Below are positions 1 to 64,000 of a stretch of 64,000 bases of DNA, one piece after another. The position numbers were made by a program, and so were the translations under genes. Location: contig CAWBMP010000005.1 of NCBI GenBank assembly GCA_963790025.1, positions 192,001 through 256,000 on the forward strand. Reading direction: 5' to 3'. The notes below the pieces were generated by a model that saw only the letters and a program-made list of their open reading frames with translations, did not search any database and was not told the DNA's origin. Numbering within the stretch: the first letter of the stretch is position 1; the number at the start of each line of letters is the position of its first letter. The stretch comes from Nitrospirota bacterium (GTDB lineage: Bacteria > Nitrospirota > Thermodesulfovibrionia > Thermodesulfovibrionales > Dissulfurispiraceae).

Positions 1-1
1 A

Positions 2-1066
2 AACAAATTCGGCGAGATCGACCTCAGGGGGAAGTACGATGGATACGCGCCACTCGATATCACAGGCAAGGTCAACCCACTTCGCGACGATCTGTATGTG
101 GATGTCAAGTTTGACTTCAGGGACATGGACCTCGCGCATGTCAGCCCATATTCGGCCCGTTATGCCGGGTACACAATCCAGGAGGGAAAACTTTCCTTCC
201 GGCTCGAATACCTTATTGTGAAGAACAAGCTGGACTCGAAGAACAGCATATTTATGGACCAGTTCACCTTCGGAGAGCGTGTTGAAAGCCCGCAGGCTAC
301 AAAGCTCCCGGTCAGGCTCGCTGTTGCGCTGCTGAAGGACCGCAACGGCAAAATCAATCTGGACATTCCTGTAAGCGGCAACATACATGACCCCAAATTC
401 AGCATCGGAGGCGTTATCTGGCAGGTCATAAAGAATCTCCTTGTGAAAGCCGTGACATCACCGTTCGCCTTGCTGGGTGCTATTTTCGGGGGCGATGGCG
501 AGCAGTTGAGCTATGTCGAATTTGATCCTGGTATTTCAACACTCGCTGATTCATCTCAAAAGAAGCTCGATAACGTTGTTAAGGCACTATATGAACGGCC
601 AAATCTCAAGATGGACATTGTTGGCCATGTCGATTCTGAAAAAGACCGGGAGGGGCTTAAACAATATCTTTTGATGCGTAAGGTAAAGGCACAGAAGCTC
701 AAATATCTCGCCAAAAAGGGAATGGAGGTCCCATCTCTCGATGCAGTTACAGTAACGGACAAGGAGTATCCGGATTACCTGAAACGCGCGTACAGTGAAG
801 AGAAGTTTCCCAAGCCCCGCAACTTTATAGGTATCGCCAAAAGCCTGCCTGTGCCGGAGATGCAGAAGCTCATGCTGACCAATACGAAAATAACCGAAGA
901 AGACCTGAAGGCGCTTGCTTCGCAACGTGCCATGGCTGTCAAAGATTACATTTTGAAATCGAAAAAGGTCGAGCCGGGGCGTATCTTTTTCGTGGAGCCC
1001 AAATCCCTTGAGCCGGAGAAGAAGGAGCAGGTAAAAAATAGCCGCGTGGACCTGGTGCTGAAATGA
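2..1066 (+). CDS. DUF748-domain protein with C-terminal OmpA-like region (5'-truncated by window edge)
   Basis: Frame is open from base 2; motifs LPVRLAVALLKDRNGKINLDIPVSG, KAVTSPFALLG and LSYVEFDPG...RA.AVKDY are typical of DUF748 C-termini. Confidence 0.8.
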   Translation, partial: NKFGEIDLRGKYDGYAPLDITGKVNPLRDDLYVDVKFDFRDMDLAHVSPYSARYAGYTIQEGKLSFRLEYLIVKNKLDSKNSIFMDQFTFGERVESPQATKLPVRLAVALLKDRNGKINLDIPVSGNIHDPKFSIGGVIWQVIKNLLVKAVTSPFALLGAIFGGDGEQLSYVEFDPGISTLADSSQKKLDNVVKALYERPNLKMDIVGHVDSEKDREGLKQYLLMRKVKAQKLKYLAKKGMEVPSLDAVTVTDKEYPDYLKRAYSEEKFPKPRNFIGIAKSLPVPEMQKLMLTNTKITEEDLKALASQRAMAVKDYILKSKKVEPGRIFFVEPKSLEPEKKEQVKNSRVDLVLK

Positions 1067-1192
1067 TTCCTTCACCACTCTTGTTCGCTATTCTCATGAA
1101 GATACGATGCTGTCAATAAGCATAGGTGGCTATTAATTCTTTATTAATGCCATACTAACCATAGAAAGTTCAGAGGTTTTTTAACTAGGAGA

Positions 1193-1231
1193 TGGCCACG
1201 GGGACTTTTAGCTCTGTGGCTATTTTATTTT
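1193..1231 (+). terminator. probable intrinsic terminator
   Basis: Imperfect hairpin TGGCCACGGG...CTCTGTGGCTA followed by TTTTATTTTT downstream of the DUF748 gene. Confidence 0.45.
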
Positions 1232-1321
1232 GGATTACAGTGAATTCTGATTGTAGTTAACCAGTAAGGAACTGAGTGTCCCCTGTGCCAAGCAGGGACA
1301 CTCTCCTTCAAGGAAGGGGAC

Positions 1322-1696
1322 ATGAGCAGAAGTGAAAAGGATGACGAACAGATGGAAAGAAGGCAGAGAAAGAGTTATGCAAGTCTTCTGTCTGAACGCT
1401 ATCCGGACATTTCTTCCATTGTTGTTTCCATGGATTATTATCAGCGGAATACCGGGCTGGTTCTAATAAAGCGCACTGTCAACTTCTTCCCCAGCAGTGC
1501 CGCCTACTTTCTCATGGAATGCGTGAGACACGATTGCACTGACGGCGGTTATAATCTTGAGCCTGTTATTGCGAATATGGCGCGGGACCACATCGAATCA
1601 GGGGATGGAGAACTGGTCTGTACCGGGGACAATCTCTTAAATCCCTCAGGCCATGCCCGGATCAATTACACGATTGCTATTCACTATAGCAATTAA
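1322..1696 (+). CDS. hypothetical protein with three Cys (CxxxxC...C)
   Basis: 124-aa ORF; purine-rich RBS AGGAAGGGG immediately upstream of ATG. Confidence 0.7.
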   Translation: MSRSEKDDEQMERRQRKSYASLLSERYPDISSIVVSMDYYQRNTGLVLIKRTVNFFPSSAAYFLMECVRHDCTDGGYNLEPVIANMARDHIESGDGELVCTGDNLLNPSGHARINYTIAIHYSN

Positions 1697-1825
1697 CAGC
1701 CCCGGGGGATAACACGGCATATTAGCTGTTTGTATTTGCAGGACCATCTTGCATACGGAGTACTGGCGACCTGGCGGTGTGATCGCGGGGAAAAGCCGAG
1801 GGTCAACGAAACAAGGAGGAGCGCA

Positions 1826-1939
1826 ATGGGAGACAAAGGCGGCAAGAAGGATAAGGAAAAGGGGCAGAAACAGAACGCCGAAAAACATAAGAAAGAGTCA
1901 CAAAGAAAGCTGGACAAACAACCGGAAAAGAAATCTTGA
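1826..1939 (+). CDS. small lysine-rich protein (37 aa, MGDKGGKKDKEKGQKQ...)
   Basis: Strong RBS AAGGAGGAG about 5 nt before ATG 1826. Confidence 0.65.
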   Translation: MGDKGGKKDKEKGQKQNAEKHKKESQRKLDKQPEKKS

Positions 1940-1952
1940 CGGAACTACCTAC

Positions 1953-2180
1953 ATGAAAAAAACAAATCCCAAACATGAGATTTTCGCAAAGCTGCAAGAA
2001 ATTGTGAGTTCAAAAGAAGGCCTTTGGTGGAAGATGAGGGATCTTGCCAAAACTCACGACTACCTTATCATTTCCGACGACTACGGGAAGATTCTCAAGA
2101 AACTTGACTTGCTGGAAGCGGACTTGGGACCGACACAAGAGATTGCAGCACTGCGGTCAGCAATCGCAGGGCAAGCTTAG
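1953..2180 (+). CDS. hypothetical protein (75 aa)
   Basis: ATG 13 nt after the previous stop; protein-like helical composition; weak RBS. Confidence 0.45.
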   Translation: MKKTNPKHEIFAKLQEIVSSKEGLWWKMRDLAKTHDYLIISDDYGKILKKLDLLEADLGPTQEIAALRSAIAGQA

Positions 2181-2224
2181 ACTCAGTTACATTAGAAGGG
2201 CATTGCTTATGCCGGAGTGTAAGC

Positions 2225-5200
2225 ATGCCCTATCAAAGTGAGGAGTCTCCGAGTAATAAAAGACTATTTGTTTTCAGAAAGAAGGAGACCTCAAACTTGA
2301 AGATGCCCAACAAGACCATACTCGGAAGCCTGCCGTATTTGCGCGCAAGCCTCCGCGAAACAGACCTGGCACAAAAGTGCGCCGTCTGCGAGCCTCCGCT
2401 GCGGTCAGAATTATTCAGCAGCGATCAGATGGAGCAGCATGGCAAGACCCTCGCCGGCCTGCACAAATTGAGCCCGGGATATCCTCCTGATCAGCTCCTG
2501 ACACGCCTGGCCGACAATGAAGGCATACTGACCGGAACCCGTCGCCTGCTGATGGAGGCGGTCACAACTGATCGCCGGATTACGCCCGCAGGCGACTGGT
2601 TGCTCGATAACTTTTATCTGATCGAAGAACAGATACGCATGGCCAGGAGACATCTGCCGAAGGGGTACAGCCGGGAGCTTCCCCGGTTGAAGGGCGGCCT
2701 TTCGGCCGGACTTCCGCGCGTGTACGATATAGCTCTGGAGACGATCTCACACAGCGATGGCAGGATAGATCCGGGAAGTCTCAGCAGGTTTGTTGCAGCC
2801 TACCAGACAGTCACCGTCCTGAAGTTGGGAGAATTGTGGGCCATCCCTATTATGCTGCGGCTCGCGTTGATCGAGAATCTCCGACGCGTTGGGGCACGGA
2901 TCGCTGCCGACAGGCTCGACCGGAACCAGGCTGATTATTGGGCGGACCGGATTAGCGAGATCGCCGGGAAGGACCCTAAGAGCCTGATATTGGTCATCGC
3001 GGACATGGCGCGGTCAGAGCCGCTGCTGAAGAGCGCGTTCGTTGCGGAATTCGCCCGCCGGCTTCAGGGCCAGGGCCCTGCCCTGGCAATGCCGCTCACC
3101 TGGATTGAACAGCGACTCTCCGAAAGCAGTCTGACGATTGACCATTTGGTCCAGTCGGAGAACCAACAACAAGCAGCTGATCAGGTCTCGATGAGCAACA
3201 GCATCGGCAGCCTTCGTTTCCTTGGCACGATGGACTGGCGGGAGTTTGTCGAGACGATGAGCGAGGTAGAACAGACTCTGCGTGAAGACTCCGGCGGTAC
3301 GTACGCCGCAATGGACTTCTCTACTCGTGATCGTTACCGCCACGTGGTGGAGAAAATAGCGAAGAGTGGCCGGCTCTCGGAAGGCGAAGTGGCAGCCGCT
3401 GCGGTCAGGCTTGCTCAAGGGAACATGGCCGATAAGAACGGCACTCGCGGCAGAGATGATCGCGATACCCACGTGGGATATTATCTGATCGACAAGGGAT
3501 TGCCGCAGCTTGAAGAGCTGGCGAATGTGCGCTCGTCTGTCTCCGGCTTCCTTCGGAAAGTTAGTTCCAGGTTCCCTTTGCCCCTCTATCTGGGCGCCAT
3601 CATGCTCATGACGGTTATTGTCACCGGGGGGTTACTGACAAAGGCGCATAGTGACGGCTTACACAATTCTCTGATCGTTATAACCGGTATCCTCTCATTG
3701 CTGTGTACAAGTCAGCTGGCGGTTGCAGTGGTGAACTGGCTTGCGACCTTGCTGACAATTCCTCAGCAACTCCCGCGAATGGATTTTTCAAAAGGGATTC
3801 CACCTGAATCGCGGACTCTCACAATTGTCCCGACCATGCTCACAAGCGCCGAAGGTATAGAGGACCTGATAGAAGCGCTGGAAGTCAGGTTCCTGGCAAA
3901 TCGCGACGAAAACCTGCACTTCGGTCTTCTGACTGATTTTCAGGATGCGGCAGAGGAAACACTGCCGGAAGATGTCCCGCTATTACTGCTGCTCCGGCAG
4001 AGAATTGAAGCCCTCAATGAAAAGTACGAGAATGCAAAAGGAGATACCTTCTTTCTTTTTCACCGTCCGCGCCGATGGAACGCCCGGGAGCGGGTTTGGA
4101 TGGGCTACGAGCGCAAGCGCGGTAAGCTGTCGGCCTTGAATGCCCTGTTGCGCCCCACGGAAAATGGTGGGACACATGATCTATCGGATAATCGTTTTTC
4201 GCTCGTCGTCGGCAATACTGCGGTGTTGTTAAACGTAAAATACGTGATCACCATTGACACAGACACTCAACTTCCTCGCGATTCGGCGCGGCAGCTTGTA
4301 GGCGCCATGGCGCACCCGCTGAATCGTGCGCACTACGACGAAGGCGAACAGCGCGTTGTTGCGGGGTACGGCATCCTTCAGCCGCGAGTAGCGGTGAGTC
4401 TGCCAGGCACAAACCGCTCACGATATGCACGCATGTACGGAAGTGATCCCGGCATTGACCCATACACACGTGCTGTTTCGGACGTCTACCAGGACATCTT
4501 CCTGGAAGGTTCCTTTATCGGCAAGGGGATCTATGATGTAGACGCATTCGAACGGGCGCTGGGCGGACGTTTACCCGAGAACCGGATTCTCAGCCATGAT
4601 CTTATCGAGGGCTGTTACGCACGCTCCGGGCTGTTGAGTGATGTAATGGTTTACGAGGAGTATCCGTGCCGCTACAGCGCGGACGTTAGCCGCAGGCACA
4701 GGTGGATTCGCGGGGACTGGCAGCTTGTGCGCTGGCTGCTGCCGTTTATCCCTGGTCACGGGCCCGGCCCCGACGGACAGCGCCGGAAGAATCCTCTCTC
4801 CCCGCTGTCCCGATGGAAGCTTTTCGACAACCTTCGGCGCAGTCTCGTCCCTTCTGCATTGACACTTCTATTGCTGTTGGGTTGGACGGTCTTGTCGTCG
4901 CCATGGTTCTGGACCTTGTCGGTGATCGGGATCATTTTTATTCCTTTTTTGATATCCTCTGTCCTGGACCTGCTTAAAAAACCGGATGGTGTGCTATTCG
5001 GGCAGCATCTCACAGCCGTGGGGCATTCCACGGTCCGTCGTTTTGTTCAGGTTGTGTTTACGCTTGCTTGTCTTCCGTACGAGGCATTTTTCAGTTTGGA
5101 TGCTATTGAGCGTACGGCCTGGAGAATGCTTATCACGCACAAGCGCCTTCTCGAATGGAATCCGTCAGGCGGTCCGGACCGAAATTATTCCCGTATGGGT

Positions 5201-8200
5201 GGTCTCGCCGGCGTTTGCCGGACAATGTGGTCCGCTCCCTTTCTTGCCGTCTCAGCAATAGTTTATCTGGCACTTTCTAACCCCGCTGCCCTGACAGCGG
5301 CTGCGCCCATACTGCTTTTCTGGTTTGCATCACCCTTTATTGCGTGGCGTGTCAGCCTGCCGCTTGCCCGCAGTGAAGCAAGACTGAGACCCGACCAGAT
5401 CGTTTTTCTACAAAAGCTTTCCCGAAAGACCTGGGCCTTCTTCGAGACCTTGGTAGGCCCCGAAGAGCATTGGCTGCCGCCGGATAACTATCAGGAGCAC
5501 CCTGCCGCTGTTGTTGCTCACCGCACGTCTCCGACTAACATGGGACTTGCGCTTCTGGCGAATTTATCCGCCCATGACTTTGGCTACATTTCTATGCTGC
5601 AACTCGTCGAACGCACGACGAATGCACTCTCCACGATGGAAGCGCTGGAGCGCTACCGGGGCCACTTTTACAACTGGTACGACACGCGGTCTCTGAAGCC
5701 GCTGCCGCCCAAATACGTTTCGACCGTGGACAGCGGGAACCTTGCAGCCCATCTGCTTACATTGCGACAGGGCCTGCTCACGCTTCCCGACCAGGCGCTA
5801 CTGGGCCCGCGAGTGTTTATCGGGCTCCGCGACACACTATGGGTACTCCTAGACAGCGCGGCCGGAACACGGTATGAAGGAGACATCACTGCATCGTTCG
5901 CTCAACTGCAGAACGAGCTTGAATCCGCGTGCAATGTCCAACCAACTGCGCTCCCGGCTGTGAGGCTCCATCTTGATCAACTCGCAAAGCTCGCAGAAGA
6001 GGCGCTTTCCGGGATCGATAGTTTGGGTGTCGGTCCGGAGAATCTGCCGGAGAATCTGATAGTCTGGTGGGCACGCGCGCTTGCCGGTCAATGCCGGGCC
6101 GCACTCGATGAACTGACGCTGCTCGCCGCTTCCACGGTCCGCGACATTGATGAGATGCCGACCTTGCGAGAACTGGCAAACACTGGAAGCGATGTCGCCG
6201 CTGAGAGGATTACGGCTATTGAAAAGCTCGTTTTGCAATCCGGTGAACTCAGCCGCATGCAGTATGACTTCCTGTTCGACAGGGCGAGTCATTTGCTATC
6301 CATCGGGTACAACGTCGACGGCCGCAGGCTGGACACGAGTTACTATGACCTGCTGGCTTCGGAAGCGAGACTCTGCAGTTTCGTAGCAATCGCCCAGGGA
6401 CAATTGCCGCAGGAGAGCTGGTTTGCCCTTGGGCGCTTGCTTACTAACGTCGGTGGAGAGCCGATCCTCGTTTCCTGGAGCGGTTCTATGTTCGAATACC
6501 TCATGCCGCTCCTGGTAATGCCGACGTATGAACGTACGCTGCTCGACGAGACCTGCAGGGCTTCTGTGGCCAGGCAGATCGAATATGGGAGAAAACGCGG
6601 TGTACCCTGGGGCATTTCGGAATCCGGCTACAACACGATCGATGCTCAGCTCAACTACCAGTACCGCGCCTTCGGCGTACCCGGCCTGGGACTTAAACGC
6701 GGGCTCGCGGACGATCTGGTAATTGCGCCCTATGCCTCGGCTCTTGCCCTGATGGTAATGCCCGAGGAGGCGTGCGTCAATCTGCAGCGGCTCGCTGAGG
6801 AAGGATATGAGGGAAAATTCGGCTTCTATGAAGCGATCGATTACACTCCCTCGCGTTTGCCGCTCAGGCAATCGAGTGCCGTGGTCCGGTCATTTATGGC
6901 CCATCATGTGGGCATGAGCTTTCTTTCCCTGACCTATCTGCTTTTGGACCGTCCCATGCAGAAACGATTCGAGTCGGATCCCTTGTTTCAGGCAACCACG
7001 CTTTTGCTCCAGGAGCGTGTGCCAAGTGCCACGGGATTCTATTCGCAGACCGCCGACCTCTCCGAATCACATGCGGTTCCAACTGGCGCCAAGACCTCCG
7101 TGCGCTCTTTCAGCAGCCCGGACACGCCCTTTCCCCAGGTGCATTTGCTGTCGAACGGCAGATACCACGTGATGATCACGAACGCCGGCGGCGGGTACAG
7201 CCGATGGAAGGACATCGCGGTCACACGCTGGCGTGAAGACAGTACCCGCGACAACTGGGGCGCGTTTTGTTATATCCGTGAGGTAGCAAGCGGGGAGTTC
7301 TGGTCAGCCGCATTTCAGCCTACTCTTAAACACTCTAAGAATTATGAGGCGATTTTTTCGGAAGGCCGCGCCGAGTTTCGCCGCCGGGACCACGACTTTG
7401 ACACGCACACCGAGATCGCTGTTTCTCCCGAGGATGATATTGAGCTGCGTCGGATTAAGATCACCAACCGCGGCCGGACCCGCAGAGAGATCGAAATCAC
7501 AAGTTACGCGGAGGTTGTCCTTGCTTCGCCTGCTGCAGACATTCTTCATCCTGCGTTCAGCAATCTTTTCGTTCGGACGGAGATCATCGATCACAGGAAA
7601 GCGATCCTCTGCACCCGCCGCCCCCGGTCACTCGACGAGCACTCCCCATGGATGTTTAATCTGATGGCTGTCCACGGCGCGGAAACCGGCGAAGTTTCTT
7701 ATGAGACCGACCGCTTGCGGTTTATCGGCCGCGGAAACACCGTTGCCGACCCACAAGCGATGACCGGGTCTGCTGCACTCTCGGGCGCTGAGGGTTCAAT
7801 GCTCGATCCGATCGTTGCTATACGGTATCGCGTGACCCTTGATCCGGAAGAATCGGCAACAATAAACGTTGTCACCGGCATCGGTGAAAGCCGCGACATC
7901 TGTATGGGTCTTGTAGAGAAATACCAGGACCGGTATCTCTCAGACCGCGTTTTCGAACTCGCATGGACGCACAGCCAGGTGCTCCTGCGGCAGATCAACG
8001 CCACGGAAGCCGATGCGCAACTCTATGGACGTCTCGCCTGCGCAGTAATCTACGCCAATTCTTCGCTGCGCGCCGACCCGGGCGTCATCATCAGAAACCG
8101 CCGCGGGCAATCGGGTCTTTGGGGTTACTCCATTTCCGGTGACCTCCCTATAGTGCTGTTGCAGATCGCAGATCCGGCCAACATAGGCCTGGTAGGCCAG

Positions 8201-10990
8201 CTCGTACAGGCCCACGCATACTGGCGCCTCAAGGGACTGGTGGTGGACCTTGTGATCTGGAACGAAGATCACGCCGGTTACCGGCAGCTTTTGCAAGATC
8301 AGATCATGGGACTAATTGCCGCAGGCGTCGAAGCGACCGTGACAGAACGACCGGGCGGCATCTTTGTGAGACCTGCAGACCAGATATCGGGTGAGGACCG
8401 TATCCTGTTCCAAACGGTCAGTCGCGCTGTCATTACCGACAGCCTTGGCCCGCTTGATGACCAGATCGACCGTCGCAGCATTGCGCCGTTGATAGTGCCG
8501 CGACTTGTGCCGACCCGGAGCCGCCGCGCGGAAATATCGACTGGATCGGCAATGCCTCGCACCGATCTTCTGTTCTTTAACGGCCATGGAGGATTCACCC
8601 CCGATGGCCGCGAGTATATAATAACTACGGCGCACGGACAGGTGACACCGGCGCCGTGGGTAAATGTGATTGCCAACCCATACTTCGGGACAGTGATTTC
8701 CGAAAGCGGAGGTGCTTACACCTGGAGCGAGAATGCCCATGAGTTCCGTCTCACCCCTTGGCAAAACGACCCGGTAAGCGATTCCGGCGGAGAAGCTTTT
8801 TACCTTCGAGATGAAGAGAGCGGTCTTTTCTGGTCCCCTTCGCCGCTGCCGTGCCGGGGGGCGGCGCATTACGTCACCCGCCACGGATTCGGCTATAGTG
8901 TCTTCGAACATACTGAGGACGGGATCAGGTCAGAGATGTGGGTCTACGTGGCAATGGATGCACCGGTCAAGTTAACGGTATTGAAGGTGAGAAACGAATC
9001 GGGCCGGTCCCACCGACTCTCAGCCACCGGGTACGTGGAATGGGTGCTTGGAGATTTGCGGACGAATACAGCGATGCATGTGAGCACCGAAATTGACCCC
9101 AAGACCGGAGCTCTTTTCGGGCGAAACCCATACAACACGGAGTTCGCCGACCGGACCGCGTTCTTCGACGTGGATGACGGGACCCGGACCGTGAGCGGCG
9201 ACCGGACAGACTTCCTTGGACGTAACGGCACACTTCGGAGCCCGGAGGCGATGACCCGCACGCGGCTTTCAGGCAGGGTGGGGGCTGCCTTGGACCCCTG
9301 TGCCGCTATACAGGTTCCCTTCGATTTGGCCGATGGGCAAGAGCGTGAGATTGTTTTTAGGCTTGGCGTAGGGAGAGACTCATCTGACACCGGCCAACTG
9401 GTACGCCGCTTCCGGGGGTCTGCAGTGGCGCGCGATGTTCTCGAAACAGTATGGCAGTACTGGAACCACACCCTCGGCGCAGTGCAGGTGGAAACACCGG
9501 ACCAGTCCGTCAATGTGCTGGCCAATGGCTGGCTTTTATACCAAACTCTGGCATGTCGTCTTTGGGCCCGGAACGGATACTACCAGCCCGGCGGAGCCTT
9601 CGGCTTCCGCGACCAGTTGCAGGACGTGATGGCGCTTATACACTCTGAACCGCGGCTTGTGCGCGAACACCTGCTCCTCTGCGCGGCCCATCAGTTCACA
9701 GAGGGAGATGTCCAGCATTGGTGGCATCCCCCATCAGGGCGCGGCGTGCGTACACATTGTTCGGACGACTTTCTCTGGTTGCCGCTGGCTGCGTGCCGCT
9801 ACGTTCTGAATACCGGAGACACGGGCGTGTTGGATGAAACTGTCCGCTTCATCACGGGTCGCCCGGTAAACATGGACGAGGACTCGTATTACGATCTTCC
9901 CCACTCGTCCGAAGAAACAGCAAGTTTGTACGATCACTGTGTGCGGGCCATTCTAAGAGGCCTCACCCGTGGCGAACACGGTTTGCCGCTCATCGGCTCG
10001 GGTGATTGGAACGACGGAATGAACATGGTGGGCGAACACGGTAAGGGTGAAAGCGTCTGGCTGGGCTTCTTCCTCCATAAAGTGCTTGTAGAATTCTGTG
10101 AGGTTGCGCGTCTGCACGGCGATCTGTCCTTCGTCAAACGTTGTCTGGAGGAAGCCGCTCAACTGCGCAGGAATATCGAAGAAAATGGCTGGGATGGCGA
10201 GTGGTATCTGCGCGCTTTCTTTGACGACGGTTCTTCACTGGGTTCGGCAAGCAATCCCGAATGTCGGCTTGATTCCATAGCGCAAAGTTGGTCTGTTCTC
10301 TCAGGCGCCGGGGATGCCGGACGCTCAACAATGGCAATGGAAGCTGTGGACAGGCTTCTCGTTCGAAGGGAACATGGCCTGGTCCAACTCCTGGACCCGC
10401 CGTTCGACAAATCGGACCTGAATCCCGGCTATATAAAGGGATACGTCCCTGGTGTAAGGGAGAATGGAGGGCAATACACGCACGCGGCGGTTTGGGCGGC
10501 GATGGCATTCGCTGCGTTAGGCGATTGCAGTCGCGCGTGGGAACTGCTGGCAATGATCAACCCTGTAAACCATGCGAGATCTCAGGGGGAAATCACAAAG
10601 TACAAAGTAGAACCGTATGTTGTCGCTGCCGATGTATATGCGGTCTCTCCGCATACCGGACGCGGTGGATGGACATGGTACACGGGATCGGCAGGCTGGA
10701 TGTACACGCTTATCCTTGAATCACTTCTCGGATTGAGGCTTGAAGGAGACAAACTGTGTTTCGCGCCGTGTCTGCCCGGGGATTGGGAGTCGTTCAAGGT
10801 ACATTACCGGTACAGGGAAACTGTCTACCACATCACCGTACGCAAATCTTGCGACGGCAGCGTGGCGAGTGTCACCGTTGATGGCGTTGAGCAACGTGCT
10901 AATGCTATTCCACTTCTTGACGACCATGCGGAGCATTCGGTCGAGGTGAGAATACCCGCCCTGGGGCAAAGAGGAGAGAATGAAACTTAA
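2225..10990 (+). CDS. ndvB: cyclic beta-1,2-glucan synthase (GT84 synthase, TM segments, C-terminal GH94 phosphorylase); true start may be 2297-2303
   Basis: About 2.9k aa; WLLDNFYLIEEQI, WMGYERKRGKL, ILSHDLIEG, RRHRWIRGDWQ, TSPTNMGL, GAFGFRDQLQD, GDWNDGMN, GRGGWTWYTGSAGW; RBS AAGGAG at 2282. Confidence 0.93.
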   Translation: MPYQSEESPSNKRLFVFRKKETSNLKMPNKTILGSLPYLRASLRETDLAQKCAVCEPPLRSELFSSDQMEQHGKTLAGLHKLSPGYPPDQLLTRLADNEGILTGTRRLLMEAVTTDRRITPAGDWLLDNFYLIEEQIRMARRHLPKGYSRELPRLKGGLSAGLPRVYDIALETISHSDGRIDPGSLSRFVAAYQTVTVLKLGELWAIPIMLRLALIENLRRVGARIAADRLDRNQADYWADRISEIAGKDPKSLILVIADMARSEPLLKSAFVAEFARRLQGQGPALAMPLTWIEQRLSESSLTIDHLVQSENQQQAADQVSMSNSIGSLRFLGTMDWREFVETMSEVEQTLREDSGGTYAAMDFSTRDRYRHVVEKIAKSGRLSEGEVAAAAVRLAQGNMADKNGTRGRDDRDTHVGYYLIDKGLPQLEELANVRSSVSGFLRKVSSRFPLPLYLGAIMLMTVIVTGGLLTKAHSDGLHNSLIVITGILSLLCTSQLAVAVVNWLATLLTIPQQLPRMDFSKGIPPESRTLTIVPTMLTSAEGIEDLIEALEVRFLANRDENLHFGLLTDFQDAAEETLPEDVPLLLLLRQRIEALNEKYENAKGDTFFLFHRPRRWNARERVWMGYERKRGKLSALNALLRPTENGGTHDLSDNRFSLVVGNTAVLLNVKYVITIDTDTQLPRDSARQLVGAMAHPLNRAHYDEGEQRVVAGYGILQPRVAVSLPGTNRSRYARMYGSDPGIDPYTRAVSDVYQDIFLEGSFIGKGIYDVDAFERALGGRLPENRILSHDLIEGCYARSGLLSDVMVYEEYPCRYSADVSRRHRWIRGDWQLVRWLLPFIPGHGPGPDGQRRKNPLSPLSRWKLFDNLRRSLVPSALTLLLLLGWTVLSSPWFWTLSVIGIIFIPFLISSVLDLLKKPDGVLFGQHLTAVGHSTVRRFVQVVFTLACLPYEAFFSLDAIERTAWRMLITHKRLLEWNPSGGPDRNYSRMGGLAGVCRTMWSAPFLAVSAIVYLALSNPAALTAAAPILLFWFASPFIAWRVSLPLARSEARLRPDQIVFLQKLSRKTWAFFETLVGPEEHWLPPDNYQEHPAAVVAHRTSPTNMGLALLANLSAHDFGYISMLQLVERTTNALSTMEALERYRGHFYNWYDTRSLKPLPPKYVSTVDSGNLAAHLLTLRQGLLTLPDQALLGPRVFIGLRDTLWVLLDSAAGTRYEGDITASFAQLQNELESACNVQPTALPAVRLHLDQLAKLAEEALSGIDSLGVGPENLPENLIVWWARALAGQCRAALDELTLLAASTVRDIDEMPTLRELANTGSDVAAERITAIEKLVLQSGELSRMQYDFLFDRASHLLSIGYNVDGRRLDTSYYDLLASEARLCSFVAIAQGQLPQESWFALGRLLTNVGGEPILVSWSGSMFEYLMPLLVMPTYERTLLDETCRASVARQIEYGRKRGVPWGISESGYNTIDAQLNYQYRAFGVPGLGLKRGLADDLVIAPYASALALMVMPEEACVNLQRLAEEGYEGKFGFYEAIDYTPSRLPLRQSSAVVRSFMAHHVGMSFLSLTYLLLDRPMQKRFESDPLFQATTLLLQERVPSATGFYSQTADLSESHAVPTGAKTSVRSFSSPDTPFPQVHLLSNGRYHVMITNAGGGYSRWKDIAVTRWREDSTRDNWGAFCYIREVASGEFWSAAFQPTLKHSKNYEAIFSEGRAEFRRRDHDFDTHTEIAVSPEDDIELRRIKITNRGRTRREIEITSYAEVVLASPAADILHPAFSNLFVRTEIIDHRKAILCTRRPRSLDEHSPWMFNLMAVHGAETGEVSYETDRLRFIGRGNTVADPQAMTGSAALSGAEGSMLDPIVAIRYRVTLDPEESATINVVTGIGESRDICMGLVEKYQDRYLSDRVFELAWTHSQVLLRQINATEADAQLYGRLACAVIYANSSLRADPGVIIRNRRGQSGLWGYSISGDLPIVLLQIADPANIGLVGQLVQAHAYWRLKGLVVDLVIWNEDHAGYRQLLQDQIMGLIAAGVEATVTERPGGIFVRPADQISGEDRILFQTVSRAVITDSLGPLDDQIDRRSIAPLIVPRLVPTRSRRAEISTGSAMPRTDLLFFNGHGGFTPDGREYIITTAHGQVTPAPWVNVIANPYFGTVISESGGAYTWSENAHEFRLTPWQNDPVSDSGGEAFYLRDEESGLFWSPSPLPCRGAAHYVTRHGFGYSVFEHTEDGIRSEMWVYVAMDAPVKLTVLKVRNESGRSHRLSATGYVEWVLGDLRTNTAMHVSTEIDPKTGALFGRNPYNTEFADRTAFFDVDDGTRTVSGDRTDFLGRNGTLRSPEAMTRTRLSGRVGAALDPCAAIQVPFDLADGQEREIVFRLGVGRDSSDTGQLVRRFRGSAVARDVLETVWQYWNHTLGAVQVETPDQSVNVLANGWLLYQTLACRLWARNGYYQPGGAFGFRDQLQDVMALIHSEPRLVREHLLLCAAHQFTEGDVQHWWHPPSGRGVRTHCSDDFLWLPLAACRYVLNTGDTGVLDETVRFITGRPVNMDEDSYYDLPHSSEETASLYDHCVRAILRGLTRGEHGLPLIGSGDWNDGMNMVGEHGKGESVWLGFFLHKVLVEFCEVARLHGDLSFVKRCLEEAAQLRRNIEENGWDGEWYLRAFFDDGSSLGSASNPECRLDSIAQSWSVLSGAGDAGRSTMAMEAVDRLLVRREHGLVQLLDPPFDKSDLNPGYIKGYVPGVRENGGQYTHAAVWAAMAFAALGDCSRAWELLAMINPVNHARSQGEITKYKVEPYVVAADVYAVSPHTGRGGWTWYTGSAGWMYTLILESLLGLRLEGDKLCFAPCLPGDWESFKVHYRYRETVYHITVRKSCDGSVASVTVDGVEQRANAIPLLDDHAEHSVEVRIPALGQRGENET

Positions 10991-11393
10991 TCGTACCTTA
11001 GAAAAGGACTTTAACAGTTTCTTTCGGAACTGAACACCTCCGGCGAAATATCCGCGGTGAGGAGTGCTTGGTGAACCCTCATAGAAGATGATCGTACGCG
11101 GTCTGTCAAATCGAGTAATGGCAACTATAGCTAAATATTGCTCTATATTTTTTTGCAGAAGTTTAACCTATCCTCTTTGCTCCGTTGTTGTCGCCGCGTC
11201 TATAAAAACCTCTTATAAACAATAAACGAACTGAATAACTCTGTTCTGGAATTGTTAGCCTGTTCAAGCGGTAAAAAAATTGGGGGGGGAATTCTGAAAC
11301 AAAACGGGTTGACTTTTGTCATATGTTATTTTATCAGGAAGTAATCTCCTTCGCCATAAATATCCCCCTCTCCGTCGCAGAGGCGCGACTTCT

Positions 11394-12281
11394 TCATGTC
11401 TCAAAACCTGATAGTTTCTCCTCAGTCAATTCGTCGGTCTTGCGCTCAAGTTCTGCAATAACCTGAGCACCTAATAGAAGGATCAACGCTACAGCTTCTA
11501 CACTGAGAAGGGCAACCACTACCGTGGCGATAGAACCATAAATTAGATTTACCAAAGATAAGACTGCGTAATACCAGACCAGTATGCGCCGGGTGATCTC
11601 CCATAAAATCGTCGCGGTTATCCCGCCGATTAGTGCGTGACGAAAGGTGATACGTACGACAGGCATCACCAAATATATGGAAGTGAGCATGAGCATCTCA
11701 CCAAGTAGCCCTAATATATATAGCACGACCCTGGAAGTGCCTTCAAGACTCAAACTCCATCCAAACAGCAGCAATTCCCTCTTGTCAAGTATCTCTAATG
11801 CTCCCGCAATAAACGATACCAGCACTATACCCAGACCCATTAACAGGATATACACATAAGGAATAATTGCGGAAATGAAAAAGTTGCGGCGCTGAATCCT
11901 GACACGTTGAAAAAAAATCACGGACATAGCGTTTTCAAGCATCGAAAAGGATAACGAGCTGAAAAACAACATGCCAAGGAAACCTATAATCCCAATCACC
12001 TTGCGATGCTCAAGAAATACCCGCACCTGTTCAGTCAAAGTTGCTGCATAGCCGGGTATCACCATTTCCAGATACGTTGATAAGGTGTTAAACAACTGGT
12101 TCTCTCCTATGAAATGCGACAGCACAATGAGGGCGAGGATTGACATGGGCACAATTGACAAGAGGGTATAATAAGCTACAGCGCCGGATAACAGCAGCCC
12201 CTGATTACGTTTAAAGCCACGCAATACCCTCAGCAGGAAGCTGAAGAGCCGACCCATTGCATTTTGTTGTTTGTTTATCAT
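11394..12281 (-). CDS. YihY/BrkB family membrane protein
   Basis: SGAVAYYTLLSIVP and IYGSIATVVVALL...LLGAQV motifs; multiple TM helices. Confidence 0.85.
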   Translation of the reverse strand: MINKQQNAMGRLFSFLLRVLRGFKRNQGLLLSGAVAYYTLLSIVPMSILALIVLSHFIGENQLFNTLSTYLEMVIPGYAATLTEQVRVFLEHRKVIGIIGFLGMLFFSSLSFSMLENAMSVIFFQRVRIQRRNFFISAIIPYVYILLMGLGIVLVSFIAGALEILDKRELLLFGWSLSLEGTSRVVLYILGLLGEMLMLTSIYLVMPVVRITFRHALIGGITATILWEITRRILVWYYAVLSLVNLIYGSIATVVVALLSVEAVALILLLGAQVIAELERKTDELTEEKLSGFET

Positions 12282-12461
12282 GGAATGAGAACTTGCACAA
12301 CCACTAAAAATTATTATGCTTTTTACAATAATCCTATCATGGCTCAGGATAAAAAAGAACAGTCACAGGGTAATGACAAGTCAAATTATCATGAAATTAT
12401 CATACCTGTTACGGAAGAGAAATCTGCAAAAGTTGTAAGTTGTTGAAAAGAAGTTGGAATC

Positions 12462-12506
12462 TGGTGCCCTCTACAAGATTCGAACTTGCGGCCCCAGGTT
12501 TAGGAA
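12462..12506 (-). repeat. displaced 3' half of tRNA-Arg(CCT) (att junction)
   Basis: 43/45 identical to 28458-28502; homology stops in the anticodon loop. Confidence 0.9.
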
Positions 12507-12984
12507 GTCAAAATAGCACATTTTTGCAGATGGGCGTCTGGTAAGGGTTTGGGCATAACTTATTAAATTGCAAGGCGGTTTTGGGTTGACGTATTTTCCA
12601 TGTATTACCATATTTTCTGTCCTTTCAGTGGCATTCTGCTACAATTTTGCTACAGTTAGCTATTATAGCGCGTTTTAGCCTTGAGAGCGTGATTTAAACA
12701 ATTTTTATAACTGGGCCTTCTACCTACGAAATTGGCCTTTTAGCTTAACTTTCAAAGAGTTTGAACGTTATATCCTTTACGGTATTTTCTATCCTTTCAT
12801 GTGCTTTAGGATATTTTTGGTTACATTTTGGCTACAGTCAGACTCTTATTCGAGGCCGGATATCTCACAGAACCCAACGCTCCGGCGCGGCTCGATAATT
12901 ATCAAGGTTTCAAACGATAACTGTTGCTGCGATACGGCTTTCAACTCGCATACTGTGAAATCAGGGCAGTCCTAGCCATAAGTC

Positions 12985-13488
12985 TTAGTCGCTCGTCAAG
13001 TCATGTCCCGGCCAGAGCGCGGTGAGGGCAAGGGCCACCGCAATTCTCAGCGAGACCTCGACGAAGCGGTGAACTGCGATGAGCTGTGGCGCTTTTCCTC
13101 GCACGACGAGCATGACAATTGTGAGCGTGATGCCTGCGAATCTATAGGCACTCTGGTCAAGGCGTAAAATGGCGCAGATCAGCCCGAGCACAAAGATCGC
13201 CGCACCGAATACAATAATCCCCGGATCAAAATAGCTCACCATTAGCCCTCCCAGCGCAGCACCCAGTGCTGTGCCGATAAAGCGCTGCTTCGAAACTGGC
13301 CATGCGGCCCCTAGCGTTGACTGCATTACAGTGAGCGTCGCAATCGCCGCCCAGTACGACTCCGGCATGGTCAATAACTGCGCTATGGTTAAAGACGCTG
13401 TCGCTCCAACGGCTGTGCGGGCCGAGTGCAGCAGCCAGCCGTTTTTCCATAACAAGGAAAACCAATTCGTTGGATTTAGCCTCGCCAT
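12985..13488 (-). CDS. short FUSC-family (aromatic acid exporter-like) membrane protein
   Basis: PESYWAAIATLTVMQS, RFIGTALGA and HRFVEVSL motifs; RBS AAGGAG before ATG 13488. Confidence 0.75.
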   Translation of the reverse strand: MARLNPTNWFSLLWKNGWLLHSARTAVGATASLTIAQLLTMPESYWAAIATLTVMQSTLGAAWPVSKQRFIGTALGAALGGLMVSYFDPGIIVFGAAIFVLGLICAILRLDQSAYRFAGITLTIVMLVVRGKAPQLIAVHRFVEVSLRIAVALALTALWPGHDLTSD

Positions 13489-13815
13489 ACATTCTCCTTT
13501 GAACAGCCCAGTTACTTTCATTAGAACTCATACTATGGAGAATTATAGCAGGATTTGAAAATGCGGACTAATCATAAAAAGGGTCTCTTGTTACCTGTGA
13601 GATGAAACCTAGAATCAACGGGCATTGCACCTTAACTATGAATTATCGGTTTCCGAATAAAGATATTACTCATTCGAGATTCGATGGCCACTCTTTTTAA
13701 CGTTTTAAAAAAACATTCAGGAATTCCGACGCGACTTGCTCACAGAAGTCGAAAGTGCGCCGGACTTTACGAAATGTGACAGTTTTTAGCGGAAATCGAG
13801 GCTATCGGACAGCTG

Positions 13816-14442
13816 TCAGCGTGTTCTCGCGTCCGCTGGAGCGGCTTGTTCGGCGGAACCATGTCCTACTGGAGCCTGCAAAAGCTGTAGCCTTGTTGCC
13901 CGTTGCAGGAACTCGCTGGTAAGCCGCTCCAAGAAGACTGAGCACTTCCAATTTAGCTCCTCAACCTGCTTCCTGGCGGCAGGACAAACTTCAGACGATG
14001 TTTTCGCATCTTGCACGGCACGATGTACCGAGACGAACTTGTAGTGAAGACTCTTGGGGTGGTCCCCGGCATTATCGTCGCGATAATCAAGGAAGAGGTT
14101 GGCCTGATTTTCATTGACCAACAGGCGGATTTTGTTTCGATTGCGCCAGAAGCTTGAATTCCACTCAACTACTGATATGAAATACTGCTTTTCGCACTTG
14201 AGCACCTTCTCCTCGTGACCTTCCTCAATTGCCTGCAGATATCTCTGAAGCAGAAAGAAGCGCTTTCCGATTTGTCCTGAGAGTGCGTCAAGGAACGCAA
14301 CTCCCTCGTCATACCGCGCCTTATAGAGCGAATGTTCCGTCTAGAATTTCCAGGAACGCTTCTTGAGAAAGAAACCCAAGACACCGCCAAGTACTGTGGT
14401 GAGAAAAAAACCGAGAATCAACAGTAATGTTTTTTCAGCCAT
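13816..14442 (-). pseudogene. cassette-like hypothetical membrane-anchored protein interrupted by one in-frame TAG (14341-14343)
   Basis: ATG 14442 with upstream GAGG/GGAG gives MAEKTLLLILGFFLTTVLGG...KF*TEHSLY..., in frame with ORF 13816-14205. Confidence 0.6.
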
Positions 14443-14465
14443 ACTCCAGCTTCCTCTGCTCCGCC

Positions 14466-14562
14466 TTCGAACGCAATGCTTGACCTGCCTTGTGGACACA
14501 ACCGGAATGGGCTTCGCAATTCGCAGTTAGCTCCTCAAGGTCAGGTTAATGCGACGTTTCGA
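14466..14562 (-). other. attC-like integron cassette site (degenerate)
   Basis: Minus strand TCGAAAC-GTC-GCATTAACCTG...CAGGTCAAGC-ATTGC-GTTCGAA; palindrome with one extra base in the left L arm; next gene starts about 25 nt later. Confidence 0.55.
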
Positions 14563-14611
14563 CTTTTTTAAATATTTCTTCCTCAACTATTCTTGTGGCT
14601 TCGAGGATATA

Positions 14612-14665
14612 AAATAGGGACATCAACCATTTTTGTGACACTAAAATTGATCGCTGTCCCTATTT
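14612..14665. repeat. small inverted-repeat element AAATAGGGACA...TGTCCCTATTT
   Basis: Perfect 11-bp inverted repeat just downstream of the 14673 stop. Confidence 0.6.
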
Positions 14666-14672
14666 ATTGTAA

Positions 14673-15260
14673 TTACTTATTCATATTCAATAGGTCCTTA
14701 ATTCTTCCTTCCAGAAAACTCGGTTCTGGAAAAAGAGCCGTTGAATATAGCCAGTCCTTGCGTTTCCCAACTTGCAGAAGACCCGCCGTTGGCTTGTATT
14801 CTCTAGCATGGACGACGTCAATAGATTCTATAGGCTGCACCCATTGAACGATTCTACCGGATGTCCTTGTTCTCTCGTCGTCCAAAACACAAAAGAGACT
14901 TCGTGTGCTCGCAACCAACCAAGTGCGCTGTTTTGCAGTAGAGAAAATCAAAACCTGTCCCACAAAGGTCTCACCATTAGAAAGAAGTCCCAGCGAGCTA
15001 ATGACGTTCCTGATACCTTCTTCAGTCAAGAAGCCGCCGGGACCTATGATTTCAAGTTCCTTCTTGACTTCATTTGGAGCATCAATGGGTTCAGAAGCAG
15101 GCCGCTGAAACTCGGCCTCGGTGTCACCAATCTTAAGTTTAGCCAATCTCTCTATCAGACTGGAGATCTGGTTTCTAAACAGGTAAAGTCCAATGAGAAC
15201 CACCGATGGCCACAAAAGAGCCTTTATGAGATCAAGCCAGAGTTCGAGAGGTGATTTCAT
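14673..15260 (-). CDS. hypothetical protein with N-terminal TM helix and beta-rich C-terminal domain
   Basis: 195-aa ORF; RBS AAGGGG; WPSVVLIGLYLFR TM segment. Confidence 0.75.
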   Translation of the reverse strand: MKSPLELWLDLIKALLWPSVVLIGLYLFRNQISSLIERLAKLKIGDTEAEFQRPASEPIDAPNEVKKELEIIGPGGFLTEEGIRNVISSLGLLSNGETFVGQVLIFSTAKQRTWLVASTRSLFCVLDDERTRTSGRIVQWVQPIESIDVVHAREYKPTAGLLQVGKRKDWLYSTALFPEPSFLEGRIKDLLNMNK

Positions 15261-15380
15261 CTTTCCCCTTGCGTTGACAATACTATTTGCTGGTTTCTCG
15301 CTATTTTACAGAAAGCCGCAAGCTTTGACAAGTATCGTTGTTAGCCTCCCGTTGCCTCTATAAATGCACACGGAGAAGAA

Positions 15381-18300
15381 TCATTTCTTCCTCGTGCGTC
15401 TCCGCCGCACCGGAGAACCTCCCTGCATAATAGAGCGATTATCTATCTCATTTAAAGCATCGCTAACTCCATATGCTTCAATATCCAATAATGTCTCAAA
15501 CAATTCCAATCCCTGTAATCTGTGTGTGCCGCCCAGTCTCTGCAATGTCAGCGCTATGTTAATAATTTCAGGAGCAGCAATCGCAAAAGAAGTACTCAAA
15601 TTGTTGAGTTCCGATCTTTTTTGCTCAATCAATATTTTGGAAATATCGTATATACGGTCGGGTTCTAAAGGTAATAAATCTCGAAGACGCTCAACGATAA
15701 AGGTATCAGGAGCATACTGAAAAGATCTTGGATGTTGTATTAAACAATCTAGAAACTTTCTTGTAAGGTCGTCAGGAACTATATGGTCTATGATACGAAA
15801 AATATCCATTATTGCTCTATCAATTTTATCGTCATTATCTTTAATTAGTTCGCATAACATACCTGTTGCGATCTTCTTGTAAGTCAATTCAGACCACAAA
15901 CGGGACACAGTATAAGCAAGTCCTAAGCGCATATGTTGAACTTTAACTTGGTCTTGATCTGGATAATCCCTCTGCATTATTCTATGAATTTCGTAGCCAA
16001 CATCCTCATTTTCAGGGTGCCAAGCATAGTAGAGCATCGATATTTCAGCATAAGCCTGAGGGCCTTTAACCCACTCGCCGTCGCGCAACGAAAATAACCA
16101 TTTCATAAAAACATCAGTGGGAATCCAAGCTTGAATCTGTGTAAGCAAAATAGCCCCTTGATTACTGCTAATCAATCGAGGATAGCTACTAAACAGATTC
16201 TCTAAGAAAGTGATTGCCCTAGAATGCTCACAATTGGAAAGATACTGCAAGAAGTGAAGCATAGCATGCCATACTTCCACGGCATCGTTGCGAGAGAGGT
16301 GTGACTCTAAAACTTCTATCCACCGATCTGCAGCTATTGGTTTTCGGAAGAGTAATGCTTTAGTGAGTGCCTCCAGTATAGTAAAGCTACCTTGAGGCAC
16401 AACAAAAAAGCTCTGATGTCCCCACAAGATACTCCGATCTACTTTCTCTTCTTTCTCTTCTTTCTCTTCTTTCGTGTGATTAGTTGAACTGTACTTATGT
16501 GGCTCTACTGCTTGAGTTAACCATTCATTCAATATGTTGCAAATATAATCAGGCAAGCCAATACTGTCTTTAACTCTTACCGATAAGGCATGGGCGGCGG
16601 CGGCGCGGAATTCAAGCGTCTTAAATCCCCGCTTATTTAATTCGACAACTAAAGTAAATAGTTCTTTGTCAGGTAGTTCTGAAATGGACAATCCCTCAAG
16701 TGCCATCCCCGTGGGTCTCTCTTGTAAACCCGGTTTGAAGTGACCTAATATAGGGATAGCTCTCTGAGGGTGCGATTTAGCAAAGTCCGAAAAAGCTCTC
16801 GATGCTTGTATGCTCCCGCCTAGTGAAAGGTCCTTCGGATGATCCCAATTCGTGCTATCTACAAACTTTTCGAATAGCTTTACAATGTCTTCATCTTTAG
16901 CCTTTGCCATTTGCTCCGCAGACATCGGGCTTTCAATCGTATGAAATCCAGTAAAAACTATTTCCTTTTCTGACAATTTGGGGAACGCTCTTTCTTCCTC
17001 CTCAACAAGGCGCTTTGTTTTGTCGCTCATCAGGTCTCTTGGAATGGCGTGTAAGACTTTCAGTCGACGCTGTCGATTATACTTAAATGTATCAGCCCGC
17101 CTCTGACCACTGTCACCCTCTTCATTAGGGAAACAGTCCCATTTGAGGATTGCATCTTCTAGCTTTGAGAGGTCCTGCTGAGAAAGAAGGGGGGCCAGTT
17201 TTGAAATCAAACGTTTACTATCTTTGTGCTGATCATCATAGCTACCTAAAGCAAATCTTCTTCCGTCAGACATGATAAACTTGAAAACAACTTGAGGAAA
17301 GTTTTCAATTAATTTTTCTAATCCCTTTGACAAGAGTCTTTGGACAAGAGATATATTAGATTTCTCCCATTTGTTCAAGAAGCTTATGAAAGCAACCGCA
17401 TCGGTTTGAGCAAATGTTTCAATAGCAATTTTGAAGGAAGTCATAAACGGATATCTATCAGGTTCTCCATCCTTCAAGTCCTCAGATAAGATTGAAATGT
17501 GATGGTAAGTGCCCTTGACCGACGAATCACCGAAATCTCTTTCAAGCATCTCTACAAGCCATGGCCAAACAACATCAAGATAGACTTTTGGGGCTGCTTC
17601 TGCTATAGCCGGAAGATTGTACCACTCGTCAAAGCTATCTAAAGCCTTCTGATGTTTTATCCCGGGCAAACTTTGCTCAGAACTAGCTATGCTTTGTGCC
17701 AATCCATATCGTACAACAATCGGCGCTAGTTCAGGAGACGCAGCTGAAATTATACTTGCCAGGTCGCAAACTGCCCAGGAAGCAAATTTGGTTCTATGTA
17801 AAATAGTGCAAATTACTTCTATTGCTTTAGCATCCCATTGGGATAACTCCTGAAACGTCGCCCATGTTAACGGGTCCTTTTCCTTATCACGTAGCCAATA
17901 GCGCTCAATTAGCTTAAATACGCCATCGCTGTCAAATCGCCATGCCTTTTGAAGGATGAATATGGCATGCTTTGCACGTTCTGTTTCTTCAGACATTATT
18001 TGAGGAAGATAAGTGTTCTTTACTCGCTCGAACCATCCGGGGCTCCCTGACATAAAATAAAGAACCTTGCGTCTAAACTCAGGCTTTTCCAAAAGTGGGA
18101 GTAGTTTTCCCGCCTCATAATCGTCAGGTTTCTGTAGTTGGCTCAAGAATTCTATTAGTAATAGCCTAATGTGTAATCGGAGACTTTCGTCTGTCCAAAG
18201 ACGATCAAGCTCCTTTTTGTATGTCACTTCGTGTGCAACACGCAAATAATGTAGGCCACTCCATAGTTGCGGTCTCACAAATAATGCGCTCTGTCTCGCC

Positions 18301-20402
18301 ACAACATAATTTGATAAACTCTCAATCTCTTTCGCAAATGCCCTTGCTCTGGCAAAGTCGAAGATGGTTTGATGACTAAAAGCTATTCTTATTCCAGAGT
18401 TATCGGATATCAGTATTCCTTCAGAGATAAGGTTCTCAAGGCTCTTCATATGGGCATCAAAAGCCGATATGGGCAACCAGAGTGTTTCTTCTTCCCCCAT
18501 TTTTGAAGCTATCCGTTCAACCAACTCTGCTCGGCCTTCAATTCCATCAGGATTTAAAAGTTTGATCTTCCATAATTCTTCAAGTAGAGCATGATACGTG
18601 AGAAGATCTTTAGTTACTGCAAAAGAGGGGGCAATCTTCAAAAATATTTTGATATGGAGCGGTGTCTTGAGTAGCTCCTTAAAATTAGGATTCCAAGAGG
18701 ATGAATCAATTCCCATGTCTTTCAATACTTGTGCCACGTCATCCCATTGAGGGAGTTCAAGTGTCACAGTATCGGCCTTAATGCTTCTCAGGCGGGCATC
18801 ATGGTTATATTCAAATGTCCTGCAAGAGGACAAAACATGAACGTTTGGTTTATCCGAAAGTCGCTTTATGAAATCAAGCATTATATTTAGGCGTTCAGTT
18901 CTTAGATCCACCAAGTCACCGAGAGCATCTAGCTGGTCCAATAAAACAACCACCTTCTCATGTCTGGATAATCTCTCTACGCACGCTACAAGATTATCGG
19001 GCAAGCCTAAATCTTTTGATAGCTGCTCCAATGAATTCACAGATACATTGAGAAGATCCGCTTTTATGGCAAGGACAGTAATTCCTTTGTCTTCGAGAGT
19101 CTTGCCTAATTTGGCCAACAATGACGACTTTCCACTTCCTGGAGCACCCAATAATATAATTGTATTGCTGTCCTGAGTTTCAAATGCTGTCATTAGCCGC
19201 CTTATTTCAGGCCTATCTATCCAACGATCAACTCCTACAGTAACATGCCAAGATAACAGGTCAATGGATGTTCTCTTAAGTGCAGCCCTTATCTCGTCTA
19301 AAGAGATGTATTCTGATTCCAAATGAACAAATGTGATTGGAAACTCTTTCAATAGCGTGAGCTTATTGGAATCAAACAAAGACTTGATACGCTCGAATCC
19401 ATTCAGTGAACTTTGCGCGAAGATGACAAGACTACCTTTCTCGATGCGATAAATACTTAAAGATGAATCCCCCGACAACTCCCTAAGGTTCGCTTCCATC
19501 TGTAGCAGTAAAGTCTTATCAGGCATTTCTGAGGTCGTTTCGACACCTAAAACAAATCTAAGGGTATCTCTCTCGTCACGCGTCTCCACTCCTGCATGTA
19601 AACTTAAAGATGCTTCGCTGACAACAAGCTTGGCTAACATCTCAAAGGCAAAGGCACTAGCATGAAGTGCGGCGGTCTCATGATATCCATCACCTTTTTC
19701 GTCAACCAGATCCGAGATGCCACGTATAATTATCGTTTCTTTACCACTGCGGTGTGCGGCATCATGCACACCGAACCCTTCCATATCAACAGCAAGGGCA
19801 TCACCATAATTCTGCTTTATGAAAACATATACTTCAGATTTTGAGTCCGCTATTACCTTCTCTCCCGAAGCTATAGCTCCAACAAGAGCTCTTGGATTTC
19901 GTTCAGGTAGTTTAGAGATTCTCTTTAACCAATCCTCTTTTCTTGCCGCTGCACGAGCTCTTTGTTCCAGTCTATAAGCGGCTCTATAGGCACTGGGACG
20001 TGGTCTTAACTCCTTCTCAGCCTTGCCGAACTCATAGCCATATACCTTTGTTGCAGCGATCACATCTGCGATTTCAACGTCCTTTATCCCTCCTGCAATG
20101 CCAACAAAGAATACGAATCTGGGGTTAAAATAATCGATTGCGCGTTCTGTTTCTAAAGCTGCGGTTTCATTACCAGGCCCTGTTTCAATAACGGCAACAT
20201 TCCAAAATTGACCATCAGAGCGAAAAATACCACACTCATACACAGCGCCTTTGGGATGGACCCTTTCCAGTAAATCAGTGAGATGACTAGTGACAGCTGT
20301 AAATTCGATGGGAAGAGCAGTAACGATTACAACCCATGGAAGATCGTTAATATTATGAGGATTTACGTTGGTTTGCTGCATTGACAGAGGATCCATATTC
20401 AT
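15381..20402 (-). CDS. PNP/MTA-SAH nucleosidase-like effector, TRADD-N-like linker, STAND NTPase and long helical sensor region (Avs-like defence protein candidate)
   Basis: VTALPIE, FVGIAGG, GAIASGEKVI, VDMEG and IRGISD (PNP_UDP fold); Walker A GAPGSGKS; Walker B VLLDQLD; winged-helix FSHQTIFDF. Confidence 0.85.
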   Translation of the reverse strand: MNMDPLSMQQTNVNPHNINDLPWVVIVTALPIEFTAVTSHLTDLLERVHPKGAVYECGIFRSDGQFWNVAVIETGPGNETAALETERAIDYFNPRFVFFVGIAGGIKDVEIADVIAATKVYGYEFGKAEKELRPRPSAYRAAYRLEQRARAAARKEDWLKRISKLPERNPRALVGAIASGEKVIADSKSEVYVFIKQNYGDALAVDMEGFGVHDAAHRSGKETIIIRGISDLVDEKGDGYHETAALHASAFAFEMLAKLVVSEASLSLHAGVETRDERDTLRFVLGVETTSEMPDKTLLLQMEANLRELSGDSSLSIYRIEKGSLVIFAQSSLNGFERIKSLFDSNKLTLLKEFPITFVHLESEYISLDEIRAALKRTSIDLLSWHVTVGVDRWIDRPEIRRLMTAFETQDSNTIILLGAPGSGKSSLLAKLGKTLEDKGITVLAIKADLLNVSVNSLEQLSKDLGLPDNLVACVERLSRHEKVVVLLDQLDALGDLVDLRTERLNIMLDFIKRLSDKPNVHVLSSCRTFEYNHDARLRSIKADTVTLELPQWDDVAQVLKDMGIDSSSWNPNFKELLKTPLHIKIFLKIAPSFAVTKDLLTYHALLEELWKIKLLNPDGIEGRAELVERIASKMGEEETLWLPISAFDAHMKSLENLISEGILISDNSGIRIAFSHQTIFDFARARAFAKEIESLSNYVVARQSALFVRPQLWSGLHYLRVAHEVTYKKELDRLWTDESLRLHIRLLLIEFLSQLQKPDDYEAGKLLPLLEKPEFRRKVLYFMSGSPGWFERVKNTYLPQIMSEETERAKHAIFILQKAWRFDSDGVFKLIERYWLRDKEKDPLTWATFQELSQWDAKAIEVICTILHRTKFASWAVCDLASIISAASPELAPIVVRYGLAQSIASSEQSLPGIKHQKALDSFDEWYNLPAIAEAAPKVYLDVVWPWLVEMLERDFGDSSVKGTYHHISILSEDLKDGEPDRYPFMTSFKIAIETFAQTDAVAFISFLNKWEKSNISLVQRLLSKGLEKLIENFPQVVFKFIMSDGRRFALGSYDDQHKDSKRLISKLAPLLSQQDLSKLEDAILKWDCFPNEEGDSGQRRADTFKYNRQRRLKVLHAIPRDLMSDKTKRLVEEEERAFPKLSEKEIVFTGFHTIESPMSAEQMAKAKDEDIVKLFEKFVDSTNWDHPKDLSLGGSIQASRAFSDFAKSHPQRAIPILGHFKPGLQERPTGMALEGLSISELPDKELFTLVVELNKRGFKTLEFRAAAAHALSVRVKDSIGLPDYICNILNEWLTQAVEPHKYSSTNHTKEEKEEKEEKVDRSILWGHQSFFVVPQGSFTILEALTKALLFRKPIAADRWIEVLESHLSRNDAVEVWHAMLHFLQYLSNCEHSRAITFLENLFSSYPRLISSNQGAILLTQIQAWIPTDVFMKWLFSLRDGEWVKGPQAYAEISMLYYAWHPENEDVGYEIHRIMQRDYPDQDQVKVQHMRLGLAYTVSRLWSELTYKKIATGMLCELIKDNDDKIDRAIMDIFRIIDHIVPDDLTRKFLDCLIQHPRSFQYAPDTFIVERLRDLLPLEPDRIYDISKILIEQKRSELNNLSTSFAIAAPEIINIALTLQRLGGTHRLQGLELFETLLDIEAYGVSDALNEIDNRSIMQGGSPVRRRRTRKK

Positions 20403-20776
20403 TAAAATAATGACACATACGTGTATATTGCTCCGCTGCTCAGATTTGTGTCAACTTAAAAATCACTTAGCAAACGAGTGTAAGGTAAGCAAGGACGATG
20501 TTGACTCCGTTAACTTAAACAAACTGATAGAAGCTTGATAGTGCGTGCTATAAATGCCATCGCCTGCGGTTATTTTCGGTAATCCTCACACATTTCAACT
20601 TTCCGAAAGTGCGAAGTATCAGGTGCACACTATAACCGCAACAAAAAAGTACCCTCTCATTTAGGAGGAAGCACCTGATGGTGGCTGATGTCATCACGCC
20701 AGTTGTCGTGTTACGCCCCGTTGACTATTCTGAGGGATGCAGTAGAATAAGAGTAGGTCTTATCAAGGAGGACATC

Positions 20777-20899
20777 ATGAGCAAAGAAAACAAGCAAAAG
20801 CCAAATTCGAAGAAAAAACCTCAGCACACCCTGAAAGAAAAAAGACAAGCAAAAAGAGAAAAGGCTGAAGGTAAGCCCTTCCAAATGATGCCCAGTTGA
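20777..20899 (+). CDS. small lysine-rich protein (40 aa, MSKENKQKPNSKKKPQHTLKEKRQAKREK...)
   Basis: RBS AAGGAGGA before ATG 20777. Confidence 0.65.
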   Translation: MSKENKQKPNSKKKPQHTLKEKRQAKREKAEGKPFQMMPS

Positions 20900-21110
20900 A
20901 CTTACAATGGGCCGGTCTATCCCCGTTCCCTAGACCCGCCCGTGTTTTTCCCTTATGCTGGCACGTTCTCGGAGCGACTGTCGGTTTGTAATGTAAAACC
21001 GCAAAAGTTGCGTACTGCGAAATCTGTCTAGTAGAAGGTGTTCATGACAGAATGAGCACCTCTTAGGAATCCTGTTAATTAGTAGGCACAAGATAAAAGG
21101 GGGATTTAAC

Positions 21111-21554
21111 ATGGGTAAAACAAAATGGCAAATGTTAATGATGCTTCTGGTTATTGTATTGATCAGCGGATGTTCAACTATGAGTGACGTTGCGGTTTCC
21201 AAAGATTCAGGAACGAGTGCTGTTTATCCTGTGTCAGCCGACCAGGCTTGGGATATTGCAAAGGCTGTTTTTCGTTGGGAAGGTGCAGATGCTATAGAAG
21301 AACATCAGAAAGATGGTTATATGCTCACAAGCAGTGGAATGAACATGGTTTCGTGGGGTGCTGTAATGGGAGCATGGATAGATCCCATTGATAAGGACAA
21401 AACAAAAGTGACTGTCGTTACAAAACGTAGACTCTCTATGAATGTTGCAACTACACTAACAGAAGCCACATTTCAGAAGCGATTTGTGCAGGCGGTTGAC
21501 ATTGTGAAAGCCGGGAAACCCTTACCCATAAAAGCTCCTGAATTAAATGAATAG
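21111..21554 (+). CDS. hypothetical lipoprotein
   Basis: Signal peptide with lipobox ISG-C; RBS AGGGGG. Confidence 0.8.
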   Translation: MGKTKWQMLMMLLVIVLISGCSTMSDVAVSKDSGTSAVYPVSADQAWDIAKAVFRWEGADAIEEHQKDGYMLTSSGMNMVSWGAVMGAWIDPIDKDKTKVTVVTKRRLSMNVATTLTEATFQKRFVQAVDIVKAGKPLPIKAPELNE

Positions 21555-21682
21555 ATAAAATTCCTAAGATAGCGTTAGGGAATCGCTATACAAAGTAATC
21601 TGTAAGGAAAGGAAAAAATAATGTAATCAGGAAATGGGTCATAAATAGAATTGAGCTGCAACTGCAACCATAAAACAAACAA

Positions 21683-21802
21683 CGGCCGCATGATGCCTTG
21701 GGCGACTTGACACCGGCAGAATACATGGAGCAAAATGACAAGAAAACAGTTCAACAAGGCAATCCAGCCTGGTGGGAACTGATAGAACCAGAACACCTGT
21801 GA
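21683..21802 (+). mobile_element. IS3-family transposase C-terminal remnant
   Basis: Translates RPHDALGDLTPAEYMEQ..., the RPH..L...TP.E end of IS3-type integrase cores; no upstream part. Confidence 0.55.
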
Positions 21803-21837
21803 AATGAAGGATAGCTTGAATATATGGGTGAGTAAAC

Positions 21838-22083
21838 TTGTTTAGTGCATTAATTGCTCTTTTCAGCTTGGTAATCATGTGCATTGGGTATTTCTACAAC
21901 GTCCATTTAGGAATCTGTCATGAACGATTGGAAATGTGTAAGGATCGCCTTACGGAAATAAGAACGTTACAGGATAATGATTTCAAGCAGTTTATATTTA
22001 TTGTTCGAGGTAGTGAAAAGGAGCGAGAGTTTGTAGAGCAGTATAGTAATTTTTTGAAAAGGCAGTTGAAATCCAAAAAATGA
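21838..22083 (+). CDS. hypothetical small membrane protein (possibly a fragment)
   Basis: 81-aa ORF with TTG start and hydrophobic N-terminus. Confidence 0.3.
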   Translation: MFSALIALFSLVIMCIGYFYNVHLGICHERLEMCKDRLTEIRTLQDNDFKQFIFIVRGSEKEREFVEQYSNFLKRQLKSKK

Positions 22084-22127
22084 AAGAGGCCGTATAGCTC
22101 GGAAACACACATAAAGGAGGATTAATT

Positions 22128-22547
22128 ATGAGGAAGATGAGTTTTGTTATGTTAATAACTCTCTTATGCGTTTCTCTGGCATCCTGTTCTAAGGCTGAAA
22201 AGCTGACGGACGTCAAAGTTCAGATTGATTCCCCTCAACAGAATGCAGAAGTTGTTCTTCAAGAAATCGTAAAAGGCAAAGTATCAAATCCAAAAGCCAC
22301 GGTCTACGTATTAGTTCATCCTTTATTGACACATATATGGTGGGTCCAGCGTATGCCCTCTCCGCCTAATCAAGATGGCACTTGGCAGACGGTTTGCTAT
22401 TTTGGGACTGAGAATAAAGGGGTCGGTGAATCATTTGAAGTCGTAGCTATCGTAACAAATAAGAAACTGGAAGAAGGACAAACTCTTACTGAATTGCCAA
22501 AAGAATCAGTGCGAACTGATATAACAACCGTCAGGCGAATAAAGTAA
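22128..22547 (+). CDS. hypothetical lipoprotein with beta-sandwich-like domain
   Basis: RBS AAGGAGG; lipobox LAS-C. Confidence 0.8.
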   Translation: MRKMSFVMLITLLCVSLASCSKAEKLTDVKVQIDSPQQNAEVVLQEIVKGKVSNPKATVYVLVHPLLTHIWWVQRMPSPPNQDGTWQTVCYFGTENKGVGESFEVVAIVTNKKLEEGQTLTELPKESVRTDITTVRRIK

Positions 22548-22578
22548 TGTCGGCTCCTGGGCTGATGGGGAGTTATCG

Positions 22579-23235
22579 ATGAGGAAACTTATCGGAGCAG
22601 TTTCTGTTGCTCAGGCATTTCTATCATATTTCGTAGGCCGATTTTTAGACAGGCTTATTGCTGGACCTTCAAGGGAAATTGTGCAGCCCAATATGGTGAT
22701 TGTGGTTGACCGGCCTGGAAAAGAGTGGGATATTATTGTCTACTATCTTGTTGTGGCGATCGCTGTATTGGTTCTTTCGTGGTATTTCCAGATAAAGGCA
22801 ATTAAAGGAACCGGTCAGTCAGAAACAGGTGTTAAGGCTACTTGTTTTCGAGTGCTGATTGGCCTGCTAATCTTCATTGTAATTACTGCTTTGGCCCTTT
22901 CACTGAGCAAAAGATTCTTGGTTGCTGAAGTATCAAGCATAATGGATGTCAGCGGTCACCTGAGTGATCGGAGGCTCAAGGGATATTTGTTTGTCAGACC
23001 AGTTAATTCTCAGCATTGCTGGCTCCAGGAGCCTATTCCCCTTATGCCTGATCAGGGCGGCAAGTGGAACGCAAGCGTATTTTTTGGTGGACCAAGTGGT
23101 CAGCAATTTGAAATCATTGCAATAGCCTCGGAGACACCCCTGCATCCACTTCCCTTCAGCGCCCCTGGAAGCTACGACTGTAGGCAAATCACGAGTGATG
23201 CAGGCCGGTTTGTTCGGTTAGTAAGGTTGAAATAA
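22579..23235 (+). CDS. hypothetical membrane protein; C-terminal domain paralogous to 22128-22547
   Basis: RBS GGGAG; 2-3 TM segments; shared Y..V.P....W.Q...G.W....FG...FE..AI pattern. Confidence 0.75.
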   Translation: MRKLIGAVSVAQAFLSYFVGRFLDRLIAGPSREIVQPNMVIVVDRPGKEWDIIVYYLVVAIAVLVLSWYFQIKAIKGTGQSETGVKATCFRVLIGLLIFIVITALALSLSKRFLVAEVSSIMDVSGHLSDRRLKGYLFVRPVNSQHCWLQEPIPLMPDQGGKWNASVFFGGPSGQQFEIIAIASETPLHPLPFSAPGSYDCRQITSDAGRFVRLVRLK

Positions 23236-23560
23236 GAAAGCAGGAGTGCTGTCAAGAAAAGAGTAGCTAAAAAGGGACAGGCTACTTTATTAGGGTTGGC
23301 TGATGGCAATATATTAATTGATGAATTTGCAACTGCTGATTATGAGAGTCAGGTCATAGTCTTAAAAAGTGCGACAAGTGGTATGGAAATATCGAAGCTT
23401 GACTAAAAATTCTTTGGGAAGTATTAAGATTATATGAAAAAAAGTCCACTATGCTTGACTTTGCAGCTCCAACGGATAATATGGGATATATACCATAATT
23501 ATGAACCTTCAGGAATAGTATTATAGAATTTTCCAGATGGGCCTTCTGGCATAAATATAA

Positions 23561-23670
23561 TCGGCAAATAAACCGGCAAAATAGTTTCGCTTAATTTCCT
23601 CTATCTTGATAATTTTATCAATTTTATATATAGTTACCATATAAAATAAGCGGCAAATAAATCGGCAAAT
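23561..23670 (+). promoter_or_regulatory. four CGGCAAA boxes in two 12-bp-spaced pairs upstream of fic
   Basis: Copies near 23562, 23574, 23651 and 23663. Confidence 0.5.
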
Positions 23671-23686
23671 GATAGGTCAGGTAACT

Positions 23687-24898
23687 ATGCAAACTCAGAA
23701 AATGACACCTTTATATCCCGAAAAAGCGGAGGAGCTTACTGATCTTGCTCTGGCTGTAATCCAAAAATCAGCAGCCCTTGGTAGCCGGCAACATCCAGTT
23801 ACTCTACATTCACTGCATGAATTCCTTCGGGTCATTAACAGCTATTATTCTAATTTAATAGAGGGTCATAACATGCATCCTTATGATATTGTGCGTGCGA
23901 TGCAAAAACAGTACGATACAGAACCGGCAAAACGTGATCTCCAGATGGAGAGCGTTGCTCATATTACCGTTCAAAGGGATATGGAAGGAAGATTGCAGCA
24001 AGAGCCTGAACTCAATATTGCTGGCCGAGAATTCCTCTGTTATGTGCACAGGGAATTCTATCGACAACTGCCGGATACGTTCAGAATCGTGAAAAATCCA
24101 GAGACGAGGCGTAAGAGCCGTGTCATTCCTGGTGAGTTGCGTAAGGAGACAGTTAAAGTAGGGCGCCATGTGCCGCCAGGAAGCGATACCCTGGATGCAT
24201 ATCTTGATCTGTTTGGTAGGTCTTACGCACCTGACCGTCATCATGGTGCGGCAAAGCTGGTTGCAGCTGCCGCCGCACATCATCGTCTCATGTGGATTCA
24301 CCCTTTCCTTGACGGAAACGGACGCGTGGCCCGGTTATTCACTGAGGCATATTTTCGACGCATTCCGGTTCTCGGCTACAGCCTCTGGTCAGTAAGCCGA
24401 GGGCTTGCGCGCAGAAATGTTGATTATAAGGCGGCCCTTAGCTGGGCGGACGCGGCACGGCGAAATGACCTTGACGGCAGGGGAACCCTATCGAATGAAG
24501 GACTGTTACGGTTTTGTCGGTTTTTTCTTGAAGTCTGCCTTGACCAGGTAGAATACATGGATAAACTTCTGAAGCTTGAAGAACTCGCGCAGAGAATCAG
24601 GTCCTATATTGACCTTCGGAACAGGGGGGTAATCCATAGCCCATCAGGGGAAAAAAAGTTGCTCCGGATCGAGTCGCTCAGAATGCTCCAGGAAGTCCTG
24701 ATACAAGGTGTTTTAACGAGGGGCGATGTTATTCAGGCCTCAGGCCTCAAGGAACGCACGGGACGAAATATACTGGGGCTGCTTCTTGAAGAGGGCTTGC
24801 TGGTTTCGGATTCTCCCAAGGGAGAGGTCAGGCTGGGATTTCCCATCCATGCAGCTGGATGGTTCTTCCCGGATCTGTATCCGACTTTAACAAATTAG
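23687..24898 (+). CDS. Fic family protein with C-terminal wHTH
   Basis: Canonical HPFLDGNGRVAR and inhibitory-type SNLIEG motif. Confidence 0.92.
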   Translation: MQTQKMTPLYPEKAEELTDLALAVIQKSAALGSRQHPVTLHSLHEFLRVINSYYSNLIEGHNMHPYDIVRAMQKQYDTEPAKRDLQMESVAHITVQRDMEGRLQQEPELNIAGREFLCYVHREFYRQLPDTFRIVKNPETRRKSRVIPGELRKETVKVGRHVPPGSDTLDAYLDLFGRSYAPDRHHGAAKLVAAAAAHHRLMWIHPFLDGNGRVARLFTEAYFRRIPVLGYSLWSVSRGLARRNVDYKAALSWADAARRNDLDGRGTLSNEGLLRFCRFFLEVCLDQVEYMDKLLKLEELAQRIRSYIDLRNRGVIHSPSGEKKLLRIESLRMLQEVLIQGVLTRGDVIQASGLKERTGRNILGLLLEEGLLVSDSPKGEVRLGFPIHAAGWFFPDLYPTLTN

Positions 24899-25176
24899 CC
24901 ATCAAATGAAATGCACCAGTGAATAAGTTGGTTGGACATATGGCAACGTCTCTTGGACCCCGACACTCAGGATAACAACAGTATCAAACTACATTTCGGT
25001 AAATCCCTTTTTCTCACTCTCAGGTAGACGCTAACAAAAGTCACGCCATCGTTACCCTCTGTCATGCCTTTTAAGCCTGCAATTGTTTATATATCCGCAA
25101 TATGACAGTTGAAGAAATAAAGGAGCAAGATGTTCAAGCGGTTGCAGTGTAAGTTCTTGATATTTTGTAAGAAACT

Positions 25177-25224
25177 TGGTGCCCCCTGCAAGATTCGAAC
25201 TTGCGGCCCCAGGTTTAAGAAACC
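25177..25224 (-). repeat. displaced 3' half of tRNA-Arg(CCT) (att junction)
   Basis: 47/48 identical to 28458-28505. Confidence 0.92.
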
Positions 25225-25481
25225 ATTATGGCGCTCAAATCAACTCTTTGAAATATTCGTTTTTATTGCCAGAATGTTTAAAATAATCAAGGAGTTATAT
25301 TTTCAGATGAGTTCCTTTGAATTCCTATCAGTTCTTGTCAGTTCACATGAATTCATGAAATAATATTACAGTTATATGACAGTTCTTGGGAGTTTGTCTC
25401 TTGCTTTCCGCCCCTCCTATTGCGAATACAACATCAAAACGGTAAACTAAAACTACGGATATTGAAGTTGGAGGTGCTGGG

Positions 25482-25661
25482 ATGGAAACTTTAAAACAGG
25501 AAGCTATTAAGGCTCTTACGAAATTACCTGATACGGCAAATATTGATGACATAATGTACGAGCTTTATGTTATCGACAAGGTTAAAAAGGGCAGGGAGGC
25601 TGTAGAGCGTGGCGAATCCGTTTCCATCGAAGAGCTGAGAAGAGAAATGCAGACGTGGTAA
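25482..25661 (+). CDS. putative type II antitoxin (59 aa, METLKQEAIKALTKLPD...EELRREMQTW)
   Basis: RBS GGAGGTG; overlaps the start of the downstream RelE/ParE gene; below the ORF-track cutoff. Confidence 0.8.
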   Translation: METLKQEAIKALTKLPDTANIDDIMYELYVIDKVKKGREAVERGESVSIEELRREMQTW

Positions 25662-25960
25662 AGTGGTCAAAGCCTGCTGGGTTTGACTTGAAACAGATTC
25701 ACGACTACATTGCAAGAGATTCAAAATTCTACGCTCAAAAAGTCTCTCTGGAGATCATCGAAAAATCTGAAAAGTTAAATCTATTCCCTGAACTGGGCAG
25801 AATTGTCCCTGAGATAGGAGACCCGAGCATTCGGGAATTGCTCATTTATTCATATCGGCTCGTTTATGAGGTGTTTCCAGATAAGGTTGAAGTCGTCGCC
25901 CTGATCCACAGTAAGCGCAATTTTATAAAAGATTTATTGAATGAACAGAGGAATGAGTAA
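25655..25960 (+). CDS. RelE/ParE family toxin
   Basis: V.WS..A..DL..I..YIA.DS...FP..GR.VPE...RE....YR..Y pattern. Confidence 0.88.
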   Translation: MVKWSKPAGFDLKQIHDYIARDSKFYAQKVSLEIIEKSEKLNLFPELGRIVPEIGDPSIRELLIYSYRLVYEVFPDKVEVVALIHSKRNFIKDLLNEQRNE

Positions 25961-25980
25961 GATTGATTAGGCACTTCTTT

Positions 25981-26196
25981 TTAGGTGCCTTTTTTATTAG
26001 CATTCTTCTTTCTGTGCAGTTTTGCTGCCTTGCTGATTTCTTCAATGTTTCCCTCCGGCAGTATAGTTTTCCGCCATTTCGTGTAATCAAATTTCTCGCG
26101 GCCTATTAATGCAATATACCTTTCGGCCTCAACAGCGCCCATCGCTTTTATAAGGGCCTTTGTCCCTTCCACCTTTATTTCAGTATCAGTTTTCAT
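25981..26196 (-). CDS. small protein resembling partners of PIN-domain toxins
   Basis: G.KAL...G.VEAER.I......FDYTKWR pattern; RBS GGAGA. Confidence 0.65.
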   Translation of the reverse strand: MKTDTEIKVEGTKALIKAMGAVEAERYIALIGREKFDYTKWRKTILPEGNIEEISKAAKLHRKKNANKKGT

Positions 26197-26239
26197 TTGT
26201 TCTCCAGAGTGCTTATAAACTCAATCGAATTTATTGCTT

Positions 26240-27094
26240 TTATTTTATCAAAAACCCTTCTTTCAATTTTGTTACGTGCCGAAGAATCAAATCAAACTTG
26301 TCACGAAATCCACGAACCTTAACCATATCTATAACTAATCTGTAGCGGGATTCGTCCCCAGTCTCAGCGGCTAAAATTTCCCTAATTGTTCCCGCTGTTT
26401 TTGGGTCGCTTATTTTCGCCATATCCTTCCCGAGTAGCTTTATCCCGGCCAACTGGTTGTCGAAGCCCTCATTCTCCAGTAGCGAGATTTCCTCTCCATA
26501 GAGTCTGGTTTCATTGTCCGCATCTCCGTAGTTATGCATTATAAATAACAAATCCTCAGCATCTTTCGGACGCTCAGGATATCGATCTTTCCAAGAGATA
26601 ATCTTCATAAGTGCCAATCCCCGTAGCGTTGGGATTTTAACGACTAACTCAGGTTCCGAGTTTAATCTGACATATACAGAATATCTATAGGCCTCATCAA
26701 ACCCAAGCATGTTCATGAATATCTCATGCTCTGGAGGCCAGCTAATCTTCTTATCTTTATCAGCAATAGGGCCGAACGGGACAATATCAACGGGGATGCC
26801 ATTGAAGAGAAATCTTTGCTTTTCCTGTGTTACGGAAAACTGCCCTGTTGCAAGCAGCGCTTTTGATAATGCTTCGAACTGATCCCAGTTTGCGATCTCA
26901 ACGCCGAGGTCAATATCACGGGTCGCACGAATAGTTCTTATGCCATAGCAGTAATCGAGAATAAAATCCCTTGCTGCAGCTCCGACCAAAAAAAAAGGAA
27001 TACCCAGGGAGTCGGCAGCCCACTTTACAAGAGAAATGACATCCAGATATGCAGATTCAATCTTCCCTGATAAGTCGAATGATATATTGTTCAT
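26240..27094 (-). CDS. AbiEii-like nucleotidyltransferase (type IV TA toxin)
   Basis: VGAAARD...RATRDIDL, VDIVPFG, LMKIISW.DR...KDAED. Confidence 0.85.
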   Translation of the reverse strand: MNNISFDLSGKIESAYLDVISLVKWAADSLGIPFFLVGAAARDFILDYCYGIRTIRATRDIDLGVEIANWDQFEALSKALLATGQFSVTQEKQRFLFNGIPVDIVPFGPIADKDKKISWPPEHEIFMNMLGFDEAYRYSVYVRLNSEPELVVKIPTLRGLALMKIISWKDRYPERPKDAEDLLFIMHNYGDADNETRLYGEEISLLENEGFDNQLAGIKLLGKDMAKISDPKTAGTIREILAAETGDESRYRLVIDMVKVRGFRDKFDLILRHVTKLKEGFLIK

Positions 27095-28091
27095 AGATAA
27101 TCTTTGCTGTTTCAATGTTTCTCTGATTGCCTGTTGCTAGAAGATCGGCATAAACAAGCACAGGATTTACTGTGCCTTCGGGTCGGTCTTCTTTAAAGGC
27201 CCCCCAGAACCTTTGAAGGATTTCCACGTCACCTTCGGCGTCTTTTCTAAGCCTGTTTTCAGCCAGGAATTCATTTAAGTAGCGAGGATCAGTATAAATA
27301 GTGATAATTTGGGGTTTAAGATATTTTGTGAACTTTGCCGCAGCAATTTCACCACCCCATTGGGCATTGTCAGGATTCAGATTTATTTTCTGCATTTGAT
27401 CTAATTGCTCCTGTATTGCCTTGAAACGGCCGAATAGAAGCTTCGGCCTCAATCTTTCCGGATATTCCGTTACCCAGCGCTGTAAGAGTTCATCCTTGCG
27501 GGTCAATTTTAAACCCCTTTTCCCCATATCGAGCAGGTAGCCCAATTCTTTTAATTCTCTCATTATCCAGCCAACTGTTCCGAGGGCTACAGTTGCTTTT
27601 GCGGCAATATCGCGGTATGGCTCTTTTTCGAGGGCTGGATTACACAGAAAGGCATAAAGTACCTGGAGTCCCGTAGGTTTGAAAGCGCGCCCGATTTGGG
27701 GAGGTCTCACGATATCCGGAATCCTATTCCCTTTCACAAAAATATACAAGGGAGGTTGGTTCACGTATGCGTTTCCGGCAGCGTCGATGAATTGTATCCC
27801 TTCCTGTTTTAAGCGGTCCGCCATCCGCTCATTGATATATCCTGCAACTAAGAGGTAGGGATGGTGAACCTCTTTTGTACGCACATGGGCAAGCATTCCC
27901 ACGTGTGCCTCAGTAATATTAATCTTCACGTCAGCAGCAAACAGTAACTTTTTCCCTGGAATATCTATTTGCAGCAGGAAATCAGTGTTCTCTCTTAGCT
28001 GAGGTTGCTGTCCGGCTATTTTGGTTCCCACTTTGAGCGCAACATTCTCTTTGAATGCATGGAGTGCATTCTCAAGAATTGCTTTTTCCAT
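27057..28091 (-). CDS. AbiEi-type type IV TA antitoxin / regulator
   Basis: FIDAAGNAY, HTH YRDIAAKATVALGTV, WGGEIAA and PVLVYADLL...R..ETA; overlaps the toxin start. Confidence 0.85.
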   Translation of the reverse strand: MEKAILENALHAFKENVALKVGTKIAGQQPQLRENTDFLLQIDIPGKKLLFAADVKINITEAHVGMLAHVRTKEVHHPYLLVAGYINERMADRLKQEGIQFIDAAGNAYVNQPPLYIFVKGNRIPDIVRPPQIGRAFKPTGLQVLYAFLCNPALEKEPYRDIAAKATVALGTVGWIMRELKELGYLLDMGKRGLKLTRKDELLQRWVTEYPERLRPKLLFGRFKAIQEQLDQMQKINLNPDNAQWGGEIAAAKFTKYLKPQIITIYTDPRYLNEFLAENRLRKDAEGDVEILQRFWGAFKEDRPEGTVNPVLVYADLLATGNQRNIETAKIIYEQYIIRLIRED

Positions 28092-28132
28092 GTGGACGTT
28101 TTTATGCATAATGTTGTTCACTTTCTAATATA

Positions 28133-28217
28133 GTTCATTTATAGTGAACATAGCAAAAAAGTGAACGCAATGTCAAGCTTGGTGTTCATTATCACGATTA
28201 GTTCAATAATAGTGAAC
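28133..28217. promoter_or_regulatory. two GTTCA-N7-TGAAC inverted repeats (probable AbiEi operators) plus scattered half-sites
   Basis: 28133-28149 and 28201-28217, upstream of abiEi. Confidence 0.6.
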
Positions 28218-28255
28218 ATTTACAAAATATGAACAACTTTATTATTTGTCACGGT

Positions 28256-28420
28256 TTGAGGCTGTCCGGGGTATCTCTTGCTACGGTTCAGCTATGGATG
28301 GGTCATTCATCCATAGAGACAACTATAAAACATTATGGTCATTTAGTGAAATCTTTCAGAAAGGAGGAAATCAGGAAGATTGAGGGGAGGATGGACACCT
28401 GTATGGACACCTTGCTTAAA
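28256..28420 (+). pseudogene. tyrosine recombinase C-terminal remnant
   Basis: SGVSLATVQLWMGHSSIETTIKHYGH matches the box II GH...TT..Y.H pattern; N-terminal part absent; abuts the tRNA. Confidence 0.8.
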
Positions 28421-28457
28421 CCGACTCTGAAGAAAGCTCGTAACTTATTGAAAGATT

Positions 28458-28534
28458 TGGTGCCCCCTGCAAGATTCGAACTTGCGGCCCCAGGTTTAGG
28501 AAACCTGTGCTCTATCCTACTGAGCTAAGGGGGC
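28458..28534 (-). tRNA. tRNA-Arg(CCT)
   Basis: 77 nt; acceptor GCCCCCT/AGGGGGC; anticodon arm CAGGT-TTCCTAA-ACCTG; GTTCGAATC T-loop; encoded CCA. Confidence 0.97.
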
Positions 28535-28612
28535 TCCTTTAAAATCAATGAGTTACAAGGTTAGGCAACATATTTTAACATAAATTGTCACTAAATCGTC
28601 ACTAAATATTCA

Positions 28613-28741
28613 TTAGAAGACCTGTGCTCTTTCCGCCTGAGCTAAGGGTTGAACCTTAAAAATCAACAACTTGCAACCTGCTGCATTTTATTTTGCCATA
28701 GACCGTCACTAATTCGTCACAAAAAAACCTGTGCTCTATCC
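28613..28741 (-). repeat. two degenerate copies of the tRNA-Arg 5' half, interleaved with IHF and arm-like repeats
   Basis: ACCTGTGCTCTTTCCGCCTGAGCTAAGGG (28620-28648) and AAACCTGTGCTCTATCC (28725-28741) compared with 28501-28531. Confidence 0.8.
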
Positions 28742-28857
28742 GAATGTAAATATGCCTGCAACAAAAAGCAATTGCCAAACTAATAGTGCCTTATGTAATA
28801 TCTTTACCGGTGCAGAACAGCATCTTTACATGCTAAAATAGCGCAGGAGGTTTTACT

Positions 28858-29130
28858 ATGGCGACTACGTTGAAGATGGACAAAGGTGACGCATTGATTG
28901 TGAAGGAGAGTCTTGAGCTTGACAGGAATATCATGAAACTTAGCCTTCTGGAATACAGTAAGAAACTGAAGGACTTTGAAAAAAAGCACAAGATGACCAC
29001 CAAAGCGTTCTTGCAGAAATTCAACTCCGGCACATTGGGAGACGATGGCGAATGGTTTGATTGGCTCTTCGCATCTAAAGCTTGTGAACATGTCAAAGAC
29101 AGGTTGCATAGAATAGCTGCAATAGTCTGA
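28858..29130 (+). CDS. putative antitoxin partner of the DUF6516 protein
   Basis: RBS AGGAGG; L..FEKK..MTT..F...F.SG.LGDD..WF.W pattern; coupled to the next gene. Confidence 0.7.
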   Translation: MATTLKMDKGDALIVKESLELDRNIMKLSLLEYSKKLKDFEKKHKMTTKAFLQKFNSGTLGDDGEWFDWLFASKACEHVKDRLHRIAAIV

Positions 29131-29510
29131 TGATACAGTCTTACTTCAACAGGGTCCGCAACAAGCTCAAAGAAATTTCTCCCCTTATACAAGCCGACAC
29201 TTCAAGCTTTGAGATGGTCTCCGCCGACATGGGCATGCTGAGAGGCAGGATATCCTTTATAGACGGTTCTGTGCTGGATTTCAGAGAGTTGTTGTCAACA
29301 AACGAACACGATTACCGATTCCATTGGATGGATGTCTCGAATAAACTGTTAGTCCGCTGGGACACTGCGCCCCATTATAAAAAATTCGAAAACTTCCCGT
29401 ACCACAGACATCTATCAAGAGGCGTTTCCAGTTCTGAAGAAATGGATTTTATAGCCGTGCTGGACTATATAAAACAGGAAATTGTTTTTAAACGCCTCGG
29501 ACATAAGTAA
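29130..29510 (+). CDS. DUF6516 / TumE-like toxin
   Basis: F.DGS.L...E...Y.FHW......RWD.APH......PYH.H pattern. Confidence 0.75.
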   Translation: MIQSYFNRVRNKLKEISPLIQADTSSFEMVSADMGMLRGRISFIDGSVLDFRELLSTNEHDYRFHWMDVSNKLLVRWDTAPHYKKFENFPYHRHLSRGVSSSEEMDFIAVLDYIKQEIVFKRLGHK

Positions 29511-29720
29511 CGCAGCAGCCGGGTGATGTCAGGTTAAATAGACAACTGTCACTAAATCGTCACTAAAACTCAGCTAATAAATGATAACTACTGATAACTT
29601 CTGATAAATACCGATAACTATTTTTCAGGCACAACTCATTCAACTGCAAATAGTAATGTGGTTTACAACATGTGTAGTGGTCTATAATTCTAATAGACCT
29701 GTGTTTTTTGGAAAAAACTT

Positions 29721-30215
29721 ATGAAAGTAATTCAGAGATGTCTCAATAAAGAAATTGTATTTGCCGCGTTGCTGATCTGCTATATGATTATGGCTGCGGC
29801 CGTATGTGCTGCAGATGGTGACGGTATAGTCGGCGTCTGGAACAACGAGGAACGGGACTCCAGGATAGAAATATTCAAATGCGGCAACAAGTATTGCGGA
29901 AAGGTTGTCTGGATGGATGAGCCTGTCTATACGGACAAAGATACGGATGGCAGACCTGGAGAGCCGAGAGTGGACACAAAAAATCCCGATCCGGCGCTCA
30001 GGTCCCGACCGGTACAGGGATTGCAAATCCTCTACGGGTTTACTTTTGCCGGAGGAAACCGCTGGACAGGAGGAAAGGTTTATGATCCCAAGAGCGGCAA
30101 TACTTACAGCGGCAATATGACGCTTGTCACACGTAATCAGCTCCACTTAAGGGGGTATGTAGGCATTTCGTTGTTCGGACGTACTGCTACATGGACGAGG
30201 GCAGGGGGCGAATAG
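29721..30215 (+). CDS. DUF2147 family exported protein
   Basis: IVGVW...YCGKVVW...D.KNPDP.LR.RP..GL...YDPKSG.TY...LRGYVGI..FGRT.TW.R. Confidence 0.9.
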   Translation: MKVIQRCLNKEIVFAALLICYMIMAAAVCAADGDGIVGVWNNEERDSRIEIFKCGNKYCGKVVWMDEPVYTDKDTDGRPGEPRVDTKNPDPALRSRPVQGLQILYGFTFAGGNRWTGGKVYDPKSGNTYSGNMTLVTRNQLHLRGYVGISLFGRTATWTRAGGE

Positions 30216-30241
30216 TCGGATCGGCGATGGGCCGGGGCCAC

Positions 30242-30883
30242 TCAAGGCAGCACTAGGCCGAATGCCTCCAGGGCTGTGCGCGTGGATTCATATCCGGCGT
30301 GATGAATGCCGTGTATATCAAGGGACTGGGCAACTTCTACAAAAATGGCACGATCGTCTATATAGACCACTTTTGACGGGGGTACTCTCGCAATGTCCAA
30401 AGCCATGCGGTATATATCCACATCCGGTTTTCTGTAATGCACGAAACAGGATGAGAGAAAGATATCGATGAACGTGTCAAGTTCGAATTTGTTGATACGG
30501 TGTATGGTAAGTTCCCTCCCCTCGTTGCTGATAGCAGCTATTTTAAGATTGTAGTGTGTTTTCAACCTGCGTATAAAATCCATCATTTCGGTAAAAGGTT
30601 TGGATTCCCCGAACATGAACGCAGTGAACTCGTTTCTTGTAAAGGTCCGCTCTTTATAGAAGACAACCTGGTATAAATAGTCGTACAGGCTCAGCTTTCC
30701 TTCCTCATAAGTGCCGTAAGTCAGGTGGTGGCGCTCGTTCATTTCTTCATAATCCAGACCGAAAGTCTTTGCAGCTTTCTTGCGTAATACCCGGTCCCAA
30801 CCGTTATTGAGCAGCACCCCGCCTATATCGAGGAATAAAGTTGTTATGGGTGAAGATCGTGTCACGCTTCTAATGTAACACAT
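30242..30883 (-). CDS. HAD family phosphatase
   Basis: FLDIGGVL, SN, RKPD..IY and IDDR motifs. Confidence 0.9.
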   Translation of the reverse strand: MCYIRSVTRSSPITTLFLDIGGVLLNNGWDRVLRKKAAKTFGLDYEEMNERHHLTYGTYEEGKLSLYDYLYQVVFYKERTFTRNEFTAFMFGESKPFTEMMDFIRRLKTHYNLKIAAISNEGRELTIHRINKFELDTFIDIFLSSCFVHYRKPDVDIYRMALDIARVPPSKVVYIDDRAIFVEVAQSLDIHGIHHAGYESTRTALEAFGLVLP

Positions 30884-30929
30884 TAAAAGGAAATGTTAAA
30901 GCCCGGTATTTACGGATTGGAGTACTTGG

Positions 30930-30958
30930 TTGCCCATCTCATTAAAATGTGGTAAGCT
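30930..30958 (+). promoter_or_regulatory. possible sigma70 promoter for the Rieske operon
   Basis: TTGCCC-17 bp-TAAGCT with extended TG. Confidence 0.4.
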
Positions 30959-31001
30959 TTTTAAGTTAATAATTTCGTCACTGCCGAGGTGAAAGAACTG
31001 C

Positions 31002-31544
31002 ATGGAGCAGAGTAGTCAAATTCCGGAAGAAGGGCCGGCAGAAGCAACCCGCAGGCGTTTTCTCAAATGGCTGATCGGTGTTCTTGCAGCTGTAAATACT
31101 ATGATAGCTGGTATCCCCTTTTTACGCTCATTGATCGGGCAACCTTCGGCTGCGGCACAAAAAAACGAATGGTTGAAGGTGGCCGCTATCGACTCACTGC
31201 CTATTGGTCAGCCGGTAGACAAACGGTTCCTGGCTGAAACCAGAGAGGCGTACCTTCATAATACAGTTTTGCGTTCGGTCTGGGTTATCAGGCATTCTCC
31301 TGAGAACATAACGGTTTTTTCTCCGATGTGCACCCACTTGGGTTGTCACTATTTATGGAACGGGCAGGCAGAAAGGTTCGAATGCCCCTGTCATGCCAGC
31401 GTGTTTGCTCTTGACGGCAGCGTGCTCGGCGGTCCGGCGCCGCGCCCCCTCGATACCCTGAAGACAAAGATTGAAAACGGGGAGCTGCTTGTGATGTGGG
31501 AGGACTTCAAACCAGGGGTTCCCGTAAAAATTCCGGTATTATGA
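31002..31544 (+). CDS. Rieske iron-sulfur subunit of a cytochrome bc complex
   Basis: Tat signal TRRRFLK; CTHLGC and CPCHAS; GPAPRPL. Confidence 0.93.
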   Translation: MEQSSQIPEEGPAEATRRRFLKWLIGVLAAVNTMIAGIPFLRSLIGQPSAAAQKNEWLKVAAIDSLPIGQPVDKRFLAETREAYLHNTVLRSVWVIRHSPENITVFSPMCTHLGCHYLWNGQAERFECPCHASVFALDGSVLGGPAPRPLDTLKTKIENGELLVMWEDFKPGVPVKIPVL

Positions 31545-31563
31545 GCATTAGGAGGAGCAATTC

Positions 31564-33519
31564 GTGATATCACGCGCGATCGGATGGATTAACCAGTGGA
31601 TCAATGAACGGTGGCCTCTCTCCAGTGTGATGCGCCTGACACTCGATGAAGAAATACCGGGCGGCTCCCGTTTTATCTACACCGAAGGCAGCGCCATTTT
31701 TCTTCTCTTTACTCTTCAGGCAGTGACAGGCATCATGCAGATATTTTTCTACGTTCCGACTGTAGACCATGCATACGATAGTCTAAGCTATTTGCGGACC
31801 GAAGTCCCCTTCGGATGGCTGATACACGGCATCCATTACTGGGGCGCCAATCTCATGATTGTGGCTGTGTCCCTGCATATGACGCGTGTTTTCATCTGGG
31901 GAGCTTACAAGAAACCGCGCGAGTTAGTCTGGCTTGCGGGAGTGCTGCTCCTGATTATCACCATGGGATTCAGTTTTACCGGCTCGCCGCTGACCTGGGA
32001 CCAGCACGGTTACTGGGCAGGTGAAGTAGGAACCAGCATAGCCGGCACAGTGCCGGTAGTCGGAGACCTGCAAAAACAATTGCTGCGCGGAGGTGAGGGC
32101 ATGGGACAGTTGACACTTTCCCGTTTTTTTGTCTTGCACACCTCTGTCCTGCCGCTGATGCTCCTCGGTATGTTTGGAATACATTTTATTGCCTTCAAGT
32201 TCCGTGGGGCCACGGGTCCATGGGATGCGCGGAAAAGGAAGGTGAATGGACCCTTCTGGCCGGACCAGGCATTTAAGGACGTAATTACCGGAACCGGTAT
32301 CTTTGTTCTGCTCATCTTTCTTTCGGTATTTGTCCGGCCTGTTTTCTGGGGGCCTGTCGACATTCTGGACACGAGTTATGTGCCAAAACCTGATTGGAAT
32401 TTTCTCTTTCTATACCAGTCGCTGAAGTATTTTCAGGGACCGCTCGAACCTGTCGGCACCGTGGGGGTGCCTCAAGTCATAGTAACGCTTCTCGTCTTGT
32501 TGCCTTTTATTGACCGCAATCCTGAAAAGAACCCATTCCGCCGGCCTTTTGTTATGTTATGTGGTCTTATTTTTGCCGCAACAATCACTACTCTGACGTT
32601 TCTCGGCTATTACAGCCGGGGCTTTGCCGAGATGCCGGGCGCGAGTTCTGCAACGCCTGTAAAACAATCAGCGGCGGGGAACCTGCAGCAGGCACAAAGC
32701 GGCGCCGATTTAAAAGTATTTCAATCTGCCGGATGCACGGCTTGCCATGCTGTGGAAGGCACGGGCGGCACCGCGGGTCCGGCATTGTCGAGGGCGTCAC
32801 TCAGCGGGAAAGGCCGCGAATGGACTGTCCAGCAGATACGCAACCCAAGATCACATAATCCCAATACCATCATGCCTGCATTCACCTCTCTGTCCGGTCA
32901 GCAGGTTGACACAATAGTTTCATTTCTCGTCGGTCCGGGTGAACGTCAAGGCAGTGCCGCGAAAACTGCCGCTACAGTGCAGCAGTCACCGCAGACTGAA
33001 AATCGGAAAAAACCGGGAGAAGAGCGTTCTGTCCCCGTACAAGCAGAGTCATGGGTCGTGGCTGGAGAAGCCGCGCACGTGATCGGTAATAGCGAACGAG
33101 GTGGCACAGCATTTAAAAATTATTGTTCCAGTTGCCATGGAATTAAAGGGACTGCCGGTATTCCGAATCCCGGTTCCGATCGAGGCAAGGTACCGCGGCT
33201 CACTCCTATAGAGCGTGAATTATACAGCAAAGACCCGAAGGTCTTCGCGCAAAATATAGACCGCTTTATACAGCACGGCTCGGTGCCTTCCGGCGACAGG
33301 CCTTCGCTCAGCATGCCTGCCTTCGGCGATACCCATGCGATTACACAGCAGGAGATCGCTAATATCGAGGCATATGTCATGAGCTTAAACGGCGTTGACC
33401 GTGCGCAGATTATCAATCCTGGAATGGAGCCGCGCAGTTTCTTTATTTTGGTCGCTGCCGTTTATGTTCTCATACTTTTCATTCAGGGTGGTTTGAGGGT
33501 AAAGAGGAATATTATCTAA
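31564..33519 (+). CDS. cytochrome b fused to two c-type cytochrome domains
   Basis: IHYWGANLM...LHMTRVF, RFFVLH...IH, Qo-type PKPDWNFL, CTACH and CSSCH, C-terminal TM. Confidence 0.9.
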   Translation: MISRAIGWINQWINERWPLSSVMRLTLDEEIPGGSRFIYTEGSAIFLLFTLQAVTGIMQIFFYVPTVDHAYDSLSYLRTEVPFGWLIHGIHYWGANLMIVAVSLHMTRVFIWGAYKKPRELVWLAGVLLLIITMGFSFTGSPLTWDQHGYWAGEVGTSIAGTVPVVGDLQKQLLRGGEGMGQLTLSRFFVLHTSVLPLMLLGMFGIHFIAFKFRGATGPWDARKRKVNGPFWPDQAFKDVITGTGIFVLLIFLSVFVRPVFWGPVDILDTSYVPKPDWNFLFLYQSLKYFQGPLEPVGTVGVPQVIVTLLVLLPFIDRNPEKNPFRRPFVMLCGLIFAATITTLTFLGYYSRGFAEMPGASSATPVKQSAAGNLQQAQSGADLKVFQSAGCTACHAVEGTGGTAGPALSRASLSGKGREWTVQQIRNPRSHNPNTIMPAFTSLSGQQVDTIVSFLVGPGERQGSAAKTAATVQQSPQTENRKKPGEERSVPVQAESWVVAGEAAHVIGNSERGGTAFKNYCSSCHGIKGTAGIPNPGSDRGKVPRLTPIERELYSKDPKVFAQNIDRFIQHGSVPSGDRPSLSMPAFGDTHAITQQEIANIEAYVMSLNGVDRAQIINPGMEPRSFFILVAAVYVLILFIQGGLRVKRNII

Positions 33520-33618
33520 AACAGGCCATAGGAAAAGGTCAAAGGTTAACTGTCAGCGGTCAACTGGAAAAGGCCTGTCGCATATAGCGTGCAGCCGGAT
33601 TATTGAAAGGATAAAAAC

Positions 33619-34587
33619 ATGCAAATAGGAATGATCGGACTTGGGAAAATGGGGATGAATATGGCAAAACGCCTGCTCAAGGGCAGGCATGCGGTCATTT
33701 TGTACGACCAATCTCCTGGAATGGCCAAAAAGGCCGCGCAGAGGACACGGGGGGCCAGGGCCGCATCTTCGCTTGAGGAGACGGCTGCTCTTCTGAAACC
33801 GCCGCGCGTTGTATGGCTGATGATCCCGGCCGGCAAGCCTGTTGACGATACTATCGGGTATCTGAAAGGAGTGCTTGGCGATGGAGACCTTGTCATTGAC
33901 GGTGGGAACAGCTTTTACAAGGACGATATACGGCATGCGCAGCAACTGGGAGAACGCGGCATAAGGTATATGGATGTCGGTGTCAGCGGCGGTATATGGG
34001 GACTCAAAGAGGGATACTGTCTGATGGCAGGGGGAGACAAAAAAGATTATAAACATATAGAGCCGATATTGAAGACCCTTGCTCCAAAAGGGGGCTATCT
34101 GTACTGCGGTCCCGTCGGTGCAGGACATTTTGTGAAAATGGTGCACAACGGCATTGAGTACGGCCTCATGGCCGCTTATGGAGAAGGGTTCCAGATTTTA
34201 CATGGCTCGCCTTACTCTGCAGATCTGGAACTTGGAAATATTGCTCGTCTCTGGAACCGCGGCAGTGTGGTGAGGTCCTGGCTGCTCGAACTTGTGGAAG
34301 ACGTTTTCAAGCAGGATAAGGACCTTTCCCGGATCAAGGGATACGTGGAGGATTCAGGTGAAGGGCGGTGGACCGTAGAGCAGGCGATTGAGTCCGGCGT
34401 CCCTGCGCCGCTGACAGCGATAGCGCTGTTTGACAGATTTCGTTCCAGAGAGACCGAGTCCTTTTCGGATAAACTGCAGGCGGCCTTGCGAAAAGAATTC
34501 GGCGGCCACGCCGTTGTAACGGAAGGTCAAAAGCAAGCAGACGGACGGGCGAAAAAAACAGGGCGTTTAAGAGGCGGGAAGGCATGA
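33619..34587 (+). CDS. gnd: 6-phosphogluconate dehydrogenase (short, decarboxylating)
   Basis: GLGKMG, IDGGNS, DVGVSGG, GHFVKMVHNGIEY, DSGEGRWT, FGGH. Confidence 0.95.
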   Translation: MQIGMIGLGKMGMNMAKRLLKGRHAVILYDQSPGMAKKAAQRTRGARAASSLEETAALLKPPRVVWLMIPAGKPVDDTIGYLKGVLGDGDLVIDGGNSFYKDDIRHAQQLGERGIRYMDVGVSGGIWGLKEGYCLMAGGDKKDYKHIEPILKTLAPKGGYLYCGPVGAGHFVKMVHNGIEYGLMAAYGEGFQILHGSPYSADLELGNIARLWNRGSVVRSWLLELVEDVFKQDKDLSRIKGYVEDSGEGRWTVEQAIESGVPAPLTAIALFDRFRSRETESFSDKLQAALRKEFGGHAVVTEGQKQADGRAKKTGRLRGGKA

Positions 34588-34994
34588 ATATGCAGCCGGC
34601 ACATACAGTTGCCCTCTGGCCTCTGGCAGTTTACTTTGCTGCTGTCATCGGTCTCATTGCATCCATGATCGTCATTTCCTACGTTCTGGGTCAGAGGCAT
34701 AAAGATCGGCTGACAGGAGAGCCGTATGAGTCGGGCATTATGCCGACGGGTTCTGCACATGTGCGCTTCGATATCAAGTTCTATCTCGTCTCCATGTTCT
34801 TTGTAATATTTGATCTCGAAGCCGTCTTTATCTATGCATGGGCTGTTTCTGTCCGTGAGGTCGGATGGGCCGGGTACGTTGAAATATTGATCTTCATCGG
34901 AATACTGATGTCCGGACTTGTCTATCTGTGGAGAATCGGCGCGCTGGACTGGGGCACGAGTAAGAGACTGGAAATAAAAACCAAAAAAAATTAA
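34584..34994 (+). CDS. nuoA: NADH-quinone oxidoreductase subunit A
   Basis: PYESGI, FYLVSMFFVIFDLE, GALDW. Confidence 0.96.
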   Translation: MNMQPAHTVALWPLAVYFAAVIGLIASMIVISYVLGQRHKDRLTGEPYESGIMPTGSAHVRFDIKFYLVSMFFVIFDLEAVFIYAWAVSVREVGWAGYVEILIFIGILMSGLVYLWRIGALDWGTSKRLEIKTKKN

Positions 34995-35116
34995 ACCACA
35001 GAGGCTTGGAGACACGGAGAAAGATGCTGATAAGAAGAAAAGGATCAGAGGAAAACCTGGAATAATGCCTTTTCACTTTTTAAATATTGTCTCTGCGACT
35101 CTGTGTCTCTGTGGTT
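34994..35116. repeat. intergenic palindromic element AACCACAGAG...CTCTGTGGTT
   Basis: Inverted ends fill the nuoA-nuoB gap; same family as 37588-37719. Confidence 0.75.
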
Positions 35117-35139
35117 GATTCTTAAAGGGGAAGTTCGGT

Positions 35140-35772
35140 ATGCAATGGTCACTACATAAGCCAGGGGACCCGGGGAGGCCCGATGCAGATCCTCACGTAG
35201 ACGCTGTCAGGGGCAACCTTGTTTTTACCCGTCTTCAGGACCTTATTGCATGGGGCAGGAAGAATTCGATCTGGCCTTTCAATTTCGGACTTTCCTGCTG
35301 TTTTGTTGAAATGGCTACAAGCCTTACAAGCAAGTATGATATTGCCAGGTTCGGCGCCGAGGTGCTTCGCGCCACTCCCAGAGAGGCAGATCTGATGGTT
35401 ATCGCCGGCACGGTCTTTATAAAGGCGGCGCCGATTGTTGAAAGGCTCTACCAGCAGATGATGCTGCCGAGGTGGGTGATCTCAATGGGATCGTGCGCCA
35501 ACTCGGGGGGGATGTACGACATCTACAGCGTAGTTCAGGGAGTGGATTCGTTTCTTCCCGTAGACGTTTATATACCGGGATGTCCTCCGCGCCCCGAGGC
35601 CTTTATGGATGGGCTCCTTCTGCTCAGAGATGCTGTGGGCAAGGAACGGAGGCCCCTGAGCTGGGTGATAGGACCGCAAGGTGTTGAGCGGCAGGAACGC
35701 CCCATAATGCGCGACCTCAAGAGGGACGCAAGGCGGCAAGTTACTGAATTGCCTTCCCCTGACAAGATATAA
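35140..35772 (+). CDS. nuoB: NADH-quinone oxidoreductase subunit B
   Basis: [29 protein letters not shown]. Confidence 0.97.
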
Positions 35773-35813
35773 GAACAGGCAAGAGGTTAAAGGTTAAAGG
35801 TAACAGAGTTAAG

Positions 35814-37571
35814 GTGAATGGCGAGGTCGATATCATACGGGAATTGCAGCGCAGGTACGGTGATCAATTTTTTACGGCGCAGACAACGTGCGACGGCGTG
35901 CCTACGCTATGGGTGCAGAAGGAAAAGGTGCGGGATGCGCTCCGATACCTTAATTGTGAAGCGGACCGCCCCTATCGCACATTATATGATCTGACCGCTA
36001 TAGATGAACGTGTCCGCAAGCACCGGCACGACCAGCCTGACAGCGATTTTACGGTAGTCTATCATTTGTTGTCTTATGAGCGTAATGAGGACATTCGAAT
36101 CAAAGTTGCGCTCAAGGGAGAAAATCCTTCTATCGCTACTGTTACGGATGTCTGGCCGTCGGCCGACTGGTATGAGCGTGAACTATGGGACATGTTCGGA
36201 GTAACGGTAGAAGGCCATCCCAACCTTCGCAGGATCCTGATGCCCCCGCTCTGGAAGGGCCATCCCCTTCGCAAAGAACATCCTGCCCGCGGCACCGAAC
36301 TGGGTCCTTTTCCCCTGACGGTGAAGAGGGAGGAGGCCGAAGAACAGGCGTTGAAATTCAGACCTGAGGATTTGGGTTTGGGAGGTGAAGGCGGGCTGCC
36401 CGACGGGACCGAGTTGATGTACCTCAACCTCGGGCCTCACCATGCCGGGACGCACGGCATACTCCGCATCATGCTCGCTCTCGATGGCGAGGAAATCACC
36501 GATGCGGTACTCGATATCGGTTATCACCATCGCGGGGCTGAGAAAATGGGTGAGCGGCAGTCCTGGCATACCTTTATACCTTATACTGACCGCATTGATT
36601 ATATGGCCGGGGTTTTGAATAACTTTCCCTATGTCCTGGCTGTGGAAAAACTTGCCGGCATTGAGGTGCCTGACAGGGCAAAAGTGATAAGGATCATGAT
36701 TGCCGAACTGTTCCGCATTATCAGCCATCTTGTCTTTTACGGCACTTTTGCGCAGGATGTGGGTCAGCTTTCTCCGGTATTTTTTACGTTCAGCGACCGC
36801 GAACGCGCCTTTGATATTATTCAGGCCATATGCGGAGGCCGTATGCATCCAAGCTGGTTCAGGATCGGCGGTGTGGCACAGGACCTGCCGGACGGCTGGG
36901 ACTCCATAATGCGCGATTTTCTCACGTATCTGCCCTCAAGACTTGACGAGTACGATAAGATGGTTATGCAGAACAGCATTATAAAAGGCCGCACTAAAGG
37001 TGTCGGGACTATCACCCTCGATGAAGCAATTCAATGGGGCGTCACCGGTCCCAACCTCCGCGCCTGCGGCTTTGAATGGGACTTCAGGAAAAAAAGGCCA
37101 TACTCGGGATATGAACAGTTTGAATTCGATGTCCCTACCGGTGTGAACGGGGACTGCTATGACAGGGTGGCAGTGCGCGTTCAGGAAATGCGCGAGAGTT
37201 TGCGCATTATCGGGCAGTGTATCGACAATATGCCGCCGGGCCCTTACAAATCGGACCATCCGCTGGCAACACCCCCGCTTAAGGAACACACGATGCACGA
37301 CATAGAAACGCTCATCACTCACTTTCTCAATGTAAGCTGGGGGCCTGTTGTTCCTCCTGGTGAGGCTGCGGCGGGCATAGAGGGTGCAAAAGGGAACAAT
37401 ACATATTATCTTATCAGCGACGGCAATACATCATCATATCGCACACGCATCCGCACCCCGTCCTTCCCCAATCTGCAGACCGTGCCTTTGATGGCCCGCG
37501 GTCTGGAGATTGCTGACCTGATAGCTATTATAGCTACCATCGATTACGTCCTGGGAGATGTGGACAGATGA
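35814..37571 (+). CDS. nuoCD: NADH-quinone oxidoreductase fused subunit C/D
   Basis: [11 protein letters not shown]...GHPLRK followed by LNLGPHH...[11 protein letters not shown], ending DVDR. Confidence 0.96.
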
Positions 37572-37587
37572 AAAGTAAAAAATATGA

Positions 37588-37719
37588 AACCACAGGGAAC
37601 ACAGAGAACGCCTCTGTAAGAAAGATTAAAGAAAGGATAAAAAGACTATGAGGGCACAGAGAAGAGATTTTTTTAAATCTCTGTATACTTTAGGAAGTTT
37701 CTCTGTGTCCTCTGTGGTT
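37588..37719. repeat. intergenic palindromic element (ACCACAG...ACACAGAG family)
   Basis: 21-bp inverted arms, 19/21 complementary, with an internal nested arm. Confidence 0.8.
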
Positions 37720-37733
37720 AATTTTTTTGAATT

Positions 37734-38210
37734 ATGTTGACGGAAAAGGAAATAGAAGAGATCGAAAAGGAACTCCGGCAGTGCGAGCATAAACGGGCAG
37801 CTTGCGTTGAGGCTCTTAAGATCGTACAGCGTGACCGCGGATGGATTTCCGATGAAAGCATCTGTGAGATTGCCCGGCTCCTGGAGATGACTCCCGAAGA
37901 GCTCGACAGCGTGGCGACTTTTTACAACCTTATTTTCCGCCGGCAGGTGGGCAGCCATGTCATCCTGATTTGCACTACGATAAGCTGTTGGGTGATGGGA
38001 TACGAGGACCTCCTCGATTACTTGCAGGAGCGGCTGGGGATCAAACCCGGAGAAACTACCGCCGACGGCAGGTTCACCTTGCTGCCCGTACCCTGTCTCG
38101 GCGCCTGTGACGGAGCGCCCGCAATCATGATGGATGACCTGCTTTATACCAATGTAAGCCGCGCTATTATTGATGATATGCTCAGCGCCTGTTGCGGGGG
38201 GCAAAGATGA
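37734..38210 (+). CDS. nuoE: NADH-quinone oxidoreductase subunit E
   Basis: VATFY, CTTISC, CLGAC. Confidence 0.96.
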   Translation: MLTEKEIEEIEKELRQCEHKRAACVEALKIVQRDRGWISDESICEIARLLEMTPEELDSVATFYNLIFRRQVGSHVILICTTISCWVMGYEDLLDYLQERLGIKPGETTADGRFTLLPVPCLGACDGAPAIMMDDLLYTNVSRAIIDDMLSACCGGQR

Positions 38211-39490
38211 TGGAATGTCCGCTTACCGGAAACATGAGGTCCGACGGCTTACCTCTGAGCATAAAGGAATACGAAGAGAAGGGCGGTTATCAGGCGGCGA
38301 AGAAGGCAGTGCAGGGCATGGCGCCGAAGGCGGTGCAGGAACTGGTAATGAATGCCAACCTGAGGGGCCGCGGCGGTGCGGGCTTCAACACCGGACAGAA
38401 GTGGAGCTTTGTTCCAATGGGCGATGCAGCGCCGCGTCCGAAGTACCTCATCGTTAATGCCGATGAGATGGAACCCGGAACCTTCAAGGACCGCATGCTG
38501 ATGGAGAAAAACCCGCATCAGCTGATAGAGGGAATGATTATCGGCGCCTTTGCAATACAGGCGGATATCTCTTATATATTCCTGAGGTGCGAATATAAGC
38601 TCGCTGAAAAGCGCCTGGGAGCCGCTATAGCAGAGGCATACGGCCGTCATTATCTAGGGAAGAATGTTTTCGGCTCCGGGTACAGTCTGCAGATGCGTCT
38701 GCATTCCAGCGCTGGCCGGTATATATGCGGCGAGGAAACGGCACTGCTGAATGCGCTGGAAGGGAAGCGGCCTACGCCGAGGGCGAAACCGCCTTTTCCG
38801 CAGGTGAGCGGCTTGTGGGGCAAACCTACGGTCGTTAATAATGTCGAGACACTTTGCAATGTGCCGCATATTGTAGATAAGGGTGCGGAGTGGTACAAGG
38901 GTCTCAGCCGCAGCCAGGACAGTGGGACCAAGATATACGGCGTCAGCGGGAGGGTAAGAAAGCCGGGTTTGTGGGAACTGCCGATGGGAACGACCATGAG
39001 AGAAATAATCGAGGAGCACGCGCGTGGCATGCGGGAAGGGTACCGGTTCCGCAGCGTTATCCCTGGCGGGGCCTCTACGGAGTTTCTCACTGAAGAGCAT
39101 CTGGACCTGAAAATGGATTTCGACTCGGTGCAGAAAGCCGGGAGCCGCCTGGGAACAGGCACAATGATTGTTATCGATGATCATACCTGTCCGGTAGGCG
39201 CCGTGCACAATATAGAGCAATTTTTTGCCCAGGAGTCCTGCGGATGGTGTACGCCATGCAGGGAAGGCTTGCCGTGGGTGGCAAGCATCCTCGGCGCTAT
39301 CGAAAACGGTCAGGGCAGGCCCGAAGATATGGAATTACTGGAACAGCACACAGACACTTTATGGCTGAACAAAACCTATTGTGCACTGGCGCCCGGTGCG
39401 ATGGAGCCCCTTAAGAGTGCGCTGAAAATATTCAGGGACGATTTTATGAGGCATATCACGGAAAAACGCTGTCCGTATAAAGACAGGTAA
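38207..39490 (+). CDS. nuoF: NADH-quinone oxidoreductase subunit F
   Basis: LRGRGGAGF, NADEMEPGTFKDR, YICGEETAL, ESCGWCTPCREG. Confidence 0.97.
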   Translation: MMECPLTGNMRSDGLPLSIKEYEEKGGYQAAKKAVQGMAPKAVQELVMNANLRGRGGAGFNTGQKWSFVPMGDAAPRPKYLIVNADEMEPGTFKDRMLMEKNPHQLIEGMIIGAFAIQADISYIFLRCEYKLAEKRLGAAIAEAYGRHYLGKNVFGSGYSLQMRLHSSAGRYICGEETALLNALEGKRPTPRAKPPFPQVSGLWGKPTVVNNVETLCNVPHIVDKGAEWYKGLSRSQDSGTKIYGVSGRVRKPGLWELPMGTTMREIIEEHARGMREGYRFRSVIPGGASTEFLTEEHLDLKMDFDSVQKAGSRLGTGTMIVIDDHTCPVGAVHNIEQFFAQESCGWCTPCREGLPWVASILGAIENGQGRPEDMELLEQHTDTLWLNKTYCALAPGAMEPLKSALKIFRDDFMRHITEKRCPYKDR

Positions 39491-39550
39491 AGGTAGAGGT
39501 AAAGGTTGAGGGTAAGGTCGATAAATGAAGGGACCCGGATTTAATTAGCA

Positions 39551-42289
39551 ATGGCTACTATTTTTATAGACAACAAACCTTATAAGGTTAAAGAGGGGGA
39601 CAACCTGCTCCATGCATGCCTGTCCCTGGGCTTCAATATACCGTATTTCTGCTGGCATCCTGCCATGCATTCGGTAGGGGCCTGCAGGCAGTGTGCGGTA
39701 AAACAATTTAAAGACGAGCACGATACGCGCGGCAGGATAGTAATGTCCTGCATGACACCTGCAGCGGACGGCACGCGCATATCGATTGACGATGATGAAG
39801 TCCGGGCCTTCAGAAAAAGCGTTATCGAGTGGCTGATGACCAATCATCCGCATGACTGTCCTGTCTGCGATGAAGGTGGAGAGTGCCACCTGCAGGATAT
39901 GACTGTAATGACAGGACACAGTTACCGCCGTTTCCGGTTCAAAAAGCGCACTTACCGAAATCAATACCTGGGTCCGTTCGTTAACCACGAAATGAACCGC
40001 TGTATTCAGTGTTACCGTTGCGTCAGGTTTTACCGGGACCATGCAGGGGGACGGGACTTCGATGTTTTTGCAGCGCATAATCATGTATATTTCGGCAGGC
40101 ATGAGGATGGCGTCCTGGGAAATGAGTTCAGCGGCAACCTTGTTGAGATATGTCCTACAGGCGTTTTTACCGACAAGACGCTTAAGCGCCATTACTCCCG
40201 CAAATGGGATTTGCAGACCGCTCCATCCATATGTGTGCATTGCGGAATTGGTTGCAACACTATTCCCGGAGAGCGGTATGGACACCTGAGGCGGATACAA
40301 AACCGTTATAACGGCGCTGTAAATGGATATTTTCTGTGCGACCGGGGACGCTATGGGTATGAGTTTGTTAACGATGAGCGCCGAATAAGGGAGCCCCTGA
40401 TCAAACGCCTGCCCCAGCATGCATTAAGCGGCGGTCCCGGCCTTCCTGTTCCAAAGGGAGAGGTCATGCAGCACCTGTCGCGGTTTTTCTATTTCGGCGC
40501 ACGGGTAATCGGCATCGGTTCTCCCCGTGCTTCGCTTGAAGCAAATTTTGCCCTTCGCTCGCTCGTCGGAGAAGAACATTTTTATCCGGGACTATCTGAA
40601 ATGGATGCTCTCCTGCTGGCCAAAATCATAAAGATACTCGAAGAAGGGCCTGCCCGTTCCCCTTCACTGCATGAGGCCGGGGCAGCCGACGCGGTTTTTG
40701 TTCTCGGTGAGGATGTGACCAATTCAGCGCCCATGCTGGCCCTTGCATTGCGCCAGTCAGTAAGGCGCGGGCCGATGGAAATTGCGAGGCGGCTGCATAT
40801 CCCGGAATGGGATGACGCTGCAGTGCGCGGGGCAGTTCAGCAGGAAAGAGGGCCGCTTTTCCTTGCGACGCCTTACAGTACAAAGCTCGATGACGTGTCC
40901 ACTCACGCATATCATGCAGCCCCTGATGACCTGGCGCGGCTTGGATTCGCAGTGGCCCATGAGCTGGATAGCAGTTCTCCGGCAGTGAAAGGTTTGCCGA
41001 AAAAGCTTCATATACTCGCTGTTGACATCGCACAGGCCTTAAGTCGGGCCCAACAGCCGCTTATAGTTTCGGGCACCGGCAGCGGCAGCGGGGCTGTAAT
41101 TGAGGCTGCTGCCAATATTGCGTGGGCGCTTTGCAAGGAGGGCCGTGCAGCAGGCCTCTCATTTGCCGCACCAGAATGCAACAGCCTCGGACTGGCGCTT
41201 ATGGGAAAAGGAAGTGTGAACGATGCATTCAAGGCAGTGCATGACGGCGCAGTGGATACGGCAATTGTTCTTGAAAATGATCTGTACCGGAGGGCGGAGA
41301 CAGAAGAGGTGAACAGGTTTTTCGACCGCTTGCGCCACGTGATTGTTATAGACCATAACGCTACTGAAACAGTTTCAAGGGCCGATATTGTGGTTCCAGC
41401 CGCCACCTTTGCAGAAGGGGATGGAACACTGGTGAATAACGAGGGTCGGGCACAGCGGTTCTATCAGGTTTTTGTGCCTGACGGAGACATACAGGAGAGC
41501 TGGCGCTGGCTGCGGGATGTCATGACTGCTGCCGGACGCCCGGGCGCAAAGGAATGGACGGGTCTGGATGATGTTGGACAATCCATGTCACTGGCGATGA
41601 CTAAAGCCATGCCTGCTTTCCGGGAGATAGCAAAGGCATCACCTCCCTCAGGATTCCGCATAGTGGGACAGAAAATTCCTCGTCAGCCTCACCGGTACAG
41701 CGGGCGAACAGCCATGCGTGCAGATATTTCCGTACATGAGCCGAAGCCTCCTGCGGACCCGGATTCGCCTCTTTCCTTTTCCATGGAAGGATTCGCGGGG
41801 GAACCGCCTGCCGCACTCATTTCCCGATTCTGGGCGCCGGGCTGGAACTCGGTGCAGGCGGTGAACAAATTTCAGAGTGAGATAGGAGGCCCGCTGCATG
41901 ACGGAGATCCGGGGCAGCGGCTTTTGGAACCGAACAAGGAAAGCGTGGTCCCCTATTTCAGCACGGCGCCGGAGGCCTTTTCAGTACGCGAAAATGCTTT
42001 GTTCTTTGTGAGAATGTCCCATATATTCGGTTCAGAGGAACTGAGTGCCGTTAGTCCCGCTATCAAGGAGCGCTCCCCTGCGCCGTACCTAGGGATCAGG
42101 CCGGGGGATGCCGCACTTTTACAGATAGGTGAAGGAGAAGAGACGCAGCTCAATATAAACGGCACGGATTATGTTCTGCCGGTCAAGTACCTGCATGAAC
42201 TGCCGGCCGGAGTAGGCGCGCTGCCTGCGGGGTTGCGAGGGCTCGAAGGAGTTTCACTGCCTGCATGGGGGAGCATAAAGAAACCATGA
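39551..42289 (+). CDS. nuoG: NADH-quinone oxidoreductase subunit G
   Basis: FCWHP...[35 protein letters not shown]. Confidence 0.96.
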
Positions 42290-43230
42290 ATATACTGATA
42301 CCGCTTGCAATTATCATAGGTGTACTTTTTGTCCTGACAACTATCAGCGCCGGACTTATCTGGCTTGAGCGCAGATTGCTGGCCTTATGGCAGGACCGTT
42401 ATGGACCGAACCGGGTCGGTCCTTTCGGCTTGTTGCAGGTGGCAGCCGATATGGTCAAAATTTTCTTCAAGGAGGATTGGACCCCGCCGTTTGCCGATAA
42501 GACGGTATTTATACTGGCGCCTGCCATTATTATGATCAGTGTCTTCATGTCTTTTGCCGTCATCCCCTTTGCTCCGGGTATCGTCATTGCCGATATGAAT
42601 ATAGGCGTGCTCTTCTTTCTTGCCATGTCTTCATTGGGTGTCTACAGCGTTGTGCTGGCTGGATGGGCCTCGGACAGCAAATACTCGCTTCTTGGCGGCG
42701 TTCGTGCCGCTGCCCAGATGGTCAGTTATGAAGTTTTCATGGGCTTGTCGCTTATGGGAGTAGTGATACTGACCGGATCATTTAGTATCGGCGAAATTGT
42801 CGAGGCGCAGCGGGGGATGTGGTTTGTTGTTCCCCAGTTTGCCGGGTTCGTGATCTTCTTCATTGCCGGAGTCGCCGAAACTCACCGCTTGCCTTTTGAC
42901 CTGCCTGAATCTGAGAACGAGCTTGTGGCTGGATATCATACGGAGTATTCGGGGATGAAATTCGGCATGTTCTTTGTCGGCGAGTACCTGGGGATAACGC
43001 TCATTTCAGCGCTTGTTACTGTATTGTTTTTCGGCGGATGGCTCGGCCCGGTATTGCCGCCGGTAGTATGGTTTTTTCTTAAAACATTTATTTTCATCTG
43101 TTTGTTCATACTTTTAAGGGCGTCATTTCCGAGACCGCGCTATGATCAACTGATGTTCCTGGCGTGGAAGGTAATGCTGCCGCTGGCGTTATTGAATGTT
43201 GTCATTACAGGAGCACTAGTGCTCCTGTAA
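42286..43230 (+). CDS. nuoH: NADH-quinone oxidoreductase subunit H
   Basis: [31 protein letters not shown]. Confidence 0.97.
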
Positions 43231-43234
43231 TGAC

Positions 43235-43349
43235 AGGTAAAAGTAAAGGTAGAGGCAGGTAGAGGTAGAGGTAGAGGTAAAAAAAGTATGAGTAATAGTA
43301 AACAGACTTGGAAGTTGCTTTGGCTATACCTTTACCTGTGCCTATGCCT
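43235..43349. repeat. AGGTARA-type hexamer tract with inverted copy (nuoH-nuoI spacer)
   Basis: AGGTAAAAGTAAAGGTAGAGG... followed by ...TACCTTTACCTGTGCCTATGCCT. Confidence 0.7.
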
Positions 43350-43366
43350 GATTTCAGGGGGGAGCG

Positions 43367-43882
43367 ATGTTTAGTCTGATTAAAGGCGCATGGACCGTTT
43401 TGCTCCATATGTTCAGTCCGAGAGTGACAGTCCAGTATCCGGATGCGAAACCATATGTGCCGCCCAGATGGAGAGGCCGCATCATTCTTTCCCGGGACCC
43501 TGATGGCGGAGAGCGCTGCGTGGCATGCTATCTGTGCGCTGCCGCGTGTCCTGTAGACTGCATTGCGCTGCAGGCCGCAGAGGACGACAAGGGCAGGCGC
43601 TATCCTGAATTTTTCCGGATCAACTTTTCGCGGTGTATCTTTTGCGGTTTTTGCGAGGAGGCGTGCCCTACTTATGCCATCCAGCTCACTACCGATTATG
43701 AGATGAGCGAATACAAGCGTGCTTCTCTTGTATACGAGAAAGAAGATTTGCTCATAAGTGGGACGGGGAAATACCCCGGCTATAACTTTTACCGGGTCGC
43801 AGGACCGGCAATAGGCGGCAAGGACAAAGGCGAAGCCGAGCATGAGGGGCCGCCGGTGGATGTGAAAAGTCTTCTGCCGTAG
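43367..43882 (+). CDS. nuoI: NADH-quinone oxidoreductase subunit I
   Basis: [12 protein letters not shown] and [12 protein letters not shown]. Confidence 0.97.
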
Positions 43883-43967
43883 GCAAAGACTAAGGTATAG
43901 GTAAAGGTAAAGGTAAAGAAAGGCATGGAAATTTTGTTTGGCTAAAACTTTACCTCTGCCTATACCT
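43881..43967. repeat. AGGTARA-type hexamer tract with inverted copy (nuoI-nuoJ spacer)
   Basis: AGGTATAGGTAAAGGTAAAGGTAAAG...ACTTTACCTCTGCCTATACCT; paralogous to 43235-43349. Confidence 0.7.
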
Positions 43968-43985
43968 GCTTTTGAGGGGGGTTTC

Positions 43986-44540
43986 ATGAACGATCTGTTT
44001 TACGTATCCGCTGCGGTGGCGGTCATTGCGACAGCTATGGCAATTACAAAACTTAATGCCGTGCATGCATTGCTATATCTGATCATTTCGCTGCTGGCAG
44101 TGGCGCTGGTCTTTCTTTCACTCGGAGCGCCTTTTGTAGCTGCGCTCGAAGTGATTATTTATGCAGGCGCCATAATGGTGCTTTTCGTATTTGTCATCAT
44201 GATGCTTAATCTTGGCCCGGAACAAGTTGCACGTGAAAGGAAATACTTCGGCTCCTCGGCCCGGCCTTCAGTGTGGCCCACAGCCACAGCCTGGATAGGC
44301 CCTATGGTTATGGCAGGTATACTAATTGCCGAACTCTTCTTTGCGTTTGTACGCGGCGGAGGGCAGGTGGCCGGTGCTGTCATTATCGGGCCGAAGCAGA
44401 CCGGCATAGCCCTTTACAGCACCTACCTGATCGGCGTCGAATTGGCATCGATGCTTTTGCTCTCCGGCCTGATCGGGGCCTGCCATCTGGGACGACGCGA
44501 TAGTAATAGCAACACCGTACAGAGCAGGGGAGGACAATAA
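43986..44540 (+). CDS. nuoJ: NADH-quinone oxidoreductase subunit J
   Basis: [24 protein letters not shown]; operon position. Confidence 0.95.
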
Positions 44541-44544
44541 CATA

Positions 44545-44853
44545 ATGACTGCTGTTCCTATGGAACATGGCCTCATCCTTGCGGGAGTGCTTTTTGTACT
44601 GGGCCTTTTAGGGGTGCTGGTACGGCGTTCAATCATTTTTATGCTGCTTTCCATAGAAATCATGTTGAATGCCGCCGGTCTCGCCTTTGTAGTTGCCGGG
44701 TCGCGGTGGCGGCAGCCTGACGGACAGGTGATGTTTATCTTTATCCTCGCAATGGCGGCAGCTGAAGTATCTGTGGGACTGGCCCTTACGCTGCAGATGC
44801 ACCACAAACTTAAGACGCTGGATACCGATGCGGCCGACCGGATGAAAGGATGA
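44545..44853 (+). CDS. nuoK: NADH-quinone oxidoreductase subunit K
   Basis: [24 protein letters not shown]. Confidence 0.96.
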
Positions 44854-44862
44854 GAGACTGAT

Positions 44863-46767
44863 ATGAATGTAACACTCTGGCCGATATTATGGTTGGTCCC
44901 GGCACTGCCCTTCGCAGGGTTTTTACTCCTCGCGTTGGCAGGCAGAAACCTCCCGCGCAATGCAATTGCGGTGATCGGCGCAGGTTCGGTCGGGCTTTCG
45001 ATGGCAACTGTTTTTTTCACCGGCTTCTCATTCATCACTGGTCCACCCTGGACACATGTTTATGTGCAAGTGCTCTGGACGTGGCTTGACGTGGCGGGTT
45101 TCAGCCCGGGGATTGCCTTTTACCTCGATGCATTATCGCTTGTCATGGTGGTTGTCATAACCTTCATCGGTTTTCTTATACATATCTATTCAGCCGCATT
45201 TATGAGAGAAGAAGAAGGGTACGCGCGTTTTTTTGCATACATGAATCTTTTTGTCGGCTCTATGCTGACCCTTGTGCTCGCGGATAATCTGCTGCTGCTC
45301 TATCTTGGATGGGAGGGAGTGGGCCTTTGCAGTTATCTCCTTATAGGGTTCTGGTACAAAGACGGGGCCAATGGTTATGCCGCGCGCAAGGCGTTTGTGG
45401 TGACACGTGTGGGCGATTCATCTTTCGCAATAGGCCTTTTCCTGCTTTTTTCCAATCTGGGGACCTTGCAGATACAGGAACTCATGTATCGCGCGGGGCA
45501 GCAGTGGGCGCCCGGCTCAGTTCTCGCCGTTGCTGCAGCCGCCCTGCTTCTCGGCGGCGCAGTGGGAAAATCAGCCCAGCTTCCGCTCCAGACATGGCTC
45601 CCCGATGCGATGGCCGGGCCGACCCCGGTGAGCGCACTTATCCATGCAGCAACGATGGTTACAGCGGGAGTGTATCTGATTGCCCGGACCCATACGCTGT
45701 TTGCGCTCGCTCCTGTCGTGCAAACGGCAGTCGCCGTAATCGGCGCCGTGACGTTGCTGCTTGCCGGTTTCAGCGCACTTGTTCAGAGTGACCTAAAGCG
45801 GGTGCTCGCATATTCGACTATGAGCCAGATCGGCTATATGTTCCTTGCGCTCGGAGTCGGGGCCTGGTCGGCAGCCATTTTCCACTTCATGACTCACGCC
45901 TTCTTCAAGGCCCTTCTCTTCCTGGGTGCAGGCATGGTCATCATAAGCCTTCGCGATGAACACAATATGTTCAAAATGGGCGGGCTCCGAGTTCAGCTCC
46001 CCCTCGTATTCTGGACCTTCCTGATGGGCGCTTTGTCGCTATCGGCTCTGCCGCTTGTCACCGCGGGTTTCTACAGCAAGGATTTGATCTTATGGGAGGT
46101 ATGGTCTTCAAAGGCAGGGGGGCCCTGGTTGTGGGCCGCCGGCGTGGCAGGGGCACTGTTGACTTCTCTATATAGCTTCCGGATGGTGTTCCTTACTTTC
46201 TACGGTGAGGCTAAAACCTTGGTGAGCGGCAAACCGGGAATGCTTATGTCCGTGCCGGTTATTATACTTGCCGTTCTCTCTGCGGCAGGAGGTTTTGTCG
46301 AGCTGCCTTCCGGTATGGGTGGACTGCATTTTTTTACCGGGTTTATGAACTCGGCACTGCCGGCAGTGCAAAGTGTCGGCAATAGGATGGCGGGTGAATC
46401 AATTCTGCAGATAATTACAGGCATGGTGTCTGTTGCAGGCATTGTGCTGGCATGGTTTCTTTTTTTGAGATCGCCACGTTACTTGGCGATACTTGCACAG
46501 TCCAGGTTCGGAACGCTTGTGCACCGTCTATGGTACGCAGGGTGGGGCTTTGACTGGATATACGATACATTTATTGTAAGGCCATTTGTATGGGCGGCAA
46601 AAGTGAACAGGGACGATTTTATCGATCTTATTTACCTCGGGGTCATCTGGACCAGCAGGGGCCTCAACCGGTCCCTCACAGTCACACAGTCCGGGAAGGT
46701 GAGGTGGTATGTGGCGGGCATTGCCGGAGGAGCAATAGTGATTTTGGGAATTGTGGTGTTCTCATGA
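44863..46767 (+). CDS. nuoL: NADH-quinone oxidoreductase subunit L
   Basis: GWEGVGLCSYLLIGFW, GKSAQLPL.TWLPDAMAGPTPVSALIHAATMV. Confidence 0.97.
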   Translation: MNVTLWPILWLVPALPFAGFLLLALAGRNLPRNAIAVIGAGSVGLSMATVFFTGFSFITGPPWTHVYVQVLWTWLDVAGFSPGIAFYLDALSLVMVVVITFIGFLIHIYSAAFMREEEGYARFFAYMNLFVGSMLTLVLADNLLLLYLGWEGVGLCSYLLIGFWYKDGANGYAARKAFVVTRVGDSSFAIGLFLLFSNLGTLQIQELMYRAGQQWAPGSVLAVAAAALLLGGAVGKSAQLPLQTWLPDAMAGPTPVSALIHAATMVTAGVYLIARTHTLFALAPVVQTAVAVIGAVTLLLAGFSALVQSDLKRVLAYSTMSQIGYMFLALGVGAWSAAIFHFMTHAFFKALLFLGAGMVIISLRDEHNMFKMGGLRVQLPLVFWTFLMGALSLSALPLVTAGFYSKDLILWEVWSSKAGGPWLWAAGVAGALLTSLYSFRMVFLTFYGEAKTLVSGKPGMLMSVPVIILAVLSAAGGFVELPSGMGGLHFFTGFMNSALPAVQSVGNRMAGESILQIITGMVSVAGIVLAWFLFLRSPRYLAILAQSRFGTLVHRLWYAGWGFDWIYDTFIVRPFVWAAKVNRDDFIDLIYLGVIWTSRGLNRSLTVTQSGKVRWYVAGIAGGAIVILGIVVFS

Positions 46768-48341
46768 TACTGATATGGTTTATTCTGCTTCCCCTTACAG
46801 GTGGCGTGGCAGCCTGGTTAACAGGGCGCCTTAATCCCGTGCTATCACGCTGGGTGGCGCTTATCGCTCTTATGTCGACCTTTGCTCTTGCGTCCGTAAT
46901 ATGTGTGCAAAGTGCAGGCATCATCGATATCATAGGCGGGGGTGCAGGCGGGGCCCCCGGAAAATCGGAGATTTTTTGGGGCGGAGGAACCTGGCTTTAT
47001 GATCTGCACTACGAATGGATACCCCAGTTGGGTATAAGTTTCCATCTGGCAATGGATGGACTGAGCCTTTTGCTTCTGCTGCTCAGTTCTTTTTTAGGCA
47101 TCATGTCGGTGGCGGCTTCATGGACCGAGATTAAGGACAGGACCGGGTTTTTTCACTTGCAATTGCTGCTGGTACTTGCCGGTATAAACGGAGTTTTTCT
47201 TGCAATTGACCTCTTTGTTTTTTATTTTTTCTGGGAGCTGATGCTGGTGCCGATGTACTTTCTGATTGACCTGTGGGGGCATGAGAACCGGCATTATGCG
47301 GCAGTCAAATTTTTTGTGTTCACACAGGTCAGCGGCTTATTGATGCTGATTTCCATACTCGGGCTTTATTTTATTCATGGAGCGGCCACCGGCATATATA
47401 CTTTTGACTATATGGAACTGCTCCGCCACCAGTTGAAAGGAGGCGCTTCATTATGGCTGATGCTCGGTTTCTTTATTGCCTTCGCAGTGAAGCTCCCTGT
47501 GGCTGGTGTTCACACCTGGCTTCCGGATGCGCACACTGAGGCCCCTACCGCCGGAAGCGTTATACTTGCCGGGTTGCTTTTAAAAACCGGGGCTTATGGA
47601 TTGCTCCGCTTTGTTATTCCCTTATTTCCGGCAGCCTCTTACGATTTTGCCCCGGTTGCGATGATACTGGCAGTTGTCGGCATCCTCTATGGAGCAGTCA
47701 TGGCATTTGCACAAGTCGATCTCAAACGCCTTGTAGCTTATACCAGCGTCAGTCATATGGGATTCGTGCTTCTCGGTATATATGCGGGGAATGTGCTCTC
47801 AATGCAGGGCGCGGTGATGCAGATCATCTGCCACGGAGTCAGTACCGGTGCACTATTCATTATCGTGGGTGCCCTCCAGGAGCGCATCCATACCCGTGAT
47901 ATGAGCGCCATGGGGGCACTGTGGTCAACGGTGCCTCGCATGGGTGCTGTCGCCCTTTTCTTTGCCCTGGCGTCCCTGGGGCTCCCCGGTCTCGGAAATT
48001 TCATCGGCGAATTTCTCGTGCTTCTCGGGGCCTACCCTGTTAACAGCGTCATTACCTGTATTGCCTCGACCGGGTTTGTCGGCGCAGTAGTATATTCATT
48101 GTGGATGATTCAGTGTGTCTTTCAGGGGCCGGCGAATGCAACACATAAGTGGCAGCCGCCTGACTTTGCCTTTCGTGAAATGGCAGTAATGGGAGTGATG
48201 ATGTTTGTGCTCTTATGGCTCGGACTTTATCCGCAGCCTGTGTTTGATATCGCAAAGAGGCCCATAGAGAATATACGGCTTACCGGTCAGCTAAAAAATC
48301 CTCCTGCGCTGGTGGATGTCCGCAATGGAGGCAGACAATGA
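46764..48341 (+). CDS. nuoM: NADH-quinone oxidoreductase subunit M
   Basis: FWELMLVPMYFLI, HTWLPDAHTEAPT, LGLPGLGNFIGEF; ATGA overlap with nuoL. Confidence 0.96.
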   Translation: MILIWFILLPLTGGVAAWLTGRLNPVLSRWVALIALMSTFALASVICVQSAGIIDIIGGGAGGAPGKSEIFWGGGTWLYDLHYEWIPQLGISFHLAMDGLSLLLLLLSSFLGIMSVAASWTEIKDRTGFFHLQLLLVLAGINGVFLAIDLFVFYFFWELMLVPMYFLIDLWGHENRHYAAVKFFVFTQVSGLLMLISILGLYFIHGAATGIYTFDYMELLRHQLKGGASLWLMLGFFIAFAVKLPVAGVHTWLPDAHTEAPTAGSVILAGLLLKTGAYGLLRFVIPLFPAASYDFAPVAMILAVVGILYGAVMAFAQVDLKRLVAYTSVSHMGFVLLGIYAGNVLSMQGAVMQIICHGVSTGALFIIVGALQERIHTRDMSAMGALWSTVPRMGAVALFFALASLGLPGLGNFIGEFLVLLGAYPVNSVITCIASTGFVGAVVYSLWMIQCVFQGPANATHKWQPPDFAFREMAVMGVMMFVLLWLGLYPQPVFDIAKRPIENIRLTGQLKNPPALVDVRNGGRQ

Positions 48342-49807
48342 GTCCTGCCGATCTTACAGCCTTATTGCCGCTCATAGCATTGGCTGCTGCTTCGGTTATT
48401 GTTATGATGGTCATAGCATTCTATCGGGACCATAGGATGACTGCTGCATTGACAATGGCGGGCCTGGTCATTGCATTTTTAATGCTGTGGAAAACGTCAT
48501 CGATGCTGCCGCGCCAGGCAACGCCGCTTATTCTTCTCGACCGTTACGCCTTTTTCTATATGGGACTGATTTTCATAGCGAGTTTTTTTGTGGCCGCACT
48601 TTCATACGGATACTTCGAGCACCGTCCCGGAAGACACGAAGAGTTTTATGTTCTCCTGCTCTTCGCAACCCTGGGTTCAGCAGTGCTTGCTGCGAGCAGC
48701 CATTTCATCTCCTTTTTTCTGGGACTGGAACTGCTCGGCATATCTCTTTATTCCCTGATCGCCTATCAGCGCACCGATGAGTGCGGTAATGAGGCAGGCA
48801 TGAAGTATCTCATTCTTGCCGCTGTCTCGTCATCTTTTTTGCTTTTCGGCATGGCGCTGGTTTATGCACAAATGGGAACTATGCAGTTTGCCCGAATTGC
48901 AGAGGAGTCTGCCGTATATATAGCATCATCGACATCATCGTTGCCGCTACTTGCCGGCTTCGCGTTTATAATCGTAGGGGTGGGCTTCAAACTTGCGGTG
49001 GTCCCCTTTCACATGTGGTCACCGGATGTTTACGAAGGCGCCCCTGCACCGGTCAGCGCGTTTATAGCAACTGTCTCAAAGGGCGCCGTGTTCGCATTGA
49101 TGCTGCGCTATTTTACTGTGGTAACCCTTCATCAATTCCCGGCTATTGTTAGTGTGATAACCGCTGTTGCAGTGGCATCCATGCTGATCGGCAATCTTCT
49201 GGCATTGGTCCAGGACAATATCAAACGCATTCTTGCCTATTCGTCCATTGCACATTTGGGATATGTACTGGTAGCCTTACTTGCGGGTGGAGCGGAGTCG
49301 GTGACTGCGGTATGTTACTATTTGGCCGCTTACTTTGTGACCATTATGGGTGCTTTTGGGATTGTTTCCGTAATTTCCTCATCCCCGGGCAGCAGGAGGG
49401 ACAGGGATGCAGATTCACTCGACGAGTACCGTGGCATGGCATGGCGCAGGCCGTGGGTGGCCGGAATGTTCACACTGGTACTGCTTTCGCTGGCAGGCAT
49501 TCCGCTGACCGCCGGATTCATCGGTAAGTTTTATGTAATCGCAGCCGGAGCCCACTCAACTTTATGGCTGCTGCTGGTAGTGCTTGCTATTAGCAGTTCC
49601 ATAGGACTCTATTATTATCTGCGCATCATTACTGTTTTGTATGCGGAAATGCCCGAAAGGCAGGGGACGCCCGCTGCGGTAGCGCGATTATCTGCAAGCG
49701 GGGGGACGGCCCTGGCCGTGCTTGCACTGCTGCTGATCTGGCTGGGGGTATATCCTTCGCCGCTTATACAGCTCATAAAAGCAACGGCAGCTCATCTTAT
49801 TCACTAA
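48338..49807 (+). CDS. nuoN: NADH-quinone oxidoreductase subunit N
   Basis: EAGMKYL, FKLAVVPFHMWSPDVYEGAP, SLAGIPLTAGFIGKF. Confidence 0.97.
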   Translation: MSPADLTALLPLIALAAASVIVMMVIAFYRDHRMTAALTMAGLVIAFLMLWKTSSMLPRQATPLILLDRYAFFYMGLIFIASFFVAALSYGYFEHRPGRHEEFYVLLLFATLGSAVLAASSHFISFFLGLELLGISLYSLIAYQRTDECGNEAGMKYLILAAVSSSFLLFGMALVYAQMGTMQFARIAEESAVYIASSTSSLPLLAGFAFIIVGVGFKLAVVPFHMWSPDVYEGAPAPVSAFIATVSKGAVFALMLRYFTVVTLHQFPAIVSVITAVAVASMLIGNLLALVQDNIKRILAYSSIAHLGYVLVALLAGGAESVTAVCYYLAAYFVTIMGAFGIVSVISSSPGSRRDRDADSLDEYRGMAWRRPWVAGMFTLVLLSLAGIPLTAGFIGKFYVIAAGAHSTLWLLLVVLAISSSIGLYYYLRIITVLYAEMPERQGTPAAVARLSASGGTALAVLALLLIWLGVYPSPLIQLIKATAAHLIH

Positions 49808-49846
49808 GAGCAGCAAATAGCATTTTGCTATTTCTAACCGACATCT

Positions 49847-50809
49847 TCAGGGGATGAGTACTATTTTACCGTAGGCGGTTGTTTCCATAATTTCGTGATG
49901 TGCACGGGCGGCTTCGGCTAAAGGGATTTCCCTTCCCACGACCGGGCGCAGGGTGTTGTTTTGCAGTCCGGCCGCGAGTGCCGCATGAATACTGGTCAAC
50001 TGGTGTTCCCCGGCATTCAGGATACTCATTCCCAGAATCGCGGCATTGGACCTCATGGCATAGCGGGGGTCTATCTCTACTGTGCCCCGGCTGCCAATTA
50101 TAACAACCCTGCCGCCGAATGCCAGAGTACCAAGGTCTTTTGCGAGGTTGACATCGGCAAGCATTTCCAGTATGACATCGACGCCTCTGCCGCCGGTTAT
50201 TGCGCGTACCTGCTCCATATGGCCGGGGGCCTTGTGATCGACAACGTGATGTGCCCCTTGCTTTGCCGCGAGTTCCCGTCCCTGCACGGAACTGCTAGTC
50301 CCTATGACGGTCATTCCGGCATTATGTGCAAGCTGCACTGCGGCGAGGCCGACAGCGCCGCTGGCCCCGTGGACAAGAACGGTCTCGCCTGCGAGGGCAT
50401 GGGCCCTGAAGAAAAGGGCATAATATGCCGTGGCATACGGTATGTTTACTCCAGCGCCCTGAGTGAACGACACATTAGAAGGAAGCCTGTGCACCCGGGA
50501 CTCCATGCATAGTGTTTTTTCAGAATACGTCCCGCTGAGCGATCCTGCAACATAAACCCTTTCCCCCACTGTTACGCCGGTTACTTTTTCGCCTATAGAT
50601 TCGATAACGCCGGATGCATCCATACCTGGAGTGTACGGGAGGTCCGGCTTTAAAGCATACTGCCCCGATCTTATATACGTATCGACGGGGTTGACCCCGG
50701 CAGCATGCACTTTCACAATAACCTGAGAGGGCCCCGGTACAGGTTCGGGAATTTTCTCCATTCGCATGACTTCCGGACTGCCGAAAACATGGACCCTGAT
50801 CGCTTGCAT
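49847..50809 (-). CDS. qor: NADPH:quinone reductase (zeta-crystallin family)
   Basis: AAGVNPVDTYIRSG, VLVHGASGAVG, GKIVL. Confidence 0.9.
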   Translation of the reverse strand: MQAIRVHVFGSPEVMRMEKIPEPVPGPSQVIVKVHAAGVNPVDTYIRSGQYALKPDLPYTPGMDASGVIESIGEKVTGVTVGERVYVAGSLSGTYSEKTLCMESRVHRLPSNVSFTQGAGVNIPYATAYYALFFRAHALAGETVLVHGASGAVGLAAVQLAHNAGMTVIGTSSSVQGRELAAKQGAHHVVDHKAPGHMEQVRAITGGRGVDVILEMLADVNLAKDLGTLAFGGRVVIIGSRGTVEIDPRYAMRSNAAILGMSILNAGEHQLTSIHAALAAGLQNNTLRPVVGREIPLAEAARAHHEIMETTAYGKIVLIP

Positions 50810-50841
50810 ATGGCCCTCCTATAACCCACCGTCTGTGCTTA

Positions 50842-50869
50842 TTGACAAAATGTCTGAGGCTGATATAAT
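50842..50869 (+). promoter_or_regulatory. consensus sigma70 promoter for the tkt-tal-rpiB-zwf-pgl operon
   Basis: TTGACA-16 bp-TATAAT. Confidence 0.65.
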
Positions 50870-50942
50870 TATATCACCACAATGGGTATTTCGCATCTGA
50901 TACTCTGAATCTTTGACAATTAAAGACATAATGAGGTGTCCA

Positions 50943-52808
50943 ATGAAAGTCGACGGGAAAAGCATTCAAGGTTTTGAGGCTGAAACAATTCAGCTTGAAA
51001 AGCTTGCCAAACTGGTCCGCTACTTTATACTTACTTCTACTACAGAAGCCGGCTCCGGCCATCCGACTTCCTCATTGTCGGCTGCTGATTTGATCACGGG
51101 CCTTATGTTCCGGGGATTTTTCAGGTACGATAGCGAAAGCCCTGATCATCCCAACAACGACCGGCTGATCTTCTCGAAAGGCCACGCATCACCGCTTCTT
51201 TATTCCTTATGGACTGTGGCGGGAAAAATAAGCGAACAGGAATTGATGACGTACAGGAAATTCGGCAGCACGCTGGAGGGTCATCCTACCGTCAGTTTCC
51301 GGTATGCTGAGGCGGCAACGGGCTCGTTGGGACAAGGACTCTCTATCGGAGCGGGCATGGCATTGAACGCCAAATATCTTGACAAGCTTCCCTATCGGAC
51401 TTACGTACTTCTCGGCGACAGCGAGATGGCGGAAGGCTCGCAATGGGAGGCAATGCAGTTAGCCGCTCATTACGGGCTCAATAATCTTACCGGCATTCTT
51501 GATGTTAACCGGTTGGGACAGCGCGGTGAAACGATGTACGGCCATGATCTGGAGGCTTATGCATCGAGAATTGCTTCATTCGGCTGGGAAACGATTATTA
51601 TAGACGGTCATAATTTCGATGAGATACTGCTGGCTTATGACAGGGCCCTGAAGAGCATGGATAAGCCGGTGATGATCATTGCCAGGACTATCAAAGGGAA
51701 GGGTGTGCCTTTCGTGGAAGATAAAAACGGATGGCATGGGAAAACATTGAGCAGGGAACAGCTCGATCAGGCACTCAAGGATTTAGGGCCCATAGATACC
51801 TCATTGAGGGGTGAAATATCCAAACCCGAAGACCTCCATCCCGAAAGCCGCTCCTCAGGTAACGCCGGACTGCTCTCATACGAGGATGGAAAGCCCGTTG
51901 CAACTAGAAGGGCTTACGGAAATGCGCTGAAGAGGATATTCCCCCAGTTCCCGGATATAGTAGTGCTCGACGCGGAAGTGAGCAATTCAACATATTCTGA
52001 ATTTTTCAGGGATGCATACCCAGATCGTTTTTTCGAGATGTACATTGCCGAGCAGAATATGGTCGGCGCGGCATTGGGTCTCACTTGCAGGGGGAAAATC
52101 CCCTTTGTATCAACCTTCGCTGCGTTCTTCACCCGTGCCTTTGACCAGATCAGAATGATACAGTATTCTGAGTCGAACATAAAATTCAGCGGGTCCCATG
52201 CCGGTGTATCCATTGGACAGGACGGGCCTTCCCAAATGGGTCTCGAGGATATCGCCATGTTCAGGTCGGTGCTGAACAGTGTAGTGCTGTATCCTTGTGA
52301 TGCGATCTCCACCGAGAAGCTGGTGGAAGAGGCCGCGCGGCATAAAGGAATGGTCTATATACGCACCACAAGAGAAAATACCCCTCTTGTATATGGCCCT
52401 CATGAGGAATTCCCCATCGGAAAGTGCAAGGTGCTGAGGCCCTGCGTCAATAGTTGTATCGTTGTCATCGCTGCAGGTGTGACGGTATTTGAAGCGCTTC
52501 GCGCCTATGAGGAACTTGCAAAAGAAGGCATTTTTATCGGGGTCATCGATCTTTACTGCATAAAGCCCATCGACAGCGGGGAGCTTAAACGGGCAATAGG
52601 CGGGTGCAGGACAGTCATAACCGTAGAAGACCATCACGAGGAGGGCGGTATCGGCGAGGCTGTCAGAAGCGCTCTTGCCGGTGAACCGACACCGGTATAT
52701 TCTCTGGCTGTGCGTAAGATACCCAAAAGCGGAAAGCCGGAAGAGTTGCTTGAATACGAAGAAATTTCGAAGAACGCTATTGTAAAAAAAATAAGGGAGG
52801 TCATATGA
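50943..52808 (+). CDS. tkt: transketolase
   Basis: SGHPTSSLS, SKGHA, TGSLGQG, GDSEMAEGSQWEA...N, IAEQNM, DGPSQM. Confidence 0.95.
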   Translation: MKVDGKSIQGFEAETIQLEKLAKLVRYFILTSTTEAGSGHPTSSLSAADLITGLMFRGFFRYDSESPDHPNNDRLIFSKGHASPLLYSLWTVAGKISEQELMTYRKFGSTLEGHPTVSFRYAEAATGSLGQGLSIGAGMALNAKYLDKLPYRTYVLLGDSEMAEGSQWEAMQLAAHYGLNNLTGILDVNRLGQRGETMYGHDLEAYASRIASFGWETIIIDGHNFDEILLAYDRALKSMDKPVMIIARTIKGKGVPFVEDKNGWHGKTLSREQLDQALKDLGPIDTSLRGEISKPEDLHPESRSSGNAGLLSYEDGKPVATRRAYGNALKRIFPQFPDIVVLDAEVSNSTYSEFFRDAYPDRFFEMYIAEQNMVGAALGLTCRGKIPFVSTFAAFFTRAFDQIRMIQYSESNIKFSGSHAGVSIGQDGPSQMGLEDIAMFRSVLNSVVLYPCDAISTEKLVEEAARHKGMVYIRTTRENTPLVYGPHEEFPIGKCKVLRPCVNSCIVVIAAGVTVFEALRAYEELAKEGIFIGVIDLYCIKPIDSGELKRAIGGCRTVITVEDHHEEGGIGEAVRSALAGEPTPVYSLAVRKIPKSGKPEELLEYEEISKNAIVKKIREVI

Positions 52809-53698
52809 GACCCCGGAATCTTAGGTCAAGAATATTTCTGGATGGCGGCGATGCCGGCGAGACCAAGGAAATTATAGGCATGCTCGGTTTTCTTGACGGG
52901 CAGACGACAAATCCGACCCTCATCTCTAAAAACCCGGGGGCCAAAGAGCGTCTTAAGAATGGGAGCAAATTCAGTGAACAAGAGATTTTCGATTTTTACA
53001 GGGGTGTTGTAAAGAATGTTTCCGCGTTGGTCCCCGAAGGGTCCGTCTCTGTTGAAGTGTATGCCGATCCGTCGACTGCCGCGGAAAAAATGCTGGCGAT
53101 GGGGAGAGAGATGTTTTCCTGGATACCCAATGCGCATATAAAGTTCCCCTCGTCGAAGGAAGGGCTTAAGGCCGCCGGGCAGGCGGTCAAAGAGGGACTC
53201 CGCGTCAATATGACGCTTTGCTTCACTCAGGAGCAGGCTGCCGCTGTTTATGCCGCAACGCTGGGCGCCAAAAGAGGCCAGGTGTTTGTGTCACCCTTTA
53301 TAGGAAGGCTTGATGATAGGGGCGAAAACGGAATGGACCTGATCGACAATATTTTAAAGATGTACCGCGGGGGCGACGGCCATGTGGAGGTCTTGACTGC
53401 AAGTGTGCGAAACATGGACCACTTTCTCTATGCGTTGAAACTCGGCTCCGACATCATTACGGCTCCGTATGAGATATTGAAGGAATGGGGGAAGGGCGGC
53501 CTGACTTTTCCTGATGACAGCTATAGATATAAAAGTGGAGGACTTAAAAGTATACCTTATAAAGATATAGATCTGTCGGCTGATTGGCATGAGTATGACA
53601 TTGCCGATGACCTGACGGTAAAGGGTATGGAAAAGTTCTCGAAAGACTGGAATGACCTCATAGCACAGCCTGCTGTAGCGCCGAAGCAGCCGGTATGA
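52805..53698 (+). CDS. tal: transaldolase family protein
   Basis: FLD, TTNPTL, VSVEV, IKFP, VNMTLCF, VSPFIGRLDD, ASVR. Confidence 0.92.
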   Translation: MRPRNLRSRIFLDGGDAGETKEIIGMLGFLDGQTTNPTLISKNPGAKERLKNGSKFSEQEIFDFYRGVVKNVSALVPEGSVSVEVYADPSTAAEKMLAMGREMFSWIPNAHIKFPSSKEGLKAAGQAVKEGLRVNMTLCFTQEQAAAVYAATLGAKRGQVFVSPFIGRLDDRGENGMDLIDNILKMYRGGDGHVEVLTASVRNMDHFLYALKLGSDIITAPYEILKEWGKGGLTFPDDSYRYKSGGLKSIPYKDIDLSADWHEYDIADDLTVKGMEKFSKDWNDLIAQPAVAPKQPV

Positions 53699-54150
53699 AG
53701 GTGGCTCTCGGAGCGGACCATGGAGGGTTTCTTTTTAAGAATATGATAGCCGCATTACTGGCTGAAAAGGGACACGAGGTGCTTGATTTTGGAGCGTCTT
53801 CGCCCGAACCCTCGGATTATCCCGATTATGCAAAGCTTGTTGCCGCGGCTATTCGGGAGGGTAAGGCGGAAAGGGGCATTCTTTTTTGCGGCAGCGGAGT
53901 GGGCATCTGTGTTGCTGCAAATAAATTTCCGGGTATAAGGGCCTGTTTATGCCATGATTCCTATTCCGCACACCAGGGAGTGGAGCACGACGATATGAAC
54001 GTGCTCTGTTTGGGTGAGCGGGTCATCGGACCCGAATTGGCGAAGGAAATAGTGCAGATCTTCCTTGCCGCACGATTTTCCGGTGCCGAGCGGCATGTGC
54101 GGAGGCTCGAAAAAGTCAGGGAGATAGAGCGGACTATTATGCACGTATGA
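53695..54150 (+). CDS. rpiB: ribose-5-phosphate isomerase B
   Basis: GADHGG, DYPD, CGSGVG...ANK, RHVRR. Confidence 0.95.
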   Translation: MKVALGADHGGFLFKNMIAALLAEKGHEVLDFGASSPEPSDYPDYAKLVAAAIREGKAERGILFCGSGVGICVAANKFPGIRACLCHDSYSAHQGVEHDDMNVLCLGERVIGPELAKEIVQIFLAARFSGAERHVRRLEKVREIERTIMHV

Positions 54151-54180
54151 ACGCCATTTTCGGTGTACCTGGAGGCTGCC

Positions 54181-55737
54181 ATGGCCGACGACACAGATAA
54201 AGACATCCTATACAGCAAGTTCTTGCAGACATGCGATATACCGGTTGAGCAGACCGTGATCGAACCCTTTACTATAGTTATCTTTGGCGGGACCGGGGAC
54301 CTGAGCCAAAGGAAACTCCTGCCTTCAATTTTTAATCTATTCTGCGACGATATAGTGCCCGACCAAAAATTCTCGGTACTCGGCTTCGGCCGGAATGACA
54401 TTACCGATGAAGGCTACCGGGCGCTTGCGAAGGATGCAGTCATGAAGTTTAGTGAAGTGCAATTTGACGAGGAGAAATGGGACCGCTTCAGCAAGCATCT
54501 TTATTTTCTTTCGGGAGTTTTCGAAAACGATGAAAATTATGTGAGGCTGCATGATAAAACCAGCCGGATCACTCTGCCTGATTCAAAAGGAGACAAGGAA
54601 GTCATTTACTATATGGCGGTCCCGCCGCAGGTGGTACCGACTGTCGTTCAGAAATTAAAGAAACACAATCTCCGCCAGGGAACCATGACGGCCAAAATAA
54701 TAGTCGAGAAACCGTTCGGGAGAGACCGCCGGTCAGCAGTTGAACTGAACAATATATTGACGGATGCCTTTAAAGAAAACCAGATATACCGTATCGATCA
54801 TTATCTGGGAAAAGATCCCATACAGAATATTATATTCCTGCGTTTTATCAATTCAGTTTTCGCTGAGATGTGGAACCGGCATTATGTGGACAATGTGCAG
54901 ATAACGGTTGCCGAAGAGGTAGGCGTCGAGCACCGGGGCGCGTTTTATGAACAGGCTGGGGTAGTAAGAGATATAGTGCAGAACCACCTCCTGCAGCTTT
55001 TAGGCCTCATCGCGATGGAGCCCCCGGTCGGGTTTCAGGCCGATTTTATCCGCGATGAAAAATTAAAAATACTCAGGGCCATCCATTCGATAGATGCAAA
55101 GTATGTAGATCATTACATCGTGAGGGGCCAGTACGGCAAGGGAATTATAGGAGGCAGTGAGGCGCCGGGCTACCGTGATGAAGACCGGGTGGCGCCTGAT
55201 TCAAACACGCCGACTTTTTTTGCCGGCAAATTTTACATTGATAATTTGCGATGGGCAGGGGTACCGTTTTATATCCGTACCGGGAAGCGCATGCCGAGGC
55301 GAGTCACCGATATCTGTATACAGCTTAAACATGTTCCGGTCAAACTGTTTGGCCGGACCTGTGACGTACTGGAGCCGAACATTCTTATTCTGACTATTCA
55401 GCCCGATGAGAAGATTTCGCTGCGCTTCAGTGTCAAATACCCTTATTCCGAGAACCAGGTATATCCGGTGGATATGGTTTTCAACTATAGCGAAGTATTT
55501 AAGATGCAGAAACGTCCGGCTTATGAGCGGTTGCTTATCGACATGCTGAAAGGCGATTTGACCCTTTTTGTCAGGGAAGATGCGGTAGAGGAGATGTGGG
55601 ACATAGTGGAAGAGATCAACAGTCGATGGGAAAACACTCCCGATGCAGAGTTCCCTAATTACGCGGCAGGCACCTGGGGACCGGAGGAGGCGCATCAACT
55701 TCTTGAGAGGGACGGGCGTCACTGGATAACAAAGTAA
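54181..55737 (+). CDS. zwf: glucose-6-phosphate 1-dehydrogenase
   Basis: GGTGDL..RKL.P, EKPFG, RIDHYLGK, RDIVQNH, RW.GVPFYIRTGKR. Confidence 0.97.
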   Translation: MADDTDKDILYSKFLQTCDIPVEQTVIEPFTIVIFGGTGDLSQRKLLPSIFNLFCDDIVPDQKFSVLGFGRNDITDEGYRALAKDAVMKFSEVQFDEEKWDRFSKHLYFLSGVFENDENYVRLHDKTSRITLPDSKGDKEVIYYMAVPPQVVPTVVQKLKKHNLRQGTMTAKIIVEKPFGRDRRSAVELNNILTDAFKENQIYRIDHYLGKDPIQNIIFLRFINSVFAEMWNRHYVDNVQITVAEEVGVEHRGAFYEQAGVVRDIVQNHLLQLLGLIAMEPPVGFQADFIRDEKLKILRAIHSIDAKYVDHYIVRGQYGKGIIGGSEAPGYRDEDRVAPDSNTPTFFAGKFYIDNLRWAGVPFYIRTGKRMPRRVTDICIQLKHVPVKLFGRTCDVLEPNILILTIQPDEKISLRFSVKYPYSENQVYPVDMVFNYSEVFKMQKRPAYERLLIDMLKGDLTLFVREDAVEEMWDIVEEINSRWENTPDAEFPNYAAGTWGPEEAHQLLERDGRHWITK

Positions 55738-55739
55738 GG

Positions 55740-55900
55740 GACGGTCTCGTAAAAAGTCCATATGCTGCGTTGCACTGCATCCTTCGTCACTCGCACCCCA
55801 AAAGACTTCGGCTTTTGGGGACCCCGTGCGGCGTACGAAAAAGTACGCCTCATTCCTCAGGATTTGCGCGCCTTGCCTATGAACTTTTTACGAAACCGTC
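55740..55900. mobile_element. MITE-like element with 21-bp terminal inverted repeats and internal hairpins
   Basis: GACGGTCTCGTAAAAAGTCCA...TGAACTTTTTACGAAACCGTC (19/21); non-coding; fills the zwf-pgl gap. Confidence 0.75.
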
Positions 55901-55914
55901 AGGTATAGTTGGTA

Positions 55915-56667
55915 ATGGATAATTCGCGACGGGTATTGGTTTTCGGAAGTGGCGACGAGATGGCGGATTTTATGGTGGAGCGGTGGAGTGAACTCTCCAG
56001 TTCTGCCATCGAAAGCAGGGGGTATTTTGCTGCGGCCCTTTCGGGAGGAGAAACACCGGTCCGTTTTTACCGCAAACTTGCTGCGCGGGGAGCAGGTTTT
56101 CAGTGGAACAAGATACATCTGTTCCTCGCCGACGAGCGCTTTGTCCACCCGGACCATACTGACAGCAATTACCATTTGCTCCGTGAGACACTCTTAAAGG
56201 ACCTGCCGGTCCCCGGCAGTAATATCCATGCGGTGACTACCGATGGACCGGACGCGCAGTTATCGGCGAGAAAATATGAAGAGGAAATGAAAAAGTTTTT
56301 TAAGACCACGGGGGAAGGCCTTCCCGAATTTGACCTTATTATGCTGGGCCTTGGTACGGACGGACATACCGCATCGCTTTTTCCAGGGGATAAGGCACTC
56401 GATGATACACGGCATCTTGCTTGTGCAGTGGACCTTGACAATGTCCGGCACGACCGGATTACGCTGACACTTCCGGTGATCAACAATGCCCGTATGGTGG
56501 TATTTCTCGTTAGCGGAAAGACCAAGGCATCGGTGTTCCGCGATGTTGTGGAGAGTAGGGACCACCATTTTCCCGCCTCACTGGTGGACCCTGAGAAGGG
56601 GAGCTTGTTGTTTCTCGCCGATACGGAGGCCGCACAGTATTTGACTGAAACTCACATCCGGCGATAA
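55915..56667 (+). CDS. pgl: 6-phosphogluconolactonase
   Basis: LSGGETP, DERFV...SNY, LGLGTDGHTASLFP, RITLTLP. Confidence 0.95.
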   Translation: MDNSRRVLVFGSGDEMADFMVERWSELSSSAIESRGYFAAALSGGETPVRFYRKLAARGAGFQWNKIHLFLADERFVHPDHTDSNYHLLRETLLKDLPVPGSNIHAVTTDGPDAQLSARKYEEEMKKFFKTTGEGLPEFDLIMLGLGTDGHTASLFPGDKALDDTRHLACAVDLDNVRHDRITLTLPVINNARMVVFLVSGKTKASVFRDVVESRDHHFPASLVDPEKGSLLFLADTEAAQYLTETHIRR

Positions 56668-56881
56668 GGAGTTGTCATTCGCACTCTGACTTACTTTGCC
56701 ATAACGGCAATCAACTTTAGTAGACACTATTTGATCTGGTAGTATACAACCAAGTATAGCTTGCACCTGATACTTGACACCGGAGATTCTTTTTCAGGAC
56801 TCTCGATTTTCGTTACTAACCCTCGGACTTATGCTGATGAGCAGGATTGTGAAAGCTTAGATATGTCGTCCATGAGAAAGC

Positions 56882-56908
56882 TAAATGCACGAACGCAAGC
56901 CTGACCCT
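56882..56908 (+). repeat. orphan copy of the RAYT terminal repeat
   Basis: TAAATGCACGAACGCAAGCCTGACCCT, 24/27 to the reverse complement of 57363-57389. Confidence 0.8.
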
Positions 56909-57128
56909 CAAGCCTTCCCAGTATCTTTTCCCCAAGTGCGAGGATGTGTTTGTTTGCTTCTGGGTTGGGGAGTCCAGGCTTGTTTTCTGATAAGATTTTA
57001 CGGATACTTTCTGCGGACTTTAAGATAACATCGTGATCAAAGCTGTATCAGCTAAAACTGATCGGAAAGGGAGCGCTGGAAGGAGTATAATAAATCATAA
57101 ATAAAAAACAATTTAATTCGGAGGAAAT

Positions 57129-57293
57129 ATGATTATGACTGTAGAAGAAGCTAAAAAGAAATGGTGTCCTTTATTCAGTATTATGAAAGATAGTCACACA
57201 TACTGCGAGGCATCTGACTGCATGATGTGGAAAGCGGTCAGGATGGGTGACGTTATGGAAGGATGCTGCAGTCTTGCGGGGAGGGAAGCATAA
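57129..57293 (+). CDS. small Cys-rich protein (54 aa, MIMTVEEAKKKWCP...CEASDCMMW...GCCSLAG)
   Basis: RBS GGAGG; five Cys; below the ORF-track cutoff. Confidence 0.6.
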   Translation: MIMTVEEAKKKWCPLFSIMKDSHTYCEASDCMMWKAVRMGDVMEGCCSLAGREA

Positions 57294-57362
57294 AGATTAA
57301 AGAATCAAGGGGAATCACGAACACAAATGAAAGGAGGATTGAGCCCATGAAAAGGAAACAAT

Positions 57363-58343
57363 GGGGTCAGGCTTGCATACGTGCATTTAAGTGTACTATA
57401 TTTTGGCATCATGGCAAGGCCGCCACGCATAGAATTTCCCGGAGCGTTTTATCATGTAATAGTCCGTGGCAATCTGAAGCAGGACATTTTTATAGATGAA
57501 CAAGATAGGCTTGAGTATCTTGAGCGCATAAAACGTTATAAAGAAAAATGCGGATTTATTTTTTATGCATACATCCTTATGACAAACCATGTACATTTAC
57601 TCATTGAGACCCCCAAAGCGCCTTTATCAAAGATAATGCAACTTATAAATTTCACATACACACAGTATTTTAATAAGAAATACAATAAGGTCGGGCATCT
57701 TTTTCAGGGCAGGTATAAGTCTTTTCTGTGTGACCGGGACGAATATCTTTTAGGGCTGCTCAGATATATACATCTGAATCCGGTACGTGCAGGAATAGTA
57801 AGCAGACCGGAGGCTTACAAATGGAGCAGTCATAATCAATACTTAAAGGAAGGTAATGGGATAGTTGACGCTGAGAGGGTTTTAAGGCTTTTTTCGGAGA
57901 AAGTATCAGAAGCTCGGAAGCGATACAGAGGTTTTGTAAAAGAGGCGATAGGCGCTGAAAGAGACGACTCGTTTTACAAGGCTGTAGATCAGCAGATAGT
58001 AGGAGGGGATAAGTTTTTAGAAATAATAGAAGATAAAATTGATGAATTGGACAGGCCGATAAGAAAGCTTACGTTGAAAAAGGCCATAAAGGCAGTTGAG
58101 GAAGTGACAGGCGTACTTTGGGATGAGATAAGCTCCCGAAGCAGGAGCAAGGAAGTAATATTTGCGCGAGGATTATTAGTTGGGGTATGGAGAGAGGCGG
58201 GGCATCGGATGGTGAACTTACAGCCCCAACTGAGGAGGGACTTATCAGTGCTTTCAAGATTGTCAAAAATCTCAGAGAGTGAAAGAGGACGAAAAGCCAT
58301 GAAACAAATATTTCACATGCTAAATGCATGAACGCAAGCCTGA
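57363..58343 (+). mobile_element. RAYT-like element bounded by 27-bp inverted repeats (right repeat split by IS110)
   Basis: Left GGGGTCAGGCTTGCATACGTGCATTTA; right TAAATGCATGAACGCAAGCCTGA plus CCCC at 59727-59730. Confidence 0.75.
57411..58331 (+). CDS. REP-associated / IS200-like HUH Y1 transposase with C-terminal HTH
   Basis: MARPPR....GAFYHVIVRGN, LMTNHVHLL (HUH), GHLFQGRYKS, YIHLNPVRAG, Y.WSS. Confidence 0.9.
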   Translation: MARPPRIEFPGAFYHVIVRGNLKQDIFIDEQDRLEYLERIKRYKEKCGFIFYAYILMTNHVHLLIETPKAPLSKIMQLINFTYTQYFNKKYNKVGHLFQGRYKSFLCDRDEYLLGLLRYIHLNPVRAGIVSRPEAYKWSSHNQYLKEGNGIVDAERVLRLFSEKVSEARKRYRGFVKEAIGAERDDSFYKAVDQQIVGGDKFLEIIEDKIDELDRPIRKLTLKKAIKAVEEVTGVLWDEISSRSRSKEVIFARGLLVGVWREAGHRMVNLQPQLRRDLSVLSRLSKISESERGRKAMKQIFHMLNA

Positions 58344-59726
58344 ACATCCCGCTGGAATTTTCAATATATTTTTTCTTATTTAGATAAGATGTACCCTCTG
58401 TTCTCCTTCAGCATCTTGAAAATAACACGGCAAAGATGACGACCAAGCGCACGTAGTGCCTGGTTATGTTTCTTGCCTTCAGCTCTTTTTTTCTCATAAT
58501 ATTGTTGAGACTGCGGAACTTGTTTTCGGTGCCGATCTACGGCAACCATCATTGCGGCCTTAGCCCGAGTATTAACCTGCGTTGGTGGTTTTGATCCTTT
58601 TTGCTTGCCTGAACTATTGTCAAGATTCGCCATCCCAATATACAGAGCCAGACTTGCTTCGCTGCCAAAGCGCTCGATAGTTCCAATCTCTCCGGCGAGT
58701 TCAGATGTACAAATGGAACCGAATCCTGGAATGGTTGCGAGCGTTTGCGCAATATCCGAGCCGTGTGCAACACCCTCCATCTTTGCTTCAAGTGATTTTA
58801 TCTTGGCATGGAGTTCCATCACGCGGATTGCATCTTCCTGGATCATTTCACCGACCCACTCGACGTCGTGACTAAACTGTGCTGTTTTCTGCCATTCAAC
58901 AATAACAGAGGCATATTTCTTACCAATGCCCGGATCTTGCGGATAGTTGTTTCCCGCATGCGTGCAAGCGTGCGAAGGTCATCCGTGCTGGTCAGAAATC
59001 CAAGAAACCACATATTGTCGGCCTCACCGGTAATCTCCAGAAGTCCCGGACATACAGCGTGAAGATCGGCCTGTAGGTTGTTTACTACCCGTACTCGCTC
59101 ATCGACCAAACGACGCCGGCGCCGTGATAGCCGCTTTAGAATGTCGTTGTCCCGCGGCGTTTTGCGTACCTCCTGCAGCACATCCTTGGCTATCGGCAGA
59201 TGATCTCGAAGCTGAAAAAGCTCCAGTCCTTTCCTTGCGTCGATTGCATCGGTCTTCGCGGCACCGGGGAATATCTCCTTGAATCGAGCAAGCTTGAGAT
59301 TGTTGATATTGAAGAGGCGATAATTGCGGGCTCGAACGAGCGTGTCCAGCGGACGTGCGTAGCCGTTGAAGCCCTCCATTGCTACGGCAACGGGACAACT
59401 AAACCTTTGCTCCTGCTTCTCGATGCGACAGAAGAATTGCCGGAACCCTTCAGGTTCATGCACGATTGAGAATTCATCGAGGACTTCACCGCTGGATAGG
59501 CCGATTGCAACGTTGTGACTGCGGCAGCCAATATCGACGCTTACACGCAGTTCGAGGGGATCATCTTTTTTCATGTAGTCTCCTTTGCAGACAAGATTAT
59601 CATCCTCAGGTCTCGTCTACTTACAGAGCCACATTTGGCACCATCCCGGTCGACCCTTTTGAGGATGATGCAGATGACGGAGGCGGCATTTCAGACTCAA
59701 GTGAGCCTGAATGAACAGGCCACTGA
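58340..59726 (-). mobile_element. IS110-family element (about 1.39 kb) flanked by a CTGA core
   Basis: CTGA at both junctions; removing the element restores the RAYT terminal repeat; about 150-nt structured leader upstream of the transposase. Confidence 0.8.
58376..59574 (-). pseudogene. IS110-family recombinase with a 1-nt frameshift near 58931
   Basis: DEDD domain VDIG, AMEG, KTDAIDA; C-terminal TIPGFG...SSGK; adding one C restores KIPGIGKKYA and joins the two ORFs. Confidence 0.85.
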
Positions 59727-60070
59727 CCCCACAAGCCACACCCCCGTTAAGCATATCTTACATGAATAAAGCTGCCATAGTCATCTGCATAAATCCTATG
59801 GTAGACCCCAGCACCAGCAATCTTTCGAGCTTTACAAAAAAGGTTACCCCGTGAAGCAGATACGGGATACTGTAGAAAAGGAATTCAAATAATAACTCCC
59901 ATATGGTGGCAGTTGATGTACAAAACCAACACTGCCGCTGAGATGGCCGGGACGTTTGTTCCTTAGTGAACATCCGTTTCTCGGCTATGCTCATCGATGC
60001 GTGTTATAGAAAAAGCACCTTGTAACCCCCTAATTCACAACGCAGACGACCGCCTGCCTTATGAGCAGTA

Positions 60071-60415
60071 TCAGGTGCAGCCAGCAGGTTGCGGAATCCC
60101 CGCATACCTGCAGATCCGTTGTAGAGGCTTTTCAGGGAATAGTGAGTACAGCACCTTTATCGAGTATCGCTCACTGCCCAACTGCCGGTTTAACCTTTTC
60201 ACAATCACTTTCGGCATCGGGCTAATGTTGAATGTTCGGTAATAATCGCGAGCAAAACGGATTACCTGCCAGTGTTCATCAGTCAGCAACATGCCGTCTG
60301 CCGCACTGTAATATTCGGCAACCTGCGGAGACCAGTCATCAGGGTTGGCAAGGAAGCCGTCGGCATCCAGCTCAATGGTTTTACCGCCTATCGTAATATG
60401 GTTGTTTGCATCCAT
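60071..60415 (-). CDS. DsrC/TusE family sulfur-relay protein with both C-terminal cysteines
   Basis: DADGFL....W, LTDEHW.VI...R.YY, LY.LFP, C-terminal CRYAGIPQPAGCT (Cx10C). Confidence 0.88.
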   Translation of the reverse strand: MDANNHITIGGKTIELDADGFLANPDDWSPQVAEYYSAADGMLLTDEHWQVIRFARDYYRTFNISPMPKVIVKRLNRQLGSERYSIKVLYSLFPEKPLQRICRYAGIPQPAGCT

Positions 60416-60864
60416 TGCTGACTTGATTCCTCATCTTTCGCATCAGGACTGTCGGTTCCGCACATGAATTAGTTCATCTCATAACCTACATTATTCTTGA
60501 TAAATTGTCGAGTCTCGCGCTGTGACGCTACCAGCCCTGCCTGCCTGTTGCCTCAAGTAAAAATCCATTCGAAAATATTTCTTTTTAACGGGTTACATCA
60601 CGCTATAAGCAGCCTGGCTTTCACTGTTATTTTTGAAAACTAGCAATGTAGTTGAGATGTTCGGAGCGCCAGTTACTTGGTGGAACAAATAATCCATGAG
60701 GGAATAAGAGCAGAACATTTTGATATGATGCCGCATGGCGATACTGTATAAAAGCGTCCACAGCATGACGAAATTGCTCCCTCCTTTAACGAAATAATAA
60801 ATAAATATCTGGAAGCTCTTAGATTAGTGACTATTCCAGCTAACAGCGTTTGCATAGGGCATCA

Positions 60865-61314
60865 TCACCTAACCGGGATCGCGACAAAGTCCTGCCTCCT
60901 TCTGTCCCACAGGTACCCCTTGAAATCCCGCACATGTTTTGCGTAGACTGCGACCACGACTTGCACGGCGTCGGGGAACTCGGGTTCGCCGAAGGTCGTC
61001 TGAACGTCCTTGTCCATCCGGGAGAAATAGGCGTCGCAGTCGATGTGGGAGTGGTAAAAGGCAATGACCTTCTCTCCGGCTGCTGCCGCGTCCCTCATGA
61101 TCCGATCCGCTTCATCCCGGTTCATGACATAAGCCTCACGGCTTGTGCGCGGATAGCTTTCGGGGTCCTTTGCGTGACGTTCGTCCTGTATGTTCTCGCA
61201 TCGGTGGACGTTCTGCACTTCCGTTGTGCCTGTTACGATGCCGCAGCATTCCGCCGGATATTCGGCGATAGCATGCCTGGTGATAACATTGACAGCTTCA
61301 TCGGTTAGTCGCAT
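60865..61314 (-). CDS. Mov34/JAMM (M67, Mec+-like) metallopeptidase
   Basis: YPAECCG and FYHSH....AYFS..D. Confidence 0.88.
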   Translation of the reverse strand: MRLTDEAVNVITRHAIAEYPAECCGIVTGTTEVQNVHRCENIQDERHAKDPESYPRTSREAYVMNRDEADRIMRDAAAAGEKVIAFYHSHIDCDAYFSRMDKDVQTTFGEPEFPDAVQVVVAVYAKHVRDFKGYLWDRRRQDFVAIPVR

Positions 61315-61317
61315 GTC

Positions 61318-62247
61318 TTAGAATTCCATGCTCAAATACCTGTCCCCGCCATCCGGAAACATGACCACGATAACGCCCTCCGTCATTTTTTCAGCCATCC
61401 TTAGCGCCGCTGCCAGGGCAGCGCCAGAGGAGTAGCCTACGAAGAGCCCTTCCTCCCTGATAATCCTTTTTGTCATGTCGTAAGCGGTCTCCGTATCAAC
61501 GAACAGGGGTTCATCCGGAAAGCTCATATTGAAGATGCCGGGGATAATCGCGTCTTCTCCCAAAAACTTCATCCCCTCGATGCCGTGAAATGCGTCGTTG
61601 GGATGAACGGCTATGATCTTTACTGCCGGACGAAACTCCCTGAGCGCTCGTCCCGTTCCCATGATCGTGCCGCCGGTTCCGACGCAGGCTATGAAGTGGG
61701 TCATGCGGCCTTTAGTCTGGTGTATGATTTCGGGGCCGGTAGTCAGATAGTGAGCCATCACGTTTGACGGATTGTTGTACTGGTCCGGCTGATAGTATTG
61801 GTCGGGGTGCTCCCGTAGAATCTCTTTTGCCATCCTGATGGCACCGTCCGCACCTTCGAAGGGACTCGATAGTACCAGTTCAGCGCCGAAACCTGCTATG
61901 ATTTTCTTCCGTTCTGCGCTTGCGTTTTCCGGTATCACGATCCGGACGCGATATCCTTTCACGGCCCCGATCATTGCATACGCGATCCCGGTGTTGCCGG
62001 ACGTGGAATCGAGAATAATTTTGCCTGGAGTCAAAAGGCCCGCGGCTTCGGCATCGCTAATCATGCGGTAGGCCGCGCGGTCCTTCACCGAGCCTCCGGG
62101 GTTTCCGCGCTCCACTTTGGCAAAAATGGAAATCCGCGGACCGAGGTGCCGTGCAAGCCTCGTGATCTGGACCAGTGGTGTTTGGCCGATGGTATCGAGC
62201 GCTGATGCAGATGCCTGCGAAGCCGATTTTTCAGGAGGCTTTACCAT
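61318..62247 (-). CDS. cysM: PLP-dependent cysteine synthase
   Basis: IGQTPLV, NPGGSVKDR, TSGNTGIA, GTGGT, FPDGGDRYLS. Confidence 0.9.
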   Translation of the reverse strand: MVKPPEKSASQASASALDTIGQTPLVQITRLARHLGPRISIFAKVERGNPGGSVKDRAAYRMISDAEAAGLLTPGKIILDSTSGNTGIAYAMIGAVKGYRVRIVIPENASAERKKIIAGFGAELVLSSPFEGADGAIRMAKEILREHPDQYYQPDQYNNPSNVMAHYLTTGPEIIHQTKGRMTHFIACVGTGGTIMGTGRALREFRPAVKIIAVHPNDAFHGIEGMKFLGEDAIIPGIFNMSFPDEPLFVDTETAYDMTKRIIREEGLFVGYSSGAALAAALRMAEKMTEGVIVVMFPDGGDRYLSMEF

Positions 62248-62739
62248 AGATTAATCATATTATAGCAGCAGTGAGGGAAATGATAAGAAGTCACCGGCGG
62301 ATTTGACTGTTGGGCGCAATTCAATAACTCAAGGTCGTAATTTCAGGAAAGATGCACAGCGTTTGTTTCTGGTATGTAACAAACAAACGATTTCTAACAT
62401 ATTCTCGAAAAAATCAACACTGTAGCTGAGATGTCTGTAGTGTGTAATTCTTGGTGAAGTGGCAACTATTACTGAAGATTCCGAATTACTTCTTTTCAGA
62501 CAATTGTCGATAAAGGTTTCTTTCGGCATTTCACATGGAGGCAAATCTAAGCTCGATCCTAACTCAATGGAGAAGTTCTTTCCGAGGTATGGCGGATGCC
62601 TAAAGTTATGTCCCGTACTCCGCAGGTATAAAAAAATAAGGCGGGTCACAGGTACTGTAGCAACCGTTTACGATCGCATTCTTATATCCGACTCGTTGGT
62701 CTATTCCTGCGTTTTCCAGAACGACCACGTTCAGACAGT

Positions 62740-62961
62740 TCATGTGAGTGAGATCAAGATTCTTGGGGAAGAATTCTTATTTTTTTTGACAATTACTGAC
62801 GGGCAATATTTGCTTATCCCTGCCGCGTTCCGCACCGGCTTTACAATCACGATATCATTTGCTACTTCGAAATAGACCGAGTTTGTCTTGAGTCTGTCCC
62901 GGATTTCTTTCGGAATGGTCACCTGCCCCTTCCGCGTGATCTTTATTGCTGCGGTTGTCAT
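62740..62961 (-). CDS. AbrB/MazE-family antitoxin-like protein, orphan and possibly 3'-disrupted
   Basis: KITRKGQVTIPKEIRDRL; no cognate toxin ORF recognised downstream. Confidence 0.7.
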   Translation of the reverse strand: MTTAAIKITRKGQVTIPKEIRDRLKTNSVYFEVANDIVIVKPVRNAAGISKYCPSVIVKKNKNSSPRILISLT

Positions 62962-63113
62962 GCTGTATCACCTTACCTTTTTTATTGGTATTACTCTATT
63001 AAATAGAAATACTAAATTGATGATGGCGTCGATACCCGGCATGACTGCTGTACGAGGCAACGCCGGTGTGGAGGACCACGTCGCAGGCCAGGTCAAGGCC
63101 GGACTTTTATAAC

Positions 63114-63563
63114 TTATGACAGCTCAAGCGCTTTTTTTACCGCATCTTCGGCACTGCTTGCCCTGACTATACCTTTTATGTCCCAGGTGCCGATGCCGAT
63201 CACGGTTTTTCCGGTCTTGAGAGCGAAGGCTATTTCGGAAAGGGTGCCGTATTCTCCTCCGACAGCGATCAGGGCATCGGCGCAACGGACGATAATAACA
63301 TTCCTTCCTTCTCCTAATCCTGTGGCTACCGGCACATCTATATAGGGATTGGCGGCGCTCTTTTCGAGCCCGGGCAGTATGCCCACCGTCATACCGCCCC
63401 CGGACGTTGCTCCCCTGGCAGCGGCCTCCATCACCCCGCCGAGTCCGCCGCACACCAGGATAGCCCCGCTGAGAGCGATGAACCTTCCAACTTCTTCTGC
63501 AACAGTCAACAGAGCTTCACCTGCATTTCCGGCGCCTATGACTCCGATGATCTTTTTCTCCAT
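63114..63563 (-). CDS. LOG/TIGR00725 family protein
   Basis: IGVIG, CGGLGGVMEAA, VGILPG, RNVIIV, GGEYGTLSEI. Confidence 0.88.
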   Translation of the reverse strand: MEKKIIGVIGAGNAGEALLTVAEEVGRFIALSGAILVCGGLGGVMEAAARGATSGGGMTVGILPGLEKSAANPYIDVPVATGLGEGRNVIIVRCADALIAVGGEYGTLSEIAFALKTGKTVIGIGTWDIKGIVRASSAEDAVKKALELS

Positions 63564-63636
63564 AAGGATAATTATAATCCATCTGAACAGAAAACAGGCA
63601 CTCGATGCATTACGAACGAAAACTGTCCACATTGCA

Positions 63637-63999
63637 TTACAACTTGAATCTTCTGAATATATAGAACTTAGGGAAATCAATACCGAGCGTAACAACTGCC
63701 GAAAATACCAGAACGCTGAGAACCTGATAAGACGTGAGGGACGGAACAAAGATACCGTACACGCCCAACAATGCAAAACCGATTATGGTGCTCGCGCTCA
63801 GGATAAGCAACTCCCTCCCAGGCATGGAGGACCAGAAGTGCCTTCTCTCTCTAACTATCAGCACTCTGAACTGACTGTTGAATATCAGATTCAGCATGAC
63901 AAGGGTGCGCAGCTTTTCCCATTCGAGATTAAAATAATCCTTACCTATCAGGATGACCAGCATCCCTTCGATAACCAGGAGCATCCCGGGGACAAGCGA
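63637..63999 (-). CDS. C-terminus of a P-type ATPase, probably the proton-efflux type (5'-truncated)
   Basis: Four TM segments with Q..V..VRERRHFWSS.P motif; frame open to the window edge. Confidence 0.6.
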   Translation of the reverse strand, partial: SLVPGMLLVIEGMLVILIGKDYFNLEWEKLRTLVMLNLIFNSQFRVLIVRERRHFWSSMPGRELLILSASTIIGFALLGVYGIFVPSLTSYQVLSVLVFSAVVTLGIDFPKFYIFRRFKL

Positions 64000-64000
64000 T

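Follow-up and report, generated by a model that had tools for sequence, protein, structure and literature searches.

A probable single-gene Avs-type STAND receptor with a PNP-fold effector and a TRADD-N-like module on a putative tRNA-Arg island of a Nitrospirota bacterium

Overview

The gene at 15381..20402 of the analysed window (64,000 nucleotides of contig CAWBMP010000005.1) very probably encodes an Avs-type defence receptor. The more detailed reading, a single-gene, NLR-like STAND receptor on a tRNA-Arg island with a mechanism drawn by analogy, is also probable. The predicted protein of 1673 aa contained, in this order, a PNP_UDP-fold nucleosidase, an insert of 82 residues, a STAND NTPase and a helical sensor of about 950 residues (Table 1).

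Nothing in the gene is new in kind: this architecture was already catalogued in 2021, effectors of this class were characterised in 2023, and a structure of the closest NTPase relative followed in 2026. The first-pass annotation had not recognised the three-part architecture among described Avs types; however, the source data of Fig. 3 in Kaur 2021 already list eleven proteins of this PNPase-TRADD-N-STAND architecture (1417-1770 aa), including one from Mesorhizobium temperatum. In a genome of that species we found a locus (L032) whose product contains each of the four parts and shares 32% identity with the 1673-aa protein. Kibby 2022 also described bacterial NACHT proteins whose fused domains include PNPase and TRADD-N. 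The Kaur 2021 study was purely computational and gave no trigger, activity or structure, and in the literature searched we found no expression or assay of any PNPase-TRADD-N-STAND member.

Table 1. Positions of the gene, its domains and motifs, and the borders of the island in the window
Feature	Position (nt)	Strand	Basis
Whole gene	15381..20402	-	1673 codons plus stop
PNP_UDP-fold nucleosidase effector, residues 21-259	19626..20342	-	Pfam, PADLOC, alignments to solved nucleosidases
TRADD-N-like module, residues 280-361	19320..19565	-	AF2 model, PF20694, profile search
Gly323-Ser324, 'uS' motif in beta2-beta3 turn	19431..19436	-	alignments, AF2 model
Long helix joining insert to NTPase, residues 362-383	19254..19319	-	A-S-x-x-L-L-x-W motif
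STAND NTPase (NOD), residues 396-720	18243..19217	-	phmmer and family profile to SeAvs7
Walker A GAPGSGKS, residues 419-426, Lys425 invariant	19125..19148	-	alignment
Walker B LLDQLD; Asp489, Gln490, Asp492 invariant	18927..18944	-	alignment
Arg528, invariant	18819..18821	-	alignment
His677, invariant	18372..18374	-	alignment
Helical-repeat sensor, residues 721-1673, basic tail RRRRTRKK	15384..18242	-	AF2 model, conservation
Best-conserved sensor motif SPMSAEQM ... WDHP ... GG-IQ-SR	16758..16934	-	family profile alignment
tRNA-Arg(CCT), integration target	28458..28534	-	tRNA search, Rfam
Left att-like copy of tRNA-Arg 3' half; left border of 12.7-kb island	12462..12517	.	repeat search
Middle att-like copy; right border of 12.7-kb island, left border of 3.3-kb ParE/AbiE island	25177..25232	.	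repeat search

Gene and family

The minus-strand ORF was intact and remained open for all 1673 codons up to the stop; an alternative start, Met8, is used in a database copy (P0002, 1666 aa). The closest relatives shared 50-52% identity with the protein, and the best match among species-representative genomes (52%) was located on a Candidatus Brocadia contig. Scans for promoters and terminators gave no signal above that of shuffled sequences. The receptor appears to be encoded by a single gene, and none of the seven neighbouring ORFs checked recurred beside its relatives (80 loci).

PADLOC 2.0 contained no model spanning the protein. The PADLOC search suggested in the first-pass annotation gave a CBASS effector model on the PNP part and a match on the NTPase, but no full-length model. 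The candidate system PDC-M54 was rejected as the family, as PDC-M54A matched the NTPase only (residues 395-720 against profile positions 303-654, and the same in five relatives); the PDC-M54A profiles have 1621-1657 positions, and the match was not full-length.

Through the comparison of relatives, we found one NTPase and sensor body under many alternative N-terminal effectors. Among 42 non-PNP N-termini from species-representative genomes there were nine TIR, four DUF4062, three Mrr, three alpha/beta-hydrolase and two HNH domains, with GT4, SEFIR, EAD10, NNH2 and HSDR_N once each and 16 unnamed. A SIR2 effector was also present in the family (P0067). One relative of 1533 aa (P0308) aligned with SeAvs7 over residues 1-660, nuclease domain included, and its sensor showed 33% identity to that of the 1673-aa protein over 99% of the length.

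Nucleosidase effector

Pfam PF01048 (PNP_UDP_1) matched residues 24-243 (nt 19674-20333, E 1.1e-24), in agreement with the intact PNP_UDP-fold N-terminus read at about 19630-20340 in the first pass. The PADLOC CBASS effector model 'PN-superfamily' matched the same domain (E 2.9e-21, 73.5 bits) over profile positions 238-497 of 506, a stretch equivalent to the PNP domain that Rousset 2023 give for Cap17 (residues 239-505).

Glu33, Met207-Glu208 and Ser230-Asp231 aligned with the AMExE, VEME and ISD motifs conserved in solved MTA/SAH nucleosidases. From the MtnN literature, we take these columns to be the catalytic residues. In an alignment of 64 rows (A2), the expected residue was found in 44 (E), 43 (M), 46 (E), 46 (S) and 46 (D) rows, the deviating rows being mostly relatives without a PNP domain. 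The housekeeping MTA/SAH nucleosidase MtnN was rejected as an identity for the domain; the domain scored under the equivalog cut-offs of both NF004079 (74 bits versus 169) and TIGR01704 (42 versus 73.8). The defence-associated clade of PNP enzymes branches away from MtnN, DeoD, Udp and XapA.

Rousset et al. 2023 (bioRxiv 10.1101/2023.01.24.525353) described ATP/dATP nucleosidase activity in the immune PNP clade. In that work the PNP domains of Cap17 and DtcC were assayed directly, a fungal NLR-like PNP and a sponge Death-domain-associated PNP were cloned and were toxic, and a variety of Avs proteins were noted to begin with a Cap17-type PNP domain. By analogy, ATP and dATP are the fairly likely substrates of the effector described here.

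STAND NTPase

STAND NTPases are P-loop enzymes marked by a Walker A Lys, a Walker B Asp, a conserved Arg that follows strand 4 and a winged-helix His in contact with ADP; judged by these motifs, the central domain is a member of the superfamily. The Walker A motif, expected near 19126-19150 from the first reading, was located at nt 19125-19148, and Lys425, Asp489, Arg528 and His677 were invariant in 64/64 relatives. In the family-profile alignment, counted by hand, the last three residues aligned with SeAvs7 Asp358, Arg395 and His545, which contact the nucleotide according to Lee et al. 2026 (PMC13581612).

A phmmer search matched apo SeAvs7 from Salmonella (9n00_A) at E 4.8e-31, residues 371-829 against 239-696, and the match of the family profile to the same chain reached E 2.1e-43 (7.4e-41 for a wider profile of 103 sequences); the proposal of an NTPase of the Avs kind is therefore well founded. 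Thirty-four solved sequences matched at E<=0.01, with apo SeAvs7 as the sole STAND protein, and it was likewise the sole STAND match of the family profile and of three further relatives. The wider profile also matched the P-loop ATPase ClpB (E 0.0037). Matches of Pfam nSTAND1/3/5 and NACHT to the NTPase ranged from E 4e-5 to 1e-3, and none reached its cut-off. When three further relatives were compared singly with SeAvs7, the NTPase was matched in all and the sensor in none, with the N-terminus matched too in P0308. A tblastn search of plasmids with the NTPase and sensor returned 17 records and no enterobacterial bridge to Avs7.

Helical sensor

Residues 721-1673 were all-helical in a confident AF2 model (residues 690-1673, pLDDT 90.3, pTM 0.77, 58 helices), as was anticipated for the C-terminus of about 950 aa; the border 720/721 with the NTPase is a working cut and not a mapped domain edge. 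Across 103 relatives, conservation extended over the full sensor. Its best-conserved motif lies in the sole stretch of the sensor that aligned with SeAvs7 (chain residues 982-1089). This match was below significance (10.8 bits, i-E 0.56; 8.4 bits, i-E 3.6 with the wider profile) and colinear, with positions 979-1085 of a 1531-position profile against 983-1088 of a 1523-residue chain. Widening the family profile to 103 sequences thus gave no stronger alignment of the sensor with SeAvs7, and no Dsr1 match was found in the protein with PADLOC.

Foldseek of the sensor model against the PDB gave generic HEAT/ARM solenoids only (TM about 0.2). SeAvs7 was absent from the best 50 rows of this search, in a library that runs to 8 April 2026 and may predate the entry. 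Among the 120 sensor relatives listed there were no sensor fusions without an NTPase; 106 of those listed were new, of which 103 contained the NTPase and three start at the sensor edge.

TRADD-N-like insert

The insert between effector and NTPase was found exactly where it had been placed, at 19320-19565 (residues 280-361, 82 residues), with the peptide verbatim. The AF2 model predicted the topology beta1-alpha1-beta2-[Gly323-Ser324]-beta3-alpha2-beta4, with strands at 280-287, 316-321, 325-332 and 355-361 and helices at 296-310 and 333-344 (pLDDT 82 overall, 85-97 over the domain). It is followed by the long helix 362-383, whose A-S-x-x-L-L-x-W motif is family-wide. Kaur 2021 defined a TRADD-N 'uS' motif, usually Gly-Ser, in the beta2-beta3 turn, reported that this Gly-Ser contacts TRAF2 in the TRADD complex, and described TRADD-N with a variable effector on its N-terminal side and a STAND/repeat module on its C-terminal side. 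In our alignments the Gly-Ser was kept in 68/70 aligned relatives (A1) and in 26/27 (A4).

The Pfam family PF20694 (TRADD-like_N) matched the insert alone at E 2.1e-4 and 21.5 bits, under its gathering cut-off of 23.7, and at 15.6 bits inside the whole protein. In the homologue P0009 the same family scored 32.4 bits, above the cut-off, and the P0009 insert matched that of the 1673-aa protein by BLAST at E 5e-13 in our own small database. PF20694 matched nine of 27 inserts, and every other family was matched by at most one insert. A profile of the insert only, searched against 1.84 billion proteins, found 484 proteins at E<=1e-3; 127 proteins from this search were scanned, and 83 of them contained PF20694 at E<=1e-4 (80 above cut-off). 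At profile level, the insert thus belongs to the TRADD-like_N domain family. The earlier proposal of a TRADD-N-like insert agrees with the predicted fold, with the Gly-Ser and with this profile-level link.

The Foldseek comparison of the insert model with the PDB, also suggested earlier, recovered RRM/ferredoxin-like folds but no match at E<=1e-3, and TRADD-N was not on top: TRADD-N (1f3v_A) ranked 25th, at E 0.04 and rmsd 16, after Pop5, RRM and S6 folds. Because generic folds ranked above 1f3v_A, the fold alone cannot name TRADD-N, and the assignment therefore rests on the profile evidence. The insert profile found no TRADD among PDB sequences (best E 0.059, an unrelated protein), and a protein atlas look-up with the insert gave no usable match.

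Among 96 PNP-bearing relatives, the 1673-aa protein included, the insert was present in 69 and absent from 27. This split, together with the conservation of the Gly-Ser, shows that the insert is a module in its own right rather than an accidental pattern. The module was absent altogether from the closest relatives (50-52% identity), and thus seems dispensable for the basic design. In other relatives the insert was retained and the PNP domain upstream of it was replaced by HNH, SIR2 or alpha/beta-hydrolase. On an NTPase tree of 117 relatives, the presence of the insert changed at least six times and that of PNP seven times. Row counts with a PNP model built from the PF01048-bearing rows gave 23 of 26 insert-bearing rows with PNP, 11 rows with PNP and no insert, and 46 with neither. 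Co-evolution was not supported as an explanation of this tie between insert and PNP, because there were four independent well-supported pairs only and the insert was mostly unchanged upon a change of effector.

Probable genomic island

The 3' half of tRNA-Arg(CCT) was present in three direct copies, at 12462, 25177 and 28458. The 12.7-kb island between the first two of these repeats holds the receptor gene and a SoFic gene (E 1.4e-27), and ParE, AbiEi/AbiEii and TumE were also found in the neighbourhood; of the first-pass description of a tRNA island with Fic and TA genes, the genes and the tRNA are confirmed, and the repeats agree with it. The G+C content of the island was 0.41-0.46, compared with 0.51-0.59 in the flanks. 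A tRNA-borne island would show an integrase besides border repeats of the tRNA 3' end and a low G+C content; no integrase ORF was found. The island contained at least one gene fragment, and a scan with Rfam revealed tRNA only.

Proposed mechanism and alternatives

If it behaves like SeAvs7 and the other Avs proteins of known structure, the receptor would rest as an ADP-bound, auto-inhibited monomer. During infection the helical sensor would clamp a conserved phage protein, ADP would be exchanged for ATP and the NTPase domains would then oligomerise, gathering the N-terminal PNP domains and switching them on. The active effector, as for Cap17 and the Detocs protein DtcC, would cut the N-glycosidic bond of ATP and dATP to give adenine and (deoxy)ribose-5'-triphosphate, and the collapse of energy and dNTP would leave the phage cycle incomplete through abortive infection or growth arrest.

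It is very improbable that the gene is instead a non-defence STAND regulator, or a decaying passenger of the island with a housekeeping-like nucleosidase fold. The top NCBIfam matches are MTA/SAH nucleosidase models, no PADLOC model is full-length and the island does hold a gene fragment; however, the ORF runs intact over 5 kb and keeps every catalytic motif, the housekeeping cut-offs were missed by a wide margin, the effector is replaced in relatives by TIR, SIR2, HNH, Mrr and further established defence effectors, and the neighbours include SoFic, AbiE and ParE. As for the effector, Kaur 2021 and Kibby 2022 group bacterial 'PNPase' effectors with NAD+/nucleotide-processing domains, and the Cap17-type and MtnN models score alike (73.5 and 74 bits), which would suit a domain that cleaves another nucleotide or NAD-derived molecule, or makes a signalling product, and does not deplete ATP. 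We consider this unlikely, as ATP/dATP nucleosidase activity was reported for the PNP domains tested by Rousset 2023, who placed the N-terminal PNPs of Avs proteins in the same clade, and the N-ribosyl hydrolase active-site motifs are retained. The trigger is more evenly balanced. Portal and terminase, which the first-pass annotation had named, are the triggers of Avs1-4. The nearest solved relative is Avs7, and the earlier suggestion is therefore not upheld: according to Lee et al. 2026, Avs7 senses the phage major capsid protein, with EF-Tu as a co-factor in one clade, through a bilobed, sharply bent TPR-like sensor (SeAvs7/Dsr1). A trigger by the major capsid protein, with an Avs7-type sensor, is a tentative possibility for our protein. 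Nearly an even chance is given to the same receptor design with a non-Avs7 sensor, either for another conserved phage protein (terminase, portal, a protein of the tail or of replication) or for a cue that is not a protein; pairwise searches aligned the NTPase alone with SeAvs7, the profile matches within the sensor were below significance, and 14 different phage proteins are recognised across related STAND clades (Lee et al. 2026). On the other side, the weak matches are colinear with almost no net change in length, P0308 combines a SeAvs7-like N-terminus, NTPase and length with the sensor type of the 1673-aa protein, and the diversity of effectors fits the account of Avs7 in Lee et al. 2026.

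For the TRADD-N-like module, action in cis is the most likely role, as a spacer or docking element that helps to position or restrain the effector. A trans-acting adaptor, which would bring a second protein to the activated receptor (a MATH-like partner, a host factor or one more TRADD-N protein) in the manner of vertebrate TRADD-N and TRAF2, is doubtful. The Gly-Ser that contacts TRAF2 (Kaur 2021) is nearly invariant in the inserts, the domain occurs in architectures typical of adaptors (TIR, CHAT, ECF sigma, pentapeptide, EAD1), and SeAvs7 co-opts the host factor EF-Tu (Lee et al. 2026). Yet neither the window nor the 8-kb flanks of 80 related loci gave a further match to the insert HMM, other than the parts of a split gene (L075), no neighbouring gene is conserved, and the closest relatives do without the module. 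We might speculate that the module is a detachable coupling device rather than a passive linker, which is unlikely; its repeated changes on the NTPase tree, its persistence under swapped effectors and its Gly-Ser prompt this reading. It would convert NTPase oligomerisation into effector activation through homotypic packing or restraint of the effector, or else would bring in a host factor, in the way that SeAvs7 uses EF-Tu. If true, insert-bearing and insert-less sisters, such as this gene and its 50%-identical relatives, would be a natural matched pair and the first tractable test of TRADD-N in a prokaryotic NLR-like protein.

The gene is of value as a test case for PNPase-TRADD-N-STAND receptors and for the function of bacterial TRADD-N. 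Bacterial TRADD-N domains are the presumed ancestors of the adaptor in animal death-receptor signalling. Since close relatives without the module exist, a clean comparison of insert-bearing and insert-less receptors is possible. The gene would further reveal if a body like that of Avs7, besides working with a nuclease, can power an effector that depletes ATP.

Comparison with known systems

The protein agrees with the group of Kaur 2021 in the identity and order of the four or five modules, in its similar length and in the mostly single-gene loci; it differs in belonging to a divergent branch, in which the nearest relatives lost or never had TRADD-N. With vertebrate TRADD-N (1F3V; PF20694) the insert shares the RRM-like beta-alpha-beta-beta-alpha-beta sandwich and the Gly-Ser in the beta2-beta3 turn. 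It gave no detectable sequence match to human TRADD itself and its structural match to 1f3v_A was poor, and, in contrast to vertebrate TRADD, no MATH-domain partner is known or was seen nearby.

As in Cap17 (type III CBASS) and DtcC (Detocs), the effector of this putative defence system has the PNP_UDP_1 fold. Those two are activated by a cyclic nucleotide (via TPALS) or by phosphotransfer, whereas the 1673-aa protein would presumably be activated by NTPase oligomerisation.

Like Avs1-5 and bNACHT, the protein has the order effector-NTPase-sensor in a single gene of a defence island. The weak matches to the models of Avs2 (1e-5) and Avs4 (3.8e-8) were, in contrast, far under the family cut-offs (31 bits versus 1500 for Avs4), and Avs7 alone among the solved Avs proteins was matched at E<=0.01 by the protein or its family profile. 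SeAvs7 (Lee et al., Nature 2026, PMC13581612; PDB 9N00, 9N01, 9YIX) has the closest solved NTPase and about the same length from NTPase to C-terminus, but contains a Cap4 nuclease and no TRADD-N-like module. Avs7 carries at least 20 effector types according to that paper, and the family described here likewise combines one body with many swapped N-terminal effectors.

Receptor gene and its domains

We found the receptor gene to be one intact open reading frame (ORF), and the first-pass annotation had read every domain of it correctly; the observation is real. The PNP_UDP-fold N-terminus and the Walker A motif were detected, the insert lies, exact to the base, where it had been placed, with the peptide quoted for it inside, and the C-terminus is helical in the predicted model. 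The database copy of the protein (1,666 aa) begins at an alternative start, Met8. Scans for promoter and terminator at the gene revealed nothing above chance. A 9-nt unit repeated within the gene encodes part of a low-confidence sensor loop, and slippage could change its length.

Features of the receptor gene and its surroundings (window numbering)
Feature	Position	Strand	Description
Receptor gene	15381-20402	-	1,673 open codons
PNP domain	19674-20333	-	Pfam PNP_UDP_1, residues 24-243, E 1.1e-24
Insert	19320-19565	-	residues 280-361
Walker A	19125-19148	-	GAPGSGKS, residues 419-426
Helical C-terminus		-	last ~950 residues, 58 helices, pLDDT 90.3, pTM 0.77 (predicted model)
9-nt unit, three in tandem	16438-16473		KEEKEEKEEK, residues 1311-1320
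tRNA-Arg(CCT) 3' half, three direct copies	12462-12517, 25177-25232, 28458-28513		79-86% identical to reference copy
Degenerate copies of tRNA middle	28613-28661, 28725-28746		spacing 117 and 107 nt
Fic-domain protein	23669-24898	+	409 aa, PADLOC SoFic 1.4e-27
TumE toxin homologue	29130-29510	+	Pfam 4.8e-20; PADLOC PDC-M44B 5.9e-18
Unnamed ORF	28833-29192	-	119 aa
Flanking ORFs	13816-14205, 14673-15260, 21111-21554, 22128-22547, 22579-23235		129-218 aa
Transporter-like ORF	12985-13521	-	178 aa, G+C 0.56
GH94-family protein	2225-10990	+	2,921 aa, G+C 0.55-0.59

NTPase and sensor

The NTPase had been taken for a STAND module of the Avs kind, and the comparison with solved structures bears this out. 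Through its N-terminus the receptor matched 33 nucleosidases of MTA/SAH type, and the single STAND match was 9n00_A (E 4.8e-31, receptor residues 371-829 on chain residues 239-696). Structure 9N00 is the apo form of SeAvs7, a Salmonella sensor of phage major capsid protein (Lee et al. 2026, PMC13581612). With a 64-sequence family profile the match improved to E 2.1e-43. All 64 relatives carry Lys425, Asp489, Gln490, Asp492, Arg528 and His677; Asp489, Arg528 and His677 align, as counted along the printed alignment, with Asp358, Arg395 and His545 of SeAvs7, which were named as ATP and ADP contacts (Lee et al. 2026, PMC13581612).

The sensor aligned with SeAvs7 in a single stretch, residues ~1157-1215 on chain residues 982-1089, and the match was weak (10.8 bits, i-E 0.56); this stretch is the best-conserved motif of the family. 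A 103-sequence profile made it no better (8.4 bits, i-E 3.6). The weak match is colinear, with profile positions 979-1085 on chain residues 983-1088 and almost no net length change between the 1,531-position profile and the 1,523-residue chain. A bridging database protein, P0308 (1,533 aa), aligns with SeAvs7 over residues 1-660, nuclease domain included, and its sensor showed 33% identity to that of the window protein over 99% of the length. The matches listed by Foldseek for the sensor model were all HEAT/ARM solenoids (TM ~0.2), in a library extending to 8 April 2026, from which 9N00 was perhaps absent. We call the receptor Avs7-like on the grounds of its NTPase, and its sensor may be of Avs7 type.

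PNP effector

The PNP domain matched the PADLOC CBASS 'PN-superfamily' effector profile of 506 positions (2.9e-21), over the part corresponding to the PNP domain of Cap17. The domain scored below the NCBIfam cut-offs for housekeeping MtnN (74 vs 169 bits and 42 vs 73.8). Glu33, Met207-Glu208 and Ser230-Asp231, which we take to be the catalytic residues, align with conserved motifs of solved nucleosidases; the same residue stands in these five columns in 43-46 of the 64 rows of the family alignment, the remaining rows being mostly relatives without a PNP domain. By the account of Rousset et al. 2023, Cap17 (type III CBASS) and DtcC (Detocs) cleave ATP and dATP to adenine and a sugar triphosphate, and various Avs proteins begin with a PNP domain of their clade.

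TRADD-N-like insert

The insert forms a genuine domain of TRADD-N kind that family members may have or lack. It was present in 69 and absent in 27 of 96 PNP-bearing family members (window protein counted), and the stretch between the PNP end and the NTPase is either ~38-73 or ~120-190 residues long. In a model of residues 258-400 built with 69 relatives, the insert domain (pLDDT 85-97) comprises strand 280-287, helix 296-310, strand 316-321, a turn, strand 325-332, helix 333-344 and strand 355-361, and a long helix (362-383) comes after the last strand. The resemblance to TRADD-N proposed in the first-pass annotation is upheld by this RRM-like order, by a Gly-Ser pair in the beta2-beta3 turn and by the profile searches below. 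Kaur et al. 2021, in their account of the domain, describe an RRM-like four-stranded sandwich with a conserved small-residue-Ser motif in that turn; here it is occupied by Gly323-Ser324, which two alignments show to be conserved (68 of 70 sequences in one, 26 of 27 in the other).

Foldseek revealed no PDB match of the insert model at E<=1e-3; Pop5, RRM and S6-like folds ranked on top and TRADD-N of vertebrate TRADD (1f3v_A) was 25th. The structure search by itself leaves the TRADD-N identity undecided, and we assigned the insert to TRADD-N because it is the sequence profiles that decide. The Pfam TRADD-like_N family (PF20694, cut-off 23.7 bits) scored 15.6 bits within the whole window protein and 21.5 bits with the insert alone. 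At E<=0.1 it matched 9 of 27 inserts, every other family matching at most one. Among 28 full-length relatives it matched 5 at this threshold, of which P0009 (32.4 bits) alone exceeded the cut-off.

We searched 1.84 billion representative proteins with an insert-only profile (27 sequences, 91 positions). In all, 484 proteins matched at E<=1e-3, and 40 of them also reached E<=1e-10. Among the 150 of these 484 that were listed, 144 were new, 129 of those were shorter than 1,000 aa, and 127 were scanned with Pfam. PF20694 was detected at E<=1e-4 in 83 of the 127, in 80 at or above the cut-off (counted from the table); the 44 others were mostly fragments of the receptor's own STAND family, or short pieces. 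The PF20694 and insert-profile matches overlapped in all four proteins examined (P0123, P0139, P0153 and P0161). Searching the window and the flanking DNA of 80 loci with the insert model revealed no further copy, one split gene excepted.

There also exists a two-domain PNP-TRADD-N unit without the STAND NTPase (P0123, P0188, P0161 and P0244), either alone (442-452 aa, possibly truncated) or joined to an ECF sigma factor, and the pair may travel as a cassette.

Insert history and effector exchange

In the NTPase tree (117 relatives, three short rows omitted; IQ-TREE quick search, LG+G4), the window protein grouped with five insert-less PNP proteins of 1,595-1,597 aa (SH-aLRT 99), and the adjoining group includes the insert-bearing P0008-P0010. 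At least six changes are needed for insert presence and at least seven for PNP presence.

Relatives were scanned in one genome per species, where 599 candidate stretches gave at least 195 confirmed relatives and 80 loci were kept. Local models were used to count N-termini in 83 NTPase-bearing ORF rows (80 loci and the window, two split genes counted twice). PNP N-termini occurred 23 times with the insert and 11 times without, other N-termini 3 and 46 times. These raw counts are no independent evidence of a functional tie between insert and PNP, because there were only four well-supported independent pairs and the insert was mostly retained across effector changes, as in an HNH clade nested inside PNP-plus-insert proteins.

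The Pfam scan covered 42 of 48 non-PNP N-termini; left aside were four that are truncated and two that belong to the second half of a split gene. It revealed TIR (nine), DUF4062 (four), Mrr and alpha/beta-hydrolase (three each), HNH (two), and GT4, SEFIR, EAD10, NNH2 and HSDR_N (one each), with no Pfam family in 16; SIR2 was likewise found among relatives. One body under many effectors is the hallmark of Avs-type receptors. The DUF4062 proteins (loci L019, L025, L048 and L069) carry the same NTPase and sensor, and this domain was renamed as an NADase ('NIR') according to a 2026 preprint.

Probable genomic islands

The features named for the setting of the gene, a tRNA island beside Fic and TA genes, are present as the tRNA-Arg repeats, the SoFic match, ParE and TumE. 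The three tRNA copies probably mark two tandem islands that entered at a single tRNA, one of 12.7 kb with the receptor gene and the SoFic-like Fic gene, and one of 3.3 kb with ParE and AbiEi/AbiEii. The SoFic-like gene is likely a second defence gene on the 12.7-kb island. The TumE homologue is located just outside the tRNA, and the unnamed 119-aa ORF overlaps it on the opposite strand. ORF annotation revealed no integrase in either island. The DNA of the receptor gene has a G+C of 0.41-0.46 vs 0.51-0.59 in the flanks.

Seven ORFs surround the receptor gene, none of which was found again next to its relatives (80 loci), and the system is therefore a single gene. The five flanking ORFs had no match in Pfam, PADLOC or NCBIfam, and none was found near the relatives. 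The 178-aa ORF, unlike the remaining island in G+C, matches only positions 383-524 of ~700-residue YccS/YhfK/FUSC transporters and appears to be a gene fragment. The degenerate copies of the tRNA middle, just past the tRNA 5' end, may have been left by older copies of the tRNA or by integration. The left neighbour of the island encodes a protein of the cyclic beta-1,2-glucan synthase type.

Proposed action and comparison with known systems

A trigger at the sensor would most likely cause nucleotide exchange and oligomerisation of the receptor, and oligomerisation would most likely switch on the predicted ATP/dATP nucleosidase, with the TRADD-N-like module serving in cis as an accessory element for coupling. 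The capsid protein would be the trigger if the sensor is truly of Avs7 type.

The first-pass annotation did not recognise this architecture among described Avs types, which was not borne out: PNPase/TRADD-N/STAND was already described computationally in section 9 of Kaur et al. 2021, where bacterial TRADD-N sits between variable effectors, PNPase included, and C-terminal STAND or repeat modules. The family members that Kaur et al. 2021 list include the Mesorhizobium temperatum protein WP_095496078.1. The domains that Kibby et al. 2022 give for bacterial NACHT proteins also include PNPase and TRADD-N. The receptor kind is already known from computational description. We found no bench study of the PNP-TRADD-N-STAND subfamily and no paper on PDC-M54 in the literature searched (most subscription journals are outside its coverage).

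The insert profile also retrieved PNP-TRADD-N, PNP-TRADD-N-ECF sigma, TIR-TRADD-N, CHAT-TRADD-N, TRADD-N-pentapeptide and EAD1-TRADD-N-GUN4, the architectures described in that same section of Kaur et al. 2021. At least 20 different effector domains have been described at the N-terminus of Avs7 (Lee et al. 2026, PMC13581612), and the effector variety among the relatives of the window protein fits Avs7 as described there.

Follow-up and report, generated by a model that had tools for sequence, protein, structure and literature searches.

An IS110-family element at the tip of a TIRtron terminal repeat, its putative bridge RNA, and its relatives

Two mobile elements at one locus

The window analysed here is a stretch of 64,000 nucleotides from a Nitrospirota bacterium. 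It contains an element with a Y1 (HUH) tyrosine-transposase gene and, in the right terminal repeat of that element, a single IS110-family insertion. The Y1 gene (57411–58331, plus strand) is intact and encodes 306 aa from its ATG. Its product matches Pfam Y1_Tnp (3.8e-16) and scores 79.2 bits against NCBIfam REP_Tyr_transpos, for which the cut-off is 80. A C-terminal region (residues 235–271) weakly resembles the helix-turn-helix family Bac_DnaA_C (E 3.1e-4, 21.1 bits with a cut-off of 31.5).

Three copies of one repeat accompany this gene (positions given on the plus strand). The left terminal repeat is at 57362–57389, and the remainder of the right terminal repeat, which ends in TAAATGCATGAACGCAAGCCT, is at 58319–58341. 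The third is an uninterrupted orphan copy at 56880–56909, detected by repeat search. The gene is flanked by an inverted pair, 57364–57389 and 58321–58343, with 87% complementarity over 23 nt; another inverted pair spans 26 nt (92%), and the orphan forms a 30-nt direct pair (90%) with 58319–58348. A 17-nt pattern of the repeat, with up to 3 mismatches allowed, has 3 matches against 0.13 expected, and none of 100 shuffles reached 3. The uninterrupted and inverted copies given in a preliminary description of this DNA, at 56891–56914 and 57363–57389, are indeed present, and the interrupted repeat belongs to the Y1 gene as that description had it.

The two uninterrupted copies run unbroken as GGGGTCAGGCTTGC and AGGGTCAGGCTTGC. 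The tip GGGGTCAG, shared by the left repeat and the restored right repeat, fits GGGGWSAS, the sequence that defines TIRYT/TIRtron elements (PMC3733652, PMC6006769); the tip of the orphan is AGGGTCAG. No GTAG-type head was seen in the repeat. Folded as DNA, it yields only a stem of 4 bp (−2.7 and −3.8 kcal/mol; z scores of +0.14 and −0.60 relative to shuffles). A REP hairpin was considered for the repeat and rejected, the folds being no better than those of shuffles. Given this published tip at the start of its non-palindromic repeats, the host element is better called a TIRtron, with a TIRYT gene, than a RAYT with REP sequences. The earlier RAYT/REP label is imprecise.

The transposase of the inserted element is encoded on the minus strand in two ORFs that lie in different frames. 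The N-terminal ORF (58843–59574, 243 aa) contains the DEDD/RuvC-like domain (Pfam PF01548, DEDD_Tnp_IS110, 3.9e-22, residues 12–176), and the C-terminal ORF (58376–58846, 156 aa) contains Transposase_20 (Pfam PF02371, 3.8e-15). These matches bear out the family assignment made before. Against the NCBIfam model NF033542, 'IS110 family RNA-guided transposase', the two ORFs score 67.8 bits (profile positions 2–172) and 92.9 bits (positions 186–342). With the gene in two parts, neither score reaches the cut-off of 140, which L001, a relative with an intact gene, passes at 159.3 bits.

The split corresponds to a single base that is absent at 58933–58934 relative to L001 and L002, seen as a 1-nt gap by blastn. 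Three-frame translation places the frame change at …TIRKI|PGIGKK…. A single uninterrupted ORF is absent in the window copy and is 398–399 aa long in L001, L004, L005 and L007. The frameshift reflects either a dead copy, which may never move again, or an error of assembly or sequencing in a copy that is in fact active. The latter is unlikely, but it deserves consideration. The missing base falls in a run of C (CC in the window, CCCC or TCCC in relatives), and both ORFs are otherwise open and well conserved, with 87% amino acid identity to L001 over the 243-aa N-terminal query. Against it, degeneracy is seen in other relatives too, as the ORF of L002 stops at 291 aa.

Element ends, guides and target

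Homology to more than 60 relatives in many phyla extends from 58344 to 59803. This corresponds to a 1,460-bp element body on the minus strand, lying between two copies of the core dinucleotide and delimited by blastn, junction alignments and an nhmmer profile of the left end. In six relatives (L001–L005 and L007), blastn homology covers the window from 59809/59810 to 58335–58355. The left-end profile has 74 matches, the majority of which begin at profile positions 1–6. In the junction alignments the flanks of the loci are unrelated outside TGGGG-TC…TC-AG, and upstream of TGGGG the flank differs in every locus. Only TC is common to the two junctions, in the window and in relatives: …TGGGG-TC-TACCAT… at the left end and …GGGATGT-TC-AGGCTTG… at the right end. 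The core is therefore a duplicated TC on the minus strand (GA on the plus strand), at 59804–59805 on the left and 58342–58343 on the right. A repeat search of the window found no inverted pair joining the two ends of the element, which is thus without terminal inverted repeats.

The target is divided between the two sides. The left half, TGGGG (59806–59810, minus strand), is the tip of the Y1 element's right terminal repeat, now detached, as judged from the other two copies, which are uninterrupted. The right half, AGGCTTG (58341–58335, minus strand), is the end of the remainder of that repeat. Excision at these ends restores the repeat as …GCAAGCCTGA|CCCC…. The insertion splits the tip at GGGGTC|AG and separates the last four bases of the repeat by 1.46 kb from the rest. 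The Y1 ORF is left intact. The left terminal repeat contains an intact, perfect copy of the 14-nt target, TGGGGTCAGGCTTG, at 57362–57375, which serves as an empty site within the same window. The corresponding site of the orphan, GAGGGTCAGGCTTG on the minus strand, has two mismatches in its left half.

The non-coding left end is 229–230 nt long (59803–59575). A structure of 39 pairs in seven helices, examined on 54 sequences, is 95.3% paired, and 26 of the pairs have changed on both sides. None of 500 shuffles reached this, and controls in which the structure was slid along were 36.9–48.7% paired. RNAalifold recovers the same main stems, with 33 pairs, 14 of which show compensatory changes. 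The window sequence by itself folds at −79.6 kcal/mol (z −3.78). Rfam covariance models gave no match with E up to 1 on either strand of 56500–60500. RNAalifold also paired the GGG of the left guide with part of the right guide (columns 156–158 with 193–195); these pairs were not adopted, as none of them has changed on both sides and the two segments fit the DNA flanks instead. Judged by this covariation, 59590–59796 (minus strand) would encode a bridge RNA with two internal loops, one target-binding and the other donor-binding. The ends of the RNA are approximate and its transcription is presumed.

On the 5' side of the target-binding loop, the putative left target guide TGGGGTC (59725–59731, minus strand) is identical to the left target plus the core at 7 of 7 positions. 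On the 3' side, the right target guide TGAGTCTGA (59691–59699, minus strand) can pair with TCAGGCTTG at 9 of 9 positions, made up of two core pairs, four Watson-Crick pairs and three G-U pairs. Of the seven non-core pairs of the window copy, only four are Watson-Crick, the other three being wobbles that RNA-DNA pairing in this clade would have to tolerate. Jointly, the guides would specify TGGGG-TC-AGGCTTG, the conserved GGGGWSAS-type tip of the repeat. This supports the preliminary proposal of an element programmed to target Y1 element ends.

The fit between guides and flanks extends to the family. Left target and left guide are identical at 244 of 357 positions, compared with a permuted mean of 222.8 (sd 4.8); one of 10,000 permutations, in which relatedness is ignored, did as well. 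Across the family this guide shows little variation, so that the covariation signal is modest and comes largely from one divergent lineage. The Chlamydiae copies have CCCT in flank and guide alike; their target is …CCCT-TC-GGGCC…, and their guides are changed to match. For the right guide and right target, 198 of 266 positions pair, compared with a permuted mean of 171.8 (sd 4.3), and none of 10,000 permutations, again ignoring relatedness, reached this value. In L015 and L016, the right target guide matches a different flank, AGAGTAA, at 7 of 7 positions.

The donor-binding loop would recognize the element itself. The left donor guide CGGGATG (59642–59648, minus strand), on the 5' side, exactly repeats a 7-nt segment of the right end, contained in GCGGGATGT at 58352–58344; mismatches are found at the base preceding the core and at the second core base. 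The right donor guide GTAGA (59616–59620, minus strand), on the 3' side, is complementary to the core and the start of the left end, TC-TAC. At position 3 of the left end, 46 sequences have C and a guide G, and the other eight have T and a guide A, so that 54 of 54 are consistent. The donor guides thus fit the joined ends of the element, GGGATGT-TC-TACCAT.

End joining in silico also creates a promoter-like sequence, TTGAAA-17 nt-TACCAT. TTGAAA (58359–58364, minus strand) in the right end resembles a −35 box, a role suggested by IS621 (PMC11208160), and TACCAT (59798–59803, minus strand), the hexamer with which the left end opens, resembles a −10 box. Both hexamers are conserved in the alignments of relatives. 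A promoter scan of the linear window gave three sites against 1.8 expected, none of them relevant and none at the ends of the element; such a junction promoter becomes visible only after the ends are joined and is therefore absent from a linear scan. By analogy with IS621, excision would yield a circle, whose RE-LE junction would form the promoter TTGAAA-N17-TACCAT. The bridge RNA would then be made, and the recombinase could exchange strands at TC between the circle and the tip of a repeat.

Recurrence beside TIRYT genes and alternative readings

A homologous Y1 gene is present in 10 of 79 loci. Among the 46 relatives with a readable right flank, eight lie 0–186 nt from a TIRYT gene, always with the right end toward the gene, and 13 have either such a gene or a paired inverted repeat. 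In six loci (L004, L009, L011, L049, L050 and L052), an intact inverted repeat is found on the far side of the gene. In L001, L028, L035 and L044, the element occupies an arm of two closely spaced inverted repeats, and in L022 a second copy is 5 kb away. The core in L011, L050 and L052 is the GA of the TGA stop codon of the Y1 gene. The clade is hosted by Nitrospirota, Desulfobacterota-like lineages, Binatia, Acidobacteriota, Verrucomicrobiota, gammaproteobacterial and other lineages, and there are also the Chlamydiae copies. The most probable reading, held with considerable confidence, is that a bridge-RNA-guided IS110 element has inserted, at a TC core, into the very tip of a TIRtron's right terminal repeat, and that its clade habitually lands at such tips across phyla. 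Homologues from other genomes that occupy similar repeats beside homologous Y1 genes agree with the proposal of a programmed target.

It could instead be argued that the element recognizes any short GGGGTC-AGG motif (GGGGTCAGG sites) and that landing in Y1 repeats is incidental, with no specialization. The DNA examined for 33 of the 46 relatives lacks both a Y1 gene and a paired repeat, and it is the 14-nt motif by itself that suggests a repeat tip there. The guides specify only about 14 nt, and the flanks of L002, L015–L017 and L071 are unlike the repeat beyond the core. The eight gene-adjacent copies with their uniform orientation, the six intact repeats opposite, the four copies in arms of inverted pairs and the second copy in L022 all speak against coincidence. 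Such Y1 genes are presumably rare per genome, so that chance adjacency at this rate would be unexpected. Incidental landing is accordingly considered improbable. The opposite extreme is more plausible but tentative: the whole clade could be a specialized hyperparasite of TIRtrons, its loop fixed on the GGGGWSAS tip as the one portion of the repeat that the TIRtrons of all these hosts have kept. On this reading, the insertion probably disarms the end of the host element in which it lies.

The reading of TGGGG as target, rather than as part of the element, needs separate support, as in most loci the core follows TGGGG or nGGGG and conservation alone cannot separate target from element. If TGGGG belonged to the element, the element would start at 59810 and recognize only TC-AGGCTTG. 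This is very unlikely. The two uninterrupted repeats of the window run through (G/A)GGGTCAGGCTTG unbroken, as do the intact copies that accompany Y1 genes in L004, L009, L011, L027, L049, L050 and L052, and the published TIR motif begins with GGGG (PMC3733652). Moreover, the flank bases vary (AGAGG, GACGG, TCGTG, CCCT and others) while the left end proper is invariant, and in Chlamydiae the flank changes together with the guide.

The anatomy given in the preliminary description, an element of 58344–59722 with a 4-nt CTGA/TCAG core and with 59727–59737 as the other half of the repeat, is hardly tenable: removal of 58344–59726 does leave a sequence resembling the orphan repeat, including ACAAGCC against TCAAGCC, but more than 60 loci of many phyla have a conserved 59727–59803 that continues directly into the remainder of the left end, the flanks diverge only past 59810, and two helices with compensatory changes bridge 59722 (59788–59782 with 59676–59670, and 59747–59741 with 59683–59677). 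That description had rightly seen an IS110 element inside the terminal repeat of a Y1 element, while its right boundary, core and donor do not hold. All the strings it quoted exist where it placed them, namely GAACGCAAGC-CTGA-ACATCCCG at 58330–58351, AACAGGCCA-CTGA-CCCCACAAGCC at 59714–59737, and the 8-bp AGCCTGAA at 58337–58344 and 59704–59711. Its left junction is correct to within 2 nt, the body beginning at 58344. A right junction at 59722/59726 is contradicted by the homology of relatives, which continues unbroken to 59803–59810; the element is about 80 nt longer. The homologous copies do end elsewhere, at the equivalent of 59803/59805, an outcome that the description itself had named as refuting and that here refutes its boundary. 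They do not end at the second AGCCTGAA, its alternative boundary, which sits in a hairpin of the putative bridge RNA. The circle-junction donor GCGGGATGT-TCAG-TGGCCTG was derived from the false right end and is wrong.

The supposed other half of the target, CTGACCCCACAAGCC (59723–59737), is inside the element and corresponds to the left target guide of the putative bridge RNA. The GGCT of this motif is structural and invariant in the RNA. Since the left target guide copies the target by design, the false excision gave the impression of a restored repeat. The flank of the orphan was also considered as a relic of the left end of the IS (ACAAGCC/TCAAGCC) and was rejected, since its local alignment score of 18 is no more than chance would give (as high in 70 of 300 shuffles). 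A bridge RNA necessarily copies its own target, and anyone searching for the missing half of that target, by eye or by program, can misplace an IS110 boundary at the guide. Here, taking guide for end produced an error of about 80 nt, a wrong core and a wrong donor sequence.

Relation to known systems

Among the closest described systems is IS621, the model bridge-RNA IS110 element, with a bridge RNA that contains the guides LTG, RTG, LDG and RDG and with a junction promoter (PMC11208160). In the published description of IS621 (PMC11208160), the following counterparts of features seen or predicted in the present element are found: a recombinase with DEDD and Transposase_20 domains; a bridge RNA from the left end with the target-binding loop before the donor-binding loop; in each loop, a 5' guide in the sense of the top strand and a complementary 3' guide; a 2-nt core that recurs at the two junctions; a promoter with one half in each end of the element; and a natural target that is a short repeat tied to a Y1 transposase (REP). 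The differences are in detail. The core is TC here and CT in IS621, and the right target guide pairs over 9 nt, whereas four bases are treated as the RTG of IS621 (PMC11208160). In place of a REP hairpin, the present element targets a TIRtron repeat tip that is not palindromic, and its hosts belong to Nitrospirota, Desulfobacterota-type and further environmental lineages instead of E. coli. The mechanism proposed above is of the known IS621 type and is not new. In the available part of the supplementary files of PMC11208160, a search for the target motif gave few and unrelated matches, none with TGGGGTCAGG in the target list; the clade may still be within those data.

ISPpu10 and ISPpu9 of Pseudomonas putida are comparable in that they are bridge-RNA-guided IS110 elements whose copies all lie in one intergenic repeat family (10.64898/2026.03.19.712850; PMC8450116). 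A natural mismatch in their donor-binding interface has been reported in the same sources. Their target is a REP stem-loop, reported to aid recognition, whereas the repeat described here, as noted above, folds no better than shuffles. RAYT genes have no occurrence in the text of 10.64898/2026.03.19.712850, whereas here the IS adjoins the Y1 gene itself.

The host element corresponds to TIRtron/TIRYT (Di Nocera et al. 2013), which is TnpA-REP subclass 2.1 of Quentin et al. 2018, with a RAYT-related Y1 transposase and TIRs tipped by GGGGWSAS. That subclass has a C-terminal helix-turn-helix region (Bac_DnaA_C / HTH_23 / HTH_28), to which the C-terminal region here shows the weak, sub-threshold Bac_DnaA_C resemblance given above. 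The repeats are sometimes dimers (PMC3733652, PMC6006769). Insertions of IS110 in TIRtron repeats are unreported in the available text of these two papers, with no mention of IS110 in PMC3733652 and one in PMC6006769, where it is a comparator family only. The TIRtron tip appears to be an unreported class of IS110 target in the literature searched.

The habit of IS110 elements to reside in REP repeats, as in IS621 and ISPpu10, is extended here to the sister repeats of TIRYT/TIRtron elements, recurrently across phyla. IS4321 and IS5075, of the IS1111 branch, target the terminal inverted repeats of Tn21-family transposons. They are therefore also elements of the IS110/IS1111 superfamily that specifically target the terminal repeat of another transposon. 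They differ in belonging to another subgroup, in having the guide RNA downstream of the gene, in their DDE host of the Tn3 family, and in the position used within the repeat.

In the present clade, nature supplies a collection of triplets, with a TC core, in which guide, target and donor are matched. The clade is also a simple example in which the conserved tip of one transposon family is a safe landing site for another. The combination of GGGGTC|AG and the IS can be used as a ready marker to locate TIRtron repeats where genomes have been little studied. Beside several copies the tip is duplicated in short tandem arrays, and these could be footprints of repeated recombination at tip sites.

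The IS110 element and its Y1 host

Two minus-strand ORFs to the right of the Y1 gene match Pfam DEDD_Tnp_IS110 (3.9e-22) and Transposase_20 (3.8e-15). The Y1 ORF itself (57411–58331, plus strand) is intact, is enclosed by an inverted repeat pair (57362–57389 and 58319–58341), and matches Y1_Tnp (3.8e-16) and, weakly, Bac_DnaA_C. Thus, the Pfam domains of both genes and the repeat pairs confirm that an IS110-family transposase adjoins an interrupted repeat of a Y1 element, as the preliminary description proposed; all strings quoted there are found in the window at their coordinates.

The terminal repeat is real. Its 17-nt pattern, with up to 3 mismatches, is seen at 56892–56908 (+), 57363–57379 (−) and 58331–58347 (+). 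These three matches compare with 0.13 expected, and none of 100 shuffles gets to three. The repeat search finds a direct pair of 30 nt (56880–56909 and 58319–58348, 90%) and inverted pairs with 57364–57389 of 26 nt (92%) and 23 nt (87%).

TIRYT or TIRtron elements are RAYT-like genes whose terminal inverted repeats have GGGGWSAS as a common tip (PMC3733652). Most of them belong to TnpA-REP subclass 2.1, which has a Bac_DnaA_C-like or HTH region at the C-terminus and is without REP-like hairpins (PMC6006769). The host Y1 element in the window is exactly this kind of element. Its protein scores 79.2 bits against NCBIfam REP_Tyr_transpos, for which the cut-off is 80. Palindromic flanking repeats are ruled out by folding, with stems of 4 bp and z of about 0. 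The repeat tip GGGGTCAG matches GGGGWSAS, and therefore the IS110 element (hereafter the IS) splits the motif itself, GGGGTC|AG. The insertion point is 12 nt past the Y1 stop codon (58329–58331), and a second in-frame TGA is seen at 58341–58343, four codons beyond that stop.

A degenerate repeat tip, GGGGAGTCCAGGCTTG, is present at 56967–56987 in the opposite orientation, about 60 nt from the orphan repeat (56880–56909). This tip and the orphan repeat may derive from one repeat dimer that has decayed; 56870–57000 folds no better than shuffled sequences (z −0.51). Between the orphan repeat and the Y1 element's left repeat, a span of 455 nt, inspection by eye shows a small putative ORF (57130–57294, about 54 aa) that is rich in cysteine and has a Shine-Dalgarno-like GGAGG upstream.

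Ends and core of the IS

Relatives were collected in one scan of species-representative genomes with the 243-aa N-terminal ORF as the query. Among 129 matched stretches, 79 encode a relative, with amino-acid identity up to 87%; the genome of the window is outside these 79 loci (L001 and so on). Their hosts include Nitrospirota, Thermodesulfovibrionales, Syntrophaceae, Geobacter, Binatia, Nitrospira, Acidobacteriota, Verrucomicrobiia and Chlamydiae.

In blastn, homology with the six closest loci (L001–L005, L007) spans from 59809/59810 to 58335–58355 without a stop at 59722, and that with more distant loci still extends to 59747–59750. On the transposase strand, the junction alignments (A1 and A2) give [unrelated flank]-TGGGG-TC-TACCATAGG… at the left and …CCAGCGGGATGT-TC-AG(G)CTTG-[unrelated flank] at the right. 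A left-end profile search yields 74 matches, which mostly start at profile positions 1–6. The 20 columns upstream of TGGGG are not conserved in the left-end alignment A3, which contains 54 sequences: the window and 53 distinct left ends out of 59, excluding the near-duplicates L003, L017, L054, L055, L060 and L067. Based on the homology, the junction alignments, the profile and the unconserved upstream columns, the IS body corresponds to 58344–59803 (1,460 bp, one copy within the window). It is flanked by the duplicated core TC (GA on the plus strand) at 58342–58343 and 59804–59805.

Excision at these ends yields …GCAAGCCTGA|CCCCAGC… and restores the repeat tip that is intact at 57362–57375 (TGGGGTCAGGCTTG); the tip of the orphan copy has two mismatches. 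The claim that the IS lies precisely within the terminal repeat is therefore borne out at its true ends. The element coordinates of the preliminary description need to be corrected to 58344–59803. A right junction at 59722 is contradicted by the homology continuing to 59809/59810 and by two RNA helices, 59788–59782/59676–59670 and 59747–59741/59683–59677, which straddle 59722–59726 and exclude a boundary there. TC alone, not the 4-nt CTGA, is duplicated at the junctions, and the proposed donor sequence falls with the junction and the core. The alternative boundary AGCCTGAA at 59704–59711 sits in the hairpin separating two target guides.

The transposase gene in the window is split by a single base missing around 58933/58934 in comparison with L001 and L002. 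Single ORFs of 398–399 aa are seen in L001, L004, L005 and L007, and the transposase of L002 is also truncated (291 aa). The window copy may be a true pseudogene or reflect an error of the assembly. Directly upstream of the IS in L001, an inversely oriented 136-nt fragment (L001:3618–3753) is 87.5% identical to 59124–59259, inside the transposase gene. It is a leftover of another copy of the same IS.

The bridge RNA and its guides

The left end of the IS encodes a conserved RNA fold of 39 pairs in 7 helices, written from the alignment and counted on A3. There, 95.3% of cells are paired, and changes on both sides are seen in 26 pairs (152 cells). None of the five measures is matched by any of 500 shuffles, and sliding the 3' partners by 1–3 columns reduces pairing to 36.9–48.7%. 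RNAalifold independently recovers the main stems, with 33 pairs, 14 of them with compensatory changes. The single-sequence fold of the window left end is −79.6 kcal/mol (z −3.78).

The helices enclose two internal loops, whose sequences follow the pattern published for IS621, in which the 5' guide of each loop has the top-strand sense and the 3' guide is complementary to the top strand, core included (PMC11208160). In the first, target-binding loop, the left target guide TGGGGTC (59731–59725) is identical to the left target plus core, and the right target guide TGAGTCTGA (59699–59691) pairs with TCAGGCTTG at 9/9 positions (2 core, 4 Watson-Crick, 3 G-U). In the second, donor-binding loop, the left donor guide CGGGATG (59648–59642) is identical to 7 nt of the right end, and the right donor guide GTAGA (59620–59616) is complementary to TC-TAC, the core plus the first bases of the left end. 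The string CTGACCCCACAAGCC (59723–59737, plus strand), previously read as repeat sequence at the junction, is the left target guide with the neighbouring invariant GGCT segment; it resembles the target because the guide must copy the target. Further likeness of this region to the outer flank of the orphan copy does not exceed chance (70 of 300 shuffles score as high).

Guides and flanks covary. For the right target (positions 3–9), the right flank can be read in 39 loci of A3, yielding 38 distinct guide/flank pairs in which 198 of 266 cells pair against a permuted mean of 171.8 (sd 4.3), with 0 of 10,000 permutations as high; for the left target (the 7 nt preceding the core), identity to the guide is 244/357 against 222.8 (sd 4.8), with 1 of 10,000 as high, and these permutation figures are not probabilities because the tests ignore the relatedness of the sequences. 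With Watson-Crick pairs only, the right target gives 158 against 118.7. The clearest cases are L015/L016 (flank AGAGTAA, 7/7) and L013/L048 (6/7). Variation of the left target and its guide is small. For the right donor, C at left-end position 3 accompanies guide G in 46 sequences and T accompanies guide A in 8, consistent in 54/54.

The junctions differ in the nine copies found in one Chlamydiae genome (…CCCT-TC-TACCAT and GGGATG-TC-GGGCCTGG), and the guides of these copies are changed to match (…GCCCTT… and the complement of TCGGGCC). They are a reprogrammed branch of the IS clade, multiplied in one genome. These divergent copies (L053–L058, L060, L061, L067) lie on one chromosome and occupy a different repeated sequence, whose left flank is conserved over 25 nt or more; their target is …CCCT-TC-GGGCCTGG.

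Several facts stand against the guide model. Right-target pairing is poor at several loci, among them L002 (4/7), L004 (4/7) and L008 (3/7 without a bulge). AGG(C/T)CTTG is kept in many flanks even where the guide favours another sequence. The left donor guide is mismatched at the base preceding the core and at the second core base.

Recurrence beside Y1 genes and relation to known systems

A homologue of the window Y1 protein is found by tblastn in 10 of the 79 loci. A right flank can be read in 46 loci, and in 8 of these the gene lies 0–186 nt from the right end of the IS, with its 5' end toward the IS in L004, L009, L025 and L039 and its 3' end, as in the window, in L011, L049, L050 and L052. 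An intact inverted repeat is present on the far side of the gene in L004, L009, L011, L049, L050 and L052; these repeats start with (T/G)GGGGTCA(G/A)G and then resemble the right flank of the IS. In L001, L028, L035 and L044, two closely spaced inverted repeats enclose no gene, and one of them carries the IS; in L022, the repeat occurs a second time within the locus (probe shifted by one base, at most 6 substitutions over 28 positions, self-hits disregarded). Combined, a Y1 gene or a second copy of the repeat is seen in 13 of 46 loci, and the remaining 33 show the 14-nt motif alone within the locus sequence.

What is demonstrated for the IS is its anatomy, the structure of its RNA and the match of the guides to target and donor; its presumed mechanism is ordinary. 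By analogy with IS621 (PMC11208160), the IS would excise to a circle, the circle junction would form a promoter, a bridge RNA of about 200 nt would be transcribed, and circle and repeat tip would exchange strands at TC. Joining the IS ends in silico gives TTGAAA-17 nt-TACCAT, with both hexamers conserved.

RNA guidance and REP-repeat preference of IS110 are established for IS621 (PMC11208160; reference list of PMC2817692), and ISPpu10 is an RNA-guided IS110 with REP preference (10.64898/2026.03.19.712850). In the non-subscription literature searched, no link of IS110 or bridge RNA to TIRYT/TIRtron repeats was found, and only the IS621 paper and its preprint mention a bridge RNA and a tyrosine transposase together. 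Neither PMC3733652 nor PMC6006769 describes IS110 insertions into such repeats, the ISPpu10 preprint does not mention RAYT, and the part of the PMC11208160 supplements searched holds no relevant match to the target motif. The IS is a new member, and its target class seems to be undescribed so far.

In L011, L050 and L052, the Y1 stop codon overlaps the core: the GA of its TGA is the core of the IS (L011:5335, L050:5242, L052:5232), and thus the stop codon survives the insertion. The Y1 gene adjoining the IS in L009 (5266–6033) is probably broken: it stops after 76 codons, while similarity to the window protein runs to residue 255.

Several IS copies have left flanks with two or three short tandem units, each ending with (T)GGGGTC: L004:2266–2297, L014:3704–3735, L016:3737–3768, L024:3703–3734, L025:650–687, L037:3705–3736 and L039:3696–3735. 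In L025, they read …AATGGGGTC-TCAGGTAATGGGGTC-[IS]. A similar duplicated tip is seen at an unoccupied repeat beside a Y1 gene (L011:6330–6360). Recurrent recombination at the tip may have left these duplications as footprints, or the Y1 enzyme may have produced them. In the right flanks of L001, L007, L027, L030, L036, L038, L040 and L047, TTGAC(A/T) is seen about 8–20 nt past the core, as in AGGCATGACTATTGACTTA, and it may represent a conserved inner segment of the repeats or a −35-like box.
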